The notes: generated by a model from the letters alone, not told the origin. 63,525 nt of DNA, filler included, from 4 parts of 4 records of this genome joined end to end with filler, not necessarily neighbours in it, one strand, 5' to 3'; positions 1 through 63,525 are shown, counted from the first letter of the whole stretch. Made by a program: numbers and translations.

Positions 1-559
1 CCACGACCAAGTGGAAGCCATGACCATGGCTGACCGGATTGTGGTGTTGGACGCAGGTAACATCGCCCAAGTTGGTTCGCCACTTGAGCTGTATCACAAG
101 CCAGACAATCTGTTCGTGGCCGGCTTTATCGGCAACCCAAAGATGAACTTCTTGGAAGTGATTGGCAAAGGCGTTGAAAAAGATGGCGTTCGGGTGGAAG
201 TGCCTGGTGTCGGCGAATTTGTTTTGCCCGTCACTGCCGTTGATCCAAACAGTGTTAAAGATCGTGCGCTCACTTTGGGCATCCGTCCTGAGCACACCCA
301 CTTGTCAGAAGGCGAGATTGGTTTGGACCTTCAAGCCAATGTTGTTGAGCGTTTGGGCATCCACACAGTGGGCTATGCCAACCGCGAAGGCCAAGATGAA
401 GTGATTTGCACCGTGCAAAGCGGCTCAGCGCCGATCAAAGCTGGTGAGAAATTCAAGCTGCGCTTCAACGCAAAAGACTGCCACCTGTTTGATGCAGAGG
501 GCAAAGCCTTTACGCGCAATTTGGACCTTAAAGGATTGGGCTTGCCTGATCTCGACTAA
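1..559 (+). CDS. Carbohydrate ABC transporter ATP-binding subunit (MalK/UgpC type), 5' partial
   Basis: Frame opens [15 protein letters not shown] (H-loop), then [12 protein letters not shown] and LGIRPEH (TOBE domain) typical of CUT1 ATPases. Confidence 0.93.
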
Positions 560-610
560 GACTGACAGAAAATCTCTTTCGAGGCTTTCTTGGCTCCTCC
601 CCACGGGCCT

Positions 611-640
611 GAACCCCATCTTTTGATGGGGTTCTTTTTT
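611..640 (+). terminator. Rho-independent terminator between convergent genes
   Basis: GAACCCCATC-TTTT-GATGGGGTTC perfect 10-bp stem followed by TTTTTT. Confidence 0.85.
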
Positions 641-642
641 GT

Positions 643-1035
643 CTACGCCACTGTTTTCAATTCGCATTCACCTTCCAAATGCCAAATCTTGGCCACGATC
701 TGCCAGCCCCGTTTTTCGTCCCAGACAAAATTGAGGTGATCAACAAAGATGCTCGTGCGTGAGCGCAGGCGCAATTTCACCATGGCACTCAATGGCGACA
801 ACCAATCAATGGTGATGATCTCATCATATCGTTTTTGATTGAAACTGGCAGGCGAAGGACGACTGGCCACATCAGCGCGGAAGCTGGCAATGGGGTCAAC
901 GAAGATCTCGCCATTGTCTGCATCGAATAGGGTGGAGGAGGGGTGAAATACGGCATCCAACTTATCAACATCGCAAAAATAGATGGCGTCAAAATAGGTT
1001 GAGATGGCGGTGAAAAGCAGATCTGTGCGTGACAT
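643..1035 (-). CDS. NTF2-like (lumazine-binding_2/SnoaL-type) protein
   Basis: About 130 aa; YFDAIYFCDVDKLDAVFHP...AMVKL...FVDHLNF...WQIVAKIW pattern of NTF2-like proteins; start could be 1047 or 1035. Confidence 0.75.
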   Translation of the reverse strand: MSRTDLLFTAISTYFDAIYFCDVDKLDAVFHPSSTLFDADNGEIFVDPIASFRADVASRPSPASFNQKRYDEIITIDWLSPLSAMVKLRLRSRTSIFVDHLNFVWDEKRGWQIVAKIWHLEGECELKTVA

Positions 1036-1162
1036 ATAAAACTCCATTGAAATTCTGCTGTAATTTCCTGGAGTTTTCTAAAATTTTAGATCAAATTCCA
1101 GTGGCGGAAATGACGATATGCGTCAAATTCCCGCCAAACGGATATTCGCCTCGAAATAAGGG

Positions 1163-2230
1163 CTACCAAACCCGGCCGCGTGCAGCGACGTCAACCATTT
1201 CGATAAACTCGCTATTCCGATGCAACGCAACTTGGTCCATCAAATTGCTCACCACGCATGTATGGTTCGGGATGATCCGGATTTTGTCACCAACGTTTGG
1301 CTTGTCTTTGCAGGCAGAAAGGTCAACAACCGCATGTTCTTCAGACAGACCACTGATCACCGCTTCAGGATAATCAACAATATAGCCAAAGTCCGAAAAG
1401 CCCAGCAGATCTGACGTGAGCGCCTTCGACCCGGCGTCCAGCACGGCGCGATTATCAGTCGGGCGCGACACAACAGTGGCCAAAATGGTCATGGCACAAT
1501 CATCAAATGTGCAATGGCCCGCCCGCACCAAAGAGCGGTCATTATAAATATAAGTCCCTGCACGATGCTCGGTAGCAGACTTGGCTTTTTCCGCTGAAAA
1601 TAGGCTCGGCGATCCGCCGCTTGAAAGCACGGGGCAGGCAATGCCTTCTTCGGCCAGCAACGCTTTGGTTTGATTGAAGAACAGATCAACATCATCTTCG
1701 CCATTGGGTGACGGATATGTCATCAACCCACCAAAAGTGAGGCCGGAAGCAGCGTCGATTTTCTTCGCCAATGCTAAGGCTTCGGCAGGTGATTGCACGC
1801 CGCAACGCCCGCCGCCCGTGTCGCATTCCACCAAAACGGTTAGGGGCTTATGGCCATCGAATGCGGCAGCTAAACCTTCAATGGTTGCAGCGCTGTCGGC
1901 AACAACGGACAGAGTGACTTGCTCGTTCAAATGCCGCAAAGGTTCCATCTTTTCCGCGCCGACAATGTTGAAGGTCAACATAATGTCTTTAATGCCCGCA
2001 TCAGCAAACACTTGTGCTTCAGAGATTTTTTGACAAGTGATGCCAATGGCTCCGGCATCAAGTTGCTTTTGCGCAAAGCGTGGAATCTTATGGGTTTTGA
2101 TATGCGGGCGCGATTTTTTGCCCGCTTGATCGAGGTAAGATTGCACCCGTTTAATATTGGCATCCACGATGTTCTCATCGATCAGCACAACAGGCGTACT
2201 CAGATTATAAATCGAGTTGTTTTCAGTCAT
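1163..2230 (-). CDS. D-threonine aldolase / DSD1-family PLP-dependent enzyme (fold type III)
   Basis: RPHIKTHK PLP lysine, GGGRCGV, EHRAGTYIYND, LSEEH, IIPNHTC metal-binding motif. Confidence 0.92.
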   Translation of the reverse strand: MTENNSIYNLSTPVVLIDENIVDANIKRVQSYLDQAGKKSRPHIKTHKIPRFAQKQLDAGAIGITCQKISEAQVFADAGIKDIMLTFNIVGAEKMEPLRHLNEQVTLSVVADSAATIEGLAAAFDGHKPLTVLVECDTGGGRCGVQSPAEALALAKKIDAASGLTFGGLMTYPSPNGEDDVDLFFNQTKALLAEEGIACPVLSSGGSPSLFSAEKAKSATEHRAGTYIYNDRSLVRAGHCTFDDCAMTILATVVSRPTDNRAVLDAGSKALTSDLLGFSDFGYIVDYPEAVISGLSEEHAVVDLSACKDKPNVGDKIRIIPNHTCVVSNLMDQVALHRNSEFIEMVDVAARGRVW

Positions 2231-2261
2231 TATGATTTCCCGCTTGGCGCGTTTGATTTGG

Positions 2262-3743
2262 TTAGCCCAGATTATGCGGATCAGCGACCTTGGGCCAAAT
2301 GTTTTTTGGCGCTTTTTGATAATCTGTTGTCGCAGGGTCGTTAGGATAAGGTCGACCTGCTGAACAATAAATCACCTTCTCCGCAATCGGCGCGAATGAA
2401 TCATAGAAATGATTGGTGGATTTGATCAGCAAAATATCCTTGCGCGTCCAATCGACACCGCCCACTTCAAAAAGGCTCTTATCAAAACTTTGGCAGCGGG
2501 TTGAATTCAGAATGACTTCAATCCCGTCAAAGCTGATTGTGGCAATATCGCCCATGGGCACAAAGCTATCGCCAAAACGGTGCTCTGCATTGGCGACAAG
2601 CTTTTCAACCTTCACCCGCTTATCCACCGGATTGCCAGTGAAAGGAGCTGACTTTGCGCCGAACCGAAGTGGGATCACCGCACCTTCGCCAGCAGCGAAA
2701 CAGATTTGCACCGCAATCGGGTCCCAAATGGTGCCAACAGCAAAGTTGCTGGCGCCAACGCGCATCAGCTCTTCCAAAATCACGGTAGCGTCACCCGCAG
2801 TACCGCCACCTGGATTGTCCCACATATCTGTTAGAACTACAGGCTTTTGCGCACCTTTGGCAGTGGCCACGGCATCGGCTACTGCGTCAACCTCATTGGG
2901 TTGTTCAGGCATGCATTTGCCGCGCATGGCAAAAACTTCAAGGCCGAGTTCCCGCGCAAGCTGAGCGCCTTTTTCCTTCTGTCCATCAGTCACCACCACC
3001 ATTTTGGTGCCCATTTCGGGTACGTCAGATGCCATAAAACCGTGGATGAGGGAGAGAGATAAAATATCTTGATCGCTTTTTTCAAGCGATACCATCTTAT
3101 CAACGAAATTGCGCATTGGCTGGCGCGATGTGGGAAACACATCGATCATCTTGCAATCAAATACATTCACCTCAGGCTTCACTTGGCCCTGAAGTGTGGC
3201 GTCCAAAATGCGATAAAGATCTTCTGCGCGATCCACAAAATCAATGTGAGGAAACTCTTTGAACGCCATAAAGAAGTCGAGTTGCTCCACCCGCTTTTGC
3301 GTGAGCTGGCTGTGCGGATCAAAAGTGGCGCAGATCACACAATCCGCGCCAACAATTTCACGAACCCGTGCGAGCAAGTCGCCCTCCGGGTCATCATAAT
3401 CTGCGGCCACCATCGCCCCATGCAAACCAAGCGCCACCGCATCAAGCGGCATAGCTTGTTTCACTTGGTCCAAAATCTCATCACGCAAGCTTTCAAAAGC
3501 CTGAGAGTTGATGATGCCGGCGGGGTCTGCCCAAGCGGCGGTGCCTTCAATAAAGGTCCACTGCTTTTCCTTTGCCCATTTGCGGCCAATTGGGATGACT
3601 GCAGAACAAAGGGTCGGGGTCTCTGGGTGGGTGCCAGGACGGGCATACAAGGATGCCTCAAAACCCCGCCGATCAATTGCGATAGGTGAAAAAGTGTTCG
3701 ATTCGGTGGCCAAGGCCGCCGAGAAGACGCGCAGATTTGCCAT
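2262..3743 (-). CDS. M81 family (MlrC-like) metallo-amidohydrolase, paralog 1
   Basis: ATESNTFS, LHGAM..DDPEGDLL, FDPH, FPHID, DNPGGG, KSTNHF motifs. Confidence 0.9.
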   Translation of the reverse strand: MANLRVFSAALATESNTFSPIAIDRRGFEASLYARPGTHPETPTLCSAVIPIGRKWAKEKQWTFIEGTAAWADPAGIINSQAFESLRDEILDQVKQAMPLDAVALGLHGAMVAADYDDPEGDLLARVREIVGADCVICATFDPHSQLTQKRVEQLDFFMAFKEFPHIDFVDRAEDLYRILDATLQGQVKPEVNVFDCKMIDVFPTSRQPMRNFVDKMVSLEKSDQDILSLSLIHGFMASDVPEMGTKMVVVTDGQKEKGAQLARELGLEVFAMRGKCMPEQPNEVDAVADAVATAKGAQKPVVLTDMWDNPGGGTAGDATVILEELMRVGASNFAVGTIWDPIAVQICFAAGEGAVIPLRFGAKSAPFTGNPVDKRVKVEKLVANAEHRFGDSFVPMGDIATISFDGIEVILNSTRCQSFDKSLFEVGGVDWTRKDILLIKSTNHFYDSFAPIAEKVIYCSAGRPYPNDPATTDYQKAPKNIWPKVADPHNLG

Positions 3744-3748
3744 GTTAA

Positions 3749-4255
3749 TTAAGCTCTTTCGCCACCCATGGGATTAGGCAAATAGCCAGTGAAACCTGTA
3801 ATCTTCCAACGCCCGTCCACATTGGCGCAGTAATATACAGTTTGCCACAACATGCGATCGCTCGTGCCGTCAGCGCGTGGAATGCGGCCATCAAATTTCT
3901 TGTGCACAATGGCCTTATCGCCATTAATTTCAATGTCGCGCAGCACGGTCGCGCTGAAAATCGCGTCCATCGGGTCGCCAGCGAAGGCACCTGCCTGCGA
4001 TTCCTTTTGGAAATCGTGAGCCTGACGCAACCACTCATCTGCATAATCTTTAAGGGTCGGGAAAGCCAAACGCCAATGGTCTGGGTTGGCAGTGTTGTGC
4101 CCATGTACGCCCATAAAGCCTTGTTCTACAAAGTCATTTTCGACCATTGACCAATCGGCTGCGATAAAGGCTTTGATGTCACGATCCACCAACATTTCCC
4201 AAATTTGATGGCGTGCACTGTCTGATTTTTCGAAAGGATTCTGTCTTGCTGTCAC
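3749..4255 (-). CDS. Conserved hypothetical protein, probable NTF2-like fold
   Basis: 168 aa, 5 bp upstream of the M81 gene; DIKAFIAADW...GDKAIVHKKFDG...GRWKITGFTGYLP resembles NTF2/SnoaL strand endings. Confidence 0.65.
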   Translation of the reverse strand: MTARQNPFEKSDSARHQIWEMLVDRDIKAFIAADWSMVENDFVEQGFMGVHGHNTANPDHWRLAFPTLKDYADEWLRQAHDFQKESQAGAFAGDPMDAIFSATVLRDIEINGDKAIVHKKFDGRIPRADGTSDRMLWQTVYYCANVDGRWKITGFTGYLPNPMGGERA

Positions 4256-4380
4256 GATACTTTACTCGGCAAAAAATTTTCATTTTTGTTAAAATTCCTA
4301 TAGAAAAACTGGATTATTTCTGCTCATATGTCAATCTATAAGAAAATAATTTACATCGCTGTAGAATTTGGAGACGATCA
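4256..4380. promoter_or_regulatory. AT-rich divergent promoter region with candidate RpiR operator(s)
   Basis: 125-bp AT-rich spacer between divergent operons; imperfect palindrome GAAAATAATTTAC near 4342-4354. Confidence 0.45.
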
Positions 4381-4770
4381 ATGACGATTAAACGTTATGG
4401 GGCGGAAAAATCTGGCGCGGGCGGCCAAAATTTGCCTTTTGCACGCGCAGTTGAAGCCGATGGCTGGCTGCATGTTTCTGGCCAAGTGGCCATGAAAGAC
4501 GGCGAAATCGTCGGTGGCAATATTGTTGAGCAAACCCATGTGGCGATCAAGAACCTAATCGCGATTTTGGAAGAAGCCGGTTACGGCATGGAACATGTTG
4601 TGCGCGTTGGCGTATGGCTGGATGATCCACGTGACTTTTGGTCGTTCAATGGCGTTTACAAATCTTACTTTGGCGAACATCCACCTGCACGCGCCTGTGT
4701 ACAATCGAGCTTAATGGTCGATTGTAAGGTTGAAGTGGATTGCATTGCCTTTGATCCCAGCCGTAAATAG
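4381..4770 (+). CDS. RidA/YjgF family enamine/imine deaminase
   Basis: 129 aa; VSGQV, FNGVYKSYF, PPARACV (catalytic Arg), VEVD. Confidence 0.92.
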   Translation: MTIKRYGAEKSGAGGQNLPFARAVEADGWLHVSGQVAMKDGEIVGGNIVEQTHVAIKNLIAILEEAGYGMEHVVRVGVWLDDPRDFWSFNGVYKSYFGEHPPARACVQSSLMVDCKVEVDCIAFDPSRK

Positions 4771-4795
4771 GGTCTGGTAACAAAAAGGCGGATCG

Positions 4796-5662
4796 ATGGC
4801 GGATATCATTGCCACATTGCAAAAGCAGCTTTCAGAGCTTTCCCGCTCAGAGCAGCGCATTGCAGAAATTGTTTTCGAAGACAAACAATTTGCAGTGAAT
4901 GCCTCCATTATCGAATTGGCGGCGCGCGCAGACGTGTCGCCGCCAACCGTTACCCGCTTTTGCCGTCGCTTGGGGTGCAACTCTTTTTCAGAGTTTAAAG
5001 TGCGGCTCGCACAGTCTGCTTTTATCGGCACGCGTTATCTGGAGCCTGAAATCAAGGTCACCAGTACGCAAGAGGTGATCGATACAGTGATGGGTCGTGC
5101 GCAATCCACCCTCAATGTGTTGCACGAAAATGTAAACGCTGAGGTGGTGGAGGAATTTGCGGCGCAAATTCTAAATGCCAAAATGATCTATGCCTTCGGG
5201 TCAGGCGGCAATTCATCATTGTTTGCCCATGAGGTGCAAAACCGACTGTTCCGGTTGGGCTTGCGCGTCACCGCATCGGAAGACCATTCCATGCAATTGA
5301 TGACAGCCTCCACCTTGGGCGAAGATGACATGGTGATCGGGCTTTCCATTTCCGGCCGCAACCGAGAATTGGCACGGGCGCTTGAAGTGGCCGCTGGCTA
5401 CGGCGCATACACAGCAAGTATCACCAAAGGTGAGAGCATTGTGGCGCAATCCAGCAATCTTAGTCTGGCCGTGGATTTGCCAGAGGGCACAGATGTGCTG
5501 CGCCCATCTTCTGCTCGATATGCCTTTTTGGCTGCGATTGATATGATCGCCTTTTTGGTGGCGATCAGACGCAAAGATAGCGCGATTGAACCGCTGCGCC
5601 GCATTAAGCGGCAATTGGTGACCTATCGCGATGAGGACGATACACAAGTACTTGGAGATTAG
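4796..5662 (+). CDS. MurR/RpiR family transcriptional regulator (HTH + SIS)
   Basis: LSRSEQRIA...VSPPTVTRFCRRLGCNSFSEFK HTH; SISGRN SIS motif. Confidence 0.95.
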   Translation: MADIIATLQKQLSELSRSEQRIAEIVFEDKQFAVNASIIELAARADVSPPTVTRFCRRLGCNSFSEFKVRLAQSAFIGTRYLEPEIKVTSTQEVIDTVMGRAQSTLNVLHENVNAEVVEEFAAQILNAKMIYAFGSGGNSSLFAHEVQNRLFRLGLRVTASEDHSMQLMTASTLGEDDMVIGLSISGRNRELARALEVAAGYGAYTASITKGESIVAQSSNLSLAVDLPEGTDVLRPSSARYAFLAAIDMIAFLVAIRRKDSAIEPLRRIKRQLVTYRDEDDTQVLGD

Positions 5663-5665
5663 ATC

Positions 5666-6457
5666 GTGTCTGATCAAGCACAACAAAAAACAGCCATCGT
5701 CACTGGCGCTGGCGGCGACATTGGTCGCGCCATTTGTGTAGAGCTAGCAAAAGATGGCTTTGCGGTTGTGGCGCTTGATATTGCGCAAGAGCCAAATGAT
5801 GAAACCATCCGCCAAGTGCGCGAAGCGGGCGGCAAAGGCGAAGCACTGATCTGCGATATTTTGGATGCGGATGACCGCGCCAAAATGGTGGAATCCGGGC
5901 GGGCGCTGGGCGCAATCTCATTGTTGGTGAACAATGTGGGCGCAATCACAGCAGAGAGCTTGCAGCAGGCTACTGTCGAGAATTTTCAACAAGATTTTAA
6001 AATCAATCAGCTGGGTGCCTTTGCATGTTTCAAAGCCATCGAGCAGGATTTGATCGCCAATAAGGGCGTGTTGACCAATATTGCATCGGTCAATGGTTTG
6101 GGCGTTTTCGGGCACCCAGGCTATAGCGCCGCGAAGGCAAGCCTTATTCACTTCACCCGTTTGGTGGCAGTTGAATATGGCAAATATGGCATTCGCGCCA
6201 ATGCGATTGCCCCTGGCACCGTGCGCACCCAAGCATGGGACGAACGGGCCAAGAAAAATCCTCAAGTATTTGAGGATGCAAAACGCTGGTATCCCTTGCA
6301 GCGTGTTGCCGACCCTATCGACATCGCAAATGTGGTGAGCTTTATTTCGTCTCCAGCTGCGGCTGCAATTTCAGGCGCCTGTCTGCCTGTGGATTGCGGG
6401 CTAACTGCAGGGCAGGCGGAATTGGCCGGCACCTTTGCACAATCAGAAGACTATTAG
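5666..6457 (+). CDS. SDR family NAD(P)-dependent oxidoreductase (candidate sugar 1-dehydrogenase)
   Basis: TGAGGDIG, LVNNVG, ASVNG, YSAAK catalytic motif, IRANAIAPG. Confidence 0.92.
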   Translation: MSDQAQQKTAIVTGAGGDIGRAICVELAKDGFAVVALDIAQEPNDETIRQVREAGGKGEALICDILDADDRAKMVESGRALGAISLLVNNVGAITAESLQQATVENFQQDFKINQLGAFACFKAIEQDLIANKGVLTNIASVNGLGVFGHPGYSAAKASLIHFTRLVAVEYGKYGIRANAIAPGTVRTQAWDERAKKNPQVFEDAKRWYPLQRVADPIDIANVVSFISSPAAAAISGACLPVDCGLTAGQAELAGTFAQSEDY

Positions 6458-6504
6458 AGGAAATCCTGTCGATTTCCGTCCCTAAGATTTAAGAGGAACA
6501 TATT

Positions 6505-8427
6505 ATGTCAACGCCAAAATTCCGTCTTGAGGCCACATGGGTGGACTGCGGGGAGGAGCCAGCGAAGATGAAGCTGGCGCTGACGAACCTTTCTGGCGCA
6601 GACCTGAAAAATTTTCGATTGTCCTACACAGGTTTGATGCGTGTTAAAGCCGACGTTGAAGTGGAAAATGCCACTTTTGTGAAACGCTTTGCCAATTTCC
6701 ACCAGTTTGATCCGCTCGACAATGTTGTCGTGGCAGATGGTGACACTTGGGAATTCACCGTTCAAAACCTGACCAGCAACGCCCAACACCGTATGGATGG
6801 GCCAAAATCTGGTTATGTGACCCTTGAGGACGGGGCGCATGTGGATGTGGACGCAGGCGATTTGCAAATTGAAGGTCGCCCAAGTGAGTTTGCCGGCAAT
6901 CTTGTCCCAGAAGGCAAATTGACTGACCCAATTGCTGTGGTGCCATGGCCAAACCATGTTGCCGTCAGTGATTTTGATACGCCACCAGTGGTGCTGTGCG
7001 CTGCCGAAGGCACAAGCGCTGACGAGAAGCGCGCGATCAACAACGTGGCTGCATTGGCCAAGCGCCTGAAGCACGAATTGCCAGACCGTTTGCGCCTGAC
7101 AAATGTGCCCGGCGGTCGCAAATTGACTTTGGTGAACAACGCCGCTTTGGCCAGCGAAGCCTATGAGCTTTCGTTCGCGAAAGACGAAGTTGTTTTGACC
7201 TATGGCGATAAGGCTGGATTGAACTATGGTTTGATCACCCTGTCGCACATGATGGACGGGGCAAAAGCTGAACCGACCAAGTTCAAATTCCCAACATCAG
7301 GCGAAATCAAAGATGCCCCACGCTATGAATGGCGCGGGTCTCATTTGGACGTGTCTCGTCAATTCTACCCAACAGATGCAGTGTCTCGCTTCATCGACAT
7401 TTTGGCGTGGAACAAGCTGAACAAATTCCACTGGCACCTGTCTGACGATGAAGGCTGGCGCGTGGAGATTAAAGGCTACCCCAACCTCACCAAAGATGGG
7501 GCTGTGATGGGCGAAGGCCACGCCATGCCCGCACAATTGGGTGCTGGCCATGAATCAACAGGCGGTTTCTACACCCAGGAAGAGATCAAGGATTTGATCA
7601 TTCACGGGCAGGCGCTCAATGTTGAGATTATGCCAGAATTGGATATTCCGGGGCACTGTAACGCCGTGTTGGCAGCTTATCCTGAGTTGCGCGACCCTGA
7701 AGAGCCAGATGACAATTACCGCTCTATCCAAGGCTATCCAAACAATGCCATCAACCCGGGCATTCCAGCCACGTACAAATTCATCGAAACAGTGATGGAA
7801 GAAATTTCCGAACTGTTCCCGTCCAAATATATCCATGTGGGCGGTGATGAAGTGGATGAGAACTCTTGGTTGCAATCTCCAGCAGCACAAAAAGTGATGA
7901 ATGAAGAACGCTTGAACGGCACCATGCAGTTGCAAGCACACTTTTTGGGTAAAGTGCAAAAATCAATCCGCAAAAAAGGCAAAATTGTCGGCGGTTGGGA
8001 TGAAGTATCTCACGGCGGCGGCATTGATAAAGAAGGCGGCACGCTTCTGTTTGCATGGCAAAAGCCAGAGGTTGGCTTGGAGCTTGCCGAGCAGGGCTAT
8101 GACGTGGTGATGACACCCGGCCAAGCCTATTATCTCGACATGGCACAATCACCAGTTTGGCAGGAATCAGGTGCATTTTGGGCGGGCTATGCCTCACCAG
8201 AAAAAACCTACACCTATGAAGCCGCTGGTGAATTCCCAGACCATTTGAAAGGTCGCTTGAAGGGCGTTCAAGCTTGTATCTGGTCAGAGCATTTGATTTC
8301 GCGTCAAGTGTTCAACCATCAAGTTTTCCCCCGCTTAAATGCAATTGCTGAAGCTGGGTGGACGGAAAAGGAGAAAAAGGACTGGCCACGTTTTGCTGCA
8401 CAATGCAAAATGCTGCCACGTCTATAA
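6505..8427 (+). CDS. Beta-N-acetylhexosaminidase (GH20), no signal peptide
   Basis: DAPRYEWRGSHLDVSRQF, FHWHLSDDEGWR, ELDIPGH, HVGGDE catalytic pair, GVQACIWSE, FPRL. Confidence 0.95.
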   Translation: MSTPKFRLEATWVDCGEEPAKMKLALTNLSGADLKNFRLSYTGLMRVKADVEVENATFVKRFANFHQFDPLDNVVVADGDTWEFTVQNLTSNAQHRMDGPKSGYVTLEDGAHVDVDAGDLQIEGRPSEFAGNLVPEGKLTDPIAVVPWPNHVAVSDFDTPPVVLCAAEGTSADEKRAINNVAALAKRLKHELPDRLRLTNVPGGRKLTLVNNAALASEAYELSFAKDEVVLTYGDKAGLNYGLITLSHMMDGAKAEPTKFKFPTSGEIKDAPRYEWRGSHLDVSRQFYPTDAVSRFIDILAWNKLNKFHWHLSDDEGWRVEIKGYPNLTKDGAVMGEGHAMPAQLGAGHESTGGFYTQEEIKDLIIHGQALNVEIMPELDIPGHCNAVLAAYPELRDPEEPDDNYRSIQGYPNNAINPGIPATYKFIETVMEEISELFPSKYIHVGGDEVDENSWLQSPAAQKVMNEERLNGTMQLQAHFLGKVQKSIRKKGKIVGGWDEVSHGGGIDKEGGTLLFAWQKPEVGLELAEQGYDVVMTPGQAYYLDMAQSPVWQESGAFWAGYASPEKTYTYEAAGEFPDHLKGRLKGVQACIWSEHLISRQVFNHQVFPRLNAIAEAGWTEKEKKDWPRFAAQCKMLPRL

Positions 8428-8468
8428 TCCTCCCCAATTAAACCCTTCAAAAGAATAGGGACATCATA

Positions 8469-9902
8469 ATGAGAATTGCCGTTGCAGGCTTGCACACAGA
8501 GTGCAGCACATACACCAGTGTGGAACAGACAAAAGAGAACTTTAACATCATGCTTGGCGCCGATGTGCTCAAGCATGAACTGTTCAAATTTCTGGACCAT
8601 GAAGGCGTGGACATTGCGCCCTTGTTTTACGCACGGGCAACGCCCGGCGGGCCTGTGGCGGCGAAAACTTATGATGACTTTAAAGCACAAACATTGGCCG
8701 CGCTCGACGCGGCCTTGGCTGAAGGCCCTTTAGATGGGGTCTATCTCGCCATGCATGGCGCGGTGCACGTGACCGGCATGGAAGATGCGGAAGGTGATTT
8801 TCTCGAAGCGATCCGCCAGCGGGTGGGCGACGAGGTGATCATTTCCTCAAGCTATGATTTGCATGGCAATGTGACCCAGAAAGTGATCAATCAACTCGAC
8901 ATTTTCACTGCATTCCGCCACGCGCCACATATCGATACCTATGAGACCTTCGAACGTGCATTCCTTTATTTGGTCGACGCGTTGAAAACGGGCAAACGCC
9001 CTAAAGTCTGCTGGGCACCAATCCCCGTTTTGTTGCCGGGCGAAAAGACCAGCACCGTTGATGAGCCAGCGAAATCGCTCTACGCCCAATTGTGGGACAT
9101 CGATAAGCGTAAAGGCGTTTTGGATGCTTCCTTGATGGTTGGCTATGTGTGGGCTGATGTGGCCCGCGGCACTGCCGCAGCCGTTGTTTGTGGCTATGAC
9201 GATGCGGCAATCAAAAAAGCGGCGGAAGACATCGCCCAATCCTATTTCGATGCGCGGGAAGACTTTGCCTTTGGTGTGCCAGCGGCCCCGTTGGCAGAAA
9301 CATTGGACGCGGCATCAAAAATTGAAACTGGCCCGATTGTGATTTGCGACAGCGGTGACAATCCCGGTGGCGGTGGCGTAGGCGACCGTGTGGACGTGTT
9401 GAAAGAAGCCATCTCTCGCGAGCTGAAAGATTTGCTGGTGATTGGCATTTGCGCGCCAAAAGCGGTCGCCAAAGCCTTTGAAGCGGATTTGGACGCGAAA
9501 GTGAATATGAGCATTGGTGCCGAACTGGACACGCTAAACTCTCCAACCATTGAGGGTGACGCCACAATTTTGCGGCGGGCAGAACTGGCCAATGGCCAGC
9601 GATTGGCGCTGGTGGAAATTGGTGGCGTGCGCGCCGTGTTGAACGAAAAACGGCAAACATTTCATGAGCCATCTGACGTGGCGGCGCTTGGTTTGGACGT
9701 GGCAGAAGAAAAGATGATCGCCATCAAATGCGGTTATATTTCTGCCGATATGTCAAAAATCGCCAACCCAAATCTGATGGCTTTGACTGATGGCGCGGTG
9801 AACCAAGACATTGAACGTTTGGTCAATAAACATCGCCAAAGCCCCACATTTCCGTTCCAGAAAGACTTTTCATATACGCCCAAAGCCATTATGTCAGAGT
9901 AA
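8469..9902 (+). CDS. M81 family (MlrC-like) metallo-amidohydrolase, paralog 2
   Basis: MRIAVAGLHTECST, MHGA...DAEGD, YDLHGN, APHID, DSGDNPGGGG. Confidence 0.9.
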   Translation: MRIAVAGLHTECSTYTSVEQTKENFNIMLGADVLKHELFKFLDHEGVDIAPLFYARATPGGPVAAKTYDDFKAQTLAALDAALAEGPLDGVYLAMHGAVHVTGMEDAEGDFLEAIRQRVGDEVIISSSYDLHGNVTQKVINQLDIFTAFRHAPHIDTYETFERAFLYLVDALKTGKRPKVCWAPIPVLLPGEKTSTVDEPAKSLYAQLWDIDKRKGVLDASLMVGYVWADVARGTAAAVVCGYDDAAIKKAAEDIAQSYFDAREDFAFGVPAAPLAETLDAASKIETGPIVICDSGDNPGGGGVGDRVDVLKEAISRELKDLLVIGICAPKAVAKAFEADLDAKVNMSIGAELDTLNSPTIEGDATILRRAELANGQRLALVEIGGVRAVLNEKRQTFHEPSDVAALGLDVAEEKMIAIKCGYISADMSKIANPNLMALTDGAVNQDIERLVNKHRQSPTFPFQKDFSYTPKAIMSE

Positions 9903-9955
9903 ATTGATCTGATCGTAACGCACCATCGTTTCCCGATGGTGGGAGAATAGGCACA

Positions 9956-11449
9956 ATGGAAAAGTTTGATTTAGCGATTATCGGCGGTGGCGTGAACGGT
10001 TGCGGCATCGCCCGCGATGCGGCGGGGCGCGGAATCAAAACCTATCTGTGCGAAATGGACGATTTTGGCGGCGGCACATCGTCCGCCTCCACAAAATTGA
10101 TCCATGGTGGTTTGCGCTATCTCGAACATTTCGAATTTGCGTTGGTGCGCGAAGCGCTGACCGAGCGCGAACGCCTCTGGTCCATCGCGCCACATATCAT
10201 TTGGCCCCTGCGGCTGATTTTGCCTCACCGTAAAGGCTTGCGGCCCAAATGGATGCTGCGCGCCGGGCTTTTCCTTTATGACTATATCGGTGGCCGTAAA
10301 CGGCTGCCAACGGCGCGAACGGTGAATTTGAGCACCGACCAAACAGGCGCTGTGTTGAAAGATGATTATTCAACCGCGTTCGAATTTTCAGACTGCTGGG
10401 TGCAGGACAATCGGTTGGTTGTGCTCAACGCGATTGATGCACAACGGCGCGGCGCCACGGTTGAGAAATATCAAAAAGCGGTGGATGCAAAGCGCGTTGA
10501 GGGCGGCTGGGAAGTTACCTTGGAAAATGTGCAAACTGGCAGCCAAAAAGTGATTTTTGCGAAAGCATTGGTGAATGCGGCAGGGCCATGGGTGGAGCAA
10601 GTGTTCCGCTCTGTCACCCACCAGAACACTCAGGCAAAAGTGCGCATGGTAAAAGGCTCCCACATCATTGTGAAAAAGCTGTTTGATCACGACAAAGCCT
10701 ATTTCTTCCAGAATCCAGATGGCCGTATTTTCTTCGCCATTCCATATGAGATGGATTACACGCTGATCGGCACCACTGACCAAGACTTTGAAGGTGATCC
10801 GCGCGGCATCCAAATTTCGCCAGAAGAAACGACCTATCTGTGCGAAGCTGTTTCAGCCTATTTCAAAAAGCCCGTGACACCAGAAGATGTGGTGTGGAGC
10901 TATGCCGGCGTACGCCCGCTTTATGATGATGGCGCGTCCAACGCTTCTGAAACCACCCGCGACTATGTGCTGAAACTGCGCGGGGAAGGTGAGGCAGCGC
11001 CGATCCTCTCCATCTTTGGCGGTAAGATCACCACCTATCGCCATTTGGCAGAGGACGTGATTGAAAAACTCGCAGCCCGTTTCCCAGAATGGCATCAAAA
11101 TGCCGGCTGGACGGGCAAAGAGCCACTGCCCGGTGGTGCGTTCGGCATTGATGCAATTGAAGCGACGGCGGAGAAACTGGCGCAAACCTATCCATTTTTG
11201 AGCGCGCGGCATATTGAACGCTTTATGCGCCATTATGGCGATGCGAGCTTTGATGTGTTAGGCGATGCTAAAAGCAATGAAGATCTTGGGCAATGGTTTG
11301 GCCCCGATCTGAGCGAAAAAGAAGTCCGCTATTTACAGCAGCACGAATGGGCGGATAAGCTGGACGATATCATCTGGCGGCGCACAAAGGCGGGCTTGTC
11401 CATGAACGAAACGGACAAAGCGGCTTTGGAGGCGTTTCTCGCAAAATAG
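9956..11449 (+). CDS. glpD: FAD-dependent glycerol-3-phosphate dehydrogenase
   Basis: IGGGVNGCGIARDAAGRG, GTSSASTKLIHGGLRYLE, GVRPL, GGKITTYR. Confidence 0.88.
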   Translation: MEKFDLAIIGGGVNGCGIARDAAGRGIKTYLCEMDDFGGGTSSASTKLIHGGLRYLEHFEFALVREALTERERLWSIAPHIIWPLRLILPHRKGLRPKWMLRAGLFLYDYIGGRKRLPTARTVNLSTDQTGAVLKDDYSTAFEFSDCWVQDNRLVVLNAIDAQRRGATVEKYQKAVDAKRVEGGWEVTLENVQTGSQKVIFAKALVNAAGPWVEQVFRSVTHQNTQAKVRMVKGSHIIVKKLFDHDKAYFFQNPDGRIFFAIPYEMDYTLIGTTDQDFEGDPRGIQISPEETTYLCEAVSAYFKKPVTPEDVVWSYAGVRPLYDDGASNASETTRDYVLKLRGEGEAAPILSIFGGKITTYRHLAEDVIEKLAARFPEWHQNAGWTGKEPLPGGAFGIDAIEATAEKLAQTYPFLSARHIERFMRHYGDASFDVLGDAKSNEDLGQWFGPDLSEKEVRYLQQHEWADKLDDIIWRRTKAGLSMNETDKAALEAFLAK

Positions 11450-11479
11450 CGCCGCGCCTCATCTGACGCGGATTGCTTT

Positions 11480-12412
11480 ATGCTCTTTATCTTTAATGTC
11501 ATCGCCCCGGTATTTTGCCTTGTGGGTTTGGGCTACTTCGCCACCTGGTTTAAGGCGTTTCCACAAGATGGCATTAAAGGTCTCATCGCCTTCACCAACA
11601 ATTTCGCCGCGCCGTTCCTGCTGTTCCGCGCCATGCTGACGATTGATTTTTCCTCAGCGCTTAATCCCAACCTGATTCTGCCCTTTTACATCGCAGCGCT
11701 AACGGGCTTTGTGGTGGGCATCATCTTGGCGCGCACACAATTTGGCGCGCGGCCCGGCGTGTCCGTGGCGATCGGCTTTTCCGCGCTGTTCACCAACACA
11801 GTTTTGCTGGGCATTCCCATCATTCAGCGTGCCTATGGCGATGAAGCGCTGCCAACGATCTATATGATCATCGGCTTCCATGCGCCCACTTTGATGAGCG
11901 TGGGCATGTTGACCATGGAAATGTCGCGCCGGGATGGCCGACCTATCAGCCATGCACTGCGCGACGCGCTAAAACGCATCGCCACCAACCCGCTTTTGAT
12001 CGGCATCGCTTCCGGCGTGGCGCTCAATCTTTCTGGATTGAAGTTGCCTTTATTTCTCGACGACGCAACAAAATTATTGGTCAGCGCGGTGCTGCCAACG
12101 GCCCTGTTTGGCCTTGGCGCAGCGTTGACGCAATATCGACTTTCAGCAAGCTGGGGTCCAGCTTTGGCCATGGCGCTGATCAAAAATATACTGCATCCGG
12201 CGTTGGCATATTTGATGCTGGTGCCGCTGTTGGGTGTACCGTTGGAGATTGCACGGATTGTGGTGCTGCTGGCGGCAATGCCCACTGGCATCAACGCCTA
12301 TATCTTTTCCACCTACTTTAATCGCGGCACAGACGTGGCCGCCACAACAGTTTTGATCGGCACGCTGTTAAGTGTCTTCACCATTTCATTCTGGCTATGG
12401 GTGCTCTCATGA
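11480..12412 (+). CDS. AEC (auxin efflux carrier) family transporter
   Basis: About 10 hydrophobic segments; FTNTVLLGIPI, NPLLIG, AAMPTGINAY motifs. Confidence 0.88.
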   Translation: MLFIFNVIAPVFCLVGLGYFATWFKAFPQDGIKGLIAFTNNFAAPFLLFRAMLTIDFSSALNPNLILPFYIAALTGFVVGIILARTQFGARPGVSVAIGFSALFTNTVLLGIPIIQRAYGDEALPTIYMIIGFHAPTLMSVGMLTMEMSRRDGRPISHALRDALKRIATNPLLIGIASGVALNLSGLKLPLFLDDATKLLVSAVLPTALFGLGAALTQYRLSASWGPALAMALIKNILHPALAYLMLVPLLGVPLEIARIVVLLAAMPTGINAYIFSTYFNRGTDVAATTVLIGTLLSVFTISFWLWVLS

Positions 12413-13335
12413 AAAATATTCTGATCGCTGGCGGGTTGCCGCAAGATTGCCTGCAATTGATGGACCAGCATTTCAACTTGTTCCGCATGGACCAAGCGGA
12501 CGATAAAGATGCGTTTTTGGCCAAACATGCGACTGAAATTGACGGGGTAAGTGGCGGTGCTATCAGTGCGGAATTGATGGATAAACTGCCGAACCTGAAG
12601 ATTATCGCCAATTTCGGCGTGGGCTACGATAATATCGAGGTTGCCGCCGCCAAGGCGCGCAATATCATTGTCACCAACACGCCAAACCGATTGAACGCTG
12701 CAGTGGCGGAACTCACGCTCGGTTTGATGATCGCCTTGGCCCGCCGCATCCCCAAAAATCACGAAATGGTGCGCAATGGCCATTGGCCAAGCGTGAAGCG
12801 TGCACCATTGACCGGGCAGCTGGCCGGGGCAAAATTGGGCATTTTAGGGTTAGGCCGGATTGGTAAAGCCATCGCCAAACGCGCCGAAGCTTGCGACATG
12901 GATATTAGTTATTTTGGCCGTACGGACCAACATAATCTCTACCGATATTTTGACGATCTCACCCAAATGGCCAGCCATGTGGATTGGCTGGTGATCATCG
13001 CCCCCGGCGGCGCGGAAACGGACAAACTGGTCAATGCTGATGTGATCGATGCATTGGGGCCTGAAGGTTTTCTCGTCAATATAGCCAGGGGCAGCATTGT
13101 TGATGAAGCAGCGCTGATCTCAGCGCTTGAACAAGGCAAACTGGGCGGCGCGGCATTGGACGTTTTTGAAAACGAACCACATGTGCCAGACACCTTGCGC
13201 AACCTGCCAAACGTTGTGCTCTCCCCCCACGCAGGCAGCGCCACCCACGTGACGCGCCAGCAAATGGGCGCACAAGTGGTGGACAATCTGATTGCCTATT
13301 TTGATACGGGGCAGCCGCTCGATCCCGTGACATGA
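12409..13335 (+). CDS. D-2-hydroxyacid dehydrogenase (GhrB-like)
   Basis: FGVGYD, GILGLGRIG, VNIARGSIVDE, LDVFENEP, SPHAGSAT; ATGA overlap with the AEC gene. Confidence 0.92.
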   Translation: MKNILIAGGLPQDCLQLMDQHFNLFRMDQADDKDAFLAKHATEIDGVSGGAISAELMDKLPNLKIIANFGVGYDNIEVAAAKARNIIVTNTPNRLNAAVAELTLGLMIALARRIPKNHEMVRNGHWPSVKRAPLTGQLAGAKLGILGLGRIGKAIAKRAEACDMDISYFGRTDQHNLYRYFDDLTQMASHVDWLVIIAPGGAETDKLVNADVIDALGPEGFLVNIARGSIVDEAALISALEQGKLGGAALDVFENEPHVPDTLRNLPNVVLSPHAGSATHVTRQQMGAQVVDNLIAYFDTGQPLDPVT

Positions 13336-13829
13336 AAATCCATGTCACCGGCAATTCAGGAGCGGGCAAAACCACATTCGCAAAAGAGCTAGGCAACGCG
13401 ATCAGTTTGCCGGTGTTTGGACTGGACAAAGTGGTTTGGCAGGCGGGTTGGCAAAAAACACCGCCTGATCAACGCACTCGATTGGAAAGAGAGCTGATTG
13501 AGCGGCCTGACTGGATCATTGAGGGCGTTTCCGCACAAGTGCGACAGGCAGCGGACATCATTGTATTTCTCGATGTGTCTCGCCCCGTTGCATATGCTCG
13601 CGCGTTAAAGCGCAACCTGCCTTATCTATTTAAAAGCCGTCCGGAACTGCCCCAAGATTGTCCTGAATACAAACTGGCATTGCAACATCTCAGGCTGGTT
13701 TGGAACTTTAAGCGCCAAACCCGCCCCAACATTATGCGCGATATGCATCTCCATCCTGAGAAATTTCTGGTGGTGAAAACCAAGGCGGACCGGGCCGCCG
13801 CGATAAGCAAACTCCGACTTCAAAAATAA
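13332..13829 (+). CDS. Adenylate-kinase-like P-loop protein (FlaR/topology-modulation family)
   Basis: GNSGAGKTT P-loop, LDKVVWQAGW, WIIEG, ADIIVFLD. Confidence 0.8.
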   Translation: MKIHVTGNSGAGKTTFAKELGNAISLPVFGLDKVVWQAGWQKTPPDQRTRLERELIERPDWIIEGVSAQVRQAADIIVFLDVSRPVAYARALKRNLPYLFKSRPELPQDCPEYKLALQHLRLVWNFKRQTRPNIMRDMHLHPEKFLVVKTKADRAAAISKLRLQK

Positions 13830-13830
13830 T

Positions 13831-13887
13831 TTGACAATTCATAACTGTGTAGTTATGAATTAAAACATAACTGGAGAGTTATGAATT
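13831..13887 (+). promoter_or_regulatory. Sigma70 -35 box plus two tandem palindromic ArsR operators
   Basis: TTGACA 13831-13836; AATTCATAACT-gtgt-AGTTATGAATT 13836-13861; CATAACT-ggag-AGTTATG 13866-13883. Confidence 0.8.
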
Positions 13888-14220
13888 ATGACCCAAACCC
13901 AACCAAATCATGATGTGCTGTTCAAAACATTGGCAGACCCAACTCGTCGCGCGATTTTTGAGCAATTGTGCCAAAAGGGCGATCAGACGGTGGTGGACCT
14001 CACCAAGCGAGCAGGGGTGTCACAGCCAGCTGTGTCGAAACATCTCGGCGTGTTGAAACAGGCCGGGCTGGTGGAGGGGCGTGTGGATGGGCGGCAAACC
14101 CATTATACGCCCAAGCTGGAAGCGCTGTCGCCGCTTGCCGACTGGACGCAGCAAATGACCCAATTCTGGCAGAGCCGCTTTGATGATTTGGATGCGTTGC
14201 TAACAAGGATGGATCAATGA
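13888..14220 (+). CDS. ArsR/SmtB family transcriptional regulator
   Basis: FKTLADPTRRAI, VSQPAVSKHLGVLKQAGLV. Confidence 0.93.
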   Translation: MTQTQPNHDVLFKTLADPTRRAIFEQLCQKGDQTVVDLTKRAGVSQPAVSKHLGVLKQAGLVEGRVDGRQTHYTPKLEALSPLADWTQQMTQFWQSRFDDLDALLTRMDQ

Positions 14221-14630
14221 GTGATGTGCGTACCGTTGTGGTGGAGCGAGAAATGGCCCATGCGCCGGAGAAAATTTGGCGGGCACTGACCCAGCCTCAT
14301 CTCATTCAGGAATGGCTGATGCAGTCTGACTTCGCGCCAGATCTTGGCCACAAATTCCAGTTTAAGGCCGAGTGGGGCGCGGTGGACTGCAAAGTGCTGG
14401 AAGTGGAGCCAAAAAAGCGACTTGCTTATAGCTGGGAAGCTTATGGGCTGGAAAGCGTGGTGACATGGACGTTGGAGCCAACAGCAAACGGCACGCTTTT
14501 GCGCATGGAGCAAGAAGGCTTCAAGCCAGATCAAAACCAAGCCTTTCACGGAGCGCGCCACGGTTGGCAAAACTTCTTCAATCAATTGGAAAACGTGTTG
14601 TCACAGCCAAAGCAGGAGGAGGCTCAATGA
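14217..14630 (+). CDS. SRPBCC/AHSA1 domain protein
   Basis: APEKIWRALTQP...EWL, RLAYSW, GTLLRMEQ, GW..FFNQL; ATGA-coupled to ArsR. Confidence 0.9.
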   Translation: MSDVRTVVVEREMAHAPEKIWRALTQPHLIQEWLMQSDFAPDLGHKFQFKAEWGAVDCKVLEVEPKKRLAYSWEAYGLESVVTWTLEPTANGTLLRMEQEGFKPDQNQAFHGARHGWQNFFNQLENVLSQPKQEEAQ

Positions 14631-14848
14631 AACTGAACCGCTTTATTCGAACATCTCATCGCTGGATTTCACTGGCATTCACCCTAATTGTCGGGGGAAT
14701 ATTTCTCACCCTCGGCTTAGGGCAAGAACCAGCACAATGGGTCTATTATCTGCCTCTATTACCTTTAGCTCTGTTGCTGATCAGCGGATTATATCTGTTC
14801 GCTTTGCCCTATTTTTCAAAAGGGCGCACCACCGCACCGGCAAAATAA
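14627..14848 (+). CDS. Small two-TM membrane protein
   Basis: GGAGG RBS and ATGA overlap; MKLNRFIRTSHRWISLAFT...LISGLYLF (PepSY-TM-like). Confidence 0.75.
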   Translation: MKLNRFIRTSHRWISLAFTLIVGGIFLTLGLGQEPAQWVYYLPLLPLALLLISGLYLFALPYFSKGRTTAPAK

Positions 14849-14878
14849 AAAAGCCCCGCAATTGCGGGGCTTTCTTTT
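14847..14878. terminator. Bidirectional intrinsic terminator
   Basis: AAAAAAGCCCCGC-AATT-GCGGGGCTTTCTTTT between convergent genes. Confidence 0.85.
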
Positions 14879-15696
14879 AGCTGTTTGGCATTGCCGTTTC
14901 CACCAGCTGCGCCCAATAGGAGCAGCCATAGGGAATGACATCATCATTAAAATCATATTGGTCTTGGTGCAGACCGGCCGTGTCGCCATTGCCAACAAAG
15001 ATAAAGGCACCCGGGCGCGCATTGGACATGAAAGAGAAATCTTCTCCGCCAAGGCTCGGCTCAGTGTTCGCGTCGACGCGATCTTCGCCCACCAAATTCT
15101 GCGCGACATTCACAGCAAATGTTGTTTGGTCTGGCGCGTTCATGGTGACGGGGTAACCATCATTATACTCCACGTCTGCTTTGGCGCCAAATCCTGCCGC
15201 CACAGTTTCAGCAATGGAAATCAGACGAGACTTCACCTGCAGACGCACATCTGGATCAAGCGCGCGCACGGTGCCTGAAATTTCAACATGCATCGGGATG
15301 ATGTTATGGGCCGAACCGCCTTTAATGATGGTGGTAGACACCACGGCAGATTGAACCGGGTCCACATTGCGGGCCACAATGCTTTGCAGCGCCAAAACAA
15401 TGTGCGATGCAACCACAATCGGGTCGATTGATTTGTGCGGCATGGCGGCGTGGGAATCGACGCCAGTGACCTTGATGTTCCACATATCTGCAGCAGCCAT
15501 AATGCCGCCTTCACGGATGGCAAATTCGCCCACTGGAATGCCGGGGAAATTATGCATGCCGAACACTTCTTGAATGCCGAAACGGTCCATCATGCCATCA
15601 TCAACCATGGCCTTGCCGCCTGCGCCGCCTTCTTCCGCAGGCTGGAAGATCACAGCTACTGTGCCGTCAAAATTGCGGGTTTCGGCCAAATATTTT
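14877..15696 (-). CDS. M20D amidohydrolase (hippurate hydrolase family), 5' partial
   Basis: FQPAEEG, GMHNFPG, SHAAMPH, GGEDFS, LHQDQYDFND; runs into the contig end. Confidence 0.92.
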
Positions 15697-15796
15697 NNNN
15701 NNNNNNNNNNNNNNNNNNNNNNNNNNNNNNNNNNNNNNNNTTAATTAATTAANNNNNNNNNNNNNNNNNNNNNNNNNNNNNNNNNNNNNNNNNNNN
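15697..15796. other. Artificial contig-join spacer
   Basis: 44 N + TTAATTAATTAA (stops in all frames) + 44 N. Confidence 0.98.
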
Positions 15797-15945
15797 TGTA
15801 GGAGTTCCCTTCCAGGGGACGAACCTAGCGCAGCGAGGCGACAAGCTTTCAGACTCTATTTTGGGTAGGCGGTCTTGATGGGGCAGAAAAGACAGAGCGA
15901 ACTGCAGACGATGTGCGGTTCGTCCCCTGGAAGGGAACTCCTGCA
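15797..15945. repeat. GTAG-type REP doublet (REPIN-like), family A
   Basis: TGTAGGAGTTCCCTTCCAGGGGACGAACC (15797-15825) and its inverted copy at 15917-15945 (1 mismatch). Confidence 0.8.
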
Positions 15946-15987
15946 ACGGCTCCGTAGCGACCTCCAGGGAGCCACGCAAGCGCGTCG

Positions 15988-16671
15988 CTACATCCTGTAG
16001 CCAAAGCTCAACATGTACTGGGTACCATCGTAGGGAAAATCCGCAACGGCATCGTTGAAATCCATCTCTACGGTCTGCTCGCGCACCACAAGCCCGAACT
16101 CCGCGTTGCCGCCCACGGAAAAAATCAGCCCCAGCGAGGCGTAAGCCCCATAGCCAAAACTGAAATCCCGGTCATCCCCGTTCACCACCACCGCCGTACT
16201 CAGCGGCTGGGGATAAGGCTTTTCCTGCTCCTGCTTCAGTGAGCCCATCAACAACATGGGGCCACCGGAGACAAACAACCGCGCGCGATCACTGAAATTG
16301 ATATCCCCGTAGCCACCCAGCAGGGTGCCGAACAGGAACATCTCGTTCTCCACCTTGACGTTCACGGTGGCGCCGCCATTCACCACCCCCGAATAACTCA
16401 CTGAATCGTTCTGCCAGCTGACCAGCGCACCGCCTTCATAGCCGTAACGAAAGCGATCGCCGCCCCCCAGAATTTTCTGCACCCCGCCGGTGAAGAACGG
16501 CAAATCATCGTAATCCCCGTCCAGCGTGGAGCCATTGGCGGTCACCGTGGTGTCTTCATCGCTCAGCTGCAGCTTGCCCGCCTGCAGAAACATATATTGA
16601 GCATCCTGGGCCCAGGCCGGCGCCGCCAGCAGCCCACCCACCAGGCTGATAATCCGCAACCCTTGTCTCAC
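15988..16671 (-). CDS. Exported outer-membrane beta-barrel protein
   Basis: Likely GTG start at 16671 with GGAAG RBS; signal peptide ending AWA; amphipathic strands; C-terminal YMLSFGYRM. Confidence 0.7.
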   Translation of the reverse strand: MRQGLRIISLVGGLLAAPAWAQDAQYMFLQAGKLQLSDEDTTVTANGSTLDGDYDDLPFFTGGVQKILGGGDRFRYGYEGGALVSWQNDSVSYSGVVNGGATVNVKVENEMFLFGTLLGGYGDINFSDRARLFVSGGPMLLMGSLKQEQEKPYPQPLSTAVVVNGDDRDFSFGYGAYASLGLIFSVGGNAEFGLVVREQTVEMDFNDAVADFPYDGTQYMLSFGYRM

Positions 16672-16831
16672 CGGTCTTCCCCTTCTGCAGCACCTTGAGA
16701 GCACCAGCATAGTGCAGATTTTCCACCAAGAACATGAACCGGTTACCGCCGCATTCAGAGTCCGGTAAAGTAGCAGTAACGGAGAATACCCGGCCCCACG
16801 GAGGGAACCGGAAACCCATAAAGGAACGACC

Positions 16832-17164
16832 ATGCGGACCCTGCTGCTTCCCCTTATTACAGCCTTGATTGCCGCCGCTGCCCTGCTCGGTGGCTGCCAG
16901 AACAATCAGGAACCTGGCACCGCCACACTCCCGGATGCCTGCTCCCAGCCGCCGGAATCCGGCATGTGCAAAGCTGCATTCCAGCGCTATTACTACGATG
17001 CCGACACCGGCAGCTGTCAGGCCTTTATCTGGGGCGGCTGCAAGGGTAGCGTGCCGTTTGAAACCATGGAGGCTTGCACCCAGGCCTGTAATGCCACCGG
17101 CAGTCCGGCTCCCGCCAAGGGTGCCCCCGTCAGCACATCCGCCACCAAAGAGGCCCAGCAATGA
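16832..17164 (+). CDS. BPTI/Kunitz-domain lipoprotein
   Basis: Lipobox LGGC; CSQPPESGMCKAAFQRYYYD...CQAFIWGGC...FETMEACTQAC has all six Kunitz cysteines. Confidence 0.9.
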   Translation: MRTLLLPLITALIAAAALLGGCQNNQEPGTATLPDACSQPPESGMCKAAFQRYYYDADTGSCQAFIWGGCKGSVPFETMEACTQACNATGSPAPAKGAPVSTSATKEAQQ

Positions 17165-17499
17165 GTAACACCAGCACCGCCAGCCTGGCACGTGTCGTCT
17201 ACGTACTGCACCTGGTCGGCCTGATCACCGGCGGGCTCACGGCCATCGTCGGCGTCATCATCGCCCACCTTCATGCCGGCGAAGCCTCGCCACCGCTGCG
17301 CGAACACTTTCGTTTCCAGTACCGCACCTTCTGGATTGGCTTGCTGTACTGGTTCATCGCCGGCATCACCACCCTGGCCCTGATTGGCTGGCTGCTGATG
17401 GTGGTGATCACCATCTGGTGGATCGTACGCTGTGCCCGGGGCCTGAGCGCCCTGAACCGCAACCAGCCCCCCGGCAAGATCGACACCTGGGGCTTTTGA
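17161..17499 (+). CDS. DUF4870-like membrane protein
   Basis: VYVLH...IVGVIIAH...HFRFQYRTFWIG...WWIVRCARG; ATGA overlap with the Kunitz gene. Confidence 0.8.
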   Translation: MSNTSTASLARVVYVLHLVGLITGGLTAIVGVIIAHLHAGEASPPLREHFRFQYRTFWIGLLYWFIAGITTLALIGWLLMVVITIWWIVRCARGLSALNRNQPPGKIDTWGF

Positions 17500-17589
17500 T
17501 AGCACTCCGGACCATCTGTCACATAAATGACACAGATGCCGGCCAGACTGGCCGGCTCGCGCCCCTCAACCCGCTCCCAAGGAGAAGTC

Positions 17590-18282
17590 ATGTTGTCCCT
17601 GCGCCTGCTTACCCTCACCCTCTGCACCCTGTTTCTCGCCGCCTGCGCCCGCAGCCCGGTAGTCCAGCTGTACGACGGCCCGGCCAAAGCCGACAGCCAG
17701 GTGCTCACCGTGAAGGTGCCCAGCGAAATTGAAGTGTTCACCATCAACGGCAAGGAAGTGGAAGGCGTGAACACCTTCTTCGCCACCGATTTCAAGGAAC
17801 TGAAACTGGCCCCCGGCCGCTATGAGATTCTCGCTTACTACAAGGAGCTGTGGCAGCTGGATGCGGACAACCATGAAATCGTGAAAAGTAACCCGGCCAA
17901 CTTCACTATCGAAGGCGCGCCTGGCGAGGAATGGCTGCTGGGGTTCAATACGCCACAGGACGTGGACGAGGCACGCGCCATGGAAGACAGCTTCTACGGT
18001 TGGGTGGAAAATACCAAAAACGGTGAACGCGTAGACGCGCAAAAGTCTGAGCTGATTCTTAATCGCGGCTTTCTGGCCCCCATCACCGGCGAAGAAGTCA
18101 CCACGGCCACATCCAATAACGTGGCGCCACAGGCAGGGACAGAGGCAACCACAACCGCTGCCAACGCAACAAAAGGTACTAGCGTAGCACCGGAAGCCAA
18201 CTACCTGGACACCCTGAAAGCCCAGTGGAAACAAGCCACCGCAGAAGAGCGCCGCGAGTTTTTACAATGGATTGCCAAGTAA
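17590..18282 (+). CDS. DUF2057 (YccT-like) lipoprotein
   Basis: AGGAG RBS before ATG 17590; lipobox LAAC; C-terminal LKAQWKQATAEERREFLQWI. Confidence 0.8.
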   Translation: MLSLRLLTLTLCTLFLAACARSPVVQLYDGPAKADSQVLTVKVPSEIEVFTINGKEVEGVNTFFATDFKELKLAPGRYEILAYYKELWQLDADNHEIVKSNPANFTIEGAPGEEWLLGFNTPQDVDEARAMEDSFYGWVENTKNGERVDAQKSELILNRGFLAPITGEEVTTATSNNVAPQAGTEATTTAANATKGTSVAPEANYLDTLKAQWKQATAEERREFLQWIAK

Positions 18283-18369
18283 ACCTGGCACCACAGGAGA
18301 AATGCTCGGCAGATAGCTATAGCTCGAGCCCCAACGGTTTACTGTTCTAGATAGACCCAACACCTGCAG

Positions 18370-19677
18370 CTACTCCCTGTGGCTGCAGGTGTTGTTCTTA
18401 CCAGCATTCATGCCCAGATCCAGGCAAACCCGGTGCCCACCAGCCACAACCTCGTTGCTGTAATGCCACTGCAGTCGTTCGGCAAGCTGAGCGGTTAACT
18501 GCATACCAAGACCGAACCCAAGGTCGCTTTCAACGTCATCTTCCCCAGCTTGATAATTATCAATATAAACACTCGCAGACTTCTGACGGATAACAACCCC
18601 CCCCGCCCAAGTATGCTGAAACGCATTCCTGATCAGGTTTCCAATCACAATCCTAGCTGCCGCAGACGGCAACGCCAACAATAGGGCTTCGGTATCCACA
18701 TTCACAGTCACCGCTTTATCTCGTAAAAGATAGCGATGCTCGTCTACCAAATCCCGGATTAGCTCATCCAACGCGACGGTATCGCATGGCAATTTTTCCG
18801 CTTTATCCCTGCTTAACCAAAGAAGGGTCTCCGTCAGATGTTTCATTGTGAGGCTCGCTCTATCGATCCGCTCAATGATTGACAGCAAGACACTGCCATC
18901 CGCCGGCAACTGTGCTTTAGGTAATGAATAAATCAACTCGGTACTATTGCGAATAACGCTGATGGGAGTACGTAATTCATGGCTGGTGTGTTTCAGGAAG
19001 CGGTGTTCACGCTCCAGATTACCTTCCAACGAAGACAGGCTGGAACGAACCAATTCCGCCAGCTCATTCAATTCTGGGTAGCGAAAGTCCGGAAGTGGGT
19101 CACGCAAGGATTGAGTATCCAGAGAGTGCGCCCAACGCCCCAACCTGGATACAGGCCTGCCTATTCTGCGGGCGGCCAAAAGCACAATTAGCGCAACAAA
19201 AAGCGCTGAGGCGGCGCTGATAACAATGAGACCATTCAGATTTTCACGAATGGTGTTGCTGACCAGGTCAGAAACATGTTTTCGGTAAATAACATGACTA
19301 ACAAAAAGAACGTCATTATCAACAGTAAAACGCATTGCAAAATACATTCTTTCCCGTTGGCCTTGTTCATCTTCTCTGTGATTTTTCCTCAATACCCCAT
19401 CCGCCTCGGGCGGATCAATAATAACCTGACGCACATCGCCAGGCTGCTCTTGCCAACTTGATGTCACAAAGAAGAAACGGCTTTCAAGCGAGGGCGAACC
19501 ACCATCATCCTGTGATCGATAGCCCTGCGCCGCTCTCTCCATGGAAGCCACCATGGCGCTGTCCATACCGAGCATTAGGTAATGCGCTGTCAGAAAAGAG
19601 TACCCCCCTACCATCAGCAGACCCAGACCGATAAACAAGGCAGAAATCTGCCATTTAAGCTTTATTTTCCTAATCAA
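18370..19677 (-). CDS. Sensor histidine kinase
   Basis: Two TM helices, HAMP-like linker, SHELRTPIS H-box, NLIRNAF N-box, GFGLG G2 box. Confidence 0.9.
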   Translation of the reverse strand: MIRKIKLKWQISALFIGLGLLMVGGYSFLTAHYLMLGMDSAMVASMERAAQGYRSQDDGGSPSLESRFFFVTSSWQEQPGDVRQVIIDPPEADGVLRKNHREDEQGQRERMYFAMRFTVDNDVLFVSHVIYRKHVSDLVSNTIRENLNGLIVISAASALFVALIVLLAARRIGRPVSRLGRWAHSLDTQSLRDPLPDFRYPELNELAELVRSSLSSLEGNLEREHRFLKHTSHELRTPISVIRNSTELIYSLPKAQLPADGSVLLSIIERIDRASLTMKHLTETLLWLSRDKAEKLPCDTVALDELIRDLVDEHRYLLRDKAVTVNVDTEALLLALPSAAARIVIGNLIRNAFQHTWAGGVVIRQKSASVYIDNYQAGEDDVESDLGFGLGMQLTAQLAERLQWHYSNEVVAGGHRVCLDLGMNAGKNNTCSHRE

Positions 19678-20347
19678 CCGACGGCTCCCTCAGCGCAAAA
19701 CCACGACCTGAAACCGTTTGTATCAGTGACGTTTCGAATTCCTTATCCACAATCTTGCGGAGGTTATGCATATGTACCTTAAGGCTATTGCTGTCCGGCA
19801 AATCATCACCCCAAACTGCTTCCTCCAGCTTATTTCGACTAACTGTTGCCGGCGACTCACGCATCAGTTTTTCTAGAAGCCGCCAAGCGATAGGAGACAA
19901 CTTTAAAAGAACGCCATCACGAGTGGCCCTCTGAGCTGAAATATCCATCTCAAGACCAGCCAATGAAAGGCGCTGAACCTGACCGCTTTTACGCTTGGCC
20001 AGGGAGCGGACTCGCACCAGCATTTCCTGCAATTCAAACGGCTTTACAAGATAATCATCAGTGCCCGATTCAAATCCATCGACCTTATCAGACAACTCAT
20101 CACGTGCAGTCAACATCAGGATACTGGTGTCATTCCCTTCTCTTCTGACTTCTCGGCAAACACTCAATCCATCCATCCTGGGAAGATTAAGATCCAGAAG
20201 AATAACGTCATAGTGGTTATTTCGAATTAATTGCAAACCACTCACTCCATTGCTTGCGTTATCGCAGCGAACACCATGGATATCAAGATACTGAACAATC
20301 GTCAGCGCCAAATCTTGATCATCTTCCACAAGCAACACATTGAGCAT
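19670..20347 (-). CDS. OmpR-family response regulator
   Basis: LLVEDD, LDLNLPRMDG, MLTARD, DDYLVKPF, winged helix IQTVSGRGF. Confidence 0.95.
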   Translation of the reverse strand: MLNVLLVEDDQDLALTIVQYLDIHGVRCDNASNGVSGLQLIRNNHYDVILLDLNLPRMDGLSVCREVRREGNDTSILMLTARDELSDKVDGFESGTDDYLVKPFELQEMLVRVRSLAKRKSGQVQRLSLAGLEMDISAQRATRDGVLLKLSPIAWRLLEKLMRESPATVSRNKLEEAVWGDDLPDSNSLKVHMHNLRKIVDKEFETSLIQTVSGRGFALREPSVD

Positions 20348-23300
20348 TAGACGCTCACCTCTCCATAGGATGGAAGCACCTTCCGCATACGCTTTAAATG
20401 GTCAACAATATCCATCTGAATCTGCAGAAGAGCAGGAATTAGTATCAATGTAATCAGTGTGGCAAAAAGAATACCGTATGCAAGTGAAACCGCAGCAGGA
20501 ATAAGGAACTGTGCCTGATGCGAAGTCTCTCCCAAAAGAGGGTACAAGCCCGCAAAGGTAGTTGCAGAGGTAAGAATAACCGCACGCATCCGGCTGGTTG
20601 CTGACTCTATTACCGCTCGCGCAGCCGAAACACCTTCTGCACGCAAATCATTATAACGTGACACCAATAACAAACTATCATTTACCACTACCCCGGACAG
20701 GGCGATGATTCCATTCAGCGACAAAATCCCCAGAGAAAGGTCATTCATCCAGTGTCCCAGAAGAGCACCAACAATCCCGAAGGGAATCGCCATCATAATA
20801 AGCAATGGTTGCACATAAGATTTAAGCGGAATGGCCAGCAACATATACATAAGCAAAAGCGCGACAAGGAAAACATTCACCATGGATGACTGGGTTTCCT
20901 GCTGCTGCTCAGCCTCACCGGCAAAATGAATGTCCACACCAGGAAAAGCGCTTTCCACTTCCGGGACTACGTCTCTCTTAAGCAAATCCACAAGTTCTGT
21001 TGCAGACATCATATCCTTGTTAACGTCGCTGGAAATATACGCAGCTCTCAGGCTGTCAATTCTAGTAATCGTGCCTCGCGTATACCCCATACTGACATCT
21101 GCAACACTGGACAGAGCCAACACTGACCCGTCCGGAGCTCGCACCCTTGATTGCAGAACATCCACAATGGACTCCCTGTCCTCCTCAGGAAATCGAACTT
21201 TAACTTCAATTTCATCTTTATTACGCTGATAACGCTGTGCTATCTGACCACTAAACCCCTGCATAACCTGCTGAGCCAGATCGTCGGTAGTCAGACCCAG
21301 CGCTTCGCCCTGAGCATTAAGCTCAAACTGTAATTGTGGCTGGCCAGGCGAAAGATTATCTTCTATTCCACTGACAGCAGGGATAAGTTCGAGCTTAGAC
21401 CGAAATAATTCACCGGCACCTGTTAAAAGATCGTCATTGTTCGCTCTAATTTCAACACGCAACGCATCAACGGTTTCACGTCGACTCTGAATACTCAAGG
21501 TTCGAGCACCCTCAGGATTGCCAGCGAACTTTGTCCACACCTTAACGAATTGATCCAGATTGTATGGCGCGTCATCAACAAGTTGAACTGTCACCGTTCC
21601 AGCCTGATCACCGGATGTCGTTATCTGTAAATGCTCAATGGCACTTAAACCCTGATCACTACGCAGATCACGATCAGCTTCTCTCGCTGCCGCCTCAAGA
21701 TGCAAAAGTGAGTTATGTGTCAACCCGTAGCTTGCATCATTTTGAAGCGTGACATTCGCTCGGGCCGTTTCTCCAGCTACATCCGGGAAGAAGCTTGTTC
21801 GTATCGCACCATCAAAAGGCATTGCAATAACCAGAACCAAGACAACCACAAAGAGCACAACCACGGTGTATCGAAACCGGACAACAACCTGCAATAAAGG
21901 GCTGTAAACCTTGCTCGCCAGGCCTTCCATAGCGCCAGACGCGAATGACTGGATACGGCTCCACAGACGGCCCAGTCGATACTTTGATCTTGTCGTCGCC
22001 GTTTTCAAATGTGCCAAGTGAGCAGGAAGAATAAGTTTTGACTCAATAATAGAAAGTATCAGACACAAGCTCACCACAGCGGCAAACTGGGCATAAAGCT
22101 TTCCAAGATTCCCCTCTATTTTTGATAGAGCAAAAAACGCAACAACCGTCGTTAACACACCAAACAAGGTTGGCATTGCAACCCTCAACGTCCCCCGAAT
22201 AGTGCTTTTCAGAGTATCACCTTCTTCACGACGAACTGTGTAAACACTCTCACCTACAACCACCGCATCATCTACCACAATCCCCAAAGCCATAATAAAG
22301 CCAAAGGTGGTAAATTCATTAAGGGTCAACCCGAGGAACGGCTCACCCATAAAATATAGAGTTCCAAAAAAAACAAATGGCAACCCCATTCCAACCCAGA
22401 ACGCCACCCGAAGATTCAAAAACAATGCCAGCAGTGAAAAAACCAGAATAATTCCAAAAATGGCATTATCAATAAGCAAATCTAGACGCTGATTGATCGA
22501 TGTGCTCCGATCGTACCAGGTGGAGATCTTCACAGAATCGGGCACACGAACTTCATCTCTCCACTGTTGCACCACCTCCCTGGCACCATTCACCGAGTCA
22601 GCAATATCATCTGTTCCCGTGGTAACGATCTGCAGCGCAATACTCTCTTCACCATCGAAGTGCGATAATGCTGAAGATGTATCATCAAAAGTATCTCGAA
22701 TTTTCGCCACATCACCCAGAAGAATCCGGTCACCATTAGATGTAACTAGCAGCGGTATTTCAGAAAATTCCTCTTTATAATAAGCCTGCTGTGATGCTTT
22801 CAGCTGCAAATAAAGGTTTGAATTACGCAACACCGCTGTCGACGCATTGCTCGATGTATCATTGATTGCCGATTCCACATCAGAAATCTCCAACCCATAG
22901 GCTTCAAGGCGGCCTTCGTCGATTTCAACGGCCATCATTGGGTCAAGCCACCCGGAAATGGAGACTCGGCTTACATCGTCATGGGCCAGAAGATCCGTTT
23001 TTAGATTATCCGCCAACGTCTGCAACGTTGTCCTATTGGCATCTCCATGTATCTGAATCCATAGAGAGTGCTCCTCTCTCTCTCCCTTACTAATCACCGG
23101 ATTATAAGCAGAAGCCGGAAAATTCGAGATAGCATCGACCTGGGTTTTCACATCACTCAGCAAAGCATCAAGGTCGTAGTCCGATGTCTTCTCTACGACA
23201 ACCGTAGCCCCAGTAGTGGTCGCGGTACTTGTAATGCTTTCGATACCAATAACACCTTCCAGAGCATCCTCTATTTTTATCACCAGCCCTTCTTCGGACT

Positions 23301-23499
23301 GTTTCGCTGAACCACTCTCATAGTCCACCGTAATGGTGATGGTGTCCGGCTCCGTGCTAGGAAAGGCTTCTTTCTGCAGAGTCCCCAGCGCCATTACGCC
23401 AAGCACAATAACCAACACCATCAGCAGGTTTGCCGCCACGGGGTTTCGAGCAAACCAAACGACAATACCTTTATCAGAAAATGAATCAGACATTATCAC
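20347..23499 (-). CDS. RND efflux permease (AcrB/AcrD/AcrF family)
   Basis: 1050 aa; NPVAANLLM, GIVVDDAVVVGE, GVVVNDS, RMRAVILTSATT. Confidence 0.95.
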   Translation of the reverse strand: MIMSDSFSDKGIVVWFARNPVAANLLMVLVIVLGVMALGTLQKEAFPSTEPDTITITVDYESGSAKQSEEGLVIKIEDALEGVIGIESITSTATTTGATVVVEKTSDYDLDALLSDVKTQVDAISNFPASAYNPVISKGEREEHSLWIQIHGDANRTTLQTLADNLKTDLLAHDDVSRVSISGWLDPMMAVEIDEGRLEAYGLEISDVESAINDTSSNASTAVLRNSNLYLQLKASQQAYYKEEFSEIPLLVTSNGDRILLGDVAKIRDTFDDTSSALSHFDGEESIALQIVTTGTDDIADSVNGAREVVQQWRDEVRVPDSVKISTWYDRSTSINQRLDLLIDNAIFGIILVFSLLALFLNLRVAFWVGMGLPFVFFGTLYFMGEPFLGLTLNEFTTFGFIMALGIVVDDAVVVGESVYTVRREEGDTLKSTIRGTLRVAMPTLFGVLTTVVAFFALSKIEGNLGKLYAQFAAVVSLCLILSIIESKLILPAHLAHLKTATTRSKYRLGRLWSRIQSFASGAMEGLASKVYSPLLQVVVRFRYTVVVLFVVVLVLVIAMPFDGAIRTSFFPDVAGETARANVTLQNDASYGLTHNSLLHLEAAAREADRDLRSDQGLSAIEHLQITTSGDQAGTVTVQLVDDAPYNLDQFVKVWTKFAGNPEGARTLSIQSRRETVDALRVEIRANNDDLLTGAGELFRSKLELIPAVSGIEDNLSPGQPQLQFELNAQGEALGLTTDDLAQQVMQGFSGQIAQRYQRNKDEIEVKVRFPEEDRESIVDVLQSRVRAPDGSVLALSSVADVSMGYTRGTITRIDSLRAAYISSDVNKDMMSATELVDLLKRDVVPEVESAFPGVDIHFAGEAEQQQETQSSMVNVFLVALLLMYMLLAIPLKSYVQPLLIMMAIPFGIVGALLGHWMNDLSLGILSLNGIIALSGVVVNDSLLLVSRYNDLRAEGVSAARAVIESATSRMRAVILTSATTFAGLYPLLGETSHQAQFLIPAAVSLAYGILFATLITLILIPALLQIQMDIVDHLKRMRKVLPSYGEVSV

Positions 23500-24661
23500 T
23501 TACCTCCATGGGCTTGACCGCCATACCCTGAAGGTAACTGCTCAAGGGTTGAACAATGACTTTTGTCGGACTACCAACCCGCTCTTTCGGGGGGAATATA
23601 TAAATATGGTCGCCACTGGAGAAAACAGGTTCGGCCGCAAAACTGGATAATGTACCCTCTTCACCCACGTACCATATCTCTCCTCTCTGACTCAGGGCTG
23701 TAGCAGGCAATTCCCAGAGCCCATCGATCTCCTTACCCGGCAGGCTAACCTGAACGAAGGTTCCAGGGTAAAGTGAAGATGAAAGATCAAAAGGCGTATC
23801 TACAGCGATTATCAAAGCGCGCTGGCGGCTGTTTGTGTCTACGTTCTTAATGCTCCGGGCAACGTATCCCTGCCATTGCTTTCCGCCTTCCACACTGATC
23901 AAGGTTGCAGGGTAACGTTCATCTTCAGTCATGAAGGTTAAATCCGGCAACTGCTCCCACTTGTCCATCGACAGGCTGACACTCACCTCGACTTTATCCG
24001 TACTCACCAGGCTGGCCACCTGACCACCAGCCTGAAGATAGCTACCGGGAGAAACATTACGTTCCGTGACCAGAGCATTGAAAGGTACCGTAATACGGGT
24101 TTGCTCAAGGTTATAGCGAGCAGCATCCACGGAGAATTGAGCTTCCTCCACAGCGGCCTTTGCCGACGCAAGCTGAGGCTTCCTCAACAGAAGATCAGAA
24201 TCGGGCTCACCATCCAATCCGGAAGCTCGCCATTCCAGCATCGCTTGCTCACCCTGACGCTCTTCTTCCAACAAAGTCACCTTTGCCTCGGCCAGCGCAC
24301 TTTTGGCAGACGCCAAAGCCTGTAGATAGGAGCTGTTCTCCAGCTCGACCAAAATCTCTCCTTTCTCAATTCGATTGCCAGCTTCAAAAGCGGCATCCAC
24401 GGCATGCACCCGACCACTAACCTGCGCATTGAGCGCCAATGTATAATGAGCCACCGCCTCTCCATAGCCCGTAACGGTCGCCGAATATCGCCCCGGACTT
24501 ACCTCCACCACCGTTACCGTGGTTGGCATGACTTGCTCTTCCGGACCTTTTAAAGGGCGCTGACCGAACGCTTGCGCCTTGTCATAAATATAAAATACTG
24601 CCGCCACCAACAGGAGCAGGGCGACAACCAGAGGCAGCACCCGCGTTACTTTTTGATTCAT
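23486..24661 (-). CDS. RND periplasmic adaptor (membrane fusion protein)
   Basis: N-terminal anchor, AQVSGRV lipoyl half, coiled-coil hairpin, ITVPFNALV, PGTFV. Confidence 0.93.
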   Translation of the reverse strand: MNQKVTRVLPLVVALLLLVAAVFYIYDKAQAFGQRPLKGPEEQVMPTTVTVVEVSPGRYSATVTGYGEAVAHYTLALNAQVSGRVHAVDAAFEAGNRIEKGEILVELENSSYLQALASAKSALAEAKVTLLEEERQGEQAMLEWRASGLDGEPDSDLLLRKPQLASAKAAVEEAQFSVDAARYNLEQTRITVPFNALVTERNVSPGSYLQAGGQVASLVSTDKVEVSVSLSMDKWEQLPDLTFMTEDERYPATLISVEGGKQWQGYVARSIKNVDTNSRQRALIIAVDTPFDLSSSLYPGTFVQVSLPGKEIDGLWELPATALSQRGEIWYVGEEGTLSSFAAEPVFSSGDHIYIFPPKERVGSPTKVIVQPLSSYLQGMAVKPMEVSDNV

Positions 24662-26019
24662 GGATTTACTCCCAGTCCTAGCGCAAGCCCCAGATCTATC
24701 CGGTTGGCCAATCGCAGATATTTGAGTTCATCAAGTTGCGCTTTCAGGTCGTAGGTATCCTGCTGGACAGACAGCAGGTCGAGAATATCGACCAGCCCGG
24801 AGCGATAACTTGATTGATAATGCGTAAGGGTGTCTTCCTGGCGATTCAGAGCATCTGAAATATGCTGCTCCCGAATGCCCAGTGATCGTTCCAGTCCAAT
24901 GGCATCCTCCACCTCTTGAACAGCCGTCAGCAGTGTTTCACGATAAGACTGGTACGCTTGAGCCGTGGTCAGCTCTGCCGCTTCTGCGGCAGCGCGCAAC
25001 TCCCCGCCACGAAAAAGCGGCATGGTGAGCTGCCCCAGAAGGGTCCAGATAGGGTCTTTCAGCAACGCCTCGGTAGGGGAATCCGCCACATCTTCCAGTG
25101 CCGCTTCCAGGCTGATGCTCGGCAACAAATCTTTGTATGCTGCACTGGATCGATAATCCGCCGCCTCCACTGCCTGGTAAGCAGCGATCAAATCCGGACG
25201 TCGATTCAGAGTTTGACTAGGCAGTTCAGCTAAAGGAGTAAGCACCGCCGGATAGCGCCCCGGCGCCTCACTGCCTGAACTCGGCACGTCACCCAGCAGA
25301 AGACGCAGGGCTCGTTCATTCTGGGCCAAGCTTTCGCGGTAATTTTCCAGTGTTGCTCGGGCGCTAAGTGTAGAACTACGAGCGCTATCCAAATCCTCCA
25401 GAGGCCCCAAACCATTTCGGTAGCGCTGCAGGATCAAGGTTTCATTGCTCTCCAGCGTCAACAACCGTTCCTGCTGAATCGCAATAGCATGCTGATCCGC
25501 AATCAAGCCGAGCCAGCTCCTCATTACATCTGCAGCGAGGGTATCCCGTGCCACCTGATAAAGAGCCAACTGCTGCTCTACATCCTTGCTGGCAGCGGAG
25601 CTCTCATCGGAAATTTTCTGCCACAGATCCAGCTCCCAGCTGACGGATATGGAACCGGTATAAATTTCATCCTCACTCTCCGCCTTACTGCCGGATAGCC
25701 CGGCATCCACATCCGGAAGACGGTCTGAACGGGCCTGCTGCCACTCTGCTTCCCTGATACGCAAGGTCAGCAAAGTCTGCTGCAAGCCGGGGTTGGCCTC
25801 TATCGCTTGCTGAACAAGACCTGAAAGGGTATCTGACTGGATTAAATCGGATAATGATGAAACCGAGCTGCCATCGGTCAGCGTGGACCAATCTGGAACC
25901 TCCTGGACCAACGAACCGGTTTGCGCAACATAATCATTGCTGCCTCGGCTAGTCGCACAGCCCGCCAGCACAAAGGCCAGCATCCCGACAAGCATGAAAT
26001 GAAAACAGCCCCTAACCAC
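24658..26019 (-). CDS. TolC/OprM-family outer-membrane efflux lipoprotein
   Basis: Lipobox LAGC; SWELDLW, RRPDL, AVQEVEDA, LALG motifs. Confidence 0.93.
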   Translation of the reverse strand: MVRGCFHFMLVGMLAFVLAGCATSRGSNDYVAQTGSLVQEVPDWSTLTDGSSVSSLSDLIQSDTLSGLVQQAIEANPGLQQTLLTLRIREAEWQQARSDRLPDVDAGLSGSKAESEDEIYTGSISVSWELDLWQKISDESSAASKDVEQQLALYQVARDTLAADVMRSWLGLIADQHAIAIQQERLLTLESNETLILQRYRNGLGPLEDLDSARSSTLSARATLENYRESLAQNERALRLLLGDVPSSGSEAPGRYPAVLTPLAELPSQTLNRRPDLIAAYQAVEAADYRSSAAYKDLLPSISLEAALEDVADSPTEALLKDPIWTLLGQLTMPLFRGGELRAAAEAAELTTAQAYQSYRETLLTAVQEVEDAIGLERSLGIREQHISDALNRQEDTLTHYQSSYRSGLVDILDLLSVQQDTYDLKAQLDELKYLRLANRIDLGLALGLGVNP

Positions 26020-26077
26020 AGTGGGATTCTCCTTGATGACGACGGTCTATCTACGCCATGAAAGATAATGAAGCCCA

Positions 26078-26094
26078 GGTTAAGACACGGTTAA
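26078..26094 (-). promoter_or_regulatory. Candidate OmpR-family (PmrA/QseB-like) direct-repeat box upstream of the efflux operon
   Basis: TTAACC-N5-TTAACC on the minus strand (11-bp period), about 60 bp upstream of the TolC start. Confidence 0.55.
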
Positions 26095-26122
26095 AACGGC
26101 TTTACTGCTCTCTCGTGCTGAC

Positions 26123-26542
26123 TTACTCCCCCTGAATGGTAGCCACCAAGCGCCTGGCACCACCGTGGTCGCGGTGCTCGCACAGATAAATGCCCTGCCA
26201 GGTGCCCAGCGCCAACCGACCATTGCTGATGGGCAGGCTCAGTGAAGGGCCAATCAGTACGCTCTTGATATGGGCAGGCATATCGTCCGGCCCCTCCAGC
26301 GTGTGCTCATAGTAAGGCGCGTTCTCCGGCACCATCACGTTCAGATGACGCTCCAGATCACCACGCACATCCGGGTCCGCATTCTCATTAATGGTAAGCG
26401 AAGCGGAGGTGTGCTGAATAAACAGATGAAGTAAACCAACCTGCAAGTCCGCCAGCTCGGGCAGACCGCGCAACACCTCTGCGGTAATAAGATGGCAACC
26501 CCTGTGCCTACCCGACAAGGTTAAGTTCCGTTGCAACCACAT
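26123..26542 (-). CDS. yjbQ: YjbQ family (UPF0047) protein
   Basis: [40 protein letters not shown]. Confidence 0.93.
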
Positions 26543-26560
26543 ATGCTTTCTACCTTTTAT

Positions 26561-27535
26561 TTATGAAGGTGCACCAAAGACCCTGTCATATAAGCCTGCC
26601 AATGCTTCATCCTCACACTGGCGGCAATAATCTTCCATGTACAGTTGCGTCTGGGCTCGGACCTTCATGAAATGCGCCTTGAAATAATCCTGCAAGGAAA
26701 ACGGCATTGCCACCGGGGCAACCATCAACCCTGCTTGATATAAAAACCGAGAGAGACTTTTCGACGTCCACCGCATGGCCCGTTGCTGAGCTGGCGCCTC
26801 CCGTTTAGCCAGGCAGCTCAACAACGCTTTTTGTGCCGCGACCAATTGCGTCAACAGTTGCCGGTCGCGACGCAGCTGAGCAAAGCGCCAATCACTGTCT
26901 TCCAACGCGCACAGGAATGTCATCAGCACTGCATTGGGTAACCGCGACGCCGATACCGCATCGTCGACTCTCTTGCTTGCGATACCCGCTTCTCGCAACA
27001 GCGCCTCCACCCCCATCACCCGCGCGCCGCCAGACAACGGCATTGCCGTGGGCGGTAGATAGAAGGCAACACGTATCGCCTCACCCGTCTGCAGGGGCGC
27101 CTCACCGGGAAGGGGATGATAATAACTGATCATATTGATCATCCCCTTCACCACGTTCTCTTCGCTCCAATACTCACCAAGCAATGCATAATCCGTTTCG
27201 CTGGGTTGCAGCATCAGCAAGGTGGCATCGGCTATCGCGTCTTTAACGATGCCAAACGGCAATGCACGCAACGCATCAGAGGATATCGCCAGAAACACAT
27301 AATCCCACTTCTCTTCTGCCACATGATTCCACTGCGACAACAGGGAAAAATCCGAGAAGTGACGGACCTCATCTTTTACCAGGCGGCGCTTTCTTATCAT
27401 CGAAACACCGGACTTCAGACCATTACATTGTTGCTCCTTAACGAAAAAAGTCACACGATGTCCGGCCATGGACAAATACTGCCCATATACCAGACCGACG
27501 GCTCCAGCGCCCACAATCAGGATATTCATTGTCAA
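26561..27535 (-). CDS. Ketopantoate-reductase-like (ApbA N-terminal) oxidoreductase
   Basis: NILIVGAGAVGLVYG Rossmann motif; divergent C-terminal half. Confidence 0.65.
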   Translation of the reverse strand: MTMNILIVGAGAVGLVYGQYLSMAGHRVTFFVKEQQCNGLKSGVSMIRKRRLVKDEVRHFSDFSLLSQWNHVAEEKWDYVFLAISSDALRALPFGIVKDAIADATLLMLQPSETDYALLGEYWSEENVVKGMINMISYYHPLPGEAPLQTGEAIRVAFYLPPTAMPLSGGARVMGVEALLREAGIASKRVDDAVSASRLPNAVLMTFLCALEDSDWRFAQLRRDRQLLTQLVAAQKALLSCLAKREAPAQQRAMRWTSKSLSRFLYQAGLMVAPVAMPFSLQDYFKAHFMKVRAQTQLYMEDYCRQCEDEALAGLYDRVFGAPS

Positions 27536-27657
27536 TCTCTACACAACAGCACGCCATTCGGCATTTGCCGTCCAGATTAGAGATTCCTTCGACCGTCGGA
27601 TACGGGACAAGCAGGCCAATAACAGCAGTACGATCGGCATAAACACAAGAAAGGTGA

Positions 27658-28467
27658 ATGATGAAACTCAATAACCAGACCATTGTCCTCACCGGCGCCT
27701 CCAGCGGCATCGGCGCAGAAGCCGCCAAAATCATGGCCAGGAAAGGCGCCACACTGTGCCTGGTTGCCCGCCGCGAGGAACAGCTCCACGAGGTGCAGAA
27801 AGCCATTGAGGAGCAAGGCGGCACAGCCTTGATTTATCCCTGCGATCTCAGCGACAACGCGGCCATCGAGGCCTGTGCCGCGCGCATTCTCACTGAACAT
27901 ACCCGCATTGATGCGCTGGTGAACAACGCCGCCCATTCCATTCGCCGCCCCATCGAGCAGTCTTTCGAGCGCCTGCACGATTACCAGCGCACCATACAGC
28001 TCAACTATATCGGCGCCGTGGCCATGACCCTGCAATTCCTGCCTCGCTTCCAACAACAGGGACACGGCCATGTGGTGAACATTTCCAGCCTGTCCACGCA
28101 GATTCCGATCCCACTGTTCTCCGCCTACCTGGCCAGCAAGAGCGCACTGGAATCCTTCACCCGCTCGCTGGAAGCGGAGATGGGTCATCACGGCATCAGC
28201 ACCACCGTGGTCTACTTCCCCATGGTGCGCACGCCCATGTCCTCGCGCACGGCCATCTATAAGTACATGCCAATGATGCACGTACAAAAGGCGGCGGGCT
28301 GGATTGTGGAAGCCTGTGAAAAACGCCCGGCGCGCATCGCCCGCCCCATGGGAAAACTCGGCAGCGTGCTACTTGCCGCCGCACCAGGGCCGGTAACGCG
28401 CCTGCCCCAACCCTTGTTTCGCGGCATGGATAAAATGCTCGCCAGCCGGTTAAAGAAAAAGCGTTAA
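27658..28467 (+). CDS. SDR oxidoreductase (fatty acyl-CoA reductase Acr1-like)
   Basis: TGASSGIG, NNAAHSIRR, ERLHDYQRTIQLNY, AYLASK, PMVRTPM. Confidence 0.85.
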   Translation: MMKLNNQTIVLTGASSGIGAEAAKIMARKGATLCLVARREEQLHEVQKAIEEQGGTALIYPCDLSDNAAIEACAARILTEHTRIDALVNNAAHSIRRPIEQSFERLHDYQRTIQLNYIGAVAMTLQFLPRFQQQGHGHVVNISSLSTQIPIPLFSAYLASKSALESFTRSLEAEMGHHGISTTVVYFPMVRTPMSSRTAIYKYMPMMHVQKAAGWIVEACEKRPARIARPMGKLGSVLLAAAPGPVTRLPQPLFRGMDKMLASRLKKKR

Positions 28468-28577
28468 AGGCAGGAGCGAGTGACGAGAAGCGAGTGGCGA
28501 AATTCACAATAAAAGCATTTCAAACCCGCTTGGTTTTACTTCTCGTAACTCGCTTCTCGCAACTCGTCACTGTCTTT
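28466..28577. repeat. Heptamer-periodic inverted repeat between convergent genes
   Basis: GCGAGTG-ACGAGAA-GCGAGTG on the left; TTCTCGT-AACTCGC-TTCTCGC-AACTCGT on the right. Confidence 0.7.
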
Positions 28578-29531
28578 CTAACTCACCACATTGATCGGCG
28601 AGCCTGCCTGCCATTGACGAATATTCTCCACCACCCCATCCAGCACCCGTTGCCGGGATTCCCGGGTACCCCAGGCGTTGTGTGGGGTAATCAGCAGGTT
28701 GGGGATGCCGCCGGCAAGCAACGGATGGTCCGCCGGCGGTGGCTCGCTGCTGAGCACATCCAGGCCAGCGCCACCGAGTTGACCACTGCGTAGCGCGTCT
28801 ACCAGCGCCTGCTCATCAATCAGGCCTCCACGGGCGGTATTCAGCAGCAAAGCGCCGGGTTTCATCTGCGACAGAAACGCCGCATCCACCAGCTTGTCGG
28901 TCTGCGGTGTTAACGGGCAATGCAGGCTGATCACATCAGCCGCCGGTAACAGTTCAGCCATCGGCACCCGCCCGGACGGATTGCCCTGGGCCTGAAACGA
29001 TTCGGCAACCTTCACCGTCATGCCGAACGCCTCCGCCAGGCGGGCGGCCTCCCGCCCCAGATCCCCGTAACCGATCACCCCAAAGGTTTTCCCCGCCAAT
29101 TCCGTCATTGGATGGTCAAGCAGACAGAACTGGGGCGCCTGACTCCAGCCCCCCGAACGCACATCCTCATGGTAGGCAGTCAGCCGGGCCGCCAGCGATA
29201 GCAACAGCGCCATCGTATGCTGCGCCACCGACGCGCGGGCATAGCCCGTCACATTGCACACGGTAATGCCCTGGTCCGCCGCCGCCTGCAAATCCACATT
29301 ATTAGTACCGGTGGCACAAATGCAGATAAGCTTGAGGGACGGGCAGGCTTTCAGCGTGGCGGCATCAAGTACCACCTTGTTGGTCACCACCACCTGCACA
29401 CCGTCCAGCCGGGCCACACGCTGGTCGGCGCGGGTCTGCGGGTAAAGCGTCCACGACAACATATTGTCGAAGGCGGTGAAGTCCAGCTCGTCGGGAACCA
29501 GGGTATCGGTATCCAGAAAAACGCCTTGCAT
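28578..29531 (-). CDS. hprA: Glycerate dehydrogenase / hydroxypyruvate reductase
   Basis: VTNKVV, ATGTNNVD, GVIGYGDLG, SLHCPLT, NTARGGL, TPHNAW. Confidence 0.85.
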   Translation of the reverse strand: MQGVFLDTDTLVPDELDFTAFDNMLSWTLYPQTRADQRVARLDGVQVVVTNKVVLDAATLKACPSLKLICICATGTNNVDLQAAADQGITVCNVTGYARASVAQHTMALLLSLAARLTAYHEDVRSGGWSQAPQFCLLDHPMTELAGKTFGVIGYGDLGREAARLAEAFGMTVKVAESFQAQGNPSGRVPMAELLPAADVISLHCPLTPQTDKLVDAAFLSQMKPGALLLNTARGGLIDEQALVDALRSGQLGGAGLDVLSSEPPPADHPLLAGGIPNLLITPHNAWGTRESRQRVLDGVVENIRQWQAGSPINVVS

Positions 29532-29566
29532 AACCTGTCACCTTTGGGGAAGAAGGGAGACCTGCC

Positions 29567-30235
29567 ATGCTAACGGATTTGCTGGAAAAAATGGGCTTTG
29601 ACCTGCCTCAACAGGACTGGGAAAAGCCCGTCGTCGGCGTCAGCGCCTGCCTCACCGGCCAAAAGGTAAGGTACGACGGCGACCACAAACACAACGCCAT
29701 TCTGGTCCACCAGCTGGGGCCCTTACTGCGCTTTCGGGAAACCTGCCCGGAAGTGGCCATTGGCCTGCCCGTGCCGCGCCCGCCCATTCAAGTGGTGCAG
29801 CTCGACGACCAACTGCGGGTACGCGGCGTGGACCAGCCACAGCAGGATGTCACCGACGCCCTGGAAAACGTAGCCGCCACCCTGCAGCCTCCCCTGAGCG
29901 GTTTTGTGCTGAAAGCCCGCTCACCCAGTTGCGGCTACCTGAGCACCCCGGTGCACAACCCTCAGGGGCAACAGATCGGCATGGCCTCTGGCGCCTTTGC
30001 CCGCAAACTCCATGAGCTGTTTCCACGCATTCCGCTGGCCAACGAGGAAGACCTGGAAAAACCCGCCTTCCTGCAGGCGTTTTTGTTGCATGTGTATTGC
30101 TACCACCAATGGCACCACAACGAGCAACAGGGACAGTGGCTCAATCGAATGCAGCAACAAACCGAACAACTGGACGAACCGCTACTCAGCGGCATGCGCC
30201 AGTATCTGGAAAAGCTCGGGCAGGCCATGCATTGA
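29567..30235 (+). CDS. DUF523 family Fe-S protein (2-thiouracil desulfidase TudS-like)
   Basis: GVSACLTG..VRYDG, CPEVAIGL..PR, KARSPSCG cysteine motifs. Confidence 0.85.
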   Translation: MLTDLLEKMGFDLPQQDWEKPVVGVSACLTGQKVRYDGDHKHNAILVHQLGPLLRFRETCPEVAIGLPVPRPPIQVVQLDDQLRVRGVDQPQQDVTDALENVAATLQPPLSGFVLKARSPSCGYLSTPVHNPQGQQIGMASGAFARKLHELFPRIPLANEEDLEKPAFLQAFLLHVYCYHQWHHNEQQGQWLNRMQQQTEQLDEPLLSGMRQYLEKLGQAMH

Positions 30236-30243
30236 AATCAAGA

Positions 30244-30334
30244 TGTCGGGTTACGGCCTTCGGCCTAACACGACCTACGAATAAGAATGCGAGGTTCTTG
30301 TAGGTCGAATTAGGCCGAAGGCCGTAATCCGACA
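30244..30334. repeat. GTAG-type REP doublet, family B
   Basis: TGTCGGGTTACGGCCTTCGGCCTAACACGACCTAC and inverted GTAGGTCGAATTAGGCCGAAGGCCGTAATCCGACA. Confidence 0.8.
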
Positions 30335-30359
30335 CCACAGCCGGAATCGTTTCCAGACA

Positions 30360-30396
30360 CAAAAAAACGCACAGCCCGAAGACCGTGCGTTTTCTT
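30360..30396. terminator. Intrinsic terminator for the minus-strand operon, possibly bidirectional
   Basis: AAAAAAACGCAC-agcccgaagacc-GTGCGTTTT. Confidence 0.7.
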
Positions 30397-30413
30397 CTAC
30401 CCGTATCGGGCTG

Positions 30414-31943
30414 TCACGATGCCTTGCGCAGCACCTGTTCATTAAGGTGCGTCACCTCATAGTCATCCAGCTCGAAGGCACTCAGCTTTTTCTTCAGCGC
30501 CGCCAGAGACCAGGGCCAGGCGGCAAAGTTACGGCCGTTCTGGTCCAGGTAGTAGCTCTTGCAGCCACCGCTGTTGAACACCGTGCCCTTCAGGTGTTTT
30601 TGCACCTTGTCGTTGTGCTGTTTGAGCACATCCGGGCGAATGGTGATTTTGCCGATATCATTGGCCTTCACTTTTTTCAGACCATCGATGATGTAGTCCA
30701 GCTGTGCCTCGGCCAGGCCGATAAAGGAGTCGTACACCAGAACGTTCGGCCCCAGCACCAGAAACGCATTCGGCGTATTCTCCAGGGTCGCGCCCAGATA
30801 CGCTTCCGGCGAGCTGTCTTTCCACAGGTCCGACAACCGATCACCGTTGGCATTCACCACCTTGCTGCCAATCGGCGGATGCGACACATCAAAGCCGGTG
30901 CCCCAGATAATCACATCCACTTCATGACGTTCACCGTTGGCAGCGACAACCGTGTTGCCATCCACTTCCACCAGGCCGTGGGGAATCAAGTTGGCATTAT
31001 CTGCCTGTAGGGCCGGGTAGTAATCGTTGGCAAACAGGATGCGCTTGCAGCCCAGAGTAAAGTCCGGCGTTACCGCCTTGCGCAACGCCTTGTCACTAAT
31101 TTGCACGCGTAACAGCTGCTTCGCCGCCGTGCTGACAGGCTTCAACACATTGGGATTACGCAGGCCAAAATTGATGGCATTCAGGGACGTGGCCACCGCC
31201 TTGCGCCAGCCACGCTGAATCACCGGTAACGCTTCGATGGTGCGCTTGCTTCGGTCACCTAGGGGCAGGTCCGGCTTCGGCAGCACCCAGGGTGCGGTGC
31301 GCTGGAACACGAACAGCTCTTTCACCTTGGGCTGAATCTGCGGCACGAACTGGATCGCCGAGGCACCGGTACCAATCACCGCCACCCGCTTGCCGGTCAG
31401 ATCGTAATCATGGTTCCACTTGGCGGAATGGAACATCTCGCCTGTGAAGCTTTCCAGCCCCGGCAGATCAGGGATTCTGGACTCCGTAATCGGCCCGGTG
31501 GCAAAAATCACCGTCCGCGCCAGGTACTGCCCGCTGGACGTATCCAGCACCCACAGGTGGCGGCTTTCATCCCAGGTAGCAGCGTCCAGCGAGGTATTGA
31601 ATTCAATCAACCGGGTGATGCCAAACTTGGCGCTCACGTCTTCCAGGTAATCGAGAATTTCCGGCTGCTTGGCAAACAGATGGCTCCACTTGCTGCTCAA
31701 CGCAAACGAATAGGAATACAGTGAAGACGGCACATCACAACCACAGCCCGGGTAGGTATTTTCCCGCCAGGTGCCGCCCACGCGATCCGCCTTCTCGATA
31801 ATTTTGAAATCGTTATAGCCTTCTTTTTTCAGCTTGATCGCTGCGGCGATACCGGAAATGCCGGCACCGACGATAAAGGAATCATGAATTTTTTCGCCCG
31901 ACGCCTTGCGCGCAGCGGTCTTGGTCTTTTTTGCAGCGGCCAT
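30414..31943 (-). CDS. Flavin-containing monooxygenase, type I Baeyer-Villiger family
   Basis: GAGISG, GGTWRENTYPG, FTGEMFHSAKW (FxGxxxHxxxW fingerprint), GTGASA. Confidence 0.92.
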   Translation of the reverse strand: MAAAKKTKTAARKASGEKIHDSFIVGAGISGIAAAIKLKKEGYNDFKIIEKADRVGGTWRENTYPGCGCDVPSSLYSYSFALSSKWSHLFAKQPEILDYLEDVSAKFGITRLIEFNTSLDAATWDESRHLWVLDTSSGQYLARTVIFATGPITESRIPDLPGLESFTGEMFHSAKWNHDYDLTGKRVAVIGTGASAIQFVPQIQPKVKELFVFQRTAPWVLPKPDLPLGDRSKRTIEALPVIQRGWRKAVATSLNAINFGLRNPNVLKPVSTAAKQLLRVQISDKALRKAVTPDFTLGCKRILFANDYYPALQADNANLIPHGLVEVDGNTVVAANGERHEVDVIIWGTGFDVSHPPIGSKVVNANGDRLSDLWKDSSPEAYLGATLENTPNAFLVLGPNVLVYDSFIGLAEAQLDYIIDGLKKVKANDIGKITIRPDVLKQHNDKVQKHLKGTVFNSGGCKSYYLDQNGRNFAAWPWSLAALKKKLSAFELDDYEVTHLNEQVLRKAS

Positions 31944-31945
31944 GG

Positions 31946-32794
31946 TTATGCCCCCTTGTGACTGACAAAGCGATAAGAGAAACCCAGGAACTTGGCGTAC
32001 AGGTTGGGCGACGCCCGCTTCATCATCCAGAACAGCTTGGCATCGACCTGGGGCGTGGTGTACAGCTCGCCCTTGTCCAGACGGTTCAGGGTCAGCCTGG
32101 CCACATCGTCACTGGTGGTCATGGCGTAGTTCATCAACGCATGGTCCGCCAACTTGGAGTAACGGCCCGGGATACGGCCGTTCTTGATGATGTTGGTCGG
32201 CACCAGCGTCGGGCAGAGTACATTCACGCGAATGTTGTCCCTGGCCAGTTCCGAGAACAGGGTTTCGGACAGGGCACGCACACCGGCCTTGGTCACGTTA
32301 TAGGCGCTCATTTCCGGTGCCGCCGTGTAGGATGCGGCGGAGGCCACGTTAATGATCGCGCCACGACCTTGCTTCTTGAAACCGGGCACAAAATAGTGGC
32401 AGCCATGGATCACGCCCCACAGATTCACGTGCATGCACCACTTCCAGTCATCCAGGCTCAGCTCATCGAACTTGCCGCCCAGGCCTACGCCGGCGTTGTT
32501 GATGATCATGGTTGCCGGGTGGCCCAGCAAGGCTTCAGATTCCTCAGCCAGTTTTTTCACCTGCGCTTCTTCACCCACGTCGCAGTGAATGGCGAAGCCT
32601 TTGGCGCCTTGGGCTTCCAATAACGCCACGGTTTCCTGTGCCGCTTCCAGATTCACATCCGCACAGACCACGGCACCGCCACGCTTGGCCAGTTCCAGTG
32701 CAAAACTCCGGCCGATACCACTACCGGCACCGGTCACTACCGCATAGGCGTTCTTGCTGGGTTTGGCAAAACGCTGCTTCAAAAAAGTCATCAT
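31946..32794 (-). CDS. SDR family oxidoreductase
   Basis: TGAGSGIG, INNAGVG, AYNVTK. Confidence 0.92.
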   Translation of the reverse strand: MMTFLKQRFAKPSKNAYAVVTGAGSGIGRSFALELAKRGGAVVCADVNLEAAQETVALLEAQGAKGFAIHCDVGEEAQVKKLAEESEALLGHPATMIINNAGVGLGGKFDELSLDDWKWCMHVNLWGVIHGCHYFVPGFKKQGRGAIINVASAASYTAAPEMSAYNVTKAGVRALSETLFSELARDNIRVNVLCPTLVPTNIIKNGRIPGRYSKLADHALMNYAMTTSDDVARLTLNRLDKGELYTTPQVDAKLFWMMKRASPNLYAKFLGFSYRFVSHKGA

Positions 32795-32851
32795 CTTGAT
32801 TATCTCAACAGGTTATCGACGACACGCCCCGAAGCGGGCATGCCACGAAAA

Positions 32852-33781
32852 TCAGGCGCGCAGTTTCGGCACGAATTCCTTGACCAGATACGGCGATAAC
32901 AGACCCGTCTTCGGGTTCAGCAGCTTCTCCTTGTAATACTCAAGGTAGGCCGTGGTGTCGTGGTCGTTGGGATGAAAGTCGCGACGCAGGTAATCCAGAA
33001 TGTGCTTAACCGTGCTGCCGTAAACGCCCTCTTTCGGGCCAGCCAGAAACACCAGGCTGGTTTTCACGTCTTTCCAGAAACGCAGGCTCAGCAGCTTGGT
33101 GGGCTTGCGGTACACCGGAATGGCGGCGCCCCCCAGCGGCACCAGGAACATGATGGTAAAGGCCGCCAGCGCAAAGCCACTCACCCGCAGCGGGTAGTTA
33201 CCGGATAAGGTCTCGTAGACATCATAGGCAATGTCCTTGTGCTCGGACTCTTCCAGCATGTGCCACATCCACAGGGCGCGCTGCTTTTCATCTCCAGTTT
33301 CGTAGAAGACGGCTTCGTTCTTCATCATGTATTCGGCCAACACCGCCGTGAAATGCTCAATCCCCGCCATCAGGGACAGCTGCATGCGGTTAGGCAGTTT
33401 CTTGAAGCCATACTCGAACACGTTGTCTGCCAGGAAACGGTAGAGCGCCACCGGGTAGCGATGCTCGGCGAGGGTATCGTTAAACTCGTCGTGCATTTTG
33501 GAGTGAATGGCTTCCTGGCCAATCAACGCCGTCACCCGCTGCTTCAGCACCGGGTCCTTGAGAAACTGGCGGTGGTAGCGGGCCGTGTCGATCACCAGCT
33601 CTTCGCCAAAGGTCAGGAAGATCGACAGCGCCTGAAAGTACGCAGTGGCAAACTCCGTATCTTTAAAGAAGGTGGTGTCGAGATCCTTGGCATCAAATTT
33701 GAAATCCATATGCCGGATGGGCACCTCGGGAGCGTTCCCGGCGGTTTTCGGCACATATTGATGAAGGGTTGCAGTACTCAT
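32852..33781 (-). CDS. 'Metal-dependent hydrolase' family protein (ferritin-like ExxH motifs)
   Basis: FGEE, GQEAIHS, GIEHFTA, WHMLEESEHKDIAYDV, FHPNDHD. Confidence 0.85.
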   Translation of the reverse strand: MSTATLHQYVPKTAGNAPEVPIRHMDFKFDAKDLDTTFFKDTEFATAYFQALSIFLTFGEELVIDTARYHRQFLKDPVLKQRVTALIGQEAIHSKMHDEFNDTLAEHRYPVALYRFLADNVFEYGFKKLPNRMQLSLMAGIEHFTAVLAEYMMKNEAVFYETGDEKQRALWMWHMLEESEHKDIAYDVYETLSGNYPLRVSGFALAAFTIMFLVPLGGAAIPVYRKPTKLLSLRFWKDVKTSLVFLAGPKEGVYGSTVKHILDYLRRDFHPNDHDTTAYLEYYKEKLLNPKTGLLSPYLVKEFVPKLRA

Positions 33782-34100
33782 AAGGGTCACCTGTGTACGT
33801 AAGGCCAACGCCTGTAAAAAGTGGCTGCCGCAGGCAACGCATCACCTACACCATCCACCGTTACATTGATGGGTGACACAATAAAGTGAATGCTTGTTCG
33901 GATTCAATTCGGATTGATTTTCCGCCACGGCACAAGCCGCACAAAACCGAAGAGAAGAAGAAGTATCACCTGAAATAAAGGGGACCCGGGTAAGTAAGCG
34001 CAAACAAACACGACCAGCTCAGGCCACTTTTTGTCGGCCAGAGTCGGCCGTCATGAACAGAAAACAGGCAGGAAACCCGGCGACGGGCGCCGGGCATGAA

Positions 34101-34556
34101 TCAAAGGATCAAGGTCAAACCGCCAGTAACCACGGCAAAGAGCACCGTCAGCCAGACCAGTGTCCACCACGGGAACGGCGGCGGTGGCGGCTCCACTTCC
34201 AGCTGCTTTTCCAGATAATTCTTCAGCAGCTTGGTGTTGCGGGTATTGGCCTTGTAGATGGCATCAAAAGCATCGCCCACCACCGGCAACAAGCCACCCA
34301 GGAAGTCGATGCCCATGTTGCGCAACATGCGCAGTTTTACGCCTTTGCTGGCGCCTGCGCGGTGAGCCTCCACCAGCACATAGCTGCCCAGCACCAGGCC
34401 CGCCGCATCACCAACGATCGGCACCAGGCCAATAATCGCTTCGGCGCCAATCTGAAACTTGGTAAAGGGAATGCCAATACTGCTATCAGTGAAGCGACTG
34501 AATTTTTCCAGTCGCGCCAGCGCGGCTTCCTGCTGCGCCTTACTCGGGTTTGCCAT
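34101..34556 (-). CDS. DUF4112 membrane protein
   Basis: DSSIGIPFT..GAEAIIGLVPIVGD...PVVGDAFDAIYKANTRN. Confidence 0.85.
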   Translation of the reverse strand: MANPSKAQQEAALARLEKFSRFTDSSIGIPFTKFQIGAEAIIGLVPIVGDAAGLVLGSYVLVEAHRAGASKGVKLRMLRNMGIDFLGGLLPVVGDAFDAIYKANTRNTKLLKNYLEKQLEVEPPPPPFPWWTLVWLTVLFAVVTGGLTLIL

Positions 34557-34900
34557 TAGATCTCCACGTACAGCTGGCCGTCTTCTTCGGTTACCGGCCA
34601 GGTTTCCAGGGCTTTCTCACCCCGCACCACATTCAGCATCTGCACCCCCGGCGGGAAATTCGCCCACTCGGAGACTTCACCGGTGCGGATATCAAACTTG
34701 GCCCGATGCAACGGGCACTGCACACACTGGTCCTTGAGAATCTTGCCTTTGCCCAGCGACGCAAACATATGGGTGCAGCGCGCCTGGGTGGCGTAGAAGC
34801 CATCACTCAGGTGGTACACCACCAGTTTGGTGTCCCCCGCCTTCATGGCGCGGCTTTGTCCTTCGGGTAGATCTTTGCTGGCACAGAGCTGATGACGCAT
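34556..34900 (-). CDS. Rieske [2Fe-2S] ferredoxin
   Basis: CTH...CPLHRAKFDIRTG; 114 aa; TAATG overlap with DUF4112. Confidence 0.92.
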   Translation of the reverse strand: MRHQLCASKDLPEGQSRAMKAGDTKLVVYHLSDGFYATQARCTHMFASLGKGKILKDQCVQCPLHRAKFDIRTGEVSEWANFPPGVQMLNVVRGEKALETWPVTEEDGQLYVEI

Positions 34901-34957
34901 GGTGCTCTCCTTGCTGGCTGAAATTTTGTTGTGGGCTACGAGTCGCTACGACGCACC

Positions 34958-34983
34958 TGTAGGAGTTCCCTTCCAGGGGACGA
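34958..34983 (+). repeat. REP family A copy, truncated at contig end
   Basis: TGTAGGAGTTCCCTTCCAGGGGACGA is identical to 15797-15822. Confidence 0.85.
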
Positions 34984-35083
34984 NNNNNNNNNNNNNNNNN
35001 NNNNNNNNNNNNNNNNNNNNNNNNNNNTTAATTAATTAANNNNNNNNNNNNNNNNNNNNNNNNNNNNNNNNNNNNNNNNNNNN
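34984..35083. other. Artificial contig-join spacer
   Basis: 44 N + TTAATTAATTAA + 44 N. Confidence 0.98.
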
Positions 35084-36289
35084 GACCTGATCGTAGCCGC
35101 GCTGCAGGAAGGTAGAATAGATCGCCGCGAACGGTTTCATGCCGTCTGCCGCAAGGCCAGCGGCGAACGTCACAGCATGCTGTTCGGCAATGCCCACATC
35201 GAAATGGCGGTCCGGGAATTTCTTGGCGAAAATGTCGGTCGATGTGCCGGACGGCATGGCAGCCGTGATCGCGCAAATCTTGTCGTCAGTTTCTCCGAGT
35301 TTCGCCAAGGTCTGGCCAAACACTTTCTGGTAATTTGGCGCCTTGGGTTTTGGCTTCGATTGCTCGCCGGTGATTACGGAGAACTTCGAGACCCCGTGAT
35401 ATTTGTCCGCCGAATTTTCGGCCGGCGCATAGCCTTTGCCCTTTTGGGTAACGACGTGGATCAGGATCGGGCCGTCCTTCATCGCTTTCACATTCTCGAG
35501 AACCGGGAGAAGCGTATCGAGATCGTGACCATCGATTGGCCCGACATAATAGAATCCGAGTTCCTCGAACAGCGTGCCGCCCATGGCAAAGCCGCGCAAA
35601 TACTCCTCCGCGCGCCTGGCCGGACTTTCCAGCCCGATGGGCGTGACCACTTTTTTGGCGATCCGACGCAAACCGCGATAGGGCCGCGAAGATACGAGTT
35701 TAGACAAGTAATTGCTCATCGCGCCGACCGGAGGCGCAATCGACATGTCATTATCGTTCAGGATTACGATCAGGCGGGATTTGTCCGCGCCGGCATTGTT
35801 CATGGCCTCATAGGCCATGCCAGCAGACATGGATCCGTCACCAATCACGCAGACAACATGCGTGTCGCCGCCTTGCAGGTCGCGCGCCTTCGCAAAGCCA
35901 TGTCCCGCAGAAATGGAGGTGGATGCGTGCGCAGCGCCAAACGGGTCGTATTCGCTCTCAGCACGTTTCGTGAAGCCTGACAGGCCGCCAGGCTGTCGCA
36001 GTGTGCGCATCTGGTCGCGACGCTCTGTCAGGATCTTGTGCGGATAGCATTGGTGGCCGACATCGAAGATCAGCTTGTCTGCCGGTGTATCGAAAACGGA
36101 ATGGATCGCGAGCGTCAACTCCACGACACCCAGCCCCGACCCCAGGTGGCCACCCGTAACCGAAACCACATCGATGACTTCGTCGCGCACTTCATCTGCG
36201 AGTTGTTTCAATTCCGCCCGCGAGCGGCCTTTAAGGTCGGCAGGAGAATTGATTGCATCCAGCAAACGATTGGGGCGGGCGTCGGTCAT
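35084..36289 (-). CDS. dxs: 1-deoxy-D-xylulose-5-phosphate synthase, 3' partial
   Basis: [45 protein letters not shown]. Confidence 0.97.
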
Positions 36290-36332
36290 TCCAGTTTAAG
36301 CTCGATCTTTGAATTGTTATTCTGACCAGACC

Positions 36333-37229
36333 TTAATGCGTTCTATCGAGCACAAAATCGACTGATTGCAGCAGTATATGGGCCTTTTCGCGGAAAATTG
36401 CGAGGTGTTCCTTCGCCTGTGCGGCGAGAATGCGCACCCGCTGGCGTGCGCCCTCAATGCCAAGAATGGTCACAAAATTCGCTTTTCCTGCCGCCTCGTC
36501 AGTGCGTAGGGGCTTTCCAGCGCTGTCCTCGCTGCCGGTCGCATCGAGCAAATCATCAGCAATCTGGTAGGCCAAGCCAAGATCATTGGAGAAGCCCGCC
36601 AGTGCGTTGCGTTCAGCTTCCCGGGCGCGGCCGACAATCGCCGCCGCTTCTGTCGCGTAGGAAATCAGCGCGCCCGTTTTGAGGCGTTGCATGCGTGTGA
36701 TTGTGTTCAAATCCCGCGGGCTGTCAGATTCCAACATGTCGATCATCTGGCCGCCGACCATGCCGCGCGCGCCGGATGCATCGGCAAGCCGCTCGATCAG
36801 CATGGCCCTTACGGATGCATCATCATGGGTCTCGGTTGATGCCAGGATCTTGAAGGCCAATGTCAGCAGCGCGTCTCCGGCCAACACCGCAGTCGCTTCA
36901 TCAAAAGCCTTGTGAACAGTCGGCTGGCCACGCCGGAAATCATCATCATCCATGCAGGGAAGGTCATCATGGACGAGTGAATAGCAATGTACGCATTCAA
37001 GCGCCGCGGCAGCGCGCAGCAAGGTCTTCTCGGGCGCATCGAACATGGCGCCCGTTTCCAGCAGGAAGAAAGGCCGCATACGCTTGCCATTGGCCAGAGC
37101 GGCATGGCGCATCGCGCGCATCAAATTGGCTTCCGGGCCGCCTGCAGGCGGGATCAGCTGGTCAAGCGCAACGGTAACCCGGTCGGCCACCTCTTTCAGG
37201 CGCTGTTCGAACTCTTGGGCCTCGCCCAT
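36333..37229 (-). CDS. ispA: Farnesyl diphosphate synthase
   Basis: GKRMRP, HDDLPCMDDDDFRRG, KTGAL, DDLLD; xseB-ispA-dxs synteny. Confidence 0.95.
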   Translation of the reverse strand: MGEAQEFEQRLKEVADRVTVALDQLIPPAGGPEANLMRAMRHAALANGKRMRPFFLLETGAMFDAPEKTLLRAAAALECVHCYSLVHDDLPCMDDDDFRRGQPTVHKAFDEATAVLAGDALLTLAFKILASTETHDDASVRAMLIERLADASGARGMVGGQMIDMLESDSPRDLNTITRMQRLKTGALISYATEAAAIVGRAREAERNALAGFSNDLGLAYQIADDLLDATGSEDSAGKPLRTDEAAGKANFVTILGIEGARQRVRILAAQAKEHLAIFREKAHILLQSVDFVLDRTH

Positions 37230-37241
37230 ATCGAGGCCCCT

Positions 37242-37487
37242 TTAGTCGAAATTGGCGGACTCTGTGGTCGGCCCATTGGCCCCTTGGACAATCTGCTCAA
37301 CCTTCAGCTCGGCGGATTTCAGACGGGATTCGCAGTGCGCTTTCAGCGCCGCGCCGCGTTCATAAATCGCGATGGATTTCTCCAGCTCGACTTCGCCTGC
37401 TTCCAGTTGGCGGACGATGATTTCGAGTTCGGCCAATGCCTCCTCGAAGGTAAGCTTGTCGACTGGTTTCTCTTTCGCATCAGCCAT
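37242..37487 (-). CDS. xseB: Exodeoxyribonuclease VII small subunit
   Basis: FEEALAELEIIVRQLE.G...LEKSIAIYERG. Confidence 0.95.
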   Translation of the reverse strand: MADAKEKPVDKLTFEEALAELEIIVRQLEAGEVELEKSIAIYERGAALKAHCESRLKSAELKVEQIVQGANGPTTESANFD

Positions 37488-37565
37488 TCTTCGGCCTCAT
37501 CTTCCTTGAAATTTCCGTGACACTAGAGCGGCGACCTGAGGTCCACAACCACTTCCCGACCAGAT

Positions 37566-38204
37566 TTACCGGTATTCGTAGATGCGGTAGCTCCAATATG
37601 CGTCGCCGCCGTCATACGAACACTTCCAGCCCAGCTTCTTCATTTCCGGACGCAGCATTCGATTGAACCAGCCATGGGCCGCCAGATAGACCTTGCCCTC
37701 ACTGGACGCCTCGTCGAGCTTAGACGCGGCGGCAGCGGCGCGCTGACGCGCCTGCTTCACGCTTTCGCCATCCAGCGCATGTCCGTTCAGCCAAGCAGCA
37801 CGGGCGAGAATATTCCACGTTTTCGGCAGATAACGCACACCCGGCAGAAGGGGAGGAGGCAATGGCGCCTCATTAAATACCGGGTCAAACAGTGCCTGCA
37901 TGTGCGGCGCCGCACGTGCAGCGGTCTGCTGGGCACGCAGGCGCGCAGAAGCAAATACAATGTCAGCATCGGCCACCGATTTGACCAGGCCGTCCGGCGG
38001 CGTCTGGTCATCGGCCAGAGGGCCAATCTCGTAACGTTCCCACCAGTCGCGATACTGTTTCCAGTTCAGTCGCGGGCCCGCCGTGCGGTCGAGGGCCGGG
38101 CGACCGTGACGCGAAATGATGATGGGACCGCGCTTCCGGTCTGTCGATGTCGTGTCTGGCATCGCCATACAAATCATACTCGTTGTTGCTGGCCCCGTGA
38201 CCAT
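37566..38204 (-). CDS. Histidine phosphatase family protein
   Basis: ISRHG, SARLRAQQTA, FNEA, AAHG; true start may be about 38162. Confidence 0.8.
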   Translation of the reverse strand: MVTGPATTSMICMAMPDTTSTDRKRGPIIISRHGRPALDRTAGPRLNWKQYRDWWERYEIGPLADDQTPPDGLVKSVADADIVFASARLRAQQTAARAAPHMQALFDPVFNEAPLPPPLLPGVRYLPKTWNILARAAWLNGHALDGESVKQARQRAAAAASKLDEASSEGKVYLAAHGWFNRMLRPEMKKLGWKCSYDGGDAYWSYRIYEYR

Positions 38205-38294
38205 TGTTCCAAAATTGCCCTAACGGGGTTGCCCCCGCCCGGCAAGGCGCGTTTGTACACCCATTCACTTGTCAGGTTGTGAAATTCGAAGGGC

Positions 38295-39149
38295 TCAGAG
38301 CCCCTTCCAGACACGCTTGCGGCAGGGTTCTTCGTCCTGCAGCTTGCATTTGTGGAAGGTGACGAGGACCGTTTCTGCGCGACCAATCATGTGATCCATC
38401 GGCACGAAACCAATTGATGCCACATCCGCAGGCACGCGCGGCTGACAGCCCGCCCGGTCAATTACGCCCTCTATGGCCGGGCAGTGCCCACTTGGAAAGC
38501 GACTGTCGAGCGAATTGTCCCGATTATCACCCATCATGAAGACATGCCCTTCCGGCACGATGAACAGGTCGGTATTGTCGCCCCGTCCACCTTTTTCCTG
38601 CCGGTGAGTGATCCACGTCTTGTCGCCAATCGTTTCCTGCCATTCATGCGCGATATCGATCGCCACGGCATTGTGCGGAACGTAACGGATGGTGCGCAGG
38701 TATTCGCTCTCAACCGCTTCGCCATTCAGATAGAGCTGCTCGCCAATCAGCTGGATCTGATCGCCTGGCAGACCAATCAGACGCTTGATCATGACGCGGC
38801 CCGTATGCGGATGCTCGAACACAACCACATCGCCGCGCTTGGGTGTGCTGGCAAAAATCCGGCCCTCGGGCAACGGAATGAAGCGCCCCATCGAAAACGG
38901 CAGAGAATAGCGGTCATAGCCATAGGCGAATTTTGCCACAGCGACCCGGTCGGTTACCTGTAGCGTCGGGACCATGCTTTCAGAGGGAATCACGCGCTGC
39001 TCGTAGGCGAGCCCCGAGAACAGCAGGAACACGGGTACAAAGACGGCGAGCGTAGCGCCCCATTCACGAAGCTCTTGTTTGAGCTTGGCGCCAAGGCCTG
39101 GCGCCTCGGCGACCTCATCGTTCGCCGCAGTGTTACCATCTGATGCCAT
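38295..39149 (-). CDS. lepB: Signal peptidase I
   Basis: IPSESMVPTL (Ser), IKRLIGLPGD (Lys), MMGDNRDNSLDSR; GAGG RBS before 39149. Confidence 0.9.
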   Translation of the reverse strand: MASDGNTAANDEVAEAPGLGAKLKQELREWGATLAVFVPVFLLFSGLAYEQRVIPSESMVPTLQVTDRVAVAKFAYGYDRYSLPFSMGRFIPLPEGRIFASTPKRGDVVVFEHPHTGRVMIKRLIGLPGDQIQLIGEQLYLNGEAVESEYLRTIRYVPHNAVAIDIAHEWQETIGDKTWITHRQEKGGRGDNTDLFIVPEGHVFMMGDNRDNSLDSRFPSGHCPAIEGVIDRAGCQPRVPADVASIGFVPMDHMIGRAETVLVTFHKCKLQDEEPCRKRVWKGL

Positions 39150-39257
39150 GGGGACCTCATCCATCGTCTTCGTGACGTTTGATCTGTTTAGACGAAAGAA
39201 GTCCTGATTGCGAAGACGAAAACGCCTCCGCTGCTGCAAAAGCCGGGAATGCCCGCC

Positions 39258-40322
39258 TTAGCTCAGGCTGTACAGGTCTATTCCGGTTTCATTCCGTGTC
39301 ACAGACACATCACCCCGATAAATGAGATAGTTGAGATGCGCCAATGCCTCACCCGTGGCCATGCTGACCTCGTCGTCGGAAATCGCTCGGCCGAACAGCG
39401 TGGTGAACGTATCCACTGCCTTCATGGGCCCACGCTCCAACCTCTGAAGCAATCTTGCGAGCCCCACATGATGACCGTCAATCAAGTGCTGCAGCCGTTT
39501 GTGGGCTCCGGTAAAGGGCTCATTATGAGCTGGCAGGACAAGCACGTCTTCCGGCAGCCGCTGTTTCAACTTTTCACAGCTTTCGAGCCAGTCGAGCAAT
39601 GGATTCGCCGCAGGCTCAGTCGGGTGGACGGATATGTTGGAAGAGATCCGCGGCAGAATCTGGTCACCTGAGATCAGAATATTGAGATCGCGACTATAAA
39701 GACATGCATGCTCGGGCGAATGCCCACTGCCGGTGATGACTTCCCATTCCTGAGAGCCCATTTCGAAAGTATCGCCGTCAACAAGGCGGCGGTAGGAATC
39801 CGGCAACGGCATGACACCTTTTCCAAACCCGCCGAACTTTTCCTTGTACTGGTCGAGCTGGGTCTTGTTCCAGCCGGCACGCAAATAGAAGTCCAAACCA
39901 GCCTTTGGCGCACTGCGCCCGGTGTCAGATACCAGCATCCGGCATGTTGTATATTCCAGACGAGTCATCCACAGCTCAGCGCCCCATTTGTGACAGAGCC
40001 ATCCAGCCGTTCCGATATGATCGGGGTGCATGTGGGTGACGATAACCCGCTTGAGAGGCTTCTGCTCACTGACCCGATCAGCCAACAATTTTCGCCAGAC
40101 GTCACGCGTCTCATCATACGGAATCCCGGTGTCAACAATAGTCCAGCTATCGCCATCGTCGATCAGCCAGACATTGATGAATTTGAGAGAGAAATGCAGA
40201 GGCATAGCCAGCCAGAACAGGCCGGGCGCTATCTCCCTGATTTCGCCGGGAGCGGGCGCCGATTGTCCATGCGGATAATCAAGGCGCGGCCGTGTCGGCT
40301 TGCTGATTTCTGTACCATCCAT
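39258..40322 (-). CDS. MBL-fold metallo-hydrolase
   Basis: VDTG, THMHPDH, GHSPEH, SGDQILP, PAH. Confidence 0.92.
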   Translation of the reverse strand: MDGTEISKPTRPRLDYPHGQSAPAPGEIREIAPGLFWLAMPLHFSLKFINVWLIDDGDSWTIVDTGIPYDETRDVWRKLLADRVSEQKPLKRVIVTHMHPDHIGTAGWLCHKWGAELWMTRLEYTTCRMLVSDTGRSAPKAGLDFYLRAGWNKTQLDQYKEKFGGFGKGVMPLPDSYRRLVDGDTFEMGSQEWEVITGSGHSPEHACLYSRDLNILISGDQILPRISSNISVHPTEPAANPLLDWLESCEKLKQRLPEDVLVLPAHNEPFTGAHKRLQHLIDGHHVGLARLLQRLERGPMKAVDTFTTLFGRAISDDEVSMATGEALAHLNYLIYRGDVSVTRNETGIDLYSLS

Positions 40323-40370
40323 GTCAGGAGGATACGCAGCTTCTTGCGTCCGTCGAGCCGTACCGCAAGG

Positions 40371-40862
40371 TCATGCCACAGCAAGACGCGTGCGAATATC
40401 CTCAACCAGAGCGATTGGAGCTGCCATGCCGTCGACCCGGATAACGTCTTCCGGCGGGACCAGCGCGGCCAGTTGGCTGTCGAGCAGGGAGACCGGCATG
40501 AAATGGTCGGCGCGCGAGGAAATCCGCTGCGCAAGCTCATCTTTGGGCACGTCCAGCAGGACGAACAGGCACGTCCGACCGCTCTGCTCGCGCAGACCTG
40601 TCTGGACAAAGGGCGTAAGCGCCGAACAGGCCAGGACCACCCGGTCCTCCGGCATGTCGGTCAGGGTTTTGCACAGGCTGCGCACCCAGTCGGCGCGATC
40701 TGCATCGGTCAGGGGTGTGCCGGAGGCCATCTTCTCCTTGTTGGCGGCGGAGTGGTAGTCATCCGCTTCCACAAACGGCCAACCCTCGGCCTTGGAGAGG
40801 GCTTCGGCAATGGACGTTTTTCCACTGCCCGCCACGCCCATGATGATGACCAGGTCCCTCAC
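40371..40862 (-). CDS. gntK: Gluconokinase (GntK/IdnK)
   Basis: MGVAGSGKT, EADDYH...KMASGTPLTDADR, ACSAL, HFMP.SLLDSQ. Confidence 0.9.
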   Translation of the reverse strand: MRDLVIIMGVAGSGKTSIAEALSKAEGWPFVEADDYHSAANKEKMASGTPLTDADRADWVRSLCKTLTDMPEDRVVLACSALTPFVQTGLREQSGRTCLFVLLDVPKDELAQRISSRADHFMPVSLLDSQLAALVPPEDVIRVDGMAAPIALVEDIRTRLAVA

Positions 40863-41875
40863 TTGATGGGTGTTCGCTTGCGAGGCTTGAGCTTGGTGCG
40901 CTTGAACTTCTCGCCTTTCAGCGGGGAGACTGTTTTCTCTCCAGAGGCCGGTCCCGGCTTCCCGCCTGAGCGGGGGGCGGTCCTGTCAGGGCGCCGGTCT
41001 GGCTTGCTTGACCGTTCGGGACGTTCAGCCCGCGCGGGACGATCCGGACGCCCACTCCGTTCTGCCCGATCTGAGCGCTCCGGCCGCTCCGGTCGCGGCT
41101 TGCGGGGACGGGGCATGTCACCTCTCAGCAAGGCTTCGCGTTCACGGCCACTGATCGGACGCCACTTGCCTTCCGGCAAACCTGCAAGCTCCAGCGGCCC
41201 GACACGCACACGCATCAGGTCCACAACATGCAGCTCTACCAGTTGGCACATACGCCGGATCTGGCGGTTGCGGCCTTCGTTCAGGATAAACTTCAACTCC
41301 TGCTGTTTCACTTGTTCGACGATGGCAGGTTTCAGCTGGCGACCATCCAGCTCGAGACCATGACGCAACTTGCCCAGCTTGTCGGGCGTAACATCGCCCT
41401 TCACCTTGACCAGATATTCCTTGTCGAGCTGACTCTCCGGCCCAATCACGGCCTTTGCCAACACGCCGTCTTCAGACATGATCAACAAACCGCGGGAATC
41501 CTTGTCCAGACGCCCGAGGGGCGCGAGCTTGTTGTAGCGCCCCGGAATGGCATGACTTTTTCCCGAAAGGCTATCGCCTGAGATGAGCCGCACAGCGGGA
41601 ATTTCATCGCCCTCCGGCGTGCCCGAAACAATACCGATCGGTTTGTGGAACAGGATGGAAAGCTGATTATCGAGCCGACGTGCAGCCTTCTGCGCCAGAT
41701 CCAACGTCTGACCGGTCTCGATCTTCTGGCCCGAAATCGCTTTCTCGCCGTCGACTTTCACCAGACCCTGCTCAATCAGGGAGTCCGCCTCGCGGCGTGA
41801 GCACACGCCTTCCAGCGCCAGCCATTTGTTGATCCGCAAGGGCTCGTCGCCGGAATAGGTTTTGGTCCAAGCCAT
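40859..41875 (-). CDS. S4-domain rRNA pseudouridine synthase (RsuA/RluB/RluF family) with Arg-rich tail
   Basis: RINKWLA..GVCSRREAD, GRLDKDSRGL, EGRNRQIRRM. Confidence 0.92.
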   Translation of the reverse strand: MAWTKTYSGDEPLRINKWLALEGVCSRREADSLIEQGLVKVDGEKAISGQKIETGQTLDLAQKAARRLDNQLSILFHKPIGIVSGTPEGDEIPAVRLISGDSLSGKSHAIPGRYNKLAPLGRLDKDSRGLLIMSEDGVLAKAVIGPESQLDKEYLVKVKGDVTPDKLGKLRHGLELDGRQLKPAIVEQVKQQELKFILNEGRNRQIRRMCQLVELHVVDLMRVRVGPLELAGLPEGKWRPISGREREALLRGDMPRPRKPRPERPERSDRAERSGRPDRPARAERPERSSKPDRRPDRTAPRSGGKPGPASGEKTVSPLKGEKFKRTKLKPRKRTPIK

Positions 41876-42001
41876 GGCGTGTCGCGCCTCCTGATATAGT
41901 GCGGCCCGTCATATCGGCGCTGGCCGTTCCTCGCAACATTCAGTCGACATTGTGGGGCATTTCCGGCATAGGCGGGCGCCCCGCACGGAGATGATTGAAT
42001 A

Positions 42002-43177
42002 ATGACGGACCGCCGCACCGCAGCGCCCCTGCTCGCCTTTGGCCTGTTAGTCCTCGGGACCATTCTCGGCCTTGCCGGGACGGATTTGGTCCTACCTGCC
42101 GTTCCGTCCTTGCCGGAAACCTTGGGGGGCTCGCAGGCAATGGCGCAGCTGGTGCTGGCCGCCTTCGTGGCAGGTGGTTGTATCGGTCTGCTGGCCTTCG
42201 GTGAACTCGGCGCACGGATCGACCAGCGCAATTTGTTGGTCATCTCGCTTGCGGCCTATGCGCTGGTCTCGTTCGCCTGCATGGCCGCGCCGTCCCTGTC
42301 CGTTCTGGTTGGACTGCGGTTCTTGCAAGGTCTGACCGGATCTGCCGCAGCTGTGTTTGCTCCAGGCATGATCCGCGCCATGTTTTCCGAGGAGAAAGCC
42401 GTTGGCGCACTTGGCTTCATGGCGAGCATAGAATCCTTGATCCCTGCCCTCGCCCCCGTGCTCGGCGTCTGGCTGCTGCTGGCATTCGGCTGGAAAAGCT
42501 CTTTTCTCGCCCTGGGCATCTTGAGTCTAGGCGTTGCGGCGCTCGTCGCCATGCTGCGTCATCGCCTGCCCGCGCCGCCGTCGACGCGGGCGCCGGGTAG
42601 CTATCTGCGCCACGTGATCAATCCGGTCTTCCTGCGCTATGCCCTGAGTCAGGCCTTCACACTCGCCGGACTGCTTATCTTTGTGTTCGGCGCACCGGCC
42701 ATGATCACCAAGGGCCTTGGCGGCGACCTGGGCGACTTCATCATCATGCAGGTTACAGGGATTGCGTTCTTCATTGCAGGATCGAACTTTGCCGGCAAGC
42801 TGTCCGCACGGTTCGAACCTGAACCGATGATCCTGTTCGGATCGACTATGTCCGCCGCAGGCCTGGCTGGTATTCTGATTTACGCACTGTTGGGTGGGAC
42901 AGCACCACTGATGCTCGCCGCCCTGTTTGTGCCGGTCAATCTCGGCCTCGGCTTTCGGGGACCTCCCGGTTTCTATCGCGCGGTTGTCGCTGCGCGCGGA
43001 GATGATGCGCGCGGGTCGGCACTCGTCCTCGTGGCCATCCTTTCCACGACGGCTGCCGGCACCGCCATCGCCGCGCCGTTCGTCACATTTGGCATGGTAC
43101 CACTTGCGGCGATTGGGACAGCAGTCTCCTGCGCCTCGGTCCTGTGCCTGATCGCCTTGCCGAAGCTCAGCGCCTGA
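42002..43177 (+). CDS. MFS transporter (Bcr/CflA-like)
   Basis: About 12 TM; TDLVLPAVP, RFLQGL, PALAPVLG. Confidence 0.85.
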   Translation: MTDRRTAAPLLAFGLLVLGTILGLAGTDLVLPAVPSLPETLGGSQAMAQLVLAAFVAGGCIGLLAFGELGARIDQRNLLVISLAAYALVSFACMAAPSLSVLVGLRFLQGLTGSAAAVFAPGMIRAMFSEEKAVGALGFMASIESLIPALAPVLGVWLLLAFGWKSSFLALGILSLGVAALVAMLRHRLPAPPSTRAPGSYLRHVINPVFLRYALSQAFTLAGLLIFVFGAPAMITKGLGGDLGDFIIMQVTGIAFFIAGSNFAGKLSARFEPEPMILFGSTMSAAGLAGILIYALLGGTAPLMLAALFVPVNLGLGFRGPPGFYRAVVAARGDDARGSALVLVAILSTTAAGTAIAAPFVTFGMVPLAAIGTAVSCASVLCLIALPKLSA

Positions 43178-43184
43178 GCCGAAC

Positions 43185-44957
43185 TCACGCGATACCGAAC
43201 AGAGCTTCGCTATTGTCGAGGAAAGGGGAACCGCCTTCGGTGATGCCGGAGACACGGCCCGGCGCGGTGGCCAGAACAGTCTCGGAAAAGAAGCCCGCAA
43301 GTGCCAGTTGGCGTGCCCGGAAGCTGCCTTCCTCACCGCGTGCAGCAACAGCTGCCCGCGTCAGGAAGTGCCCGCCAATCACGTCTCCCGCCAGCGCGAG
43401 ATAGGCCGTCGCGCCCGCAAGCGCCTTGTCCTGATCGCGATCCTTCATCGCTTCCAGCATCCAGTCGCTGGCTTCGCGCAGGGCTTCGGCGCCAGCGCGC
43501 AACCGGTCTGCAATCTGCACAAGCTGTGGGTCATTGGTCGCGCGGGCATCTGCCGCCGTCGCCTCGACCTCACCCAGCATCACTCGCATGGACTCACCAT
43601 TCGTGCCGGTCAGTTTACGCCCGACAAGGTCGATGGCCTGAATGCCATTCGTGCCTTCATAGATCGGGGCAATCCGGGAGTCGCGATAAAGTTGGCCTGC
43701 GAGTGTCTCACCCATAAAGCCCATGCCGCCATGTATTTGCACACCAAGGCTCGCCACATCGACGCCCATATCCGTGCACCATGCCTTGGCAATTGGCGTC
43801 AGCAGGTCTTCCCGCATCTTTGCAGCAGCGCGTGTGGTTTGATCCGGGGACGCCTCGGCGAGGTCTGCGGCGACCCCACAGGCATAACAGATCGAACGCG
43901 CTGCAGCGACGCGAGCGCGCATGGTCGTCAGGGTACGGCGCACGTCCGCATGGTGCAGGATTGGAGCGGGGCCCTCAATGCCCGGTGCCTTGCCTTGCTT
44001 GCGCTCCTGCGCATATTCGAGTGCCGTCTGGTAGGCCGCCTCGCCCACAGCAACTCCCTCAAGGCCGACATTCAGGCGTGCGGAATTCATCATGGTGAAC
44101 ATGCAGGCCAAGCCCTTGTTCTCCTGACCGATCAGCCATCCGGTCGCGCCATCATATTCCATCACACAGGTCGGCGAGGCGTGGATGCCCATCTTCTTTT
44201 CAAGACCGATACATTTGACGGCATTGCGTGCGCCAAGGCTACCATCCGCTTCAACCATAAACTTCGGCACGATGAAAAGAGAGATGCCGCGCGAACCTGC
44301 GGGCGCATCCGGCAAGCGCGCCAGGACCAGGTGTATGATGTTCTCGGCGACATCATGATCGCCCCATGTGATGAATATCTTCTGCCCACTGATGGCGTAG
44401 CTGCCATCTTCCTTCGGCACGGCTCTTGTCTTGAGCGCGCCAACATCCGAACCGGCCTGCGGCTCCGTCAAATTCATGGTGCCGGTCCAATTGCCGGCCA
44501 CGAGGTTGGGAAGATATGCCTGCTTCTGGTCATCTGTGCCGTGCGCCAGCAGGGCCTCAACTGCGCCGAAGCTGAGCATAGGGCAGAGCCCGAACGACAT
44601 GTTGGCCGCGTGGAACATTTCCATGACCGCCAAGGCGAGCGCCTTCGGCAGGCCCTGCCCGCCCCATTCCTCTGGCGCCGACAGGCCCATCCATCCACCC
44701 TCCCGGAATTGGGCGTAGGCATCAGCAAATCCCGGCGCGGCCTTCACCCCATCCTCGGTCAGTACGGCACCGTGCGCGTCGCCAGATGCATTGAGCGGCG
44801 CCAATACATCACGTGCCAGCTTGTTGGCTTCTTCCAGGATCGGCGTGATCAACTCGGGGTCATAATTGCCGAATGGCTCCAGCCCTTCCAATCGGGACAG
44901 GCCTGCAACGGACTGGAGCGCGAACGCCATATCGTTGAGCGGAGCGTCATAGGCCAT
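43185..44957 (-). CDS. Acyl-CoA dehydrogenase
   Basis: GTMNLTEPQAGSDVG, GQKIFIT, KMGIHASPTC, QIHGGMGF, IYEGTNGIQ; start MAYDAP at 44957. Confidence 0.95.
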   Translation of the reverse strand: MAYDAPLNDMAFALQSVAGLSRLEGLEPFGNYDPELITPILEEANKLARDVLAPLNASGDAHGAVLTEDGVKAAPGFADAYAQFREGGWMGLSAPEEWGGQGLPKALALAVMEMFHAANMSFGLCPMLSFGAVEALLAHGTDDQKQAYLPNLVAGNWTGTMNLTEPQAGSDVGALKTRAVPKEDGSYAISGQKIFITWGDHDVAENIIHLVLARLPDAPAGSRGISLFIVPKFMVEADGSLGARNAVKCIGLEKKMGIHASPTCVMEYDGATGWLIGQENKGLACMFTMMNSARLNVGLEGVAVGEAAYQTALEYAQERKQGKAPGIEGPAPILHHADVRRTLTTMRARVAAARSICYACGVAADLAEASPDQTTRAAAKMREDLLTPIAKAWCTDMGVDVASLGVQIHGGMGFMGETLAGQLYRDSRIAPIYEGTNGIQAIDLVGRKLTGTNGESMRVMLGEVEATAADARATNDPQLVQIADRLRAGAEALREASDWMLEAMKDRDQDKALAGATAYLALAGDVIGGHFLTRAAVAARGEEGSFRARQLALAGFFSETVLATAPGRVSGITEGGSPFLDNSEALFGIA

Positions 44958-45079
44958 GTATTTCTCCCAGAATCCGAATAGGTTATATCCTGAAGAGCAT
45001 TTAGCGCGGGGATGGTGCCACGCCAACTGCGCCCTATAATCACCTGAACCGAACCTATAGATGTCCAGGAGACACGAAT

Positions 45080-45802
45080 ATGCGCAAAATCCTACTTTCC
45101 GCTTCCGTCCTCGCGCTCGCCGCTTGCGGCGCCGCCGAGACCACGGCCCCTGCAGCAGAGGCCCAGACGCCCGCCACTGAGACAAGTGAAACAGCTGCTC
45201 CGGCTGCAGAAGAGACCGCACCGGCCCCGGAAATGGCTCCGGCCGGCACGTATGTGCTCGATCCGACGCATGCGTCGCTTGTCTGGACGGTGAATCATTT
45301 CGGCCTGTCCAACTATACAGCCCGCTTCACCAAGATGGATGCCACACTGGAGTTCAATCCTGATGACGCGTCCGCCACATCGCTGACCGTCACGGTCGAC
45401 CCGACATCGGTCGAAACAGACTATCCGGGCGATTTCAAAGCGACGCACGCCGATTCGCCGTACGACACGTTCGATGAAGAAATCGCGCAGGATCCAACCT
45501 ATTTCAACGCAGGCGAATATCCCGAGATTACCTTCACCTCGACAGAAATCACAACAACCGGCCCGACCACCGGCACTGTCACAGGCGATCTGACCTTCCT
45601 TGGCGTGACCAAGCCAGTGACGCTGGATGTTACTTACAACGGCACCGCGACCTTCCCTTGGGCCCCGGAACAGCCAAAAATCGGCTTCTCCGCCACCGGC
45701 TCGCTCAATCGTTCCGAATTCGGCCTGTCGAAAATGGTGCCAAACCTGGGTGACACGATCCACCTGACCATCGAGGCGGAATTCGCCAAAGCTGCCGAAT
45801 AA
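45080..45802 (+). CDS. YceI-family lipoprotein
   Basis: Lipobox LAAC; YVLDPTH, HFGLS, GDLTFLGVTKPV, RSEFG. Confidence 0.9.
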   Translation: MRKILLSASVLALAACGAAETTAPAAEAQTPATETSETAAPAAEETAPAPEMAPAGTYVLDPTHASLVWTVNHFGLSNYTARFTKMDATLEFNPDDASATSLTVTVDPTSVETDYPGDFKATHADSPYDTFDEEIAQDPTYFNAGEYPEITFTSTEITTTGPTTGTVTGDLTFLGVTKPVTLDVTYNGTATFPWAPEQPKIGFSATGSLNRSEFGLSKMVPNLGDTIHLTIEAEFAKAAE

Positions 45803-45820
45803 GACAGGAACATCCTCGAC

Positions 45821-47020
45821 ATGAAGACTGAAACGTCTCGTTACACGATCGTCGCCATCACCCTTCACTGGGTGATGGCAGCCCTTCTTCTGTTCATGAT
45901 CTGGCTCGGCTGGAACATGGACGACAACGAAGTACGCTTTCAGCTTCACAAATCGATCGGGATCCTGCTTCTGTTCCTCACCTTGGTCCGGGTGATCTGG
46001 CGAGTCATGAACCCGCCACCGCCACTTCCGGAAGAGATGCCAGCCCATGAAAAGCTGGCGTCTCATCTTGTCCACATGGCATTCTATGGACTGATGATCA
46101 TTCTGCCCCTGGCAGGATGGCTGCTTGTCTCCACTTCCAAATTCAAGGTGCCGACCGTCCTGTTTGAGACGGTCAGCTGGCCCCACTTGCCTGCGCCGGA
46201 TTTTCTGCGCGGAGATATTGCGCACGTCATCATCGAGAACATCCATTCCAAAGGCGCTTGGGTTCTGATCATCCTGCTAGGCCTGCATGTGGCCGGCGCG
46301 GTGAAGCATGAATTCGCTGCTGAAGACGGAGTATTGAAGAAGATGTTGCCTGGCTTGTTCGGAAAGCCTGCGACACCCCCCACCGCACGAGGATATGTCC
46401 GCGCCTTCGGAACGGCGATCATTGCCTTTGCCCTCATCGCGATCATACCGATTGCCGGCTCAGGTCAATCCAGCAGCGCCACACCGCAAACTGACGAGGC
46501 CGTCGCCCCCGCAGACGAAACCATCGAAGCGAATTGGGATGTCGATTACGACACTTCTGAAATTCGGTTCACGGGTATGTATGATGGAGCCGAATTCACC
46601 GGCCCCTTTGACGATTGGTCAGCAGATGTGGAATTCCATCCTGAAGCACTCGATGAGTCTCGTGTGCTCGTAACGGTCCGGACCGCTACCGCCGATGCTG
46701 GCAAGAAGCTCTACAATGACAGCCTGAAGGGCCCGGAATGGTTCGACACGACCACCTATCCTGACGCCCAGATCAGCCTGAGCAACTTCAGCGAAACAGA
46801 CACCGGCTATAGCGCAGATGCTGCAATATCGCTGAAGTCCGAGCTGGTCACGGTGCCGCTCGACTTCACGCTTGAAATCGATGGCGACACCGCGATGCTG
46901 GCTGGAAAAGCGGTCATGAGTCGCAAAGCCTTCAATCTCGGCCAGGACTCTGATCCCTCCGGAAGCTGGGTTGGCGATGAAATCACAATCTCCGTAACGG
47001 GAACCGCCACGCGCAAATAA
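45821..47020 (+). CDS. Cytochrome b561 - YceI fusion protein
   Basis: LHW, HKSIG, H...Y, LHVAGAVKH heme ligands followed by a YceI barrel (SEIRFTG, EWFD..YP, RKAFNLG). Confidence 0.88.
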   Translation: MKTETSRYTIVAITLHWVMAALLLFMIWLGWNMDDNEVRFQLHKSIGILLLFLTLVRVIWRVMNPPPPLPEEMPAHEKLASHLVHMAFYGLMIILPLAGWLLVSTSKFKVPTVLFETVSWPHLPAPDFLRGDIAHVIIENIHSKGAWVLIILLGLHVAGAVKHEFAAEDGVLKKMLPGLFGKPATPPTARGYVRAFGTAIIAFALIAIIPIAGSGQSSSATPQTDEAVAPADETIEANWDVDYDTSEIRFTGMYDGAEFTGPFDDWSADVEFHPEALDESRVLVTVRTATADAGKKLYNDSLKGPEWFDTTTYPDAQISLSNFSETDTGYSADAAISLKSELVTVPLDFTLEIDGDTAMLAGKAVMSRKAFNLGQDSDPSGSWVGDEITISVTGTATRK

Positions 47021-47068
47021 TGCGCTGATGGCTTCCGGGGCCGCGACGCGAATGCTAAGCCCGCGCGC

Positions 47069-48010
47069 ATGACTGCCATCGCTCCTATCGAATCCAGCAC
47101 ACTCCAACTGGCTGCCAGCTTCCTGCGCAAGGGCGGGCTCGTCGCCATGCCGACCGAGACCGTCTACGGGCTCGCCTGCGATGCATCAAACCCTGACGCG
47201 GTGGCACGACTATACGCAGCCAAGGGGCGTCCCAGCTTCAACCCCCTGATCGCGCATGTTGCTTCACTGGAAATGGCGCAAGCCGAAGCCGTATTTTGTG
47301 ACGCAGCGTTCAAACTCGCACATGCGTTCTGGCCTGGTCCGCTTACCTTGGTCTTGCCTGTGGCGTCGACCGGGACGGTTTGCGACCTGGCCCGGTCCGG
47401 CCTCGACACGATTGCACTACGCATGCCTGCCCACCCCGGCGCGCGTAGCCTGATCGCGGGTTTCGGTCGTCCGGTTGTCGCCCCGTCGGCCAACCGGTCC
47501 GGACATATCAGCCCGACGCTGGCCGAACACGTCAAAGCCGATCTCGAGGGCAAGGTCGACCTGATCCTCGACGGTGGGCCGTGCACGCAGGGCATCGAAT
47601 CCACCATTGTCTCATTTATCGGTGACCAGCCAACACTCCTGCGAGCCGGCACGGTCGAAACCTCCGCCCTCGAAGCAGTCCTTGGCACGTCACTCGCCCG
47701 TGCAGACGAGGGCGATGGCATCTCCGCCCCTGGGCAACTGAAAAGCCACTATGCACCCAATGCCCGGTTGCGTCTCAATGCGAGCGCCCCCGAAGCAGGG
47801 GAGACCTGGCTGGGTTTCGGCCCGGATGAGGCAAATGGGCTCAACCTCTCGCCATCTGGCAACCTGACCGAGGCTGCTGCAAACCTATTCGCCATGCTGA
47901 GACAACTGGATGCAGAGGCCGACCGCATCGCCGTCGCGCACATTCCGAATGAGGGGCTTGGCGAAGCCATCAATGATCGTCTCGCTCGGGCCGCGCACCG
48001 AGATGACTGA
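47069..48010 (+). CDS. sua5: L-threonylcarbamoyladenylate synthase (Sua5/TsaC2)
   Basis: PTETVYGL, KGRPSFNPLI, APSANRSG, GIESTI, APGQLKSHYAP. Confidence 0.95.
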   Translation: MTAIAPIESSTLQLAASFLRKGGLVAMPTETVYGLACDASNPDAVARLYAAKGRPSFNPLIAHVASLEMAQAEAVFCDAAFKLAHAFWPGPLTLVLPVASTGTVCDLARSGLDTIALRMPAHPGARSLIAGFGRPVVAPSANRSGHISPTLAEHVKADLEGKVDLILDGGPCTQGIESTIVSFIGDQPTLLRAGTVETSALEAVLGTSLARADEGDGISAPGQLKSHYAPNARLRLNASAPEAGETWLGFGPDEANGLNLSPSGNLTEAAANLFAMLRQLDAEADRIAVAHIPNEGLGEAINDRLARAAHRDD

Positions 48011-48058
48011 TGGAAGCAACAAACTCGAAATCGCGCAGGAAATGAGTAGGTTTACCCA

Positions 48059-49468
48059 ATGACAGAGCTTAGCCCGGACTTCCTGACCGCTGCCCAAAAC
48101 CTGCTCGGCCCGAGGGGGTGGAGCATGGCGGCGGAAGAGCTCGCCAAAGTGTCGTCGCCCTGGCGCGGCACCTACAAGGGCGAGACGCCTTTCCTCGCAA
48201 AGCCCGCCACAACGGAAGAGACCGCTGCACTGGTGCGACTTTGCAATGAACATGGCGTCGCGATCACACCTCAGGGCGGCAATACCGGCCTGGTTGATGC
48301 GGGCACGCCGCATGGCGAAATCTGTGTGTCGATGCAACGGATGAATGCGGTACGTGCACTCGATGCGTTCAACAATTCGCTCGTGATCGAGGCTGGCGCT
48401 CCCCTTGTCGTGGCGCAGCAAGCGGCCGACGACGCCCAGCGCTTGTTCCCGCTTTCACTCGGCTCGGAAGGCACCGCCACGATTGGCGGCCTGATTTCGA
48501 CCAATGCTGGCGGGGTCGCGGTGCTGCGCTATGGCATGATGCGCGACCTGATCCTTGGCCTCGAAGTCGTGCTGCCGAATGGAGATATCTGGAACGGCCT
48601 GTCGGGCCTGCGCAAGAACAATACGGGCTACGATCTGAAACACTTGTTTGCTGGCGCAGAAGGTACGCTCGGTATCATCACGGCTGCGACCCTGAAACTG
48701 TTTCCCAAGGTTCAGCGCGCGAGCGCCTGGGTCACCTGCACAACAGCAAGCGACGTCGTGAAACTGCTCGCAATGGTTCGCGACCATGCCGGCGATACGG
48801 TTACGAGCTTCGAGATCATCCCCGCCAATGCCGTCGCCATGGTACAGGCAGACGTGCCGGACACGCGCGACCCACTTCCATCTGATTTGCCTTGGCGCGT
48901 GCTGATCGAAGTTTCCATGTCGCGCGCCGAACATGCCCGCGACGTTCTGGAAGGCGCACTCGCCTCAGCATATGAGAGCGAACTTGTGCAGGATGCCGTC
49001 ATTGCCGAAAGCGTCGCGCAAGCCGAAAGCTTCTGGCACATCCGCGAGACAATCCCCCTGTCGAAACGAGCATATGGCACCGCGCTGAACCAGGACATCT
49101 CCGTACCGGTCAGCCGCATTCCCGAATTTATCGATGCTTGCAACGCGGCTGTTCTGGAAAAGGTGCCTTCAGCGGAGTTTGTGATCTTCGGTCATGTCGG
49201 CGATGGCAATCTCCATTATTCTGTTTGCGAGCCAGCCAGCGCAAAGCGTCCAGTTCTACGTGGTCAGGATGAAGCAATCTTTCGTATCATCTATGATCAG
49301 GTCATGAGCTTCGACGGATCCATTAGCGCCGAACACGGTGTTGGGCGGCTGAAACGTGATGAACTGGAACGCATTCGTCCGAAGGCAGCCACCGAAATGA
49401 TGCGTGCCATCAAACATGCGCTAGACCCAAACAAGATCATGAACCCCGGTCGCGTCATCAATTCCTGA
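48059..49468 (+). CDS. FAD-binding oxidoreductase (D-2-hydroxyacid dehydrogenase, GlcD/D2HGDH-like)
   Basis: PQGGNTGL, STNAGG, GAEGTLGII, GHVGDGNLH, SAEHGVG. Confidence 0.92.
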   Translation: MTELSPDFLTAAQNLLGPRGWSMAAEELAKVSSPWRGTYKGETPFLAKPATTEETAALVRLCNEHGVAITPQGGNTGLVDAGTPHGEICVSMQRMNAVRALDAFNNSLVIEAGAPLVVAQQAADDAQRLFPLSLGSEGTATIGGLISTNAGGVAVLRYGMMRDLILGLEVVLPNGDIWNGLSGLRKNNTGYDLKHLFAGAEGTLGIITAATLKLFPKVQRASAWVTCTTASDVVKLLAMVRDHAGDTVTSFEIIPANAVAMVQADVPDTRDPLPSDLPWRVLIEVSMSRAEHARDVLEGALASAYESELVQDAVIAESVAQAESFWHIRETIPLSKRAYGTALNQDISVPVSRIPEFIDACNAAVLEKVPSAEFVIFGHVGDGNLHYSVCEPASAKRPVLRGQDEAIFRIIYDQVMSFDGSISAEHGVGRLKRDELERIRPKAATEMMRAIKHALDPNKIMNPGRVINS

Positions 49469-49533
49469 TCGGGTTCCCAGTTGCCTTCCCGCCAGATCGC
49501 TGTAGCGTCCACAGACCAATGCGGGAGACATAA

Positions 49534-49839
49534 ATGCGTACACACCTTGCCGCCATCGCGCTCATCGCGCCGCTGATCGCCTGTGAGCCTACGCCTCCAA
49601 TCGTAGGCGGACCGTGCAGCTATGAAACCACAATCATCTCGGCAACGGTGACCGAAGTCGATGAAGACGGCGCTTTGTTCGATGGGCCCGAGGGAGAATT
49701 GTGGGTCCCGGCCTCCTACTTGGGCACGCTGCCGGAAGTCGGAGAGACACTCACGCTGAAACGCGATCAGATCACCCAGGGCACATGCACGCCGGAAATG
49801 TACGAAGTGGTCGCAGCCGATGTCAGCGACGAGGACTAA
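49534..49839 (+). CDS. Small lipoprotein, hypothetical
   Basis: GGAG RBS; lipobox LIAC; GGPCSY...GTCTP cysteine pair. Confidence 0.7.
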   Translation: MRTHLAAIALIAPLIACEPTPPIVGGPCSYETTIISATVTEVDEDGALFDGPEGELWVPASYLGTLPEVGETLTLKRDQITQGTCTPEMYEVVAADVSDED

Positions 49840-49866
49840 CGTCCCGAGCGGCGACTGGAAACGACC

Positions 49867-50508
49867 ATGAGAAGGCCGTCCAGCGTCGATGCACTTGCGG
49901 AGTTTGGACGTGCGCGCTTGTCACGCTCTTTCTTCATGCGCGACTTCCTGTATTCGGATATCGCCGCGCTTCACGGCTTCTCGAACGTTCCCGATGATCC
50001 GGACCTTGCCATTACCGCCGGCACGAAGCTCTGCACGGAATTGCTGGAACCCTTGCAGGACGTTTTCGGGCGCATCGCCATCCGGTCCGCCTATCGCTCT
50101 GCTGAAGTGAATGGATTTGGCAACCAGATGCAGCGGGACAAGAAGAAGGGCTACAATTGCGCCTCGAACGAAAGCAATTACGGCCATCATATCTGGGACC
50201 GGCGGGATGCCGAAGGAAACATGGGTGCAACCGCCTGCGTCGTTATTCCAGCCTTCTACGATGCTTTCCACGCAGAAGGGGACTGGCAGAAACTGGCCTG
50301 GTGGATCCACGACCATTTGCCTTATTCAACGCTATACTTCTTCCCGAAACTCTGGGCCGTGAACATTCAGTGGCGCGAAAATCCGGTTCGCCAGATCGAC
50401 AGCTATACCCCGCCGCGTGGTCGGCTGACAGATGAGAGTAAGCCGAATTTTCACGGCTCACACGAAGCGGAGTGGGCATCCCTGCGTGACGTTTTCCCGA
50501 AAGCCTGA
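49867..50508 (+). CDS. Peptidase M15A-like protein (divergent)
   Basis: RLSRSFFMRDF..S, LC..LLEPL, IRSAYRS..VN resemble M15A/YcbK proteins. Confidence 0.6.
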   Translation: MRRPSSVDALAEFGRARLSRSFFMRDFLYSDIAALHGFSNVPDDPDLAITAGTKLCTELLEPLQDVFGRIAIRSAYRSAEVNGFGNQMQRDKKKGYNCASNESNYGHHIWDRRDAEGNMGATACVVIPAFYDAFHAEGDWQKLAWWIHDHLPYSTLYFFPKLWAVNIQWRENPVRQIDSYTPPRGRLTDESKPNFHGSHEAEWASLRDVFPKA

Positions 50509-50513
50509 AAGGG

Positions 50514-51173
50514 TCAGCTGGCAAGCGCTGCAGATATCTCCGCATGCGACGCAAACACATCCTGCGCGCCCGCCGCCCTGAGCCGGTCGCCAAGCCCCGC
50601 ATCGGCATGACCACCGCCCGTAAAGCCCCACGCTGTCATCCCGGCGGCGCGCGCGGCTGTCACACCATTCACGCTGTCTTCGAGTACGACACATTTGTCG
50701 GGCCGGGCACTGATCTGTTCGGCTGCGTGCAGAAACAGGTCAGGCGCAGGCTTTCCATTGGTCACGAGGTCTGAGGAATATATGTGCGGCGCAAAAGTAT
50801 CGTACAGGCCAGTGAGACGAAGTTTACGGACGAGCTTTGGTGCCTCGGAAGACGACGCCACTGCCTGCGCCCCAGAGAACGCGGCGGAAATGTCCAACAC
50901 ACCTTCAATCGCGCGCAGATCCGTTTCGAAGTGTTGCCAGATGCGCGCCTGCAACTGGTCGGCAAAATCCGGAGGCAAGGGGCGTCCACGCTCAATGGCA
51001 TCCGCCGCGAGAGCCGCATGGAAGTCCCGATTGTGCAGGCCGACAAAACGCGAAACGAAAATCTCGAACGGATAGTCGAGCCCCCAGCCAGAGAGCATTT
51101 CCCGTTCAGTGGCGATGGAGATTGTTTCGGAGTCGACCAACACCCCATCGCAATCAAAGATCAAGGCGTCCAC
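50514..51173 (-). CDS. HAD family phosphatase
   Basis: FDCDGVLVDSE, VASSS, KPAPDLF, LEDS..GV.AA; GTG start at 51173. Confidence 0.92.
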   Translation of the reverse strand: MDALIFDCDGVLVDSETISIATEREMLSGWGLDYPFEIFVSRFVGLHNRDFHAALAADAIERGRPLPPDFADQLQARIWQHFETDLRAIEGVLDISAAFSGAQAVASSSEAPKLVRKLRLTGLYDTFAPHIYSSDLVTNGKPAPDLFLHAAEQISARPDKCVVLEDSVNGVTAARAAGMTAWGFTGGGHADAGLGDRLRAAGAQDVFASHAEISAALAS

Positions 51174-51178
51174 AGAGC

Positions 51179-53089
51179 CTATCCCCGCCGCCCGAACAGG
51201 CGTTCGATGTCGGCGAGCTTCAGCTCCACATAGGTCGGCCGCCCATGATTGCACTGGCCGGAATGTGGCGTCGCTTCCATCTGGCGGAGCAGCGCATTCA
51301 TCTCCTCGCCATTCAGTCGTCGTCCGGCTCGCACTGAACCGCGGCACGCCATGTTCCCCATGACTTCCTCGAACCGCTCCTTGAGCGCGAGGCCCGCATC
51401 ATATTCGGCGAAGTCATCGGCGAGATCACGGATCAAGCCCATTGCGTCCATTTCCCCGAACAGGGCGGGGGTGGCCCGTACACAGATCGCGCCGGCCCCA
51501 AAAGGTTCGATTTCCAGACCCAGCCCAGCCAACTCGTCGGCGCGCTCGAGCACGCGGGTCGCCTCGTCCTCAGTAAGCTCCACCACATCCGGGATCAGCA
51601 GCGCCTGACGCCTTACCCCACCCGCAGCCATTTGGCGTTTCATGTCCTCGTAGACCAGCCGCTCATGAGCGGCATGCTGATCCACGATAACAATGCCATC
51701 CGCTGTCTGCGCAACGACATAGGTTTCGTGCAACTGAGCGCGGGCGACGCCGAGTGGAAAGTCAGAAGGCATACCTTGCGCGGGCGCGGCTTCCGGCTCC
51801 ACCCGTGCGGACGGAGCGGCATCATATCGATAGGCAGGTGGTGGTGCTTCTTGCAGCCCCGCCATCACATCGCCAGAGGGCGGAAGAGGCTGGTCGAAAT
51901 CAATGCCCGATGGCTGGCGATAATAGGAAGAGGGGGAAGCTTGTCGCTCTGGCGCAGATGGCAACGACCAGAGATTGGCTGACGTGGCCTCTTCGATCCG
52001 AACCTTGCCGAGCGCAGAATTCGCGACCGTGGTCGACGCTCTGTGTCCCGCCGCGGCCAGCGCATGACGCAGTGCGCCAATCATCAAACCTCTTACATTC
52101 CCCGCATCGCGGAAGCGCACCTCGGTCTTGGCGGGGTGCACGTTCACATCGACATATTCCGGGTCAAGATCAACAAACAGCGCCGCCAACGGGTGCCGGT
52201 CGCGCGCCAGGAAATCCTGATAGGCGGCGCGGATTACGCCATTCAGCATACGGTCCTTCACGGGCCGACCATTGACGAACAGGAATTGCATCTGGGCGTT
52301 GCCGCGATTGAGCGTCGGCAGGCCGGCAAAGCCAGCAAGGCGAACACCTTCGCGCTCGGCATCAATCTCCAGCGCGTTCTCACGGAAATCACGTCCCATG
52401 ATTCCGCCGAGCCGGGCCAGTTGGCCGGAGGCGCCTTCGGCTTCAGCGGCATAGCGCAGCGAGTTCCGGCCATTATTTTCCAGCGAGAAAGCAACATGCG
52501 GATTGGCCATGGCGAGACGCTTGATCGTGTCAGTCACAGCCATGCTTTCGGCGCGCTCGCCCTTCATGAACTTCAACCGGGCGGGAGTCGCGTAGAACAG
52601 GTCGCGCACTTCGATGCGGGTGCCAGTCTCGCCGCGCCCGGTAAACGCCGCCGGGCGAGGGCCTTCCATCCGTCCCGCCTCAACAAAGACTTCGGCTGCG
52701 TCTTCGCCGGTCGCGCGGGATGAAATGCTGCAGCGGCTGACCGAGGCAATCGACGGCAACGCTTCACCCCGGAAGCCCATCGTGTGTATGTTCAGCAAAT
52801 CCACTCGCCCGCCGGCATCCGGCACGAGCTTGGAGGTTGCATGGCGTTCCAGCGCGACGAGCAGATCGTCGGCAGACATGCCACAGCCATCATCTTCGAT
52901 GATGATCCGTTTCAGGCCCCCCGCTTCGATGGAGACAGAAATACGGCGAGCGCCAGCGTCCAGAGCATTCTCGACCAATTCCTTGACGGCGGCCGCCGGG
53001 CGCTCGACCACTTCGCCCGCCGCGATCCGGTTCACGACATCAGGTGGCAGCTTGCGAATCTCGGGGCGAGGGCGGGCGGAATCAGGCAT
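51179..53089 (-). CDS. mutL: DNA mismatch repair endonuclease MutL
   Basis: [43 protein letters not shown]. Confidence 0.98.
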
Positions 53090-53265
53090 CTGGTTACAAT
53101 ACCCCGGCTGACGCGCTTTGTCCCCGCCTGCCCGCACGGTTTCAACAGAGACCAGCCAAGGCGGGTATGTCCGGCTCGCGCCCGGCGTCCAGTTGACGCA
53201 GGCCGGTTGCCTTCCGTGCGGTTACCCCACAAAGTGCGCCGGAACATTCCGGAGCCTGAAATTCC

Positions 53266-53817
53266 ATGAAGTTGACTTCTTCCCTCGCCGTCGCCGCAAT
53301 AGTGTTGCTCACCGCTTGTGGCGGCTCAGATGCGCCTGCAAATGACACCCCGGCCGAGGAAGCACCTCCGGCGAAGGCCCCGGCAGAAGCGGCGCCCGCC
53401 GCTGCCCCCGCTGAAGCGGCGGTTGATGCGGTATCACCGTTCGCGGCCCTGCCCGCCCCGTACAATACCGCCGATTATGCGCGCGGTCGCCGCACCTGGA
53501 AGCTCTGTCAATCCTGCCACATTACGGCGGAAGGCGGCGGTAATCTCGTTGGCCCGAACCTGCATGGGCTGTTCGGTCGTGAGGCCGGCACACTGGAGGG
53601 CTTTGCCTATTCCCCTGCCCTGCAAGAAGCCGACTTCATCTGGACGCCCGACAAGGTCGATCACTGGCTGGAGAACCCGCGCACTTTCCTGCCTGGCAAC
53701 CGCATGACGTTTGCGGGTGTACGCAAACCGGACGACCGCCTGGCGGTTGTCGCCTATCTGATGAGTGAGACCGGCTTCACCGCCGAAGCTACCCCGGAAG
53801 ACGTCCCTGCGGAATAG
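53266..53817 (+). CDS. Lipid-anchored class I cytochrome c (c2/cy-like)
   Basis: Lipobox LTAC, Ala/Pro linker, CQSCH, GPNLHG, PGNRM. Confidence 0.92.
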   Translation: MKLTSSLAVAAIVLLTACGGSDAPANDTPAEEAPPAKAPAEAAPAAAPAEAAVDAVSPFAALPAPYNTADYARGRRTWKLCQSCHITAEGGGNLVGPNLHGLFGREAGTLEGFAYSPALQEADFIWTPDKVDHWLENPRTFLPGNRMTFAGVRKPDDRLAVVAYLMSETGFTAEATPEDVPAE

Positions 53818-53827
53818 ACTGGTGTGA

Positions 53828-54514
53828 TTAATGCCGGAGGATAAGGGCGAGCAGCACAGCATGCTCGTCAAACTCTCCGGCAAATTCCTCTCGATACCCG
53901 ATCGCCACATCGGCCCATCCGAAATGATAGCCAAGCTTGGTCTCATACTTGTTTGAATCCGCCGTTTCGTTCCCGCGCTCGACCCAAAGCTGCTGGCTTA
54001 TAAAGAAGTCCTGCCAGATATCGACGCCATAGCCGAACTCGGCGCGCTGGCGGACACAGCCATCTTCATGACGGATCACAGCGGCATCCGCGAAGACATA
54101 GAAGTTACGACCGCCCCGCAGGCCAGACAGGCCGCCGCTGAGGCGGGCTTCGGCGCCCCACTCGTCGCATCCGAATACGCCGGCCAGGGAGCTGCCATGA
54201 ACCAGGCCGCCTTCAACGCCGACGGCCCACCCCTTGTGGGTGACCAGTTGCCGACGCAGCGTGGCGCGCCAGAACTCCTTGTTGAACTGGCTGCCGACCT
54301 CATAGGCCACCGCCTCTGATTTTGCGGTAACCGTCCAATTCGGTGCGAAGCCATACTCGCCGTAGAGCGAAACGCGGTTTCCACGGACGCCTTCCAGCTC
54401 CTCTTCAGTGCCGACGGCCTCGGCATACCAACCTTCATGCGGTTGGGACCAAGGCCCTGCCGAAGCGGGTACGGCCCATGCCAGCCCGAGAAAAAGAACC
54501 CCAAATCCCCTCAT
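53828..54514 (-). CDS. Exported hypothetical protein, probable beta-barrel
   Basis: Signal peptide ending ASA; YGEYG and alternating strand pattern. Confidence 0.65.
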   Translation of the reverse strand: MRGFGVLFLGLAWAVPASAGPWSQPHEGWYAEAVGTEEELEGVRGNRVSLYGEYGFAPNWTVTAKSEAVAYEVGSQFNKEFWRATLRRQLVTHKGWAVGVEGGLVHGSSLAGVFGCDEWGAEARLSGGLSGLRGGRNFYVFADAAVIRHEDGCVRQRAEFGYGVDIWQDFFISQQLWVERGNETADSNKYETKLGYHFGWADVAIGYREEFAGEFDEHAVLLALILRH

Positions 54515-54585
54515 CGCAGAGAAACCTAGTGAAGAAATCTGGGGTTGAAAACCATTTTCTGTCTCGCGTGGAATCCATGAAAATG

Positions 54586-54619
54586 AAAAAGCCCCCGCCA
54601 AATTGGCGAGGGCTTTTTT
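54586..54619. terminator. Intrinsic terminator after the ldtR-like gene
   Basis: AAAAAGCCC-c-CGCCA-aat-TGGCG-a-GGGCTTTTTT. Confidence 0.8.
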
Positions 54620-54642
54620 AGTCGTCCATGTAATCCGCGCGC

Positions 54643-55149
54643 TTAGAGGCGGAACCGGATCTGGTCGGACCAGAAGCGCTCAAGGCGAGAAATGGTCTTG
54701 TTCAGTTGCGACAGGTCATCCGGACGCACGCTGGCCGTTGGCTCAAGCGCGCCGGCCTGCTTCTCGAAGAGGGCCTCGACCCGTTTGCGAACCTTCAGAC
54801 CGCGCTCGGTCAGGCTGAGCGTGACGGTGCGCTTGTCATCTTCGGAGCGGGTCTGGATCAGATAGCCGCCTTCCTGGAGTTTCTTGACGTTGTAGGAGAG
54901 GCTGGTGCCAGCAAAGGCGCCACGAGCCCGAAGAACAGATGCGGGGGCTTCGCCTTCGCCAATTTCATAAAGCAACAATGCCTGAACGCCGGTCAGCGAC
55001 CGCTCGCCGCCGCGCTCCAGATCGTCCTTCACAACATCATGAAGACGACGGTGCGCCTGCTCAAGCAAAGACAAAGACTTCAGGAAAGACTCGCCCAACG
55101 AATTGTTCGCAGTATCCTGCGCTTCTGCAATCATCATTTTCATCACCAC
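54643..55149 (-). CDS. ldtR: MarR-family regulator, LdtR-like
   Basis: HRRLHDVVKDD, VQALLLYEIG, SYNVKKL, RLERFWSDQIRFRL match the alphaproteobacterial LdtR family. Confidence 0.75.
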   Translation of the reverse strand: MVMKMMIAEAQDTANNSLGESFLKSLSLLEQAHRRLHDVVKDDLERGGERSLTGVQALLLYEIGEGEAPASVLRARGAFAGTSLSYNVKKLQEGGYLIQTRSEDDKRTVTLSLTERGLKVRKRVEALFEKQAGALEPTASVRPDDLSQLNKTISRLERFWSDQIRFRL

Positions 55150-55327
55150 TCAACTATTCACTCAACTTTTGTTGTAGTTTGAGTAGAAATACACGAGCAA
55201 TCCTAATGAATTGATAAGCATGCCCTTTTCTCAAGAGTAGAAGGTTAATATCCACGCGAATACATTAACCGTTACTATTACGTAACGATTTGGGCCTGTC
55301 AGGTTTGGATATCATGAAAGTATTCGC

Positions 55328-55765
55328 TCAAGCGAACGTGTCGACCGTGCCGCGAATGCCGTATTTCGGACTAGGCCCATGCACGTTCGGCTCTGCACGA
55401 CTGTCGATCAGCATGAATACGAAAACGATCAGGCCGCCGACATAGGGAATCAAGTTCAGCAGGTACATCCAGCCGGACAGATCCTGATCATGGAAACGCC
55501 GTACGGTGACAGCTATACCCGGAATGATGGTATAAAGTATCCAAAGCGCGGTGAAGAGAGGGAGAAAGTATCCCTCGGAGTCGTCGACGCCAAATATTGA
55601 TAGGGTAAGGATCGTGTCGACAACAAACGCCAAGATGAGCGCAAGTATCGAAAACAATATGTATCCCCAATACTCTTGGCGGCGTGCGCGGCCATTGAAC
55701 TTGAAATAGCTGGATGACAGACATCTGAGAAAGTACGTCCAGATACCGTCACTCTTGACTGCCAT
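55328..55765 (-). CDS. DUF805 membrane protein (possibly 5' partial)
   Basis: YFKFNGRARRQEYW, PGIAVTVRRFHD, N.HGP. Confidence 0.9.
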   Translation of the reverse strand: MAVKSDGIWTYFLRCLSSSYFKFNGRARRQEYWGYILFSILALILAFVVDTILTLSIFGVDDSEGYFLPLFTALWILYTIIPGIAVTVRRFHDQDLSGWMYLLNLIPYVGGLIVFVFMLIDSRAEPNVHGPSPKYGIRGTVDTFA

Positions 55766-55768
55766 GGG

Positions 55769-55868
55769 NNNNNNNNNNNNNNNNNNNNNNNNNNNNNNNN
55801 NNNNNNNNNNNNTTAATTAATTAANNNNNNNNNNNNNNNNNNNNNNNNNNNNNNNNNNNNNNNNNNNN
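55769..55868. other. Artificial contig-join spacer
   Basis: 44 N + TTAATTAATTAA + 44 N. Confidence 0.98.
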
Positions 55869-56300
55869 GCCGGCAAACTCACCCTGGGCGCCGGCCATGG
55901 GCGCCAGCGATACGCCTTTCATGCCGGTAACTTCCTTGAGGAAGTTCTGCAGCTCGAACATGCAGCTGAGGAAACCCTGGCTGTGGCTTTCCGGCGCCAG
56001 CGGATGACGATTGAGAAAGCCCGGCAACATGGCGGCGCGGTTGGCACCACGGGGGTTGTACTTCATGGTGCATGAACCCAGCGGATAGAACTGCTTGTCG
56101 ATGGCGAAGTTCTTGCTGGACAGGTTGGTGTAGTGACGCACCACCTGCATTTCGGACACTTCCGGCAGCCCCGGTTTTTCCTTGCGGCGCAGGTGCGCAG
56201 GAATGGCGGACAGCTTGTCGTCACTTAACGCTTTCGGCGCTTGGGAAGTGGCGCTACGGCCCGGGTGAGACAGTTGGAAAATCAGTTGTGTCTCGCTCAT
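55869..56300 (-). CDS. gcvPB: Glycine dehydrogenase subunit 2, 3' partial
   Basis: [33 protein letters not shown]. Confidence 0.95.
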
Positions 56301-57655
56301 GCCAGCACCTCCTTCAGCGCCGCTGCAAACAAATCCAGATCACCTTCGCTGTGCACTTCGGTGGCGTTCACCAAAATCGCGTTGGCCATGTCGTAGTCTT
56401 TCGCCAGGCTCACACCACCCAGCACGTCTTTCTCGGCCAGCGCCGCCAGCACCTGATCCGCCGGTTTCGGCAGGGTCAGCACCACTTCGTGGAAGGTGGG
56501 CGCGGTGAAGGCACGCTCCACGCCATTAATAGCGGTGAGTTTGTCGGCCAACGCCTGAGTGTTGGCGTGGCAATGGGCCGCCACATTGCCCAGACCGTCT
56601 GGCCCAAGCAGCGAGGTATAAATGGTCGCCGCGGTCATGGCCAGGCCCTGGTTGGTACAGATATTACTGGTGGCCTTGGAGCGACGAATATGTTGTTCAC
56701 GGGCTTGCAGCGTCAGGGTGAAACCCTGCTTGCCTTCCATGTCCACGGTGCGGCCGATGATCCGGCCCGGCATTTGCCGAACGTGTTTTTGCTTGCAGCA
56801 CATGAAGCCGAAATACGGACCACCGGAGGACAACGGCACACCCAGCGGCTGCCCTTCACCCACCACGATGTCCGCACCTTCTGTGCCCCATTGGCCGGGC
56901 GGGGTCAGCAGCGCCAGAGAGGTGGGGTTCACCACACCGATGACCAGCATCTTGTTGGCATGGGCCCAGTCGGTGAGCGCATCCACTTCTTCCAGTGAAC
57001 CGAAGTAGTTGGGCTGGCTAATCACCAGGGCGGCGAAGTCTTCGCCTTCATAGGGCTTGAGCACATCCAGCGGAGTCTGGCCGCTGGCAGGATCGAAGCC
57101 CACTCTTTCCAGGGCCACATCCTGATTTTCCACAATGGCCTGGGTGGCACTGGTGTAACGCGGATTCAACGCAGTGGGCACCAGCACTTTGCGGGACTTG
57201 CTCTTGCGGTTGGCGCGCAGGCTCATCAGCACCGCTTCGGCCAGGCCGGACGCACCGTCGTAGACAGAGGCGTTGCTCACGTCCATGCCGGTGAGACGAG
57301 TCATCAGGGTCTGAAATTCGTAGATCACCTGCAAGGTGCCCTGGCTGGCTTCCGCCTGGTACGGCGTATAGGCGGTGTAGAACTCACCACGAGTCGCAAT
57401 CTCCCATACCGCCGCCGGAATGTGGTGCTGGTAGGCACCGGCCCCGATAAAGCTCACCGCGCCAGCGTCCTGGGCGGCGCGCTCGCTCATCAGGCGGGTC
57501 ACTTCCATTTCGCTCAGGCCTTCAGGCAAGGCATCGAGCTTGCCAGCGGCTTTCAGGTGCGCGGGAATTTCATCGAACAAATCTTCGATGCTGTCGGCGC
57601 CAATGGCGTCGAGCATGGCACGCACGTCATCGGGGGTATGGGGGATGTAGGGCAT
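56297..57655 (-). CDS. gcvPA: Glycine dehydrogenase subunit 1
   Basis: [40 protein letters not shown]. Confidence 0.96.
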
Positions 57656-57714
57656 GGGGCTACCTGATAGTTGGGGCGTTTGCTGTCAGTTTACGGCGTT
57701 CTGACACGGGCAAT

Positions 57715-57778
57715 GCACGCAACACGCTTCACGCAACAGCTCGCCGTTTTGGCGTGTTGCGTGATGCGTCCGACGTGC
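57715..57778. repeat. Heptamer-periodic hairpin in the gcvH-gcvPA spacer
   Basis: GCACGCAACACGCTTCACGCAACA ... TGTTGCGTGATGCGT; 15-bp core stem with 1 mismatch and an inner CGCC/GGCG stem. Confidence 0.7.
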
Positions 57779-57791
57779 TGCGGCGAAGCGA

Positions 57792-58178
57792 TTATTCGCT
57801 ATCGATCTGCGCCTGGTACTGGTCGGCGGTGAGCAGGTTGTCCAGCTCGCCTTCGTCGCTCAGCTGCACTTTGAACAACCAACCGCCTTCATAGGGCACG
57901 TTGTTGACCAGCTCCGGCTCATCTTCCAGTGCTTCGTTGATCTCAACGATTTCACCGGATACCGGGCTGTAGATGTCGGAGGCCGCTTTCACGGATTCCA
58001 CCACACCGGTTTCATCGCCGGCGGCAACAACCTGACCGACTTCGGGCAGTTCCACGTAGACCAGATCGCCCATGGCATCCTGAGCGTGGTCACTGATGCC
58101 GACGGTGGCAACACCGCCTTCTACCTTGGCCCATTCGTGGCTGGCGGCATAACGCAGCTCGGCTGGAATTTCGCTCAT
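57792..58178 (-). CDS. gcvH: Glycine cleavage system H protein
   Basis: [14 protein letters not shown] lipoyl lysine; AGGAG RBS. Confidence 0.97.
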
Positions 58179-58196
58179 TGTTTTCTCCTTGGTTAA

Positions 58197-58345
58197 ACGC
58201 TTCACGCGACACGATTCACGCGTGCACGCTGAAATTTATTCAACAGGAACGTCGCTGGCGACGCTCCTGCAGTGGGGCAATATTTTGGCGAAGATGCCGT
58301 TGGCATTTCCGCCCTGCGAAACAGGCTTCCCGCCGCGAGAAGCGT
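58197..58345. repeat. Structured gcvT-gcvH spacer closed by a heptamer-type stem
   Basis: ACGCTTCACGCG / CGCGAGAAGCGT outer stem enclosing CAGGAACGTCGC-tg-GCGACGCTCCTG and GCGAAGATGCC-gtt-GGCATTTCCGC. Confidence 0.6.
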
Positions 58346-58348
58346 GCG

Positions 58349-59428
58349 CTACAGCTCTTTATAAACCGCTTCGCCATTACGGACGAACGGCGGCTTGACC
58401 ACCTGTGCAACCTGGCGCTTGTTGCGGATTTCCACATCCACCTTGCCGGTGGCGCCAGCGGGCAACCGCGCCAGGGCAATGGATTTACCCAGCGTGGGCG
58501 AGAAGGTGCCGCTGGTGATTTCCCCTTCTTCGCCATTGGGCATCAGGACTTTCTGGTGGGCGCGCAATACCCCCTTGCCTTCCAGAATCAGACCCACCTG
58601 CTCGGCGTGGCCGTTTTCCTGCTGGTTAAGCAGTGGCTGGCGACCAATGAATTCCCGGTCGTTCAGCATCACGGTCCAGCCCATGTTGGCTTCCCACGGC
58701 GTGATGGTGTTGTCCATGTCGTTGCCGTACAGGTTCAGGCCCGCCTCAAGACGCAGAGTGTCACGGGCGCCCAAGCCGATGGGGGCAACGCCGGCGTCCA
58801 GCAACTGGCCCCACAGGGCCACTGCATCCGCGTTGGGCAGCATGATTTCCACGCCGTCTTCGCCGGTGTAGCCGGTGCGGGCGATCATCCAGTCTCCGTC
58901 TTGCGCGAAGGCAAAAATTTTCAGGCTGCTTACCGCCTCAGCACGGGCACCGCTGAGCAGCCCCGCAAGCGTTTCACGTGCCTTCGGTCCCTGGATTGCC
59001 AGCATGGCCAGTTCCGGGCGCTCGTGAATATCCACGGCGAAACCGCCGGCCTGCTTTTCCATCCAGTCCAGGTCAGTTTCGCGGGTCGCGCAATTTACCA
59101 CCAGTCGGTAGCTATTGTCCTGTTTATAGACGATAAGGTCGTCGATCACGCCGCCATTGTCGTTAAGCATGCCAGTGTACAGGGCGCGGCCCACATCAAT
59201 GCGGTCCACGTCGTTGGCCAACAGCTGGCGCAGGTAATCACGGGCACCGGCGCCGGCAATATCCACCACGGTCATGTGGGAGACATCGAACACCCCGGCG
59301 TTTTGACGCACGGCGTGGTGCTCCTCGATCTGGGATCCATAATTGATCGGCATATCCCAGCCGCCGAAGTCCACTATCTTGCCGCCAGCGGCGAGATGAG
59401 CGTCGTATAAAGCTGTGCGGTGAGCCAT
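58349..59428 (-). CDS. gcvT: Aminomethyltransferase (glycine cleavage T protein)
   Basis: [36 protein letters not shown]. Confidence 0.97.
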
Positions 59429-59535
59429 AAAAAGCACCATGGAACGAGTGAATGGGGAATTATATCGACACGGGGCCGAGTGGCATAGGCTGGGCCGGCA
59501 ATCTGCCCAATGTTGGCGCCCCCGGGCCGTAGCCA

Positions 59536-59562
59536 CAAAAAAGCCGGCCCGCAGGCCGGCTT
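59536..59562 (-). terminator. Intrinsic terminator of the FadL/Ig-lipoprotein operon
   Basis: AAGCCGGCC-tgcg-GGCCGGCTT followed by TTTT on the minus strand. Confidence 0.85.
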
Positions 59563-59588
59563 GAATGCCACTGCCAAAAACAGTGCGG

Positions 59589-62549
59589 TTACTGCGGTTT
59601 CTTGATGGACCCGCTCTGGAAGGTAAGGTTCACCCCGCCAACGGGGATCTGCAGGTCGATGGTGGCCAAGGCACCGCCAATACGCACGTCGATGTTCTGC
59701 TCCGCCAGGCTCACCAAACCGATGACCAAACGGCCATCAGGGAGGAAATCCACCGGACCCGACAACTGGAGGTCATCCAGCGGGTAACTGTGCAGGTTAA
59801 ATGGCAGCCCCAGCGGCGCCTCCATTTCCGGCGCATCGAGCAGCAAATCCAGCGTAGTGTCGAACATCAGCTGATCTTCAGCGGCGTCGTAGCGGATCCA
59901 GCCCGTTAGCGGTTGTGTCCGATTGCCATTGCCATCGGCATCGTAGCGGCCACGCATCACCAACGGTTCGGTGGGCACGTTCGGGCTTACCAGACCGGCA
60001 ATCTGTGCGTAGACGTCGGTGTTGGTTGTGATCAGCACCGGTGGGTACAGCGTCACTTCCACCGCCTGTTCAACTTCGCTCCAGCCCACAATATCCGCGT
60101 TGATACCGCCGTTGAGATAGGTGAATTTATCCGCCGGACAGGTTTCGTTGATATCGCAGCCAATGTTTGCCGCAGTGGCAATCCCGCCGGTATCCGTCAC
60201 CGCCAGTTTTGCCGCATTAGTGGGCGTCGGGTACTCCCCACTGCCCGGCGGCGTTTCCTGCGCTTTGATTTCGGTATCTTCCAGCGCGAAGTTGGCATTC
60301 ACATCCGCCTTGGGCAGGTTACGCAGCGGCAACAACACATTGTCGGTGGCCGCGGCTCCTGTGAACGCAATCGCCATATCCGGCCCGCCTTTATCCGCAT
60401 CCGGGCCCAGCAACTGTGCGGTCTGCAAAGGCATGTCATCTTGCGAACAGATTACCTCACCGGCGCAACCTGCCTGCTCATGGGACGTAAGCACATAGCG
60501 GTACAACACACCATTTTCCCAGGGCTGTTGAGGAGTAATGGTCAGCTTGCGAGTTTCCATGCTCAGGTGAGCAGGCACGGTTTCCAGGCAGTTGCCGGCC
60601 GTATCAATTTTCTCCACCCGCACGCTGCCTTGCCCACAGGTGGTGCCAAGCACCATGCTGTCGGCCGCCATATTCCGTGAGAACTGCACCTCGATGGGTC
60701 GGTTGGCTGGCAGCGTGGGCACCGGCAAGCTGTCACCGGCATCATTTTGATAGGCACTGGCGCACTCACCCTGAATACCGTTAGCCAGATCTTCCGTACC
60801 GGAATAAATGCCGCAGGGGAAGCCCGGATACACGGTGGTGGTATACGGTGTGCGTGGACTGCTCGTCGTCGCGTCCGGCATGGCGAAGTCGAGGGTTTCC
60901 GGGTTCGCCGGGTTACCGCTCAGGTCCTGCACGCCATCGGTGAACACCACTTGATAGTCCGTACCAAAGGCCAGCGGGTCATTCGGTGTTAGCACCAGTG
61001 ACGCGCCATCCAGGTGCCACTGAAACGGCACGTCTGTGCCCTGCCGGGTGATAGAAACGGTGGACCCCGGAACGATGGTGTCCTGGTTCGGGGTTTCATC
61101 GAAGTTCAGCACCACCGGATCGCCGGGGCGGAAGCGGTCGGCGAAATCGCCGGGCTGCCAGCTTTGCAGGCTGGGGCCAGTAATATCGACTTCAGGCTCT
61201 GGTGCGGTGGTCTGGTCTGCGTAGGATTCCATGTGGAAGCTCAACACGCCGTAAGCGGTTTCCACGCCTAACACTTCCGGCTCGATCACCCCGATAGCGT
61301 CAATCACCATACGGCCGTCGACCACAATGGCGCGCCCCACCAACTCCACTTGCAGCAGAGTTTGGGTGAAGGCGCCGTTGGCGCGGGAATCCGCGGTGGA
61401 GAAAGCCAGATCCAGGGTCAGCTGTACTCGCCGCGGGGCTTCCGGGCTGGCACTGTAAGGCGCTGGCGACAGGGTGCCGGAGGCATCGGACAGGAAGCTG
61501 ACGGTAACATCACCGGAATCGAAGCCCGCCGGCAGCTGGCCGCCAATTAGCACTTCCAGCGGCTCGCCTTTGAGCAGCGAACCTTTGCTGATGCGCAGTG
61601 GCGTGGCGTCCGGGAAGTCGGGCACGAAGGCCAGTTCTGCAAACACGTTACCGGACAATTTGGACACCGTAGTGTCACCCAACAGCTTGGCAATCAGCGG
61701 CACGCAATTGATCGGCTCGCCACTGAGCGGCGACAGCATGACGCCGTCCTCACCACAGGCCTTGGTAGGGTCCGCGGCCATGGCTTCAAGCACCAGGGTT
61801 TCCCGCGGGGTGGAGTCCTGCGGGGTCAGGGTAATACTGCTTTCCCCGCTGTAGGCAACACCGGTTTCACTGGTCAGCCCGGCGTCCAGTGCCAGGGTAT
61901 AGGCCACGCCTGGGCTCAGATCGTCCTTCGGGTCCAGGGTCAGCCGGGTGCCGCTCACCAGCAGGGTGGCATCCACCGGGTTGCCCGTATTGTCATTGAG
62001 GCTGACAGTGGTGTCGTCCACGGTGGCTCGGTCCAGCGGCTGCGAGAACTGCAGGTGGACGGTGGAAAAGTCCATGAAGGGCTGATCTTCGCCGCCCGAC
62101 GGCATTTGCCGGCTAATGACCAGCTCATCCGCTTGTTGCTGCTGCTCCTGCGGTCCCGCATCAGCGGAGCCGGTGGTGAAGTTCAGGGTGCCATCACTGA
62201 AACCGTCCAGGTCGATGCCGTTCAGGCTCAGGGTGTAGTCGCTGTTGAAGGCCAGCGGCAGGCGCGGCGTGATGACCACGGAGCGGCCCTGATCGGCCTC
62301 GCTCATGTCCACGTCGACAGCACCGTCCGGGCCGGTAAGGGTGATATCCGACAAGGCCAGACCCGGTGCTTCGGAGAACTGCACCACCAATGGCGCGTGC
62401 ACGGATATCTGTTCCTGCTGGTCTGCCGGGTAGCTGTAGAACACCTGCCCGCTGTTGCGGCCACTGTAATCCACGGTCTGCTCACTGCCACCACCACCGC
62501 AGGCGGTCAGCACCAGCGCGGTGGCGAAAAGTACGCTCGTTCGCATCAT
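59589..62549 (-). CDS. Large Ig-like (Big_5-type) repeat lipoprotein, AupB-like
   Basis: 986 aa; lipobox LTAC; repeated 'V/LxFS...LxxxP..PL..G..Y.L' Ig modules; directly downstream of the FadL-type gene. Confidence 0.75.
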
Positions 62550-62567
62550 TGTGTTTGCCTCCTGGGC

Positions 62568-63525
62568 TTAAAATTTCAGGGTGATGGAGCCACTAACCAC
62601 ATTCACCTCACCACTGGCTTCCACCTGCTCGCTGGGCTGCGGGTAAACGGCGGACCGGGTGTCGTAAATATCGAAGGTGCGGTCTTCCAGGATCTGATGC
62701 TGATAGGCCAGATCAAAACGCACCGGGAAGGCGAGGAAGCGGGTTTTCTTGTATTTCGCGGTGACACCCAGGCCGATGATCCATTTGTCCGTGTCCAGGT
62801 AGTTCACATCTACCGACGCATTGGATTCCAGCGGTGACTCGCTGTAAGCCACCCCGCCGGTGAACGAAAAATTCTCGTTGAGACGAAATTCGGTACCAAT
62901 GCGCGGGATGATGACGTCCTGAAAGGTAAGCTGCCCGGGCTGGCCGCTGACCGCCTGATCCTTGATGGTGTCTTTCTCCAGCTCCTCTTCCAGGGCAGAC
63001 CATTCCTGCCATTCGATGGTCACCCCGGTGCGCCACCGACCCGCCTGATACTGCACACCACCGGCGAGAATATTGGGCTGGTAGGAATCCAGGGTATTGA
63101 TGTTGAGCATCAGGCCTGGGTTGGGAATGACGCCGGGAATCACCGCATTGGCGTTCACTTCGGTTTGGGTGTTGGAGTAACCGCGATAGGAAAAAGCGGT
63201 TTCCAGGCCATTGAACCAGCAGTCATCGCCTTCACCGCAGAAAGTCTCGCCCCAGTCCATGTTGATGCCAAAGATCGGGCGAATGGACGGTTTGGCGGAG
63301 ACATCCAGCTCTTCGTACTGGGTGTTGCCGGCCAGGTCCGTGGTGGCGGACAGATCCGCCGCTGCATGCAGAGTAATTCGCGCTGTGGCCCCCACATCAA
63401 TACCGCGCCATAGCTGAGTGGCACCACCCAAATTAAGAAACAGCGGCTGGCGGCCGTATTCAAAATACTGACCCTGCTGGGAGGTCGAGGAATCAAACGC
63501 CAGCATTTCTTCACCGTATTTTTCC
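62568..63525 (-). CDS. FadL-family outer-membrane transporter, AupA-like, 5' partial
   Basis: Beta-strand pattern, WSAL, DVIIPRIGTE, GVAYSESP, NYLDTD, C-terminal ITLKF. Confidence 0.8.
   Translation of the reverse strand, partial: EKYGEEMLAFDSSTSQQGQYFEYGRQPLFLNLGGATQLWRGIDVGATARITLHAAADLSATTDLAGNTQYEELDVSAKPSIRPIFGINMDWGETFCGEGDDCWFNGLETAFSYRGYSNTQTEVNANAVIPGVIPNPGLMLNINTLDSYQPNILAGGVQYQAGRWRTGVTIEWQEWSALEEELEKDTIKDQAVSGQPGQLTFQDVIIPRIGTEFRLNENFSFTGGVAYSESPLESNASVDVNYLDTDKWIIGLGVTAKYKKTRFLAFPVRFDLAYQHQILEDRTFDIYDTRSAVYPQPSEQVEASGEVNVVSGSITLKF

What the first reader, a model, noticed from the sequence alone, without database searches (positions are those of the whole stretch)
643..9902. Candidate oxidative (non-phosphorylating) N-acetylhexosamine/chito-oligosaccharide catabolic pathway
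Seen: two divergent operons around an RpiR regulator. They encode a signal-peptide-less GH20, an SDR, two M81 amidohydrolases, a fold-type-III PLP enzyme, RidA and two NTF2-like proteins, next to a sugar ABC ATPase. No nagK, nagA or nagB is in this contig. Known: GH20 releases GlcNAc/GalNAc; DSD1/D-threonine-aldolase enzymes do beta-elimination or retro-aldol on D-beta-hydroxy amino acids; RidA hydrolyses the enamines made by PLP dehydratases; RpiR SIS domains bind sugar phosphates. Inference: HexNAc goes to N-acetylhexosaminate (SDR plus lactone opening), then to hexosaminate (M81 acting as deacetylase), then either to 2-keto-3-deoxy-hexonate + NH3 (PLP lyase + RidA) or to glycine + tetrose (aldolase). 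This would give several poorly assigned families a shared concrete function. I cannot confirm from sequence that it is unpublished.
Basis: partly seen in the sequence, partly recalled or inferred. Interest (0 to 1): 0.75.

Follow-up and report, generated by a model that had tools for sequence, protein, structure and literature searches.

The report
Amino-sugar acid breakdown gene island
This conserved gene island in marine and root-associated Alphaproteobacteria most likely breaks down N-acetylated amino-sugar acids by a route already known from Vibrio-like bacteria, but with a peptidase-family enzyme doing the deacetylation step.

Summary
The island is strongly conserved: all five of GH20, Gfo oxidoreductase, sugar-binding protein, SDR and PLP enzyme sit in 46 of 64 full-length loci anchored on the first M81 gene. 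Variant clusters join M81a, the PLP enzyme and RidA to acid (TRAP) transporters, KDG/KDGal kinases and a KDPGal aldolase. The PLP enzyme has the dehydratase-type H-x-C metal site, so the aldolase branch is unlikely.

Two corrections apply. This chemistry was published in 2022 as the "ong" oxidative chitin pathway of Gammaproteobacteria. I found three such clusters by gene content; the window's RidA is 58% identical to theirs. The "no nagK/nagA" point is a window-edge artefact: in a relative 95.6% identical in DNA, the transporter operon cut by the window start begins with nagA and a NagK-like ROK kinase.

What looks new is M81a in place of the OngB D-aminoacylase, which I did not find in five cluster genomes. 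An SDR and a Gfo oxidoreductase accompany sugar-type transporters and may make the acid inside the cell. That step is inferred.

The parts
2..559 (+). 3' end of the MalK/UgpC-type ATPase gene, the last gene of a sugar ABC importer operon cut by the window start
   Evidence: TOBE_2 and OB_MalK domains. It is 99% identical to the full 378-aa ATPase of L001. In L001 the genes upstream are, in order, nagA, ROK kinase, cutC, Gfo/Idh/MocA, two permeases and the binding protein.
611..634 (.). Hairpin with T-runs between the two convergent operons; likely terminator
   Evidence: 10-pair stem with 6 G-C pairs and a T-rich tail. This is a consensus match only.
643..1047 (-). Lumazine_bd_2 (recalled as NTF2-like) protein; a Maritalea-only accessory gene
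   Evidence: PF12893 at 70 bits. Found in 7 of 64 full-flank loci, all Maritalea.
1163..2230 (-). Fold-type III PLP enzyme; predicted hexosaminate dehydratase/ammonia-lyase (functional analogue of OngC)
   Evidence: Pfam domains. PLP lysine K45 and the H323-x-C325 metal site align with those of D-threo-3-hydroxyaspartate dehydratase. Adjacent to M81a, or within 7 kb, in 10 of 17 sampled genomes with an M81a orthologue.
2262..3743 (-). M81a: MlrC-like zinc amidohydrolase; predicted N-acetylhexosaminate deacetylase (replaces OngB)
   Evidence: DUF1485 plus MlrC_C. 333 bits to MlrC structure 7YLQ, with metal ligands kept but microcystin-binding residues changed. Context evidence.
3749..4255 (-). 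NTF2b: conserved NTF2-fold protein of unknown role; first gene of the M81a-PLP operon
   Evidence: AlphaFold pLDDT 92.6 with NTF2-like Foldseek hits. Present in 56 of 64 loci and also in variant clusters L093 and L097.
4256..4380 (.). Divergent AT-rich control region
   Evidence: Read directly. One promoter-like match at 4266-4295 and a short palindrome at 4295-4306. No operator was shown.
4381..4770 (+). RidA-family imine/enamine deaminase, same subfamily as the RidA of ong-type clusters
   Evidence: PF01042. 58% identity and 144-145 bits to the ong-linked RidA in three genomes, against at most 56.5 bits for their other paralogues.
4796..5662 (+). RpiR/HexR-like regulator (HTH_6 plus SIS)
   Evidence: 33% identical to the ong-linked RpiR, which is the best hit in each of the three ong-type genomes but only narrowly (about 160 against 150 bits).
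5666..6457 (+). SDR oxidoreductase; candidate N-acetylhexosamine 1-dehydrogenase (inferred)
   Evidence: Best NCBIfam match is PRK07074 at 330 bits, below its cut-off of 361; glucose 1-dehydrogenase is second. The Y-x-x-x-K motif is present. An SDR accompanies M81a in 62 of 64 loci. The SDRs compared from 8 other M81a loci fall into two lineages.
6505..8427 (+). Cytoplasmic GH20 beta-N-acetylhexosaminidase
   Evidence: PF00728 at 358 bits. Best solved relative is the entry titled Nag2, 6EZR, at 371 bits. H-x-G-G-D-E present and no leader by eye. Present in 59 of 64 loci.
8469..9902 (+). M81b: second, divergent M81 amidohydrolase with an unassigned substrate
   Evidence: Pfam. The D-x-H, P-H-x-D and D-N-P-G-G-G motifs are kept. 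Present in 41 of 64 loci and absent from the Devosia-type and TRAP-type clusters.

Best explanation
This is the right-hand part of an amino-sugar catabolic island of Hyphomicrobiales. Its core is an alphaproteobacterial variant of the published ong pathway for oxidised chitin products.

Proposed sequence of events:
1. A sugar-type (MalK/UgpC ATPase, SBP_bac_1) ABC importer, whose ATPase gene is cut by the window start, brings a disaccharide or oligosaccharide capped by beta-HexNAc into the cytoplasm. The likeliest substrate is chitobiose and/or its C1-oxidised form, GlcNAc-GlcNAc1A.
2. The leaderless GH20 splits it.
3. Free GlcNAc can go through the ROK kinase and NagA encoded in the transporter operon, with NagB encoded elsewhere.
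4. The N-acetylhexosaminate is either imported as the oxidised reducing end or made inside the cell from HexNAc by the SDR and/or the Gfo/Idh/MocA oxidoreductase. This step is inferred.
5. M81a, a zinc amidohydrolase, deacetylates it. M81a takes the place of the D-aminoacylase OngB.
6. The H-x-C type fold-III PLP enzyme eliminates water and ammonia to give 2-keto-3-deoxy-gluconate or -galactonate. RidA speeds hydrolysis of the imine.
7. Unlinked KdgK/Eda or DgoK/DgoA finish the job.
8. The RpiR protein is the local repressor.

Shown here: gene content, conservation, residue patterns, and the link of M81a plus PLP to KDG/KDGal enzymes in other genomes. Inferred: every enzymatic activity, the identity of the imported sugar, and the roles of the SDR, Gfo, M81b, NTF2b and CutC.
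For: 1. Conservation. In 64 full-flank loci anchored on M81a, the counts are SDR 62, RidA 60, RpiR 60, GH20 59, PLP 57, NTF2b 56, binding protein 53, Gfo 53 and M81b 41. All five of GH20, Gfo, binding protein, SDR and PLP occur together in 46 of 64.

2. Unbiased sample of 401 Pseudomonadota genomes. M81a orthologues at 50% identity or more occur in 17. All 17 also have a PLP orthologue at 49% or more, whereas PLP orthologues at 45% or more (28 in all) occur in only 11 of the other 384. The two genes are adjacent or within 7 kb in 10 of the 17.

3. Variant clusters keep M81a, PLP, RidA and RpiR but swap the transporter.
- L093: a PfkB kinase whose best family is KdgK (300 bits), RpiR and RidA, divergent from a TRAP DctQMP transporter, M81a and PLP.
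- L094: TRAP, M81a, PLP, DgoK, KDPGal aldolase (255 bits, cut-off 207), a KDG/KDGal-type kinase and RidA.

4. The published ong pathway (PMC9537276, sections 10, 12, 13, 15 and 17 read) uses GH20, a deacetylase, a fold-III PLP deaminase giving KDG plus NH3, RidA, RpiR and KdgK.

5. Three ong-type clusters were found by content: RpiR, PLP, Amidohydro_3, RidA, SSF, PfkB, KDPG aldolase and GH20 (L138 by Pfam, L139 and L140 by matching ORF layout and tblastn). The window's RidA is 58% identical to theirs and far above all paralogues. Their PLP enzymes also carry H-x-C.

6. No OngB-type Amidohydro_3 orthologue was found in 5 of 5 M81a-cluster genomes searched; the best hit was 29 bits.

7. PLP residues. 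H-x-C and the lysine are present in 83 of 86 loci whose match is at 45% identity or more; in the other 3 the local alignment did not cover one of the two sites. H-x-D is present in 7 of 7 weaker matches. The AxDTA paper states His plus Asp for the aldolase and His plus Cys for the dehydratase (PMC4401734, passages read).

8. M81a keeps MlrC's E39, H133, D167, H169, H191 and D332.

9. SDR distribution. It is present in all 9 fetched sugar-ABC-type clusters of the sample (G001, L097, L113-L119). It is absent from the 3 TRAP or Opp-type clusters (L093, L094, L105). Two SDR lineages were recruited.

10. The closest relative's genome has KdgK-like, Eda and DgoK-DgoA genes elsewhere. It has no LPMO_10 and no GH18, which fits a scavenger of soluble products.
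Against: - No activity has been measured for any of these proteins.
- The only characterised M81 enzyme is a peptidase (MlrC). Its proposed general base E70 aligns with Leu in M81a.
- The PLP enzyme is only about 29% identical to the OngC-like proteins.
- The GH20 is not an OngA orthologue. Its best hit in an ong-type genome is a different 643-aa GH20.
- Kinase and aldolase genes are not linked in 79 of 80 M81a-anchored loci; only L043 has a DgoK-like hit. The product assignment therefore rests on two variant loci.
- In S. meliloti, which carries a variant of the island on pSymB, the PLP gene is not next to M81a. [quoted passage not shown] Free GlcNAc need not go the oxidative way.
- The SDR's best family (PRK07074) has no assigned function. 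The Gfo protein's best solved relatives are NAD-dependent glycosidases at only 80 bits, so it may not be a 1-dehydrogenase.
- The nagA/nagK context comes from a genome 95.6% identical in DNA, not from the window's own genome, which is not held.
- Loci were chosen by similarity to M81a and are related to each other, so the counts are not independent events.
Confidence: 0.55

Rival explanations
1. Chitobiose or GlcNAc is catabolised entirely without phosphorylation: GH20, then the SDR makes N-acetylglucosaminate, then M81, then PLP/RidA. This would be the organism's route for GlcNAc, replacing NagK/NagA/NagB.
For: The SDR, M81a, PLP and RidA co-occur with sugar-type ABC transporters. Cluster L097 has the ABC transporter, SDR, RidA, M81a, PLP and NTF2b with no GH20 and no nag genes within 20 kb. 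NagA is within 10 kb in only 19 of 64 loci and the ROK kinase in 13 of 64.
Against: In the closest relative, nagA (310 bits, cut-off 226) and a NagK-like ROK kinase head the same transporter operon, and a true nagB (315 bits, cut-off 237) lies elsewhere. S. meliloti needs an N-acetylglucosamine kinase to use GlcNAc as a nitrogen source.
Confidence: 0.15
2. The M81 proteins are peptidases, as in MlrC. The island would then degrade a glycopeptide or a peptide containing D-amino acids, such as cell-wall fragments. GH20 would remove GlcNAc, M81a and M81b would cut peptide bonds, and PLP/RidA would deaminate released D-serine or D-threonine.
For: M81a scores 333 bits against MlrC with the metal site intact. 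OngC itself also deaminates D-serine and D-threonine. PLP orthologues also occur next to amino-acid ABC transporters and an M20 peptidase (L095, L112). L105 pairs the module with an Opp/Dpp-type transporter.
Against: The importer is of the sugar type (SBP_bac_1 binding protein, MalK/UgpC ATPase), not a peptide type. KDG and KDGal kinases and an aldolase sit directly after PLP in L093 and L094. The microcystin-binding residues W59, F67 and E70 are not kept. The RidA belongs to the ong-linked subfamily. TRAP transporters in L093 and L094 point to a carboxylate monomer.
Confidence: 0.12
3. Same module, but the substrate is another N-acyl-D-beta-hydroxy amino acid that is not derived from HexNAc. 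GH20, the SDR and Gfo would then serve a separate chitobiose function that merely shares a regulator.
For: The PLP family at 45% identity or more occurs in varied contexts. M81b, CutC and NTF2b have no assigned role.
Against: GH20, the SDR and M81a-PLP are kept together across Maritalea, Devosia, Rhizobium, Chelativorans and others. Two different SDR lineages and two GH20 identity classes (47-53% and 37-41%) are recruited to the same neighbours. The link to ong clusters runs through the RidA.
Confidence: 0.1
4. The PLP enzyme is a D-threonine-aldolase-type retro-aldolase that splits hexosaminate into glycine and a tetrose.
For: The best solved match by score is the D-threonine aldolase 4V15 at 167 bits.
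Against: The metal site is H-x-C, not H-x-D. The segment carrying the aldolase base His193 is deleted. RidA co-occurrence fits an eliminating enzyme.
Confidence: 0.03

Closest known systems
ong cluster: oxidative chitin utilisation pathway of Pseudoalteromonas prydzensis and Vibrio (Jiang et al. 2022, PMC9537276; OngB structure paper PMC12017989)
   Same: Same logic: a GH20, a deacetylase acting on a D-configured N-acetyl amino-sugar acid without prior phosphorylation, a fold-type III PLP deaminase, RidA and an RpiR regulator. The RidA is 58% identical to the ong-linked one and clearly the same subfamily. Both PLP enzymes carry H-x-C. Variants L093 and L094 also carry KDG-type kinases and L094 an aldolase, as the Vibrio-type cluster does.
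   Different: The deacetylase is an M81 zinc amidohydrolase, not an Amidohydro_3 D-aminoacylase; none of the latter was found in 5 of 5 genomes searched. Uptake is by an ABC importer of a glycoside, not by TonB receptors plus an SSS symporter. The GH20 is cytoplasmic and not orthologous to OngA. The island has extra genes: SDR, Gfo, M81b, NTF2b and CutC. kdgK and the aldolase are unlinked. The closest genome has no LPMO. The paper reports the cluster only in Gammaproteobacteria plus one betaproteobacterium (section 17).
MlrC microcystinase (M81, PDB 7YLQ; PMC9982164)
   Same: Same fold family at 333 bits. The zinc ligands E39, D167, H169 and H191, plus H133 and D332, are conserved. MlrC releases Adda from linear microcystin (passages read). 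From my recall of the microcystin structure, that bond is an acyl group on the alpha-amine of a D-Glu whose alpha-carboxylate is free. That would be chemically an N-acyl-D-amino acid.
   Different: Far below the NCBIfam MlrC cut-off (358 bits against 999). W59 aligns with Ala, F67 with Thr and E70 with Leu. There is no mlrA or mlrB context.
D-serine dehydratase and D-threo-3-hydroxyaspartate dehydratase (PDB 3ANU, 3WQC) versus D-threonine aldolase (4V15, 7DIB)
   Same: Fold-type III, a PLP lysine in the H-x-K-T motif, and a metal site of His plus Cys as in the dehydratases.
   Different: The enzyme scores 135 bits against the dehydratase 3WQC and 167 bits against the aldolase 4V15. Overall score slightly favours the aldolase, but the site residues do not.
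Canonical NagK-NagA-NagB route for GlcNAc
   Same: nagA and a ROK kinase lie in the transporter operon of the closest relative, and nagB lies elsewhere in that genome.
   Different: None of these genes is inside the window. They are linked to the island in a minority of species: NagA in 19 of 64 loci and the ROK kinase in 13 of 64.

Membership tests
ong oxidative chitin utilisation cluster | OngB-type D-aminoacylase (Amidohydro_3) that deacetylates GlcNAc1A | tested here: not met
   No such gene in the window. No orthologue in G001, G249, G169, G354 or G197; best hit 29 bits.
ong oxidative chitin utilisation cluster | OngC-type fold-III PLP deaminase | tested here: inconclusive
   Same fold type, lysine and H-x-C site, but only about 29% identity to OngC-like proteins of L138-L140. 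It is a different subfamily.
ong oxidative chitin utilisation cluster | OngD RidA protein | tested here: met
   58% identity and 144-145 bits to the ong-linked RidA in 3 of 3 ong-type genomes. The next paralogues score at most 56.5 bits.
ong oxidative chitin utilisation cluster | OngR RpiR-family repressor | tested here: inconclusive
   The ong-linked RpiR is the best hit in 3 of 3 genomes, but only by 159-161 against about 150 bits.
ong oxidative chitin utilisation cluster | OngA, a periplasmic GH20 of a separate clade | tested here: not met
   The window GH20 has no leader by eye. Its best hit in G104 is another 643-aa GH20 (34% identity over the full length), not the ong-linked 816-aa one.
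ong oxidative chitin utilisation cluster | KdgK in the cluster and an SSS symporter | tested here: not met
   No PfkB or SSF gene in the island. KdgK-like genes are linked only in variants L093 and L094.
M81 / MlrC microcystinase | Zinc ligands and essential residues (E39, D167, H169, H191, H133, D332) | tested here: met
   All align with identical residues in M81a (with residues named in PMC9982164). M81b keeps D-x-H, P-H-x-D, the aligned His and D-N-P-G-G-G.
M81 / MlrC microcystinase | Microcystin-binding residues and the NCBIfam MlrC cut-off | tested here: not met
   W59, F67 and E70 are replaced. M81a scores 358 bits and M81b 137 bits against a cut-off of 999.
D-threonine aldolase | His plus Asp metal site (H-x-D) and the base His193 | tested here: not met
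   The enzyme has H323-x-C325, and the His193 segment falls in a gap. Site residues are as stated in PMC4401734.
Metal-dependent D-serine / D-hydroxy-amino-acid dehydratases (fold-type III) | PLP lysine and a His plus Cys metal site | tested here: met
   K45 and H-x-C align with 3WQC. Both are conserved in 83 of 86 orthologue-bearing loci.
GH20 beta-N-acetylhexosaminidase | Catalytic domain with the adjacent Asp-Glu pair | tested here: met
   PF00728 at 358 bits. H-V-G-G-D-E at residues 444-449. That this motif is catalytic is recalled.
RidA (Rid family detoxifying hydrolase) | Family model and the conserved arginine | tested here: inconclusive
   PF01042 is met at 94 bits. TIGR00004 scores 94.5, below its cut-off of 106.25. 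A P-A-R motif is present; its role is recalled, not tested.
NagK-NagA-NagB pathway | nagA, nagK and nagB present | tested here: inconclusive
   Absent from the window. In the 95.6%-identical relative, nagA is above its cut-off. The ROK kinase's best family is NagK but below cut-off (196 against 380). nagB is above its cut-off elsewhere. The window's own genome is not held.

The most novel reading that the evidence does not exclude
M81 'metallopeptidases' of this clade would be N-acetylhexosaminate deacetylases, the first non-peptidase function for the family. Together with an NAD-dependent SDR or Gfo dehydrogenase, an H-x-C PLP dehydratase and RidA, they would form a De Ley-Doudoroff-like oxidative route. 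That route would turn GlcNAc and/or GalNAc, or LPMO-oxidised chito-oligosaccharides, into KDG or KDGal. It would operate in rhizobia (on pSymB and pRL11) and in marine Devosiaceae, in parallel with the NagK/NagA route.
Probability: 0.4. Interest if true: 0.7.

Novelty: new variant of a known kind. Interest (0 to 1): 0.6.

Why it matters
- It would extend the oxidative chitin (ong) pathway from Gammaproteobacteria to Alphaproteobacteria. These include plant symbionts and non-chitinolytic marine scavengers that could live on LPMO products released by others.
- It would give a concrete, testable substrate to a widespread clade of the poorly understood M81/DUF1485 family. NCBIfam release 20 has no family model that this protein passes.
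- It would be a clear case of non-orthologous replacement of one step in a conserved pathway.
- It would also flag the SDR, Gfo, NTF2-like and CutC neighbours as candidates for the steps that make or handle the sugar acid.

Tried and rejected
- **Window's own genome.** It is not held. I worked from L001/G001, the closest genome.
- **Plasmid DNA search.** The near-identity search gave only trivial hits.
- **Earlier scan notes.** Two look-ups returned nothing.
- **Glp genes and beyond.** I considered GlpD, the AEC transporter, the D-2-hydroxyacid dehydrogenase and the small P-loop protein at 9956-13829 as part of the unit. I rejected them. GlpD is in 1 of 64 loci. The AEC transporter and the dehydrogenase are in the 7 Maritalea loci only, and the small P-loop protein in 3 of 64. 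The P-loop protein's best family is 'DNA topology modulation protein'.
- **PfkB gene near nagA in the relative.** It is 3 kb from nagA. I rejected it as KdgK because it has no NCBIfam match at E 1e-20 or better and only 59 Pfam bits.
- **S. meliloti SMb21216-21221.** I followed this lead from memory. It is a different locus with its own glucosamine kinase. I could not map our pSymB cluster to SMb locus tags because the record carries no annotation here.
- **Weak PLP matches.** The PLP matches at about 30% identity in L120 and L127-L132 are H-x-D aldolase-type. L127-L132 have no M81, RidA, RpiR or GH20 neighbours; L120 has a 36%-identical M81 about 4 kb away.
- **RpiR operator.** I looked for one in the 4256-4380 spacer and found only a 9-nt palindrome, too weak to call.
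- **Literature.** Seven full-text searches and one in-paper term search found no paper linking M81 to amino-sugar acids, and none describing an oxidative GlcNAc or GalNAc route in Alphaproteobacteria. Subscription journals are not covered, and supplements, including Jiang 2022's distribution tables, were closed.

Full report
**What is in the window.**
- On the minus strand: an NTF2-like protein (3749-4255), M81a (2262-3743), a fold-type III PLP enzyme (1163-2230) and a Lumazine_bd_2 protein (643-1047).
- Diverging from a 125-nt AT-rich spacer on the plus strand: RidA, RpiR, SDR, GH20 and M81b (4381-9902).
- At 2-559: the 3' end of a MalK/UgpC-type ABC ATPase gene, followed by a hairpin at 611-634.
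- The 168-aa protein has no Pfam hit, but an AlphaFold model built on 15 orthologues has pLDDT 92.6 and matches only NTF2-like structures.
- The GH20 carries H-V-G-G-D-E and has no hydrophobic leader by eye.

**What lies beyond the window edge.** No genome is held for the window.
- A scan of species-representative genomes with M81a returned 80 loci. The best is titled Maritalea mobilis CGMCC 1.7002, 95.6% identical in DNA over 13.7 kb.
- In that genome the ATPase is the last gene of an operon. The order is nagA (TIGR00221 at 310 bits, cut-off 226), a ROK kinase whose best family is NagK (196 bits, below cut-off), cutC, a Gfo/Idh/MocA oxidoreductase, two permeases and a binding protein.
- A true nagB lies elsewhere (315 bits, cut-off 237).
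- The window itself has no homologue of these genes, nor of KdgK, Eda, DgoK or DgoA.

**Conservation.** Of the 80 loci, 64 have full 10-kb flanks. At the identity thresholds given, these hold:

| Neighbour | Loci of 64 |
|---|---|
| SDR | 62 |
| RidA | 60 |
| RpiR | 60 |
| GH20 | 59 |
| PLP | 57 |
| NTF2b | 56 |
| ABC binding protein | 53 |
| Gfo | 53 |
| M81b | 41 |
| CutC | 33 |
| NagA | 19 |
| ROK kinase | 13 |

- GH20, Gfo, binding protein, SDR and PLP are all present in 46 of 64.
- GlpD is in 1 of 64. The Lumazine_bd_2 protein, the AEC transporter and the 2-hydroxyacid dehydrogenase are in the 7 Maritalea loci only. The small P-loop protein is in 3 of 64. These are not part of the unit.
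- The loci were picked by similarity to M81a and are related species, so the counts are not independent events.

**An unbiased sample.** I searched 401 genomes drawn evenly from the phylum.
- M81a orthologues at 50% identity or more occur in 17. All 17 also have a PLP orthologue at 49% or more.
- PLP orthologues at 45% or more occur in 28 of 401.
- The two genes are adjacent or within 7 kb in 10 of the 17. In the other 7 they sit at separate loci.
- One genome in the raw tallies (G384) is flagged unpublished. No claim here rests on it.

**Variant clusters show what the core makes.** I fetched 20-kb stretches around these hits.
- L093 has a PfkB kinase (best family KdgK, 300 bits), RpiR and RidA, divergent from a TRAP DctQMP transporter, M81a and PLP, with NTF2b beside them.
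- L094 has TRAP, M81a, PLP, DgoK (Pfam 266 bits), a KDPGal aldolase (255 bits, cut-off 207), a KDG/KDGal-type kinase and RidA.
- L105 pairs the module with an Opp/Dpp-type ABC transporter.
- L097 and seven related genomes (L113-L119) pair M81a with a sugar-type ABC transporter, RpiR and an SDR, without GH20 or Gfo.
- TRAP systems carry carboxylates (established knowledge). The kinases and aldolase act on 2-keto-3-deoxyhexonates. The simplest reading is that M81a plus PLP turn an imported or internally made amino-sugar acid into KDG or KDGal.

**The published parallel.** Jiang et al. 2022 (PMC9537276; sections 10, 12, 13, 15 and 17 read) showed the following in Pseudoalteromonas prydzensis.
- OngA (GH20) splits GlcNAc-GlcNAc1A.
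- OngB (a D-aminoacylase) deacetylates GlcNAc1A.
- OngC (fold-type III PLP) makes KDG plus NH3.
- OngD (RidA) is essential, OngR (RpiR) represses, and KdgK follows.
- They found complete clusters only in Gammaproteobacteria and one betaproteobacterium.

I could not obtain the named Ong sequences. By crossing GH20 and PLP hits in the sample I found three clusters with exactly this content. L138 was scanned with Pfam. L139 and L140 were matched by ORF layout and tblastn only. Each holds RpiR, PLP (424 aa), Amidohydro_3 (477 aa), RidA, SSF, PfkB, KDPG aldolase and GH20 (816 aa).

Against these three clusters:
- The window's RidA is 58% identical. It beats every other RidA paralogue by 144-145 bits against at most 56.5.
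- RpiR is 33% identical and the best hit, but only narrowly.
- PLP is about 29% identical.
- The window's GH20 is closer to another 643-aa GH20 of those genomes than to the ong-linked one.
- An OngB-type protein was not found in 5 of 5 M81a-cluster genomes searched.

**Residues.**
- The PLP enzyme aligns its lysine (K45) and H323-x-C325 with D-threo-3-hydroxyaspartate dehydratase. The two D-threonine aldolases have H-x-D.
- The AxDTA paper states His plus Asp for the aldolase, His plus Cys for the dehydratase, and a base His193 that the dehydratase lacks (PMC4401734, passages read). The His193 segment is a gap in our enzyme.
- H-x-C is present in 83 of 86 loci with a match at 45% identity or more. 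In the other 3 the local alignment did not cover one of the two sites. H-x-D is present in 7 of 7 weaker matches, and H-x-C in 3 of 3 OngC-like proteins. The aldolase alternative is therefore unlikely.
- M81a keeps MlrC's E39, H133, D167, H169, H191 and D332 but not W59, F67 or E70. M81b keeps the aligned motifs.
- MlrC releases Adda from linear microcystin. That the scissile amide is on a D-Glu with a free alpha-carboxylate is my recollection of the toxin's structure. If right, it makes an N-acyl-D-amino acid a natural substrate class for this fold.

**The oxidoreductases.**
- The SDRs compared from 8 other M81a loci fall into two lineages. Those of three Rhizobium-type loci are 53-62% identical to the window's. 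Those of three Devosia-type loci and of L097 and L113 are 34-38% identical to it. Both lineages score best against PRK07074 (window SDR and L097 tested), then glucose 1-dehydrogenase.
- An SDR accompanies M81a wherever the transporter is a sugar-type ABC system. It is missing from the three fetched TRAP or Opp-type clusters.
- The Gfo protein is linked to the sugar ABC operon (Gfo and the binding protein each in 53 of 64 loci). Its best solved relatives are NAD-dependent sulfoquinovosidases at only 80 bits. It could be a dehydrogenase or an NAD-dependent glycosidase.

**Evidence that tempers the oxidative reading for GlcNAc.**
- nagA and the NagK-like kinase are next door in Maritalea.
- The oxidised sugar may therefore be the already oxidised reducing end of LPMO products, or GalNAc, rather than bulk GlcNAc.
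- The closest genome has no LPMO_10 or GH18 but has KdgK-like, Eda and DgoK-DgoA genes elsewhere. This fits a scavenger.

**Novelty.**
- Seven full-text searches and one in-paper term search found nothing that links M81 to amino-sugar acids. Nothing described this cluster in Alphaproteobacteria.
- NCBIfam has no model that M81a passes.
- The library lacks most subscription journals, and supplements were closed.
- I rate it a new variant of a known kind: the pathway logic is published; the M81 deacetylase, the cytoplasmic glycoside entry and the possible internal oxidation step are not.

Noticed in passing
window 9956-11449: A full glpD gene (749 bits, cut-off 360) sits 53 nt after M81b. It is found there only in the window and its closest relative (1 of 64 loci). 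Other Maritalea species go straight from M81b to the AEC transporter gene.
   Followed up: partly
window 14877-15689 (-): An M20 peptidase ORF of 270 aa with a TTG start matches the Pfam profile only from position 56 onward. It may be truncated or mis-started.
   Followed up: no
L001 17371-18714 (-), upstream of the window: The Gfo/Idh/MocA gene has a long open N-terminal extension. The likely start gives 399 aa with no Tat or Sec leader. Its best solved relatives are the NAD-dependent sulfoquinovosidases 8QC2 and 8QC3, at 80 bits or less.
   Followed up: partly
L137 (S. meliloti pSymB) and L136 (R. johnstonii 3841 pRL11): Rhizobial variants differ. pSymB has VOC and GNAT genes where Maritalea has the PLP gene. 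pRL11 has an MFS transporter after the SDR, and its GH20 lies 10 kb away next to a GNAT.
   Followed up: partly
L112 (G193) 6916-11223: A PLP orthologue (45% identity, H-x-C) sits between a Cys/Met-metabolism PLP enzyme with an M20 peptidase on one side and a YjgF-like protein on the other. This is another 'amidohydrolase plus dehydratase plus Rid' trio built from different families.
   Followed up: no
L120 (G333) 7900-13800: A distant M81 (36% identity) lies about 4 kb from an H-x-D (aldolase-type) fold-III PLP gene. This may be a different M81-PLP pairing.
   Followed up: no
L001 18748-19491 (-) and 33 of 64 loci: A CutC-family gene recurs beside this island: next to M81b in many Rhizobium-type loci, and inside the nagA operon in Maritalea. 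This hints at an amino-sugar role rather than copper homeostasis.
   Followed up: no
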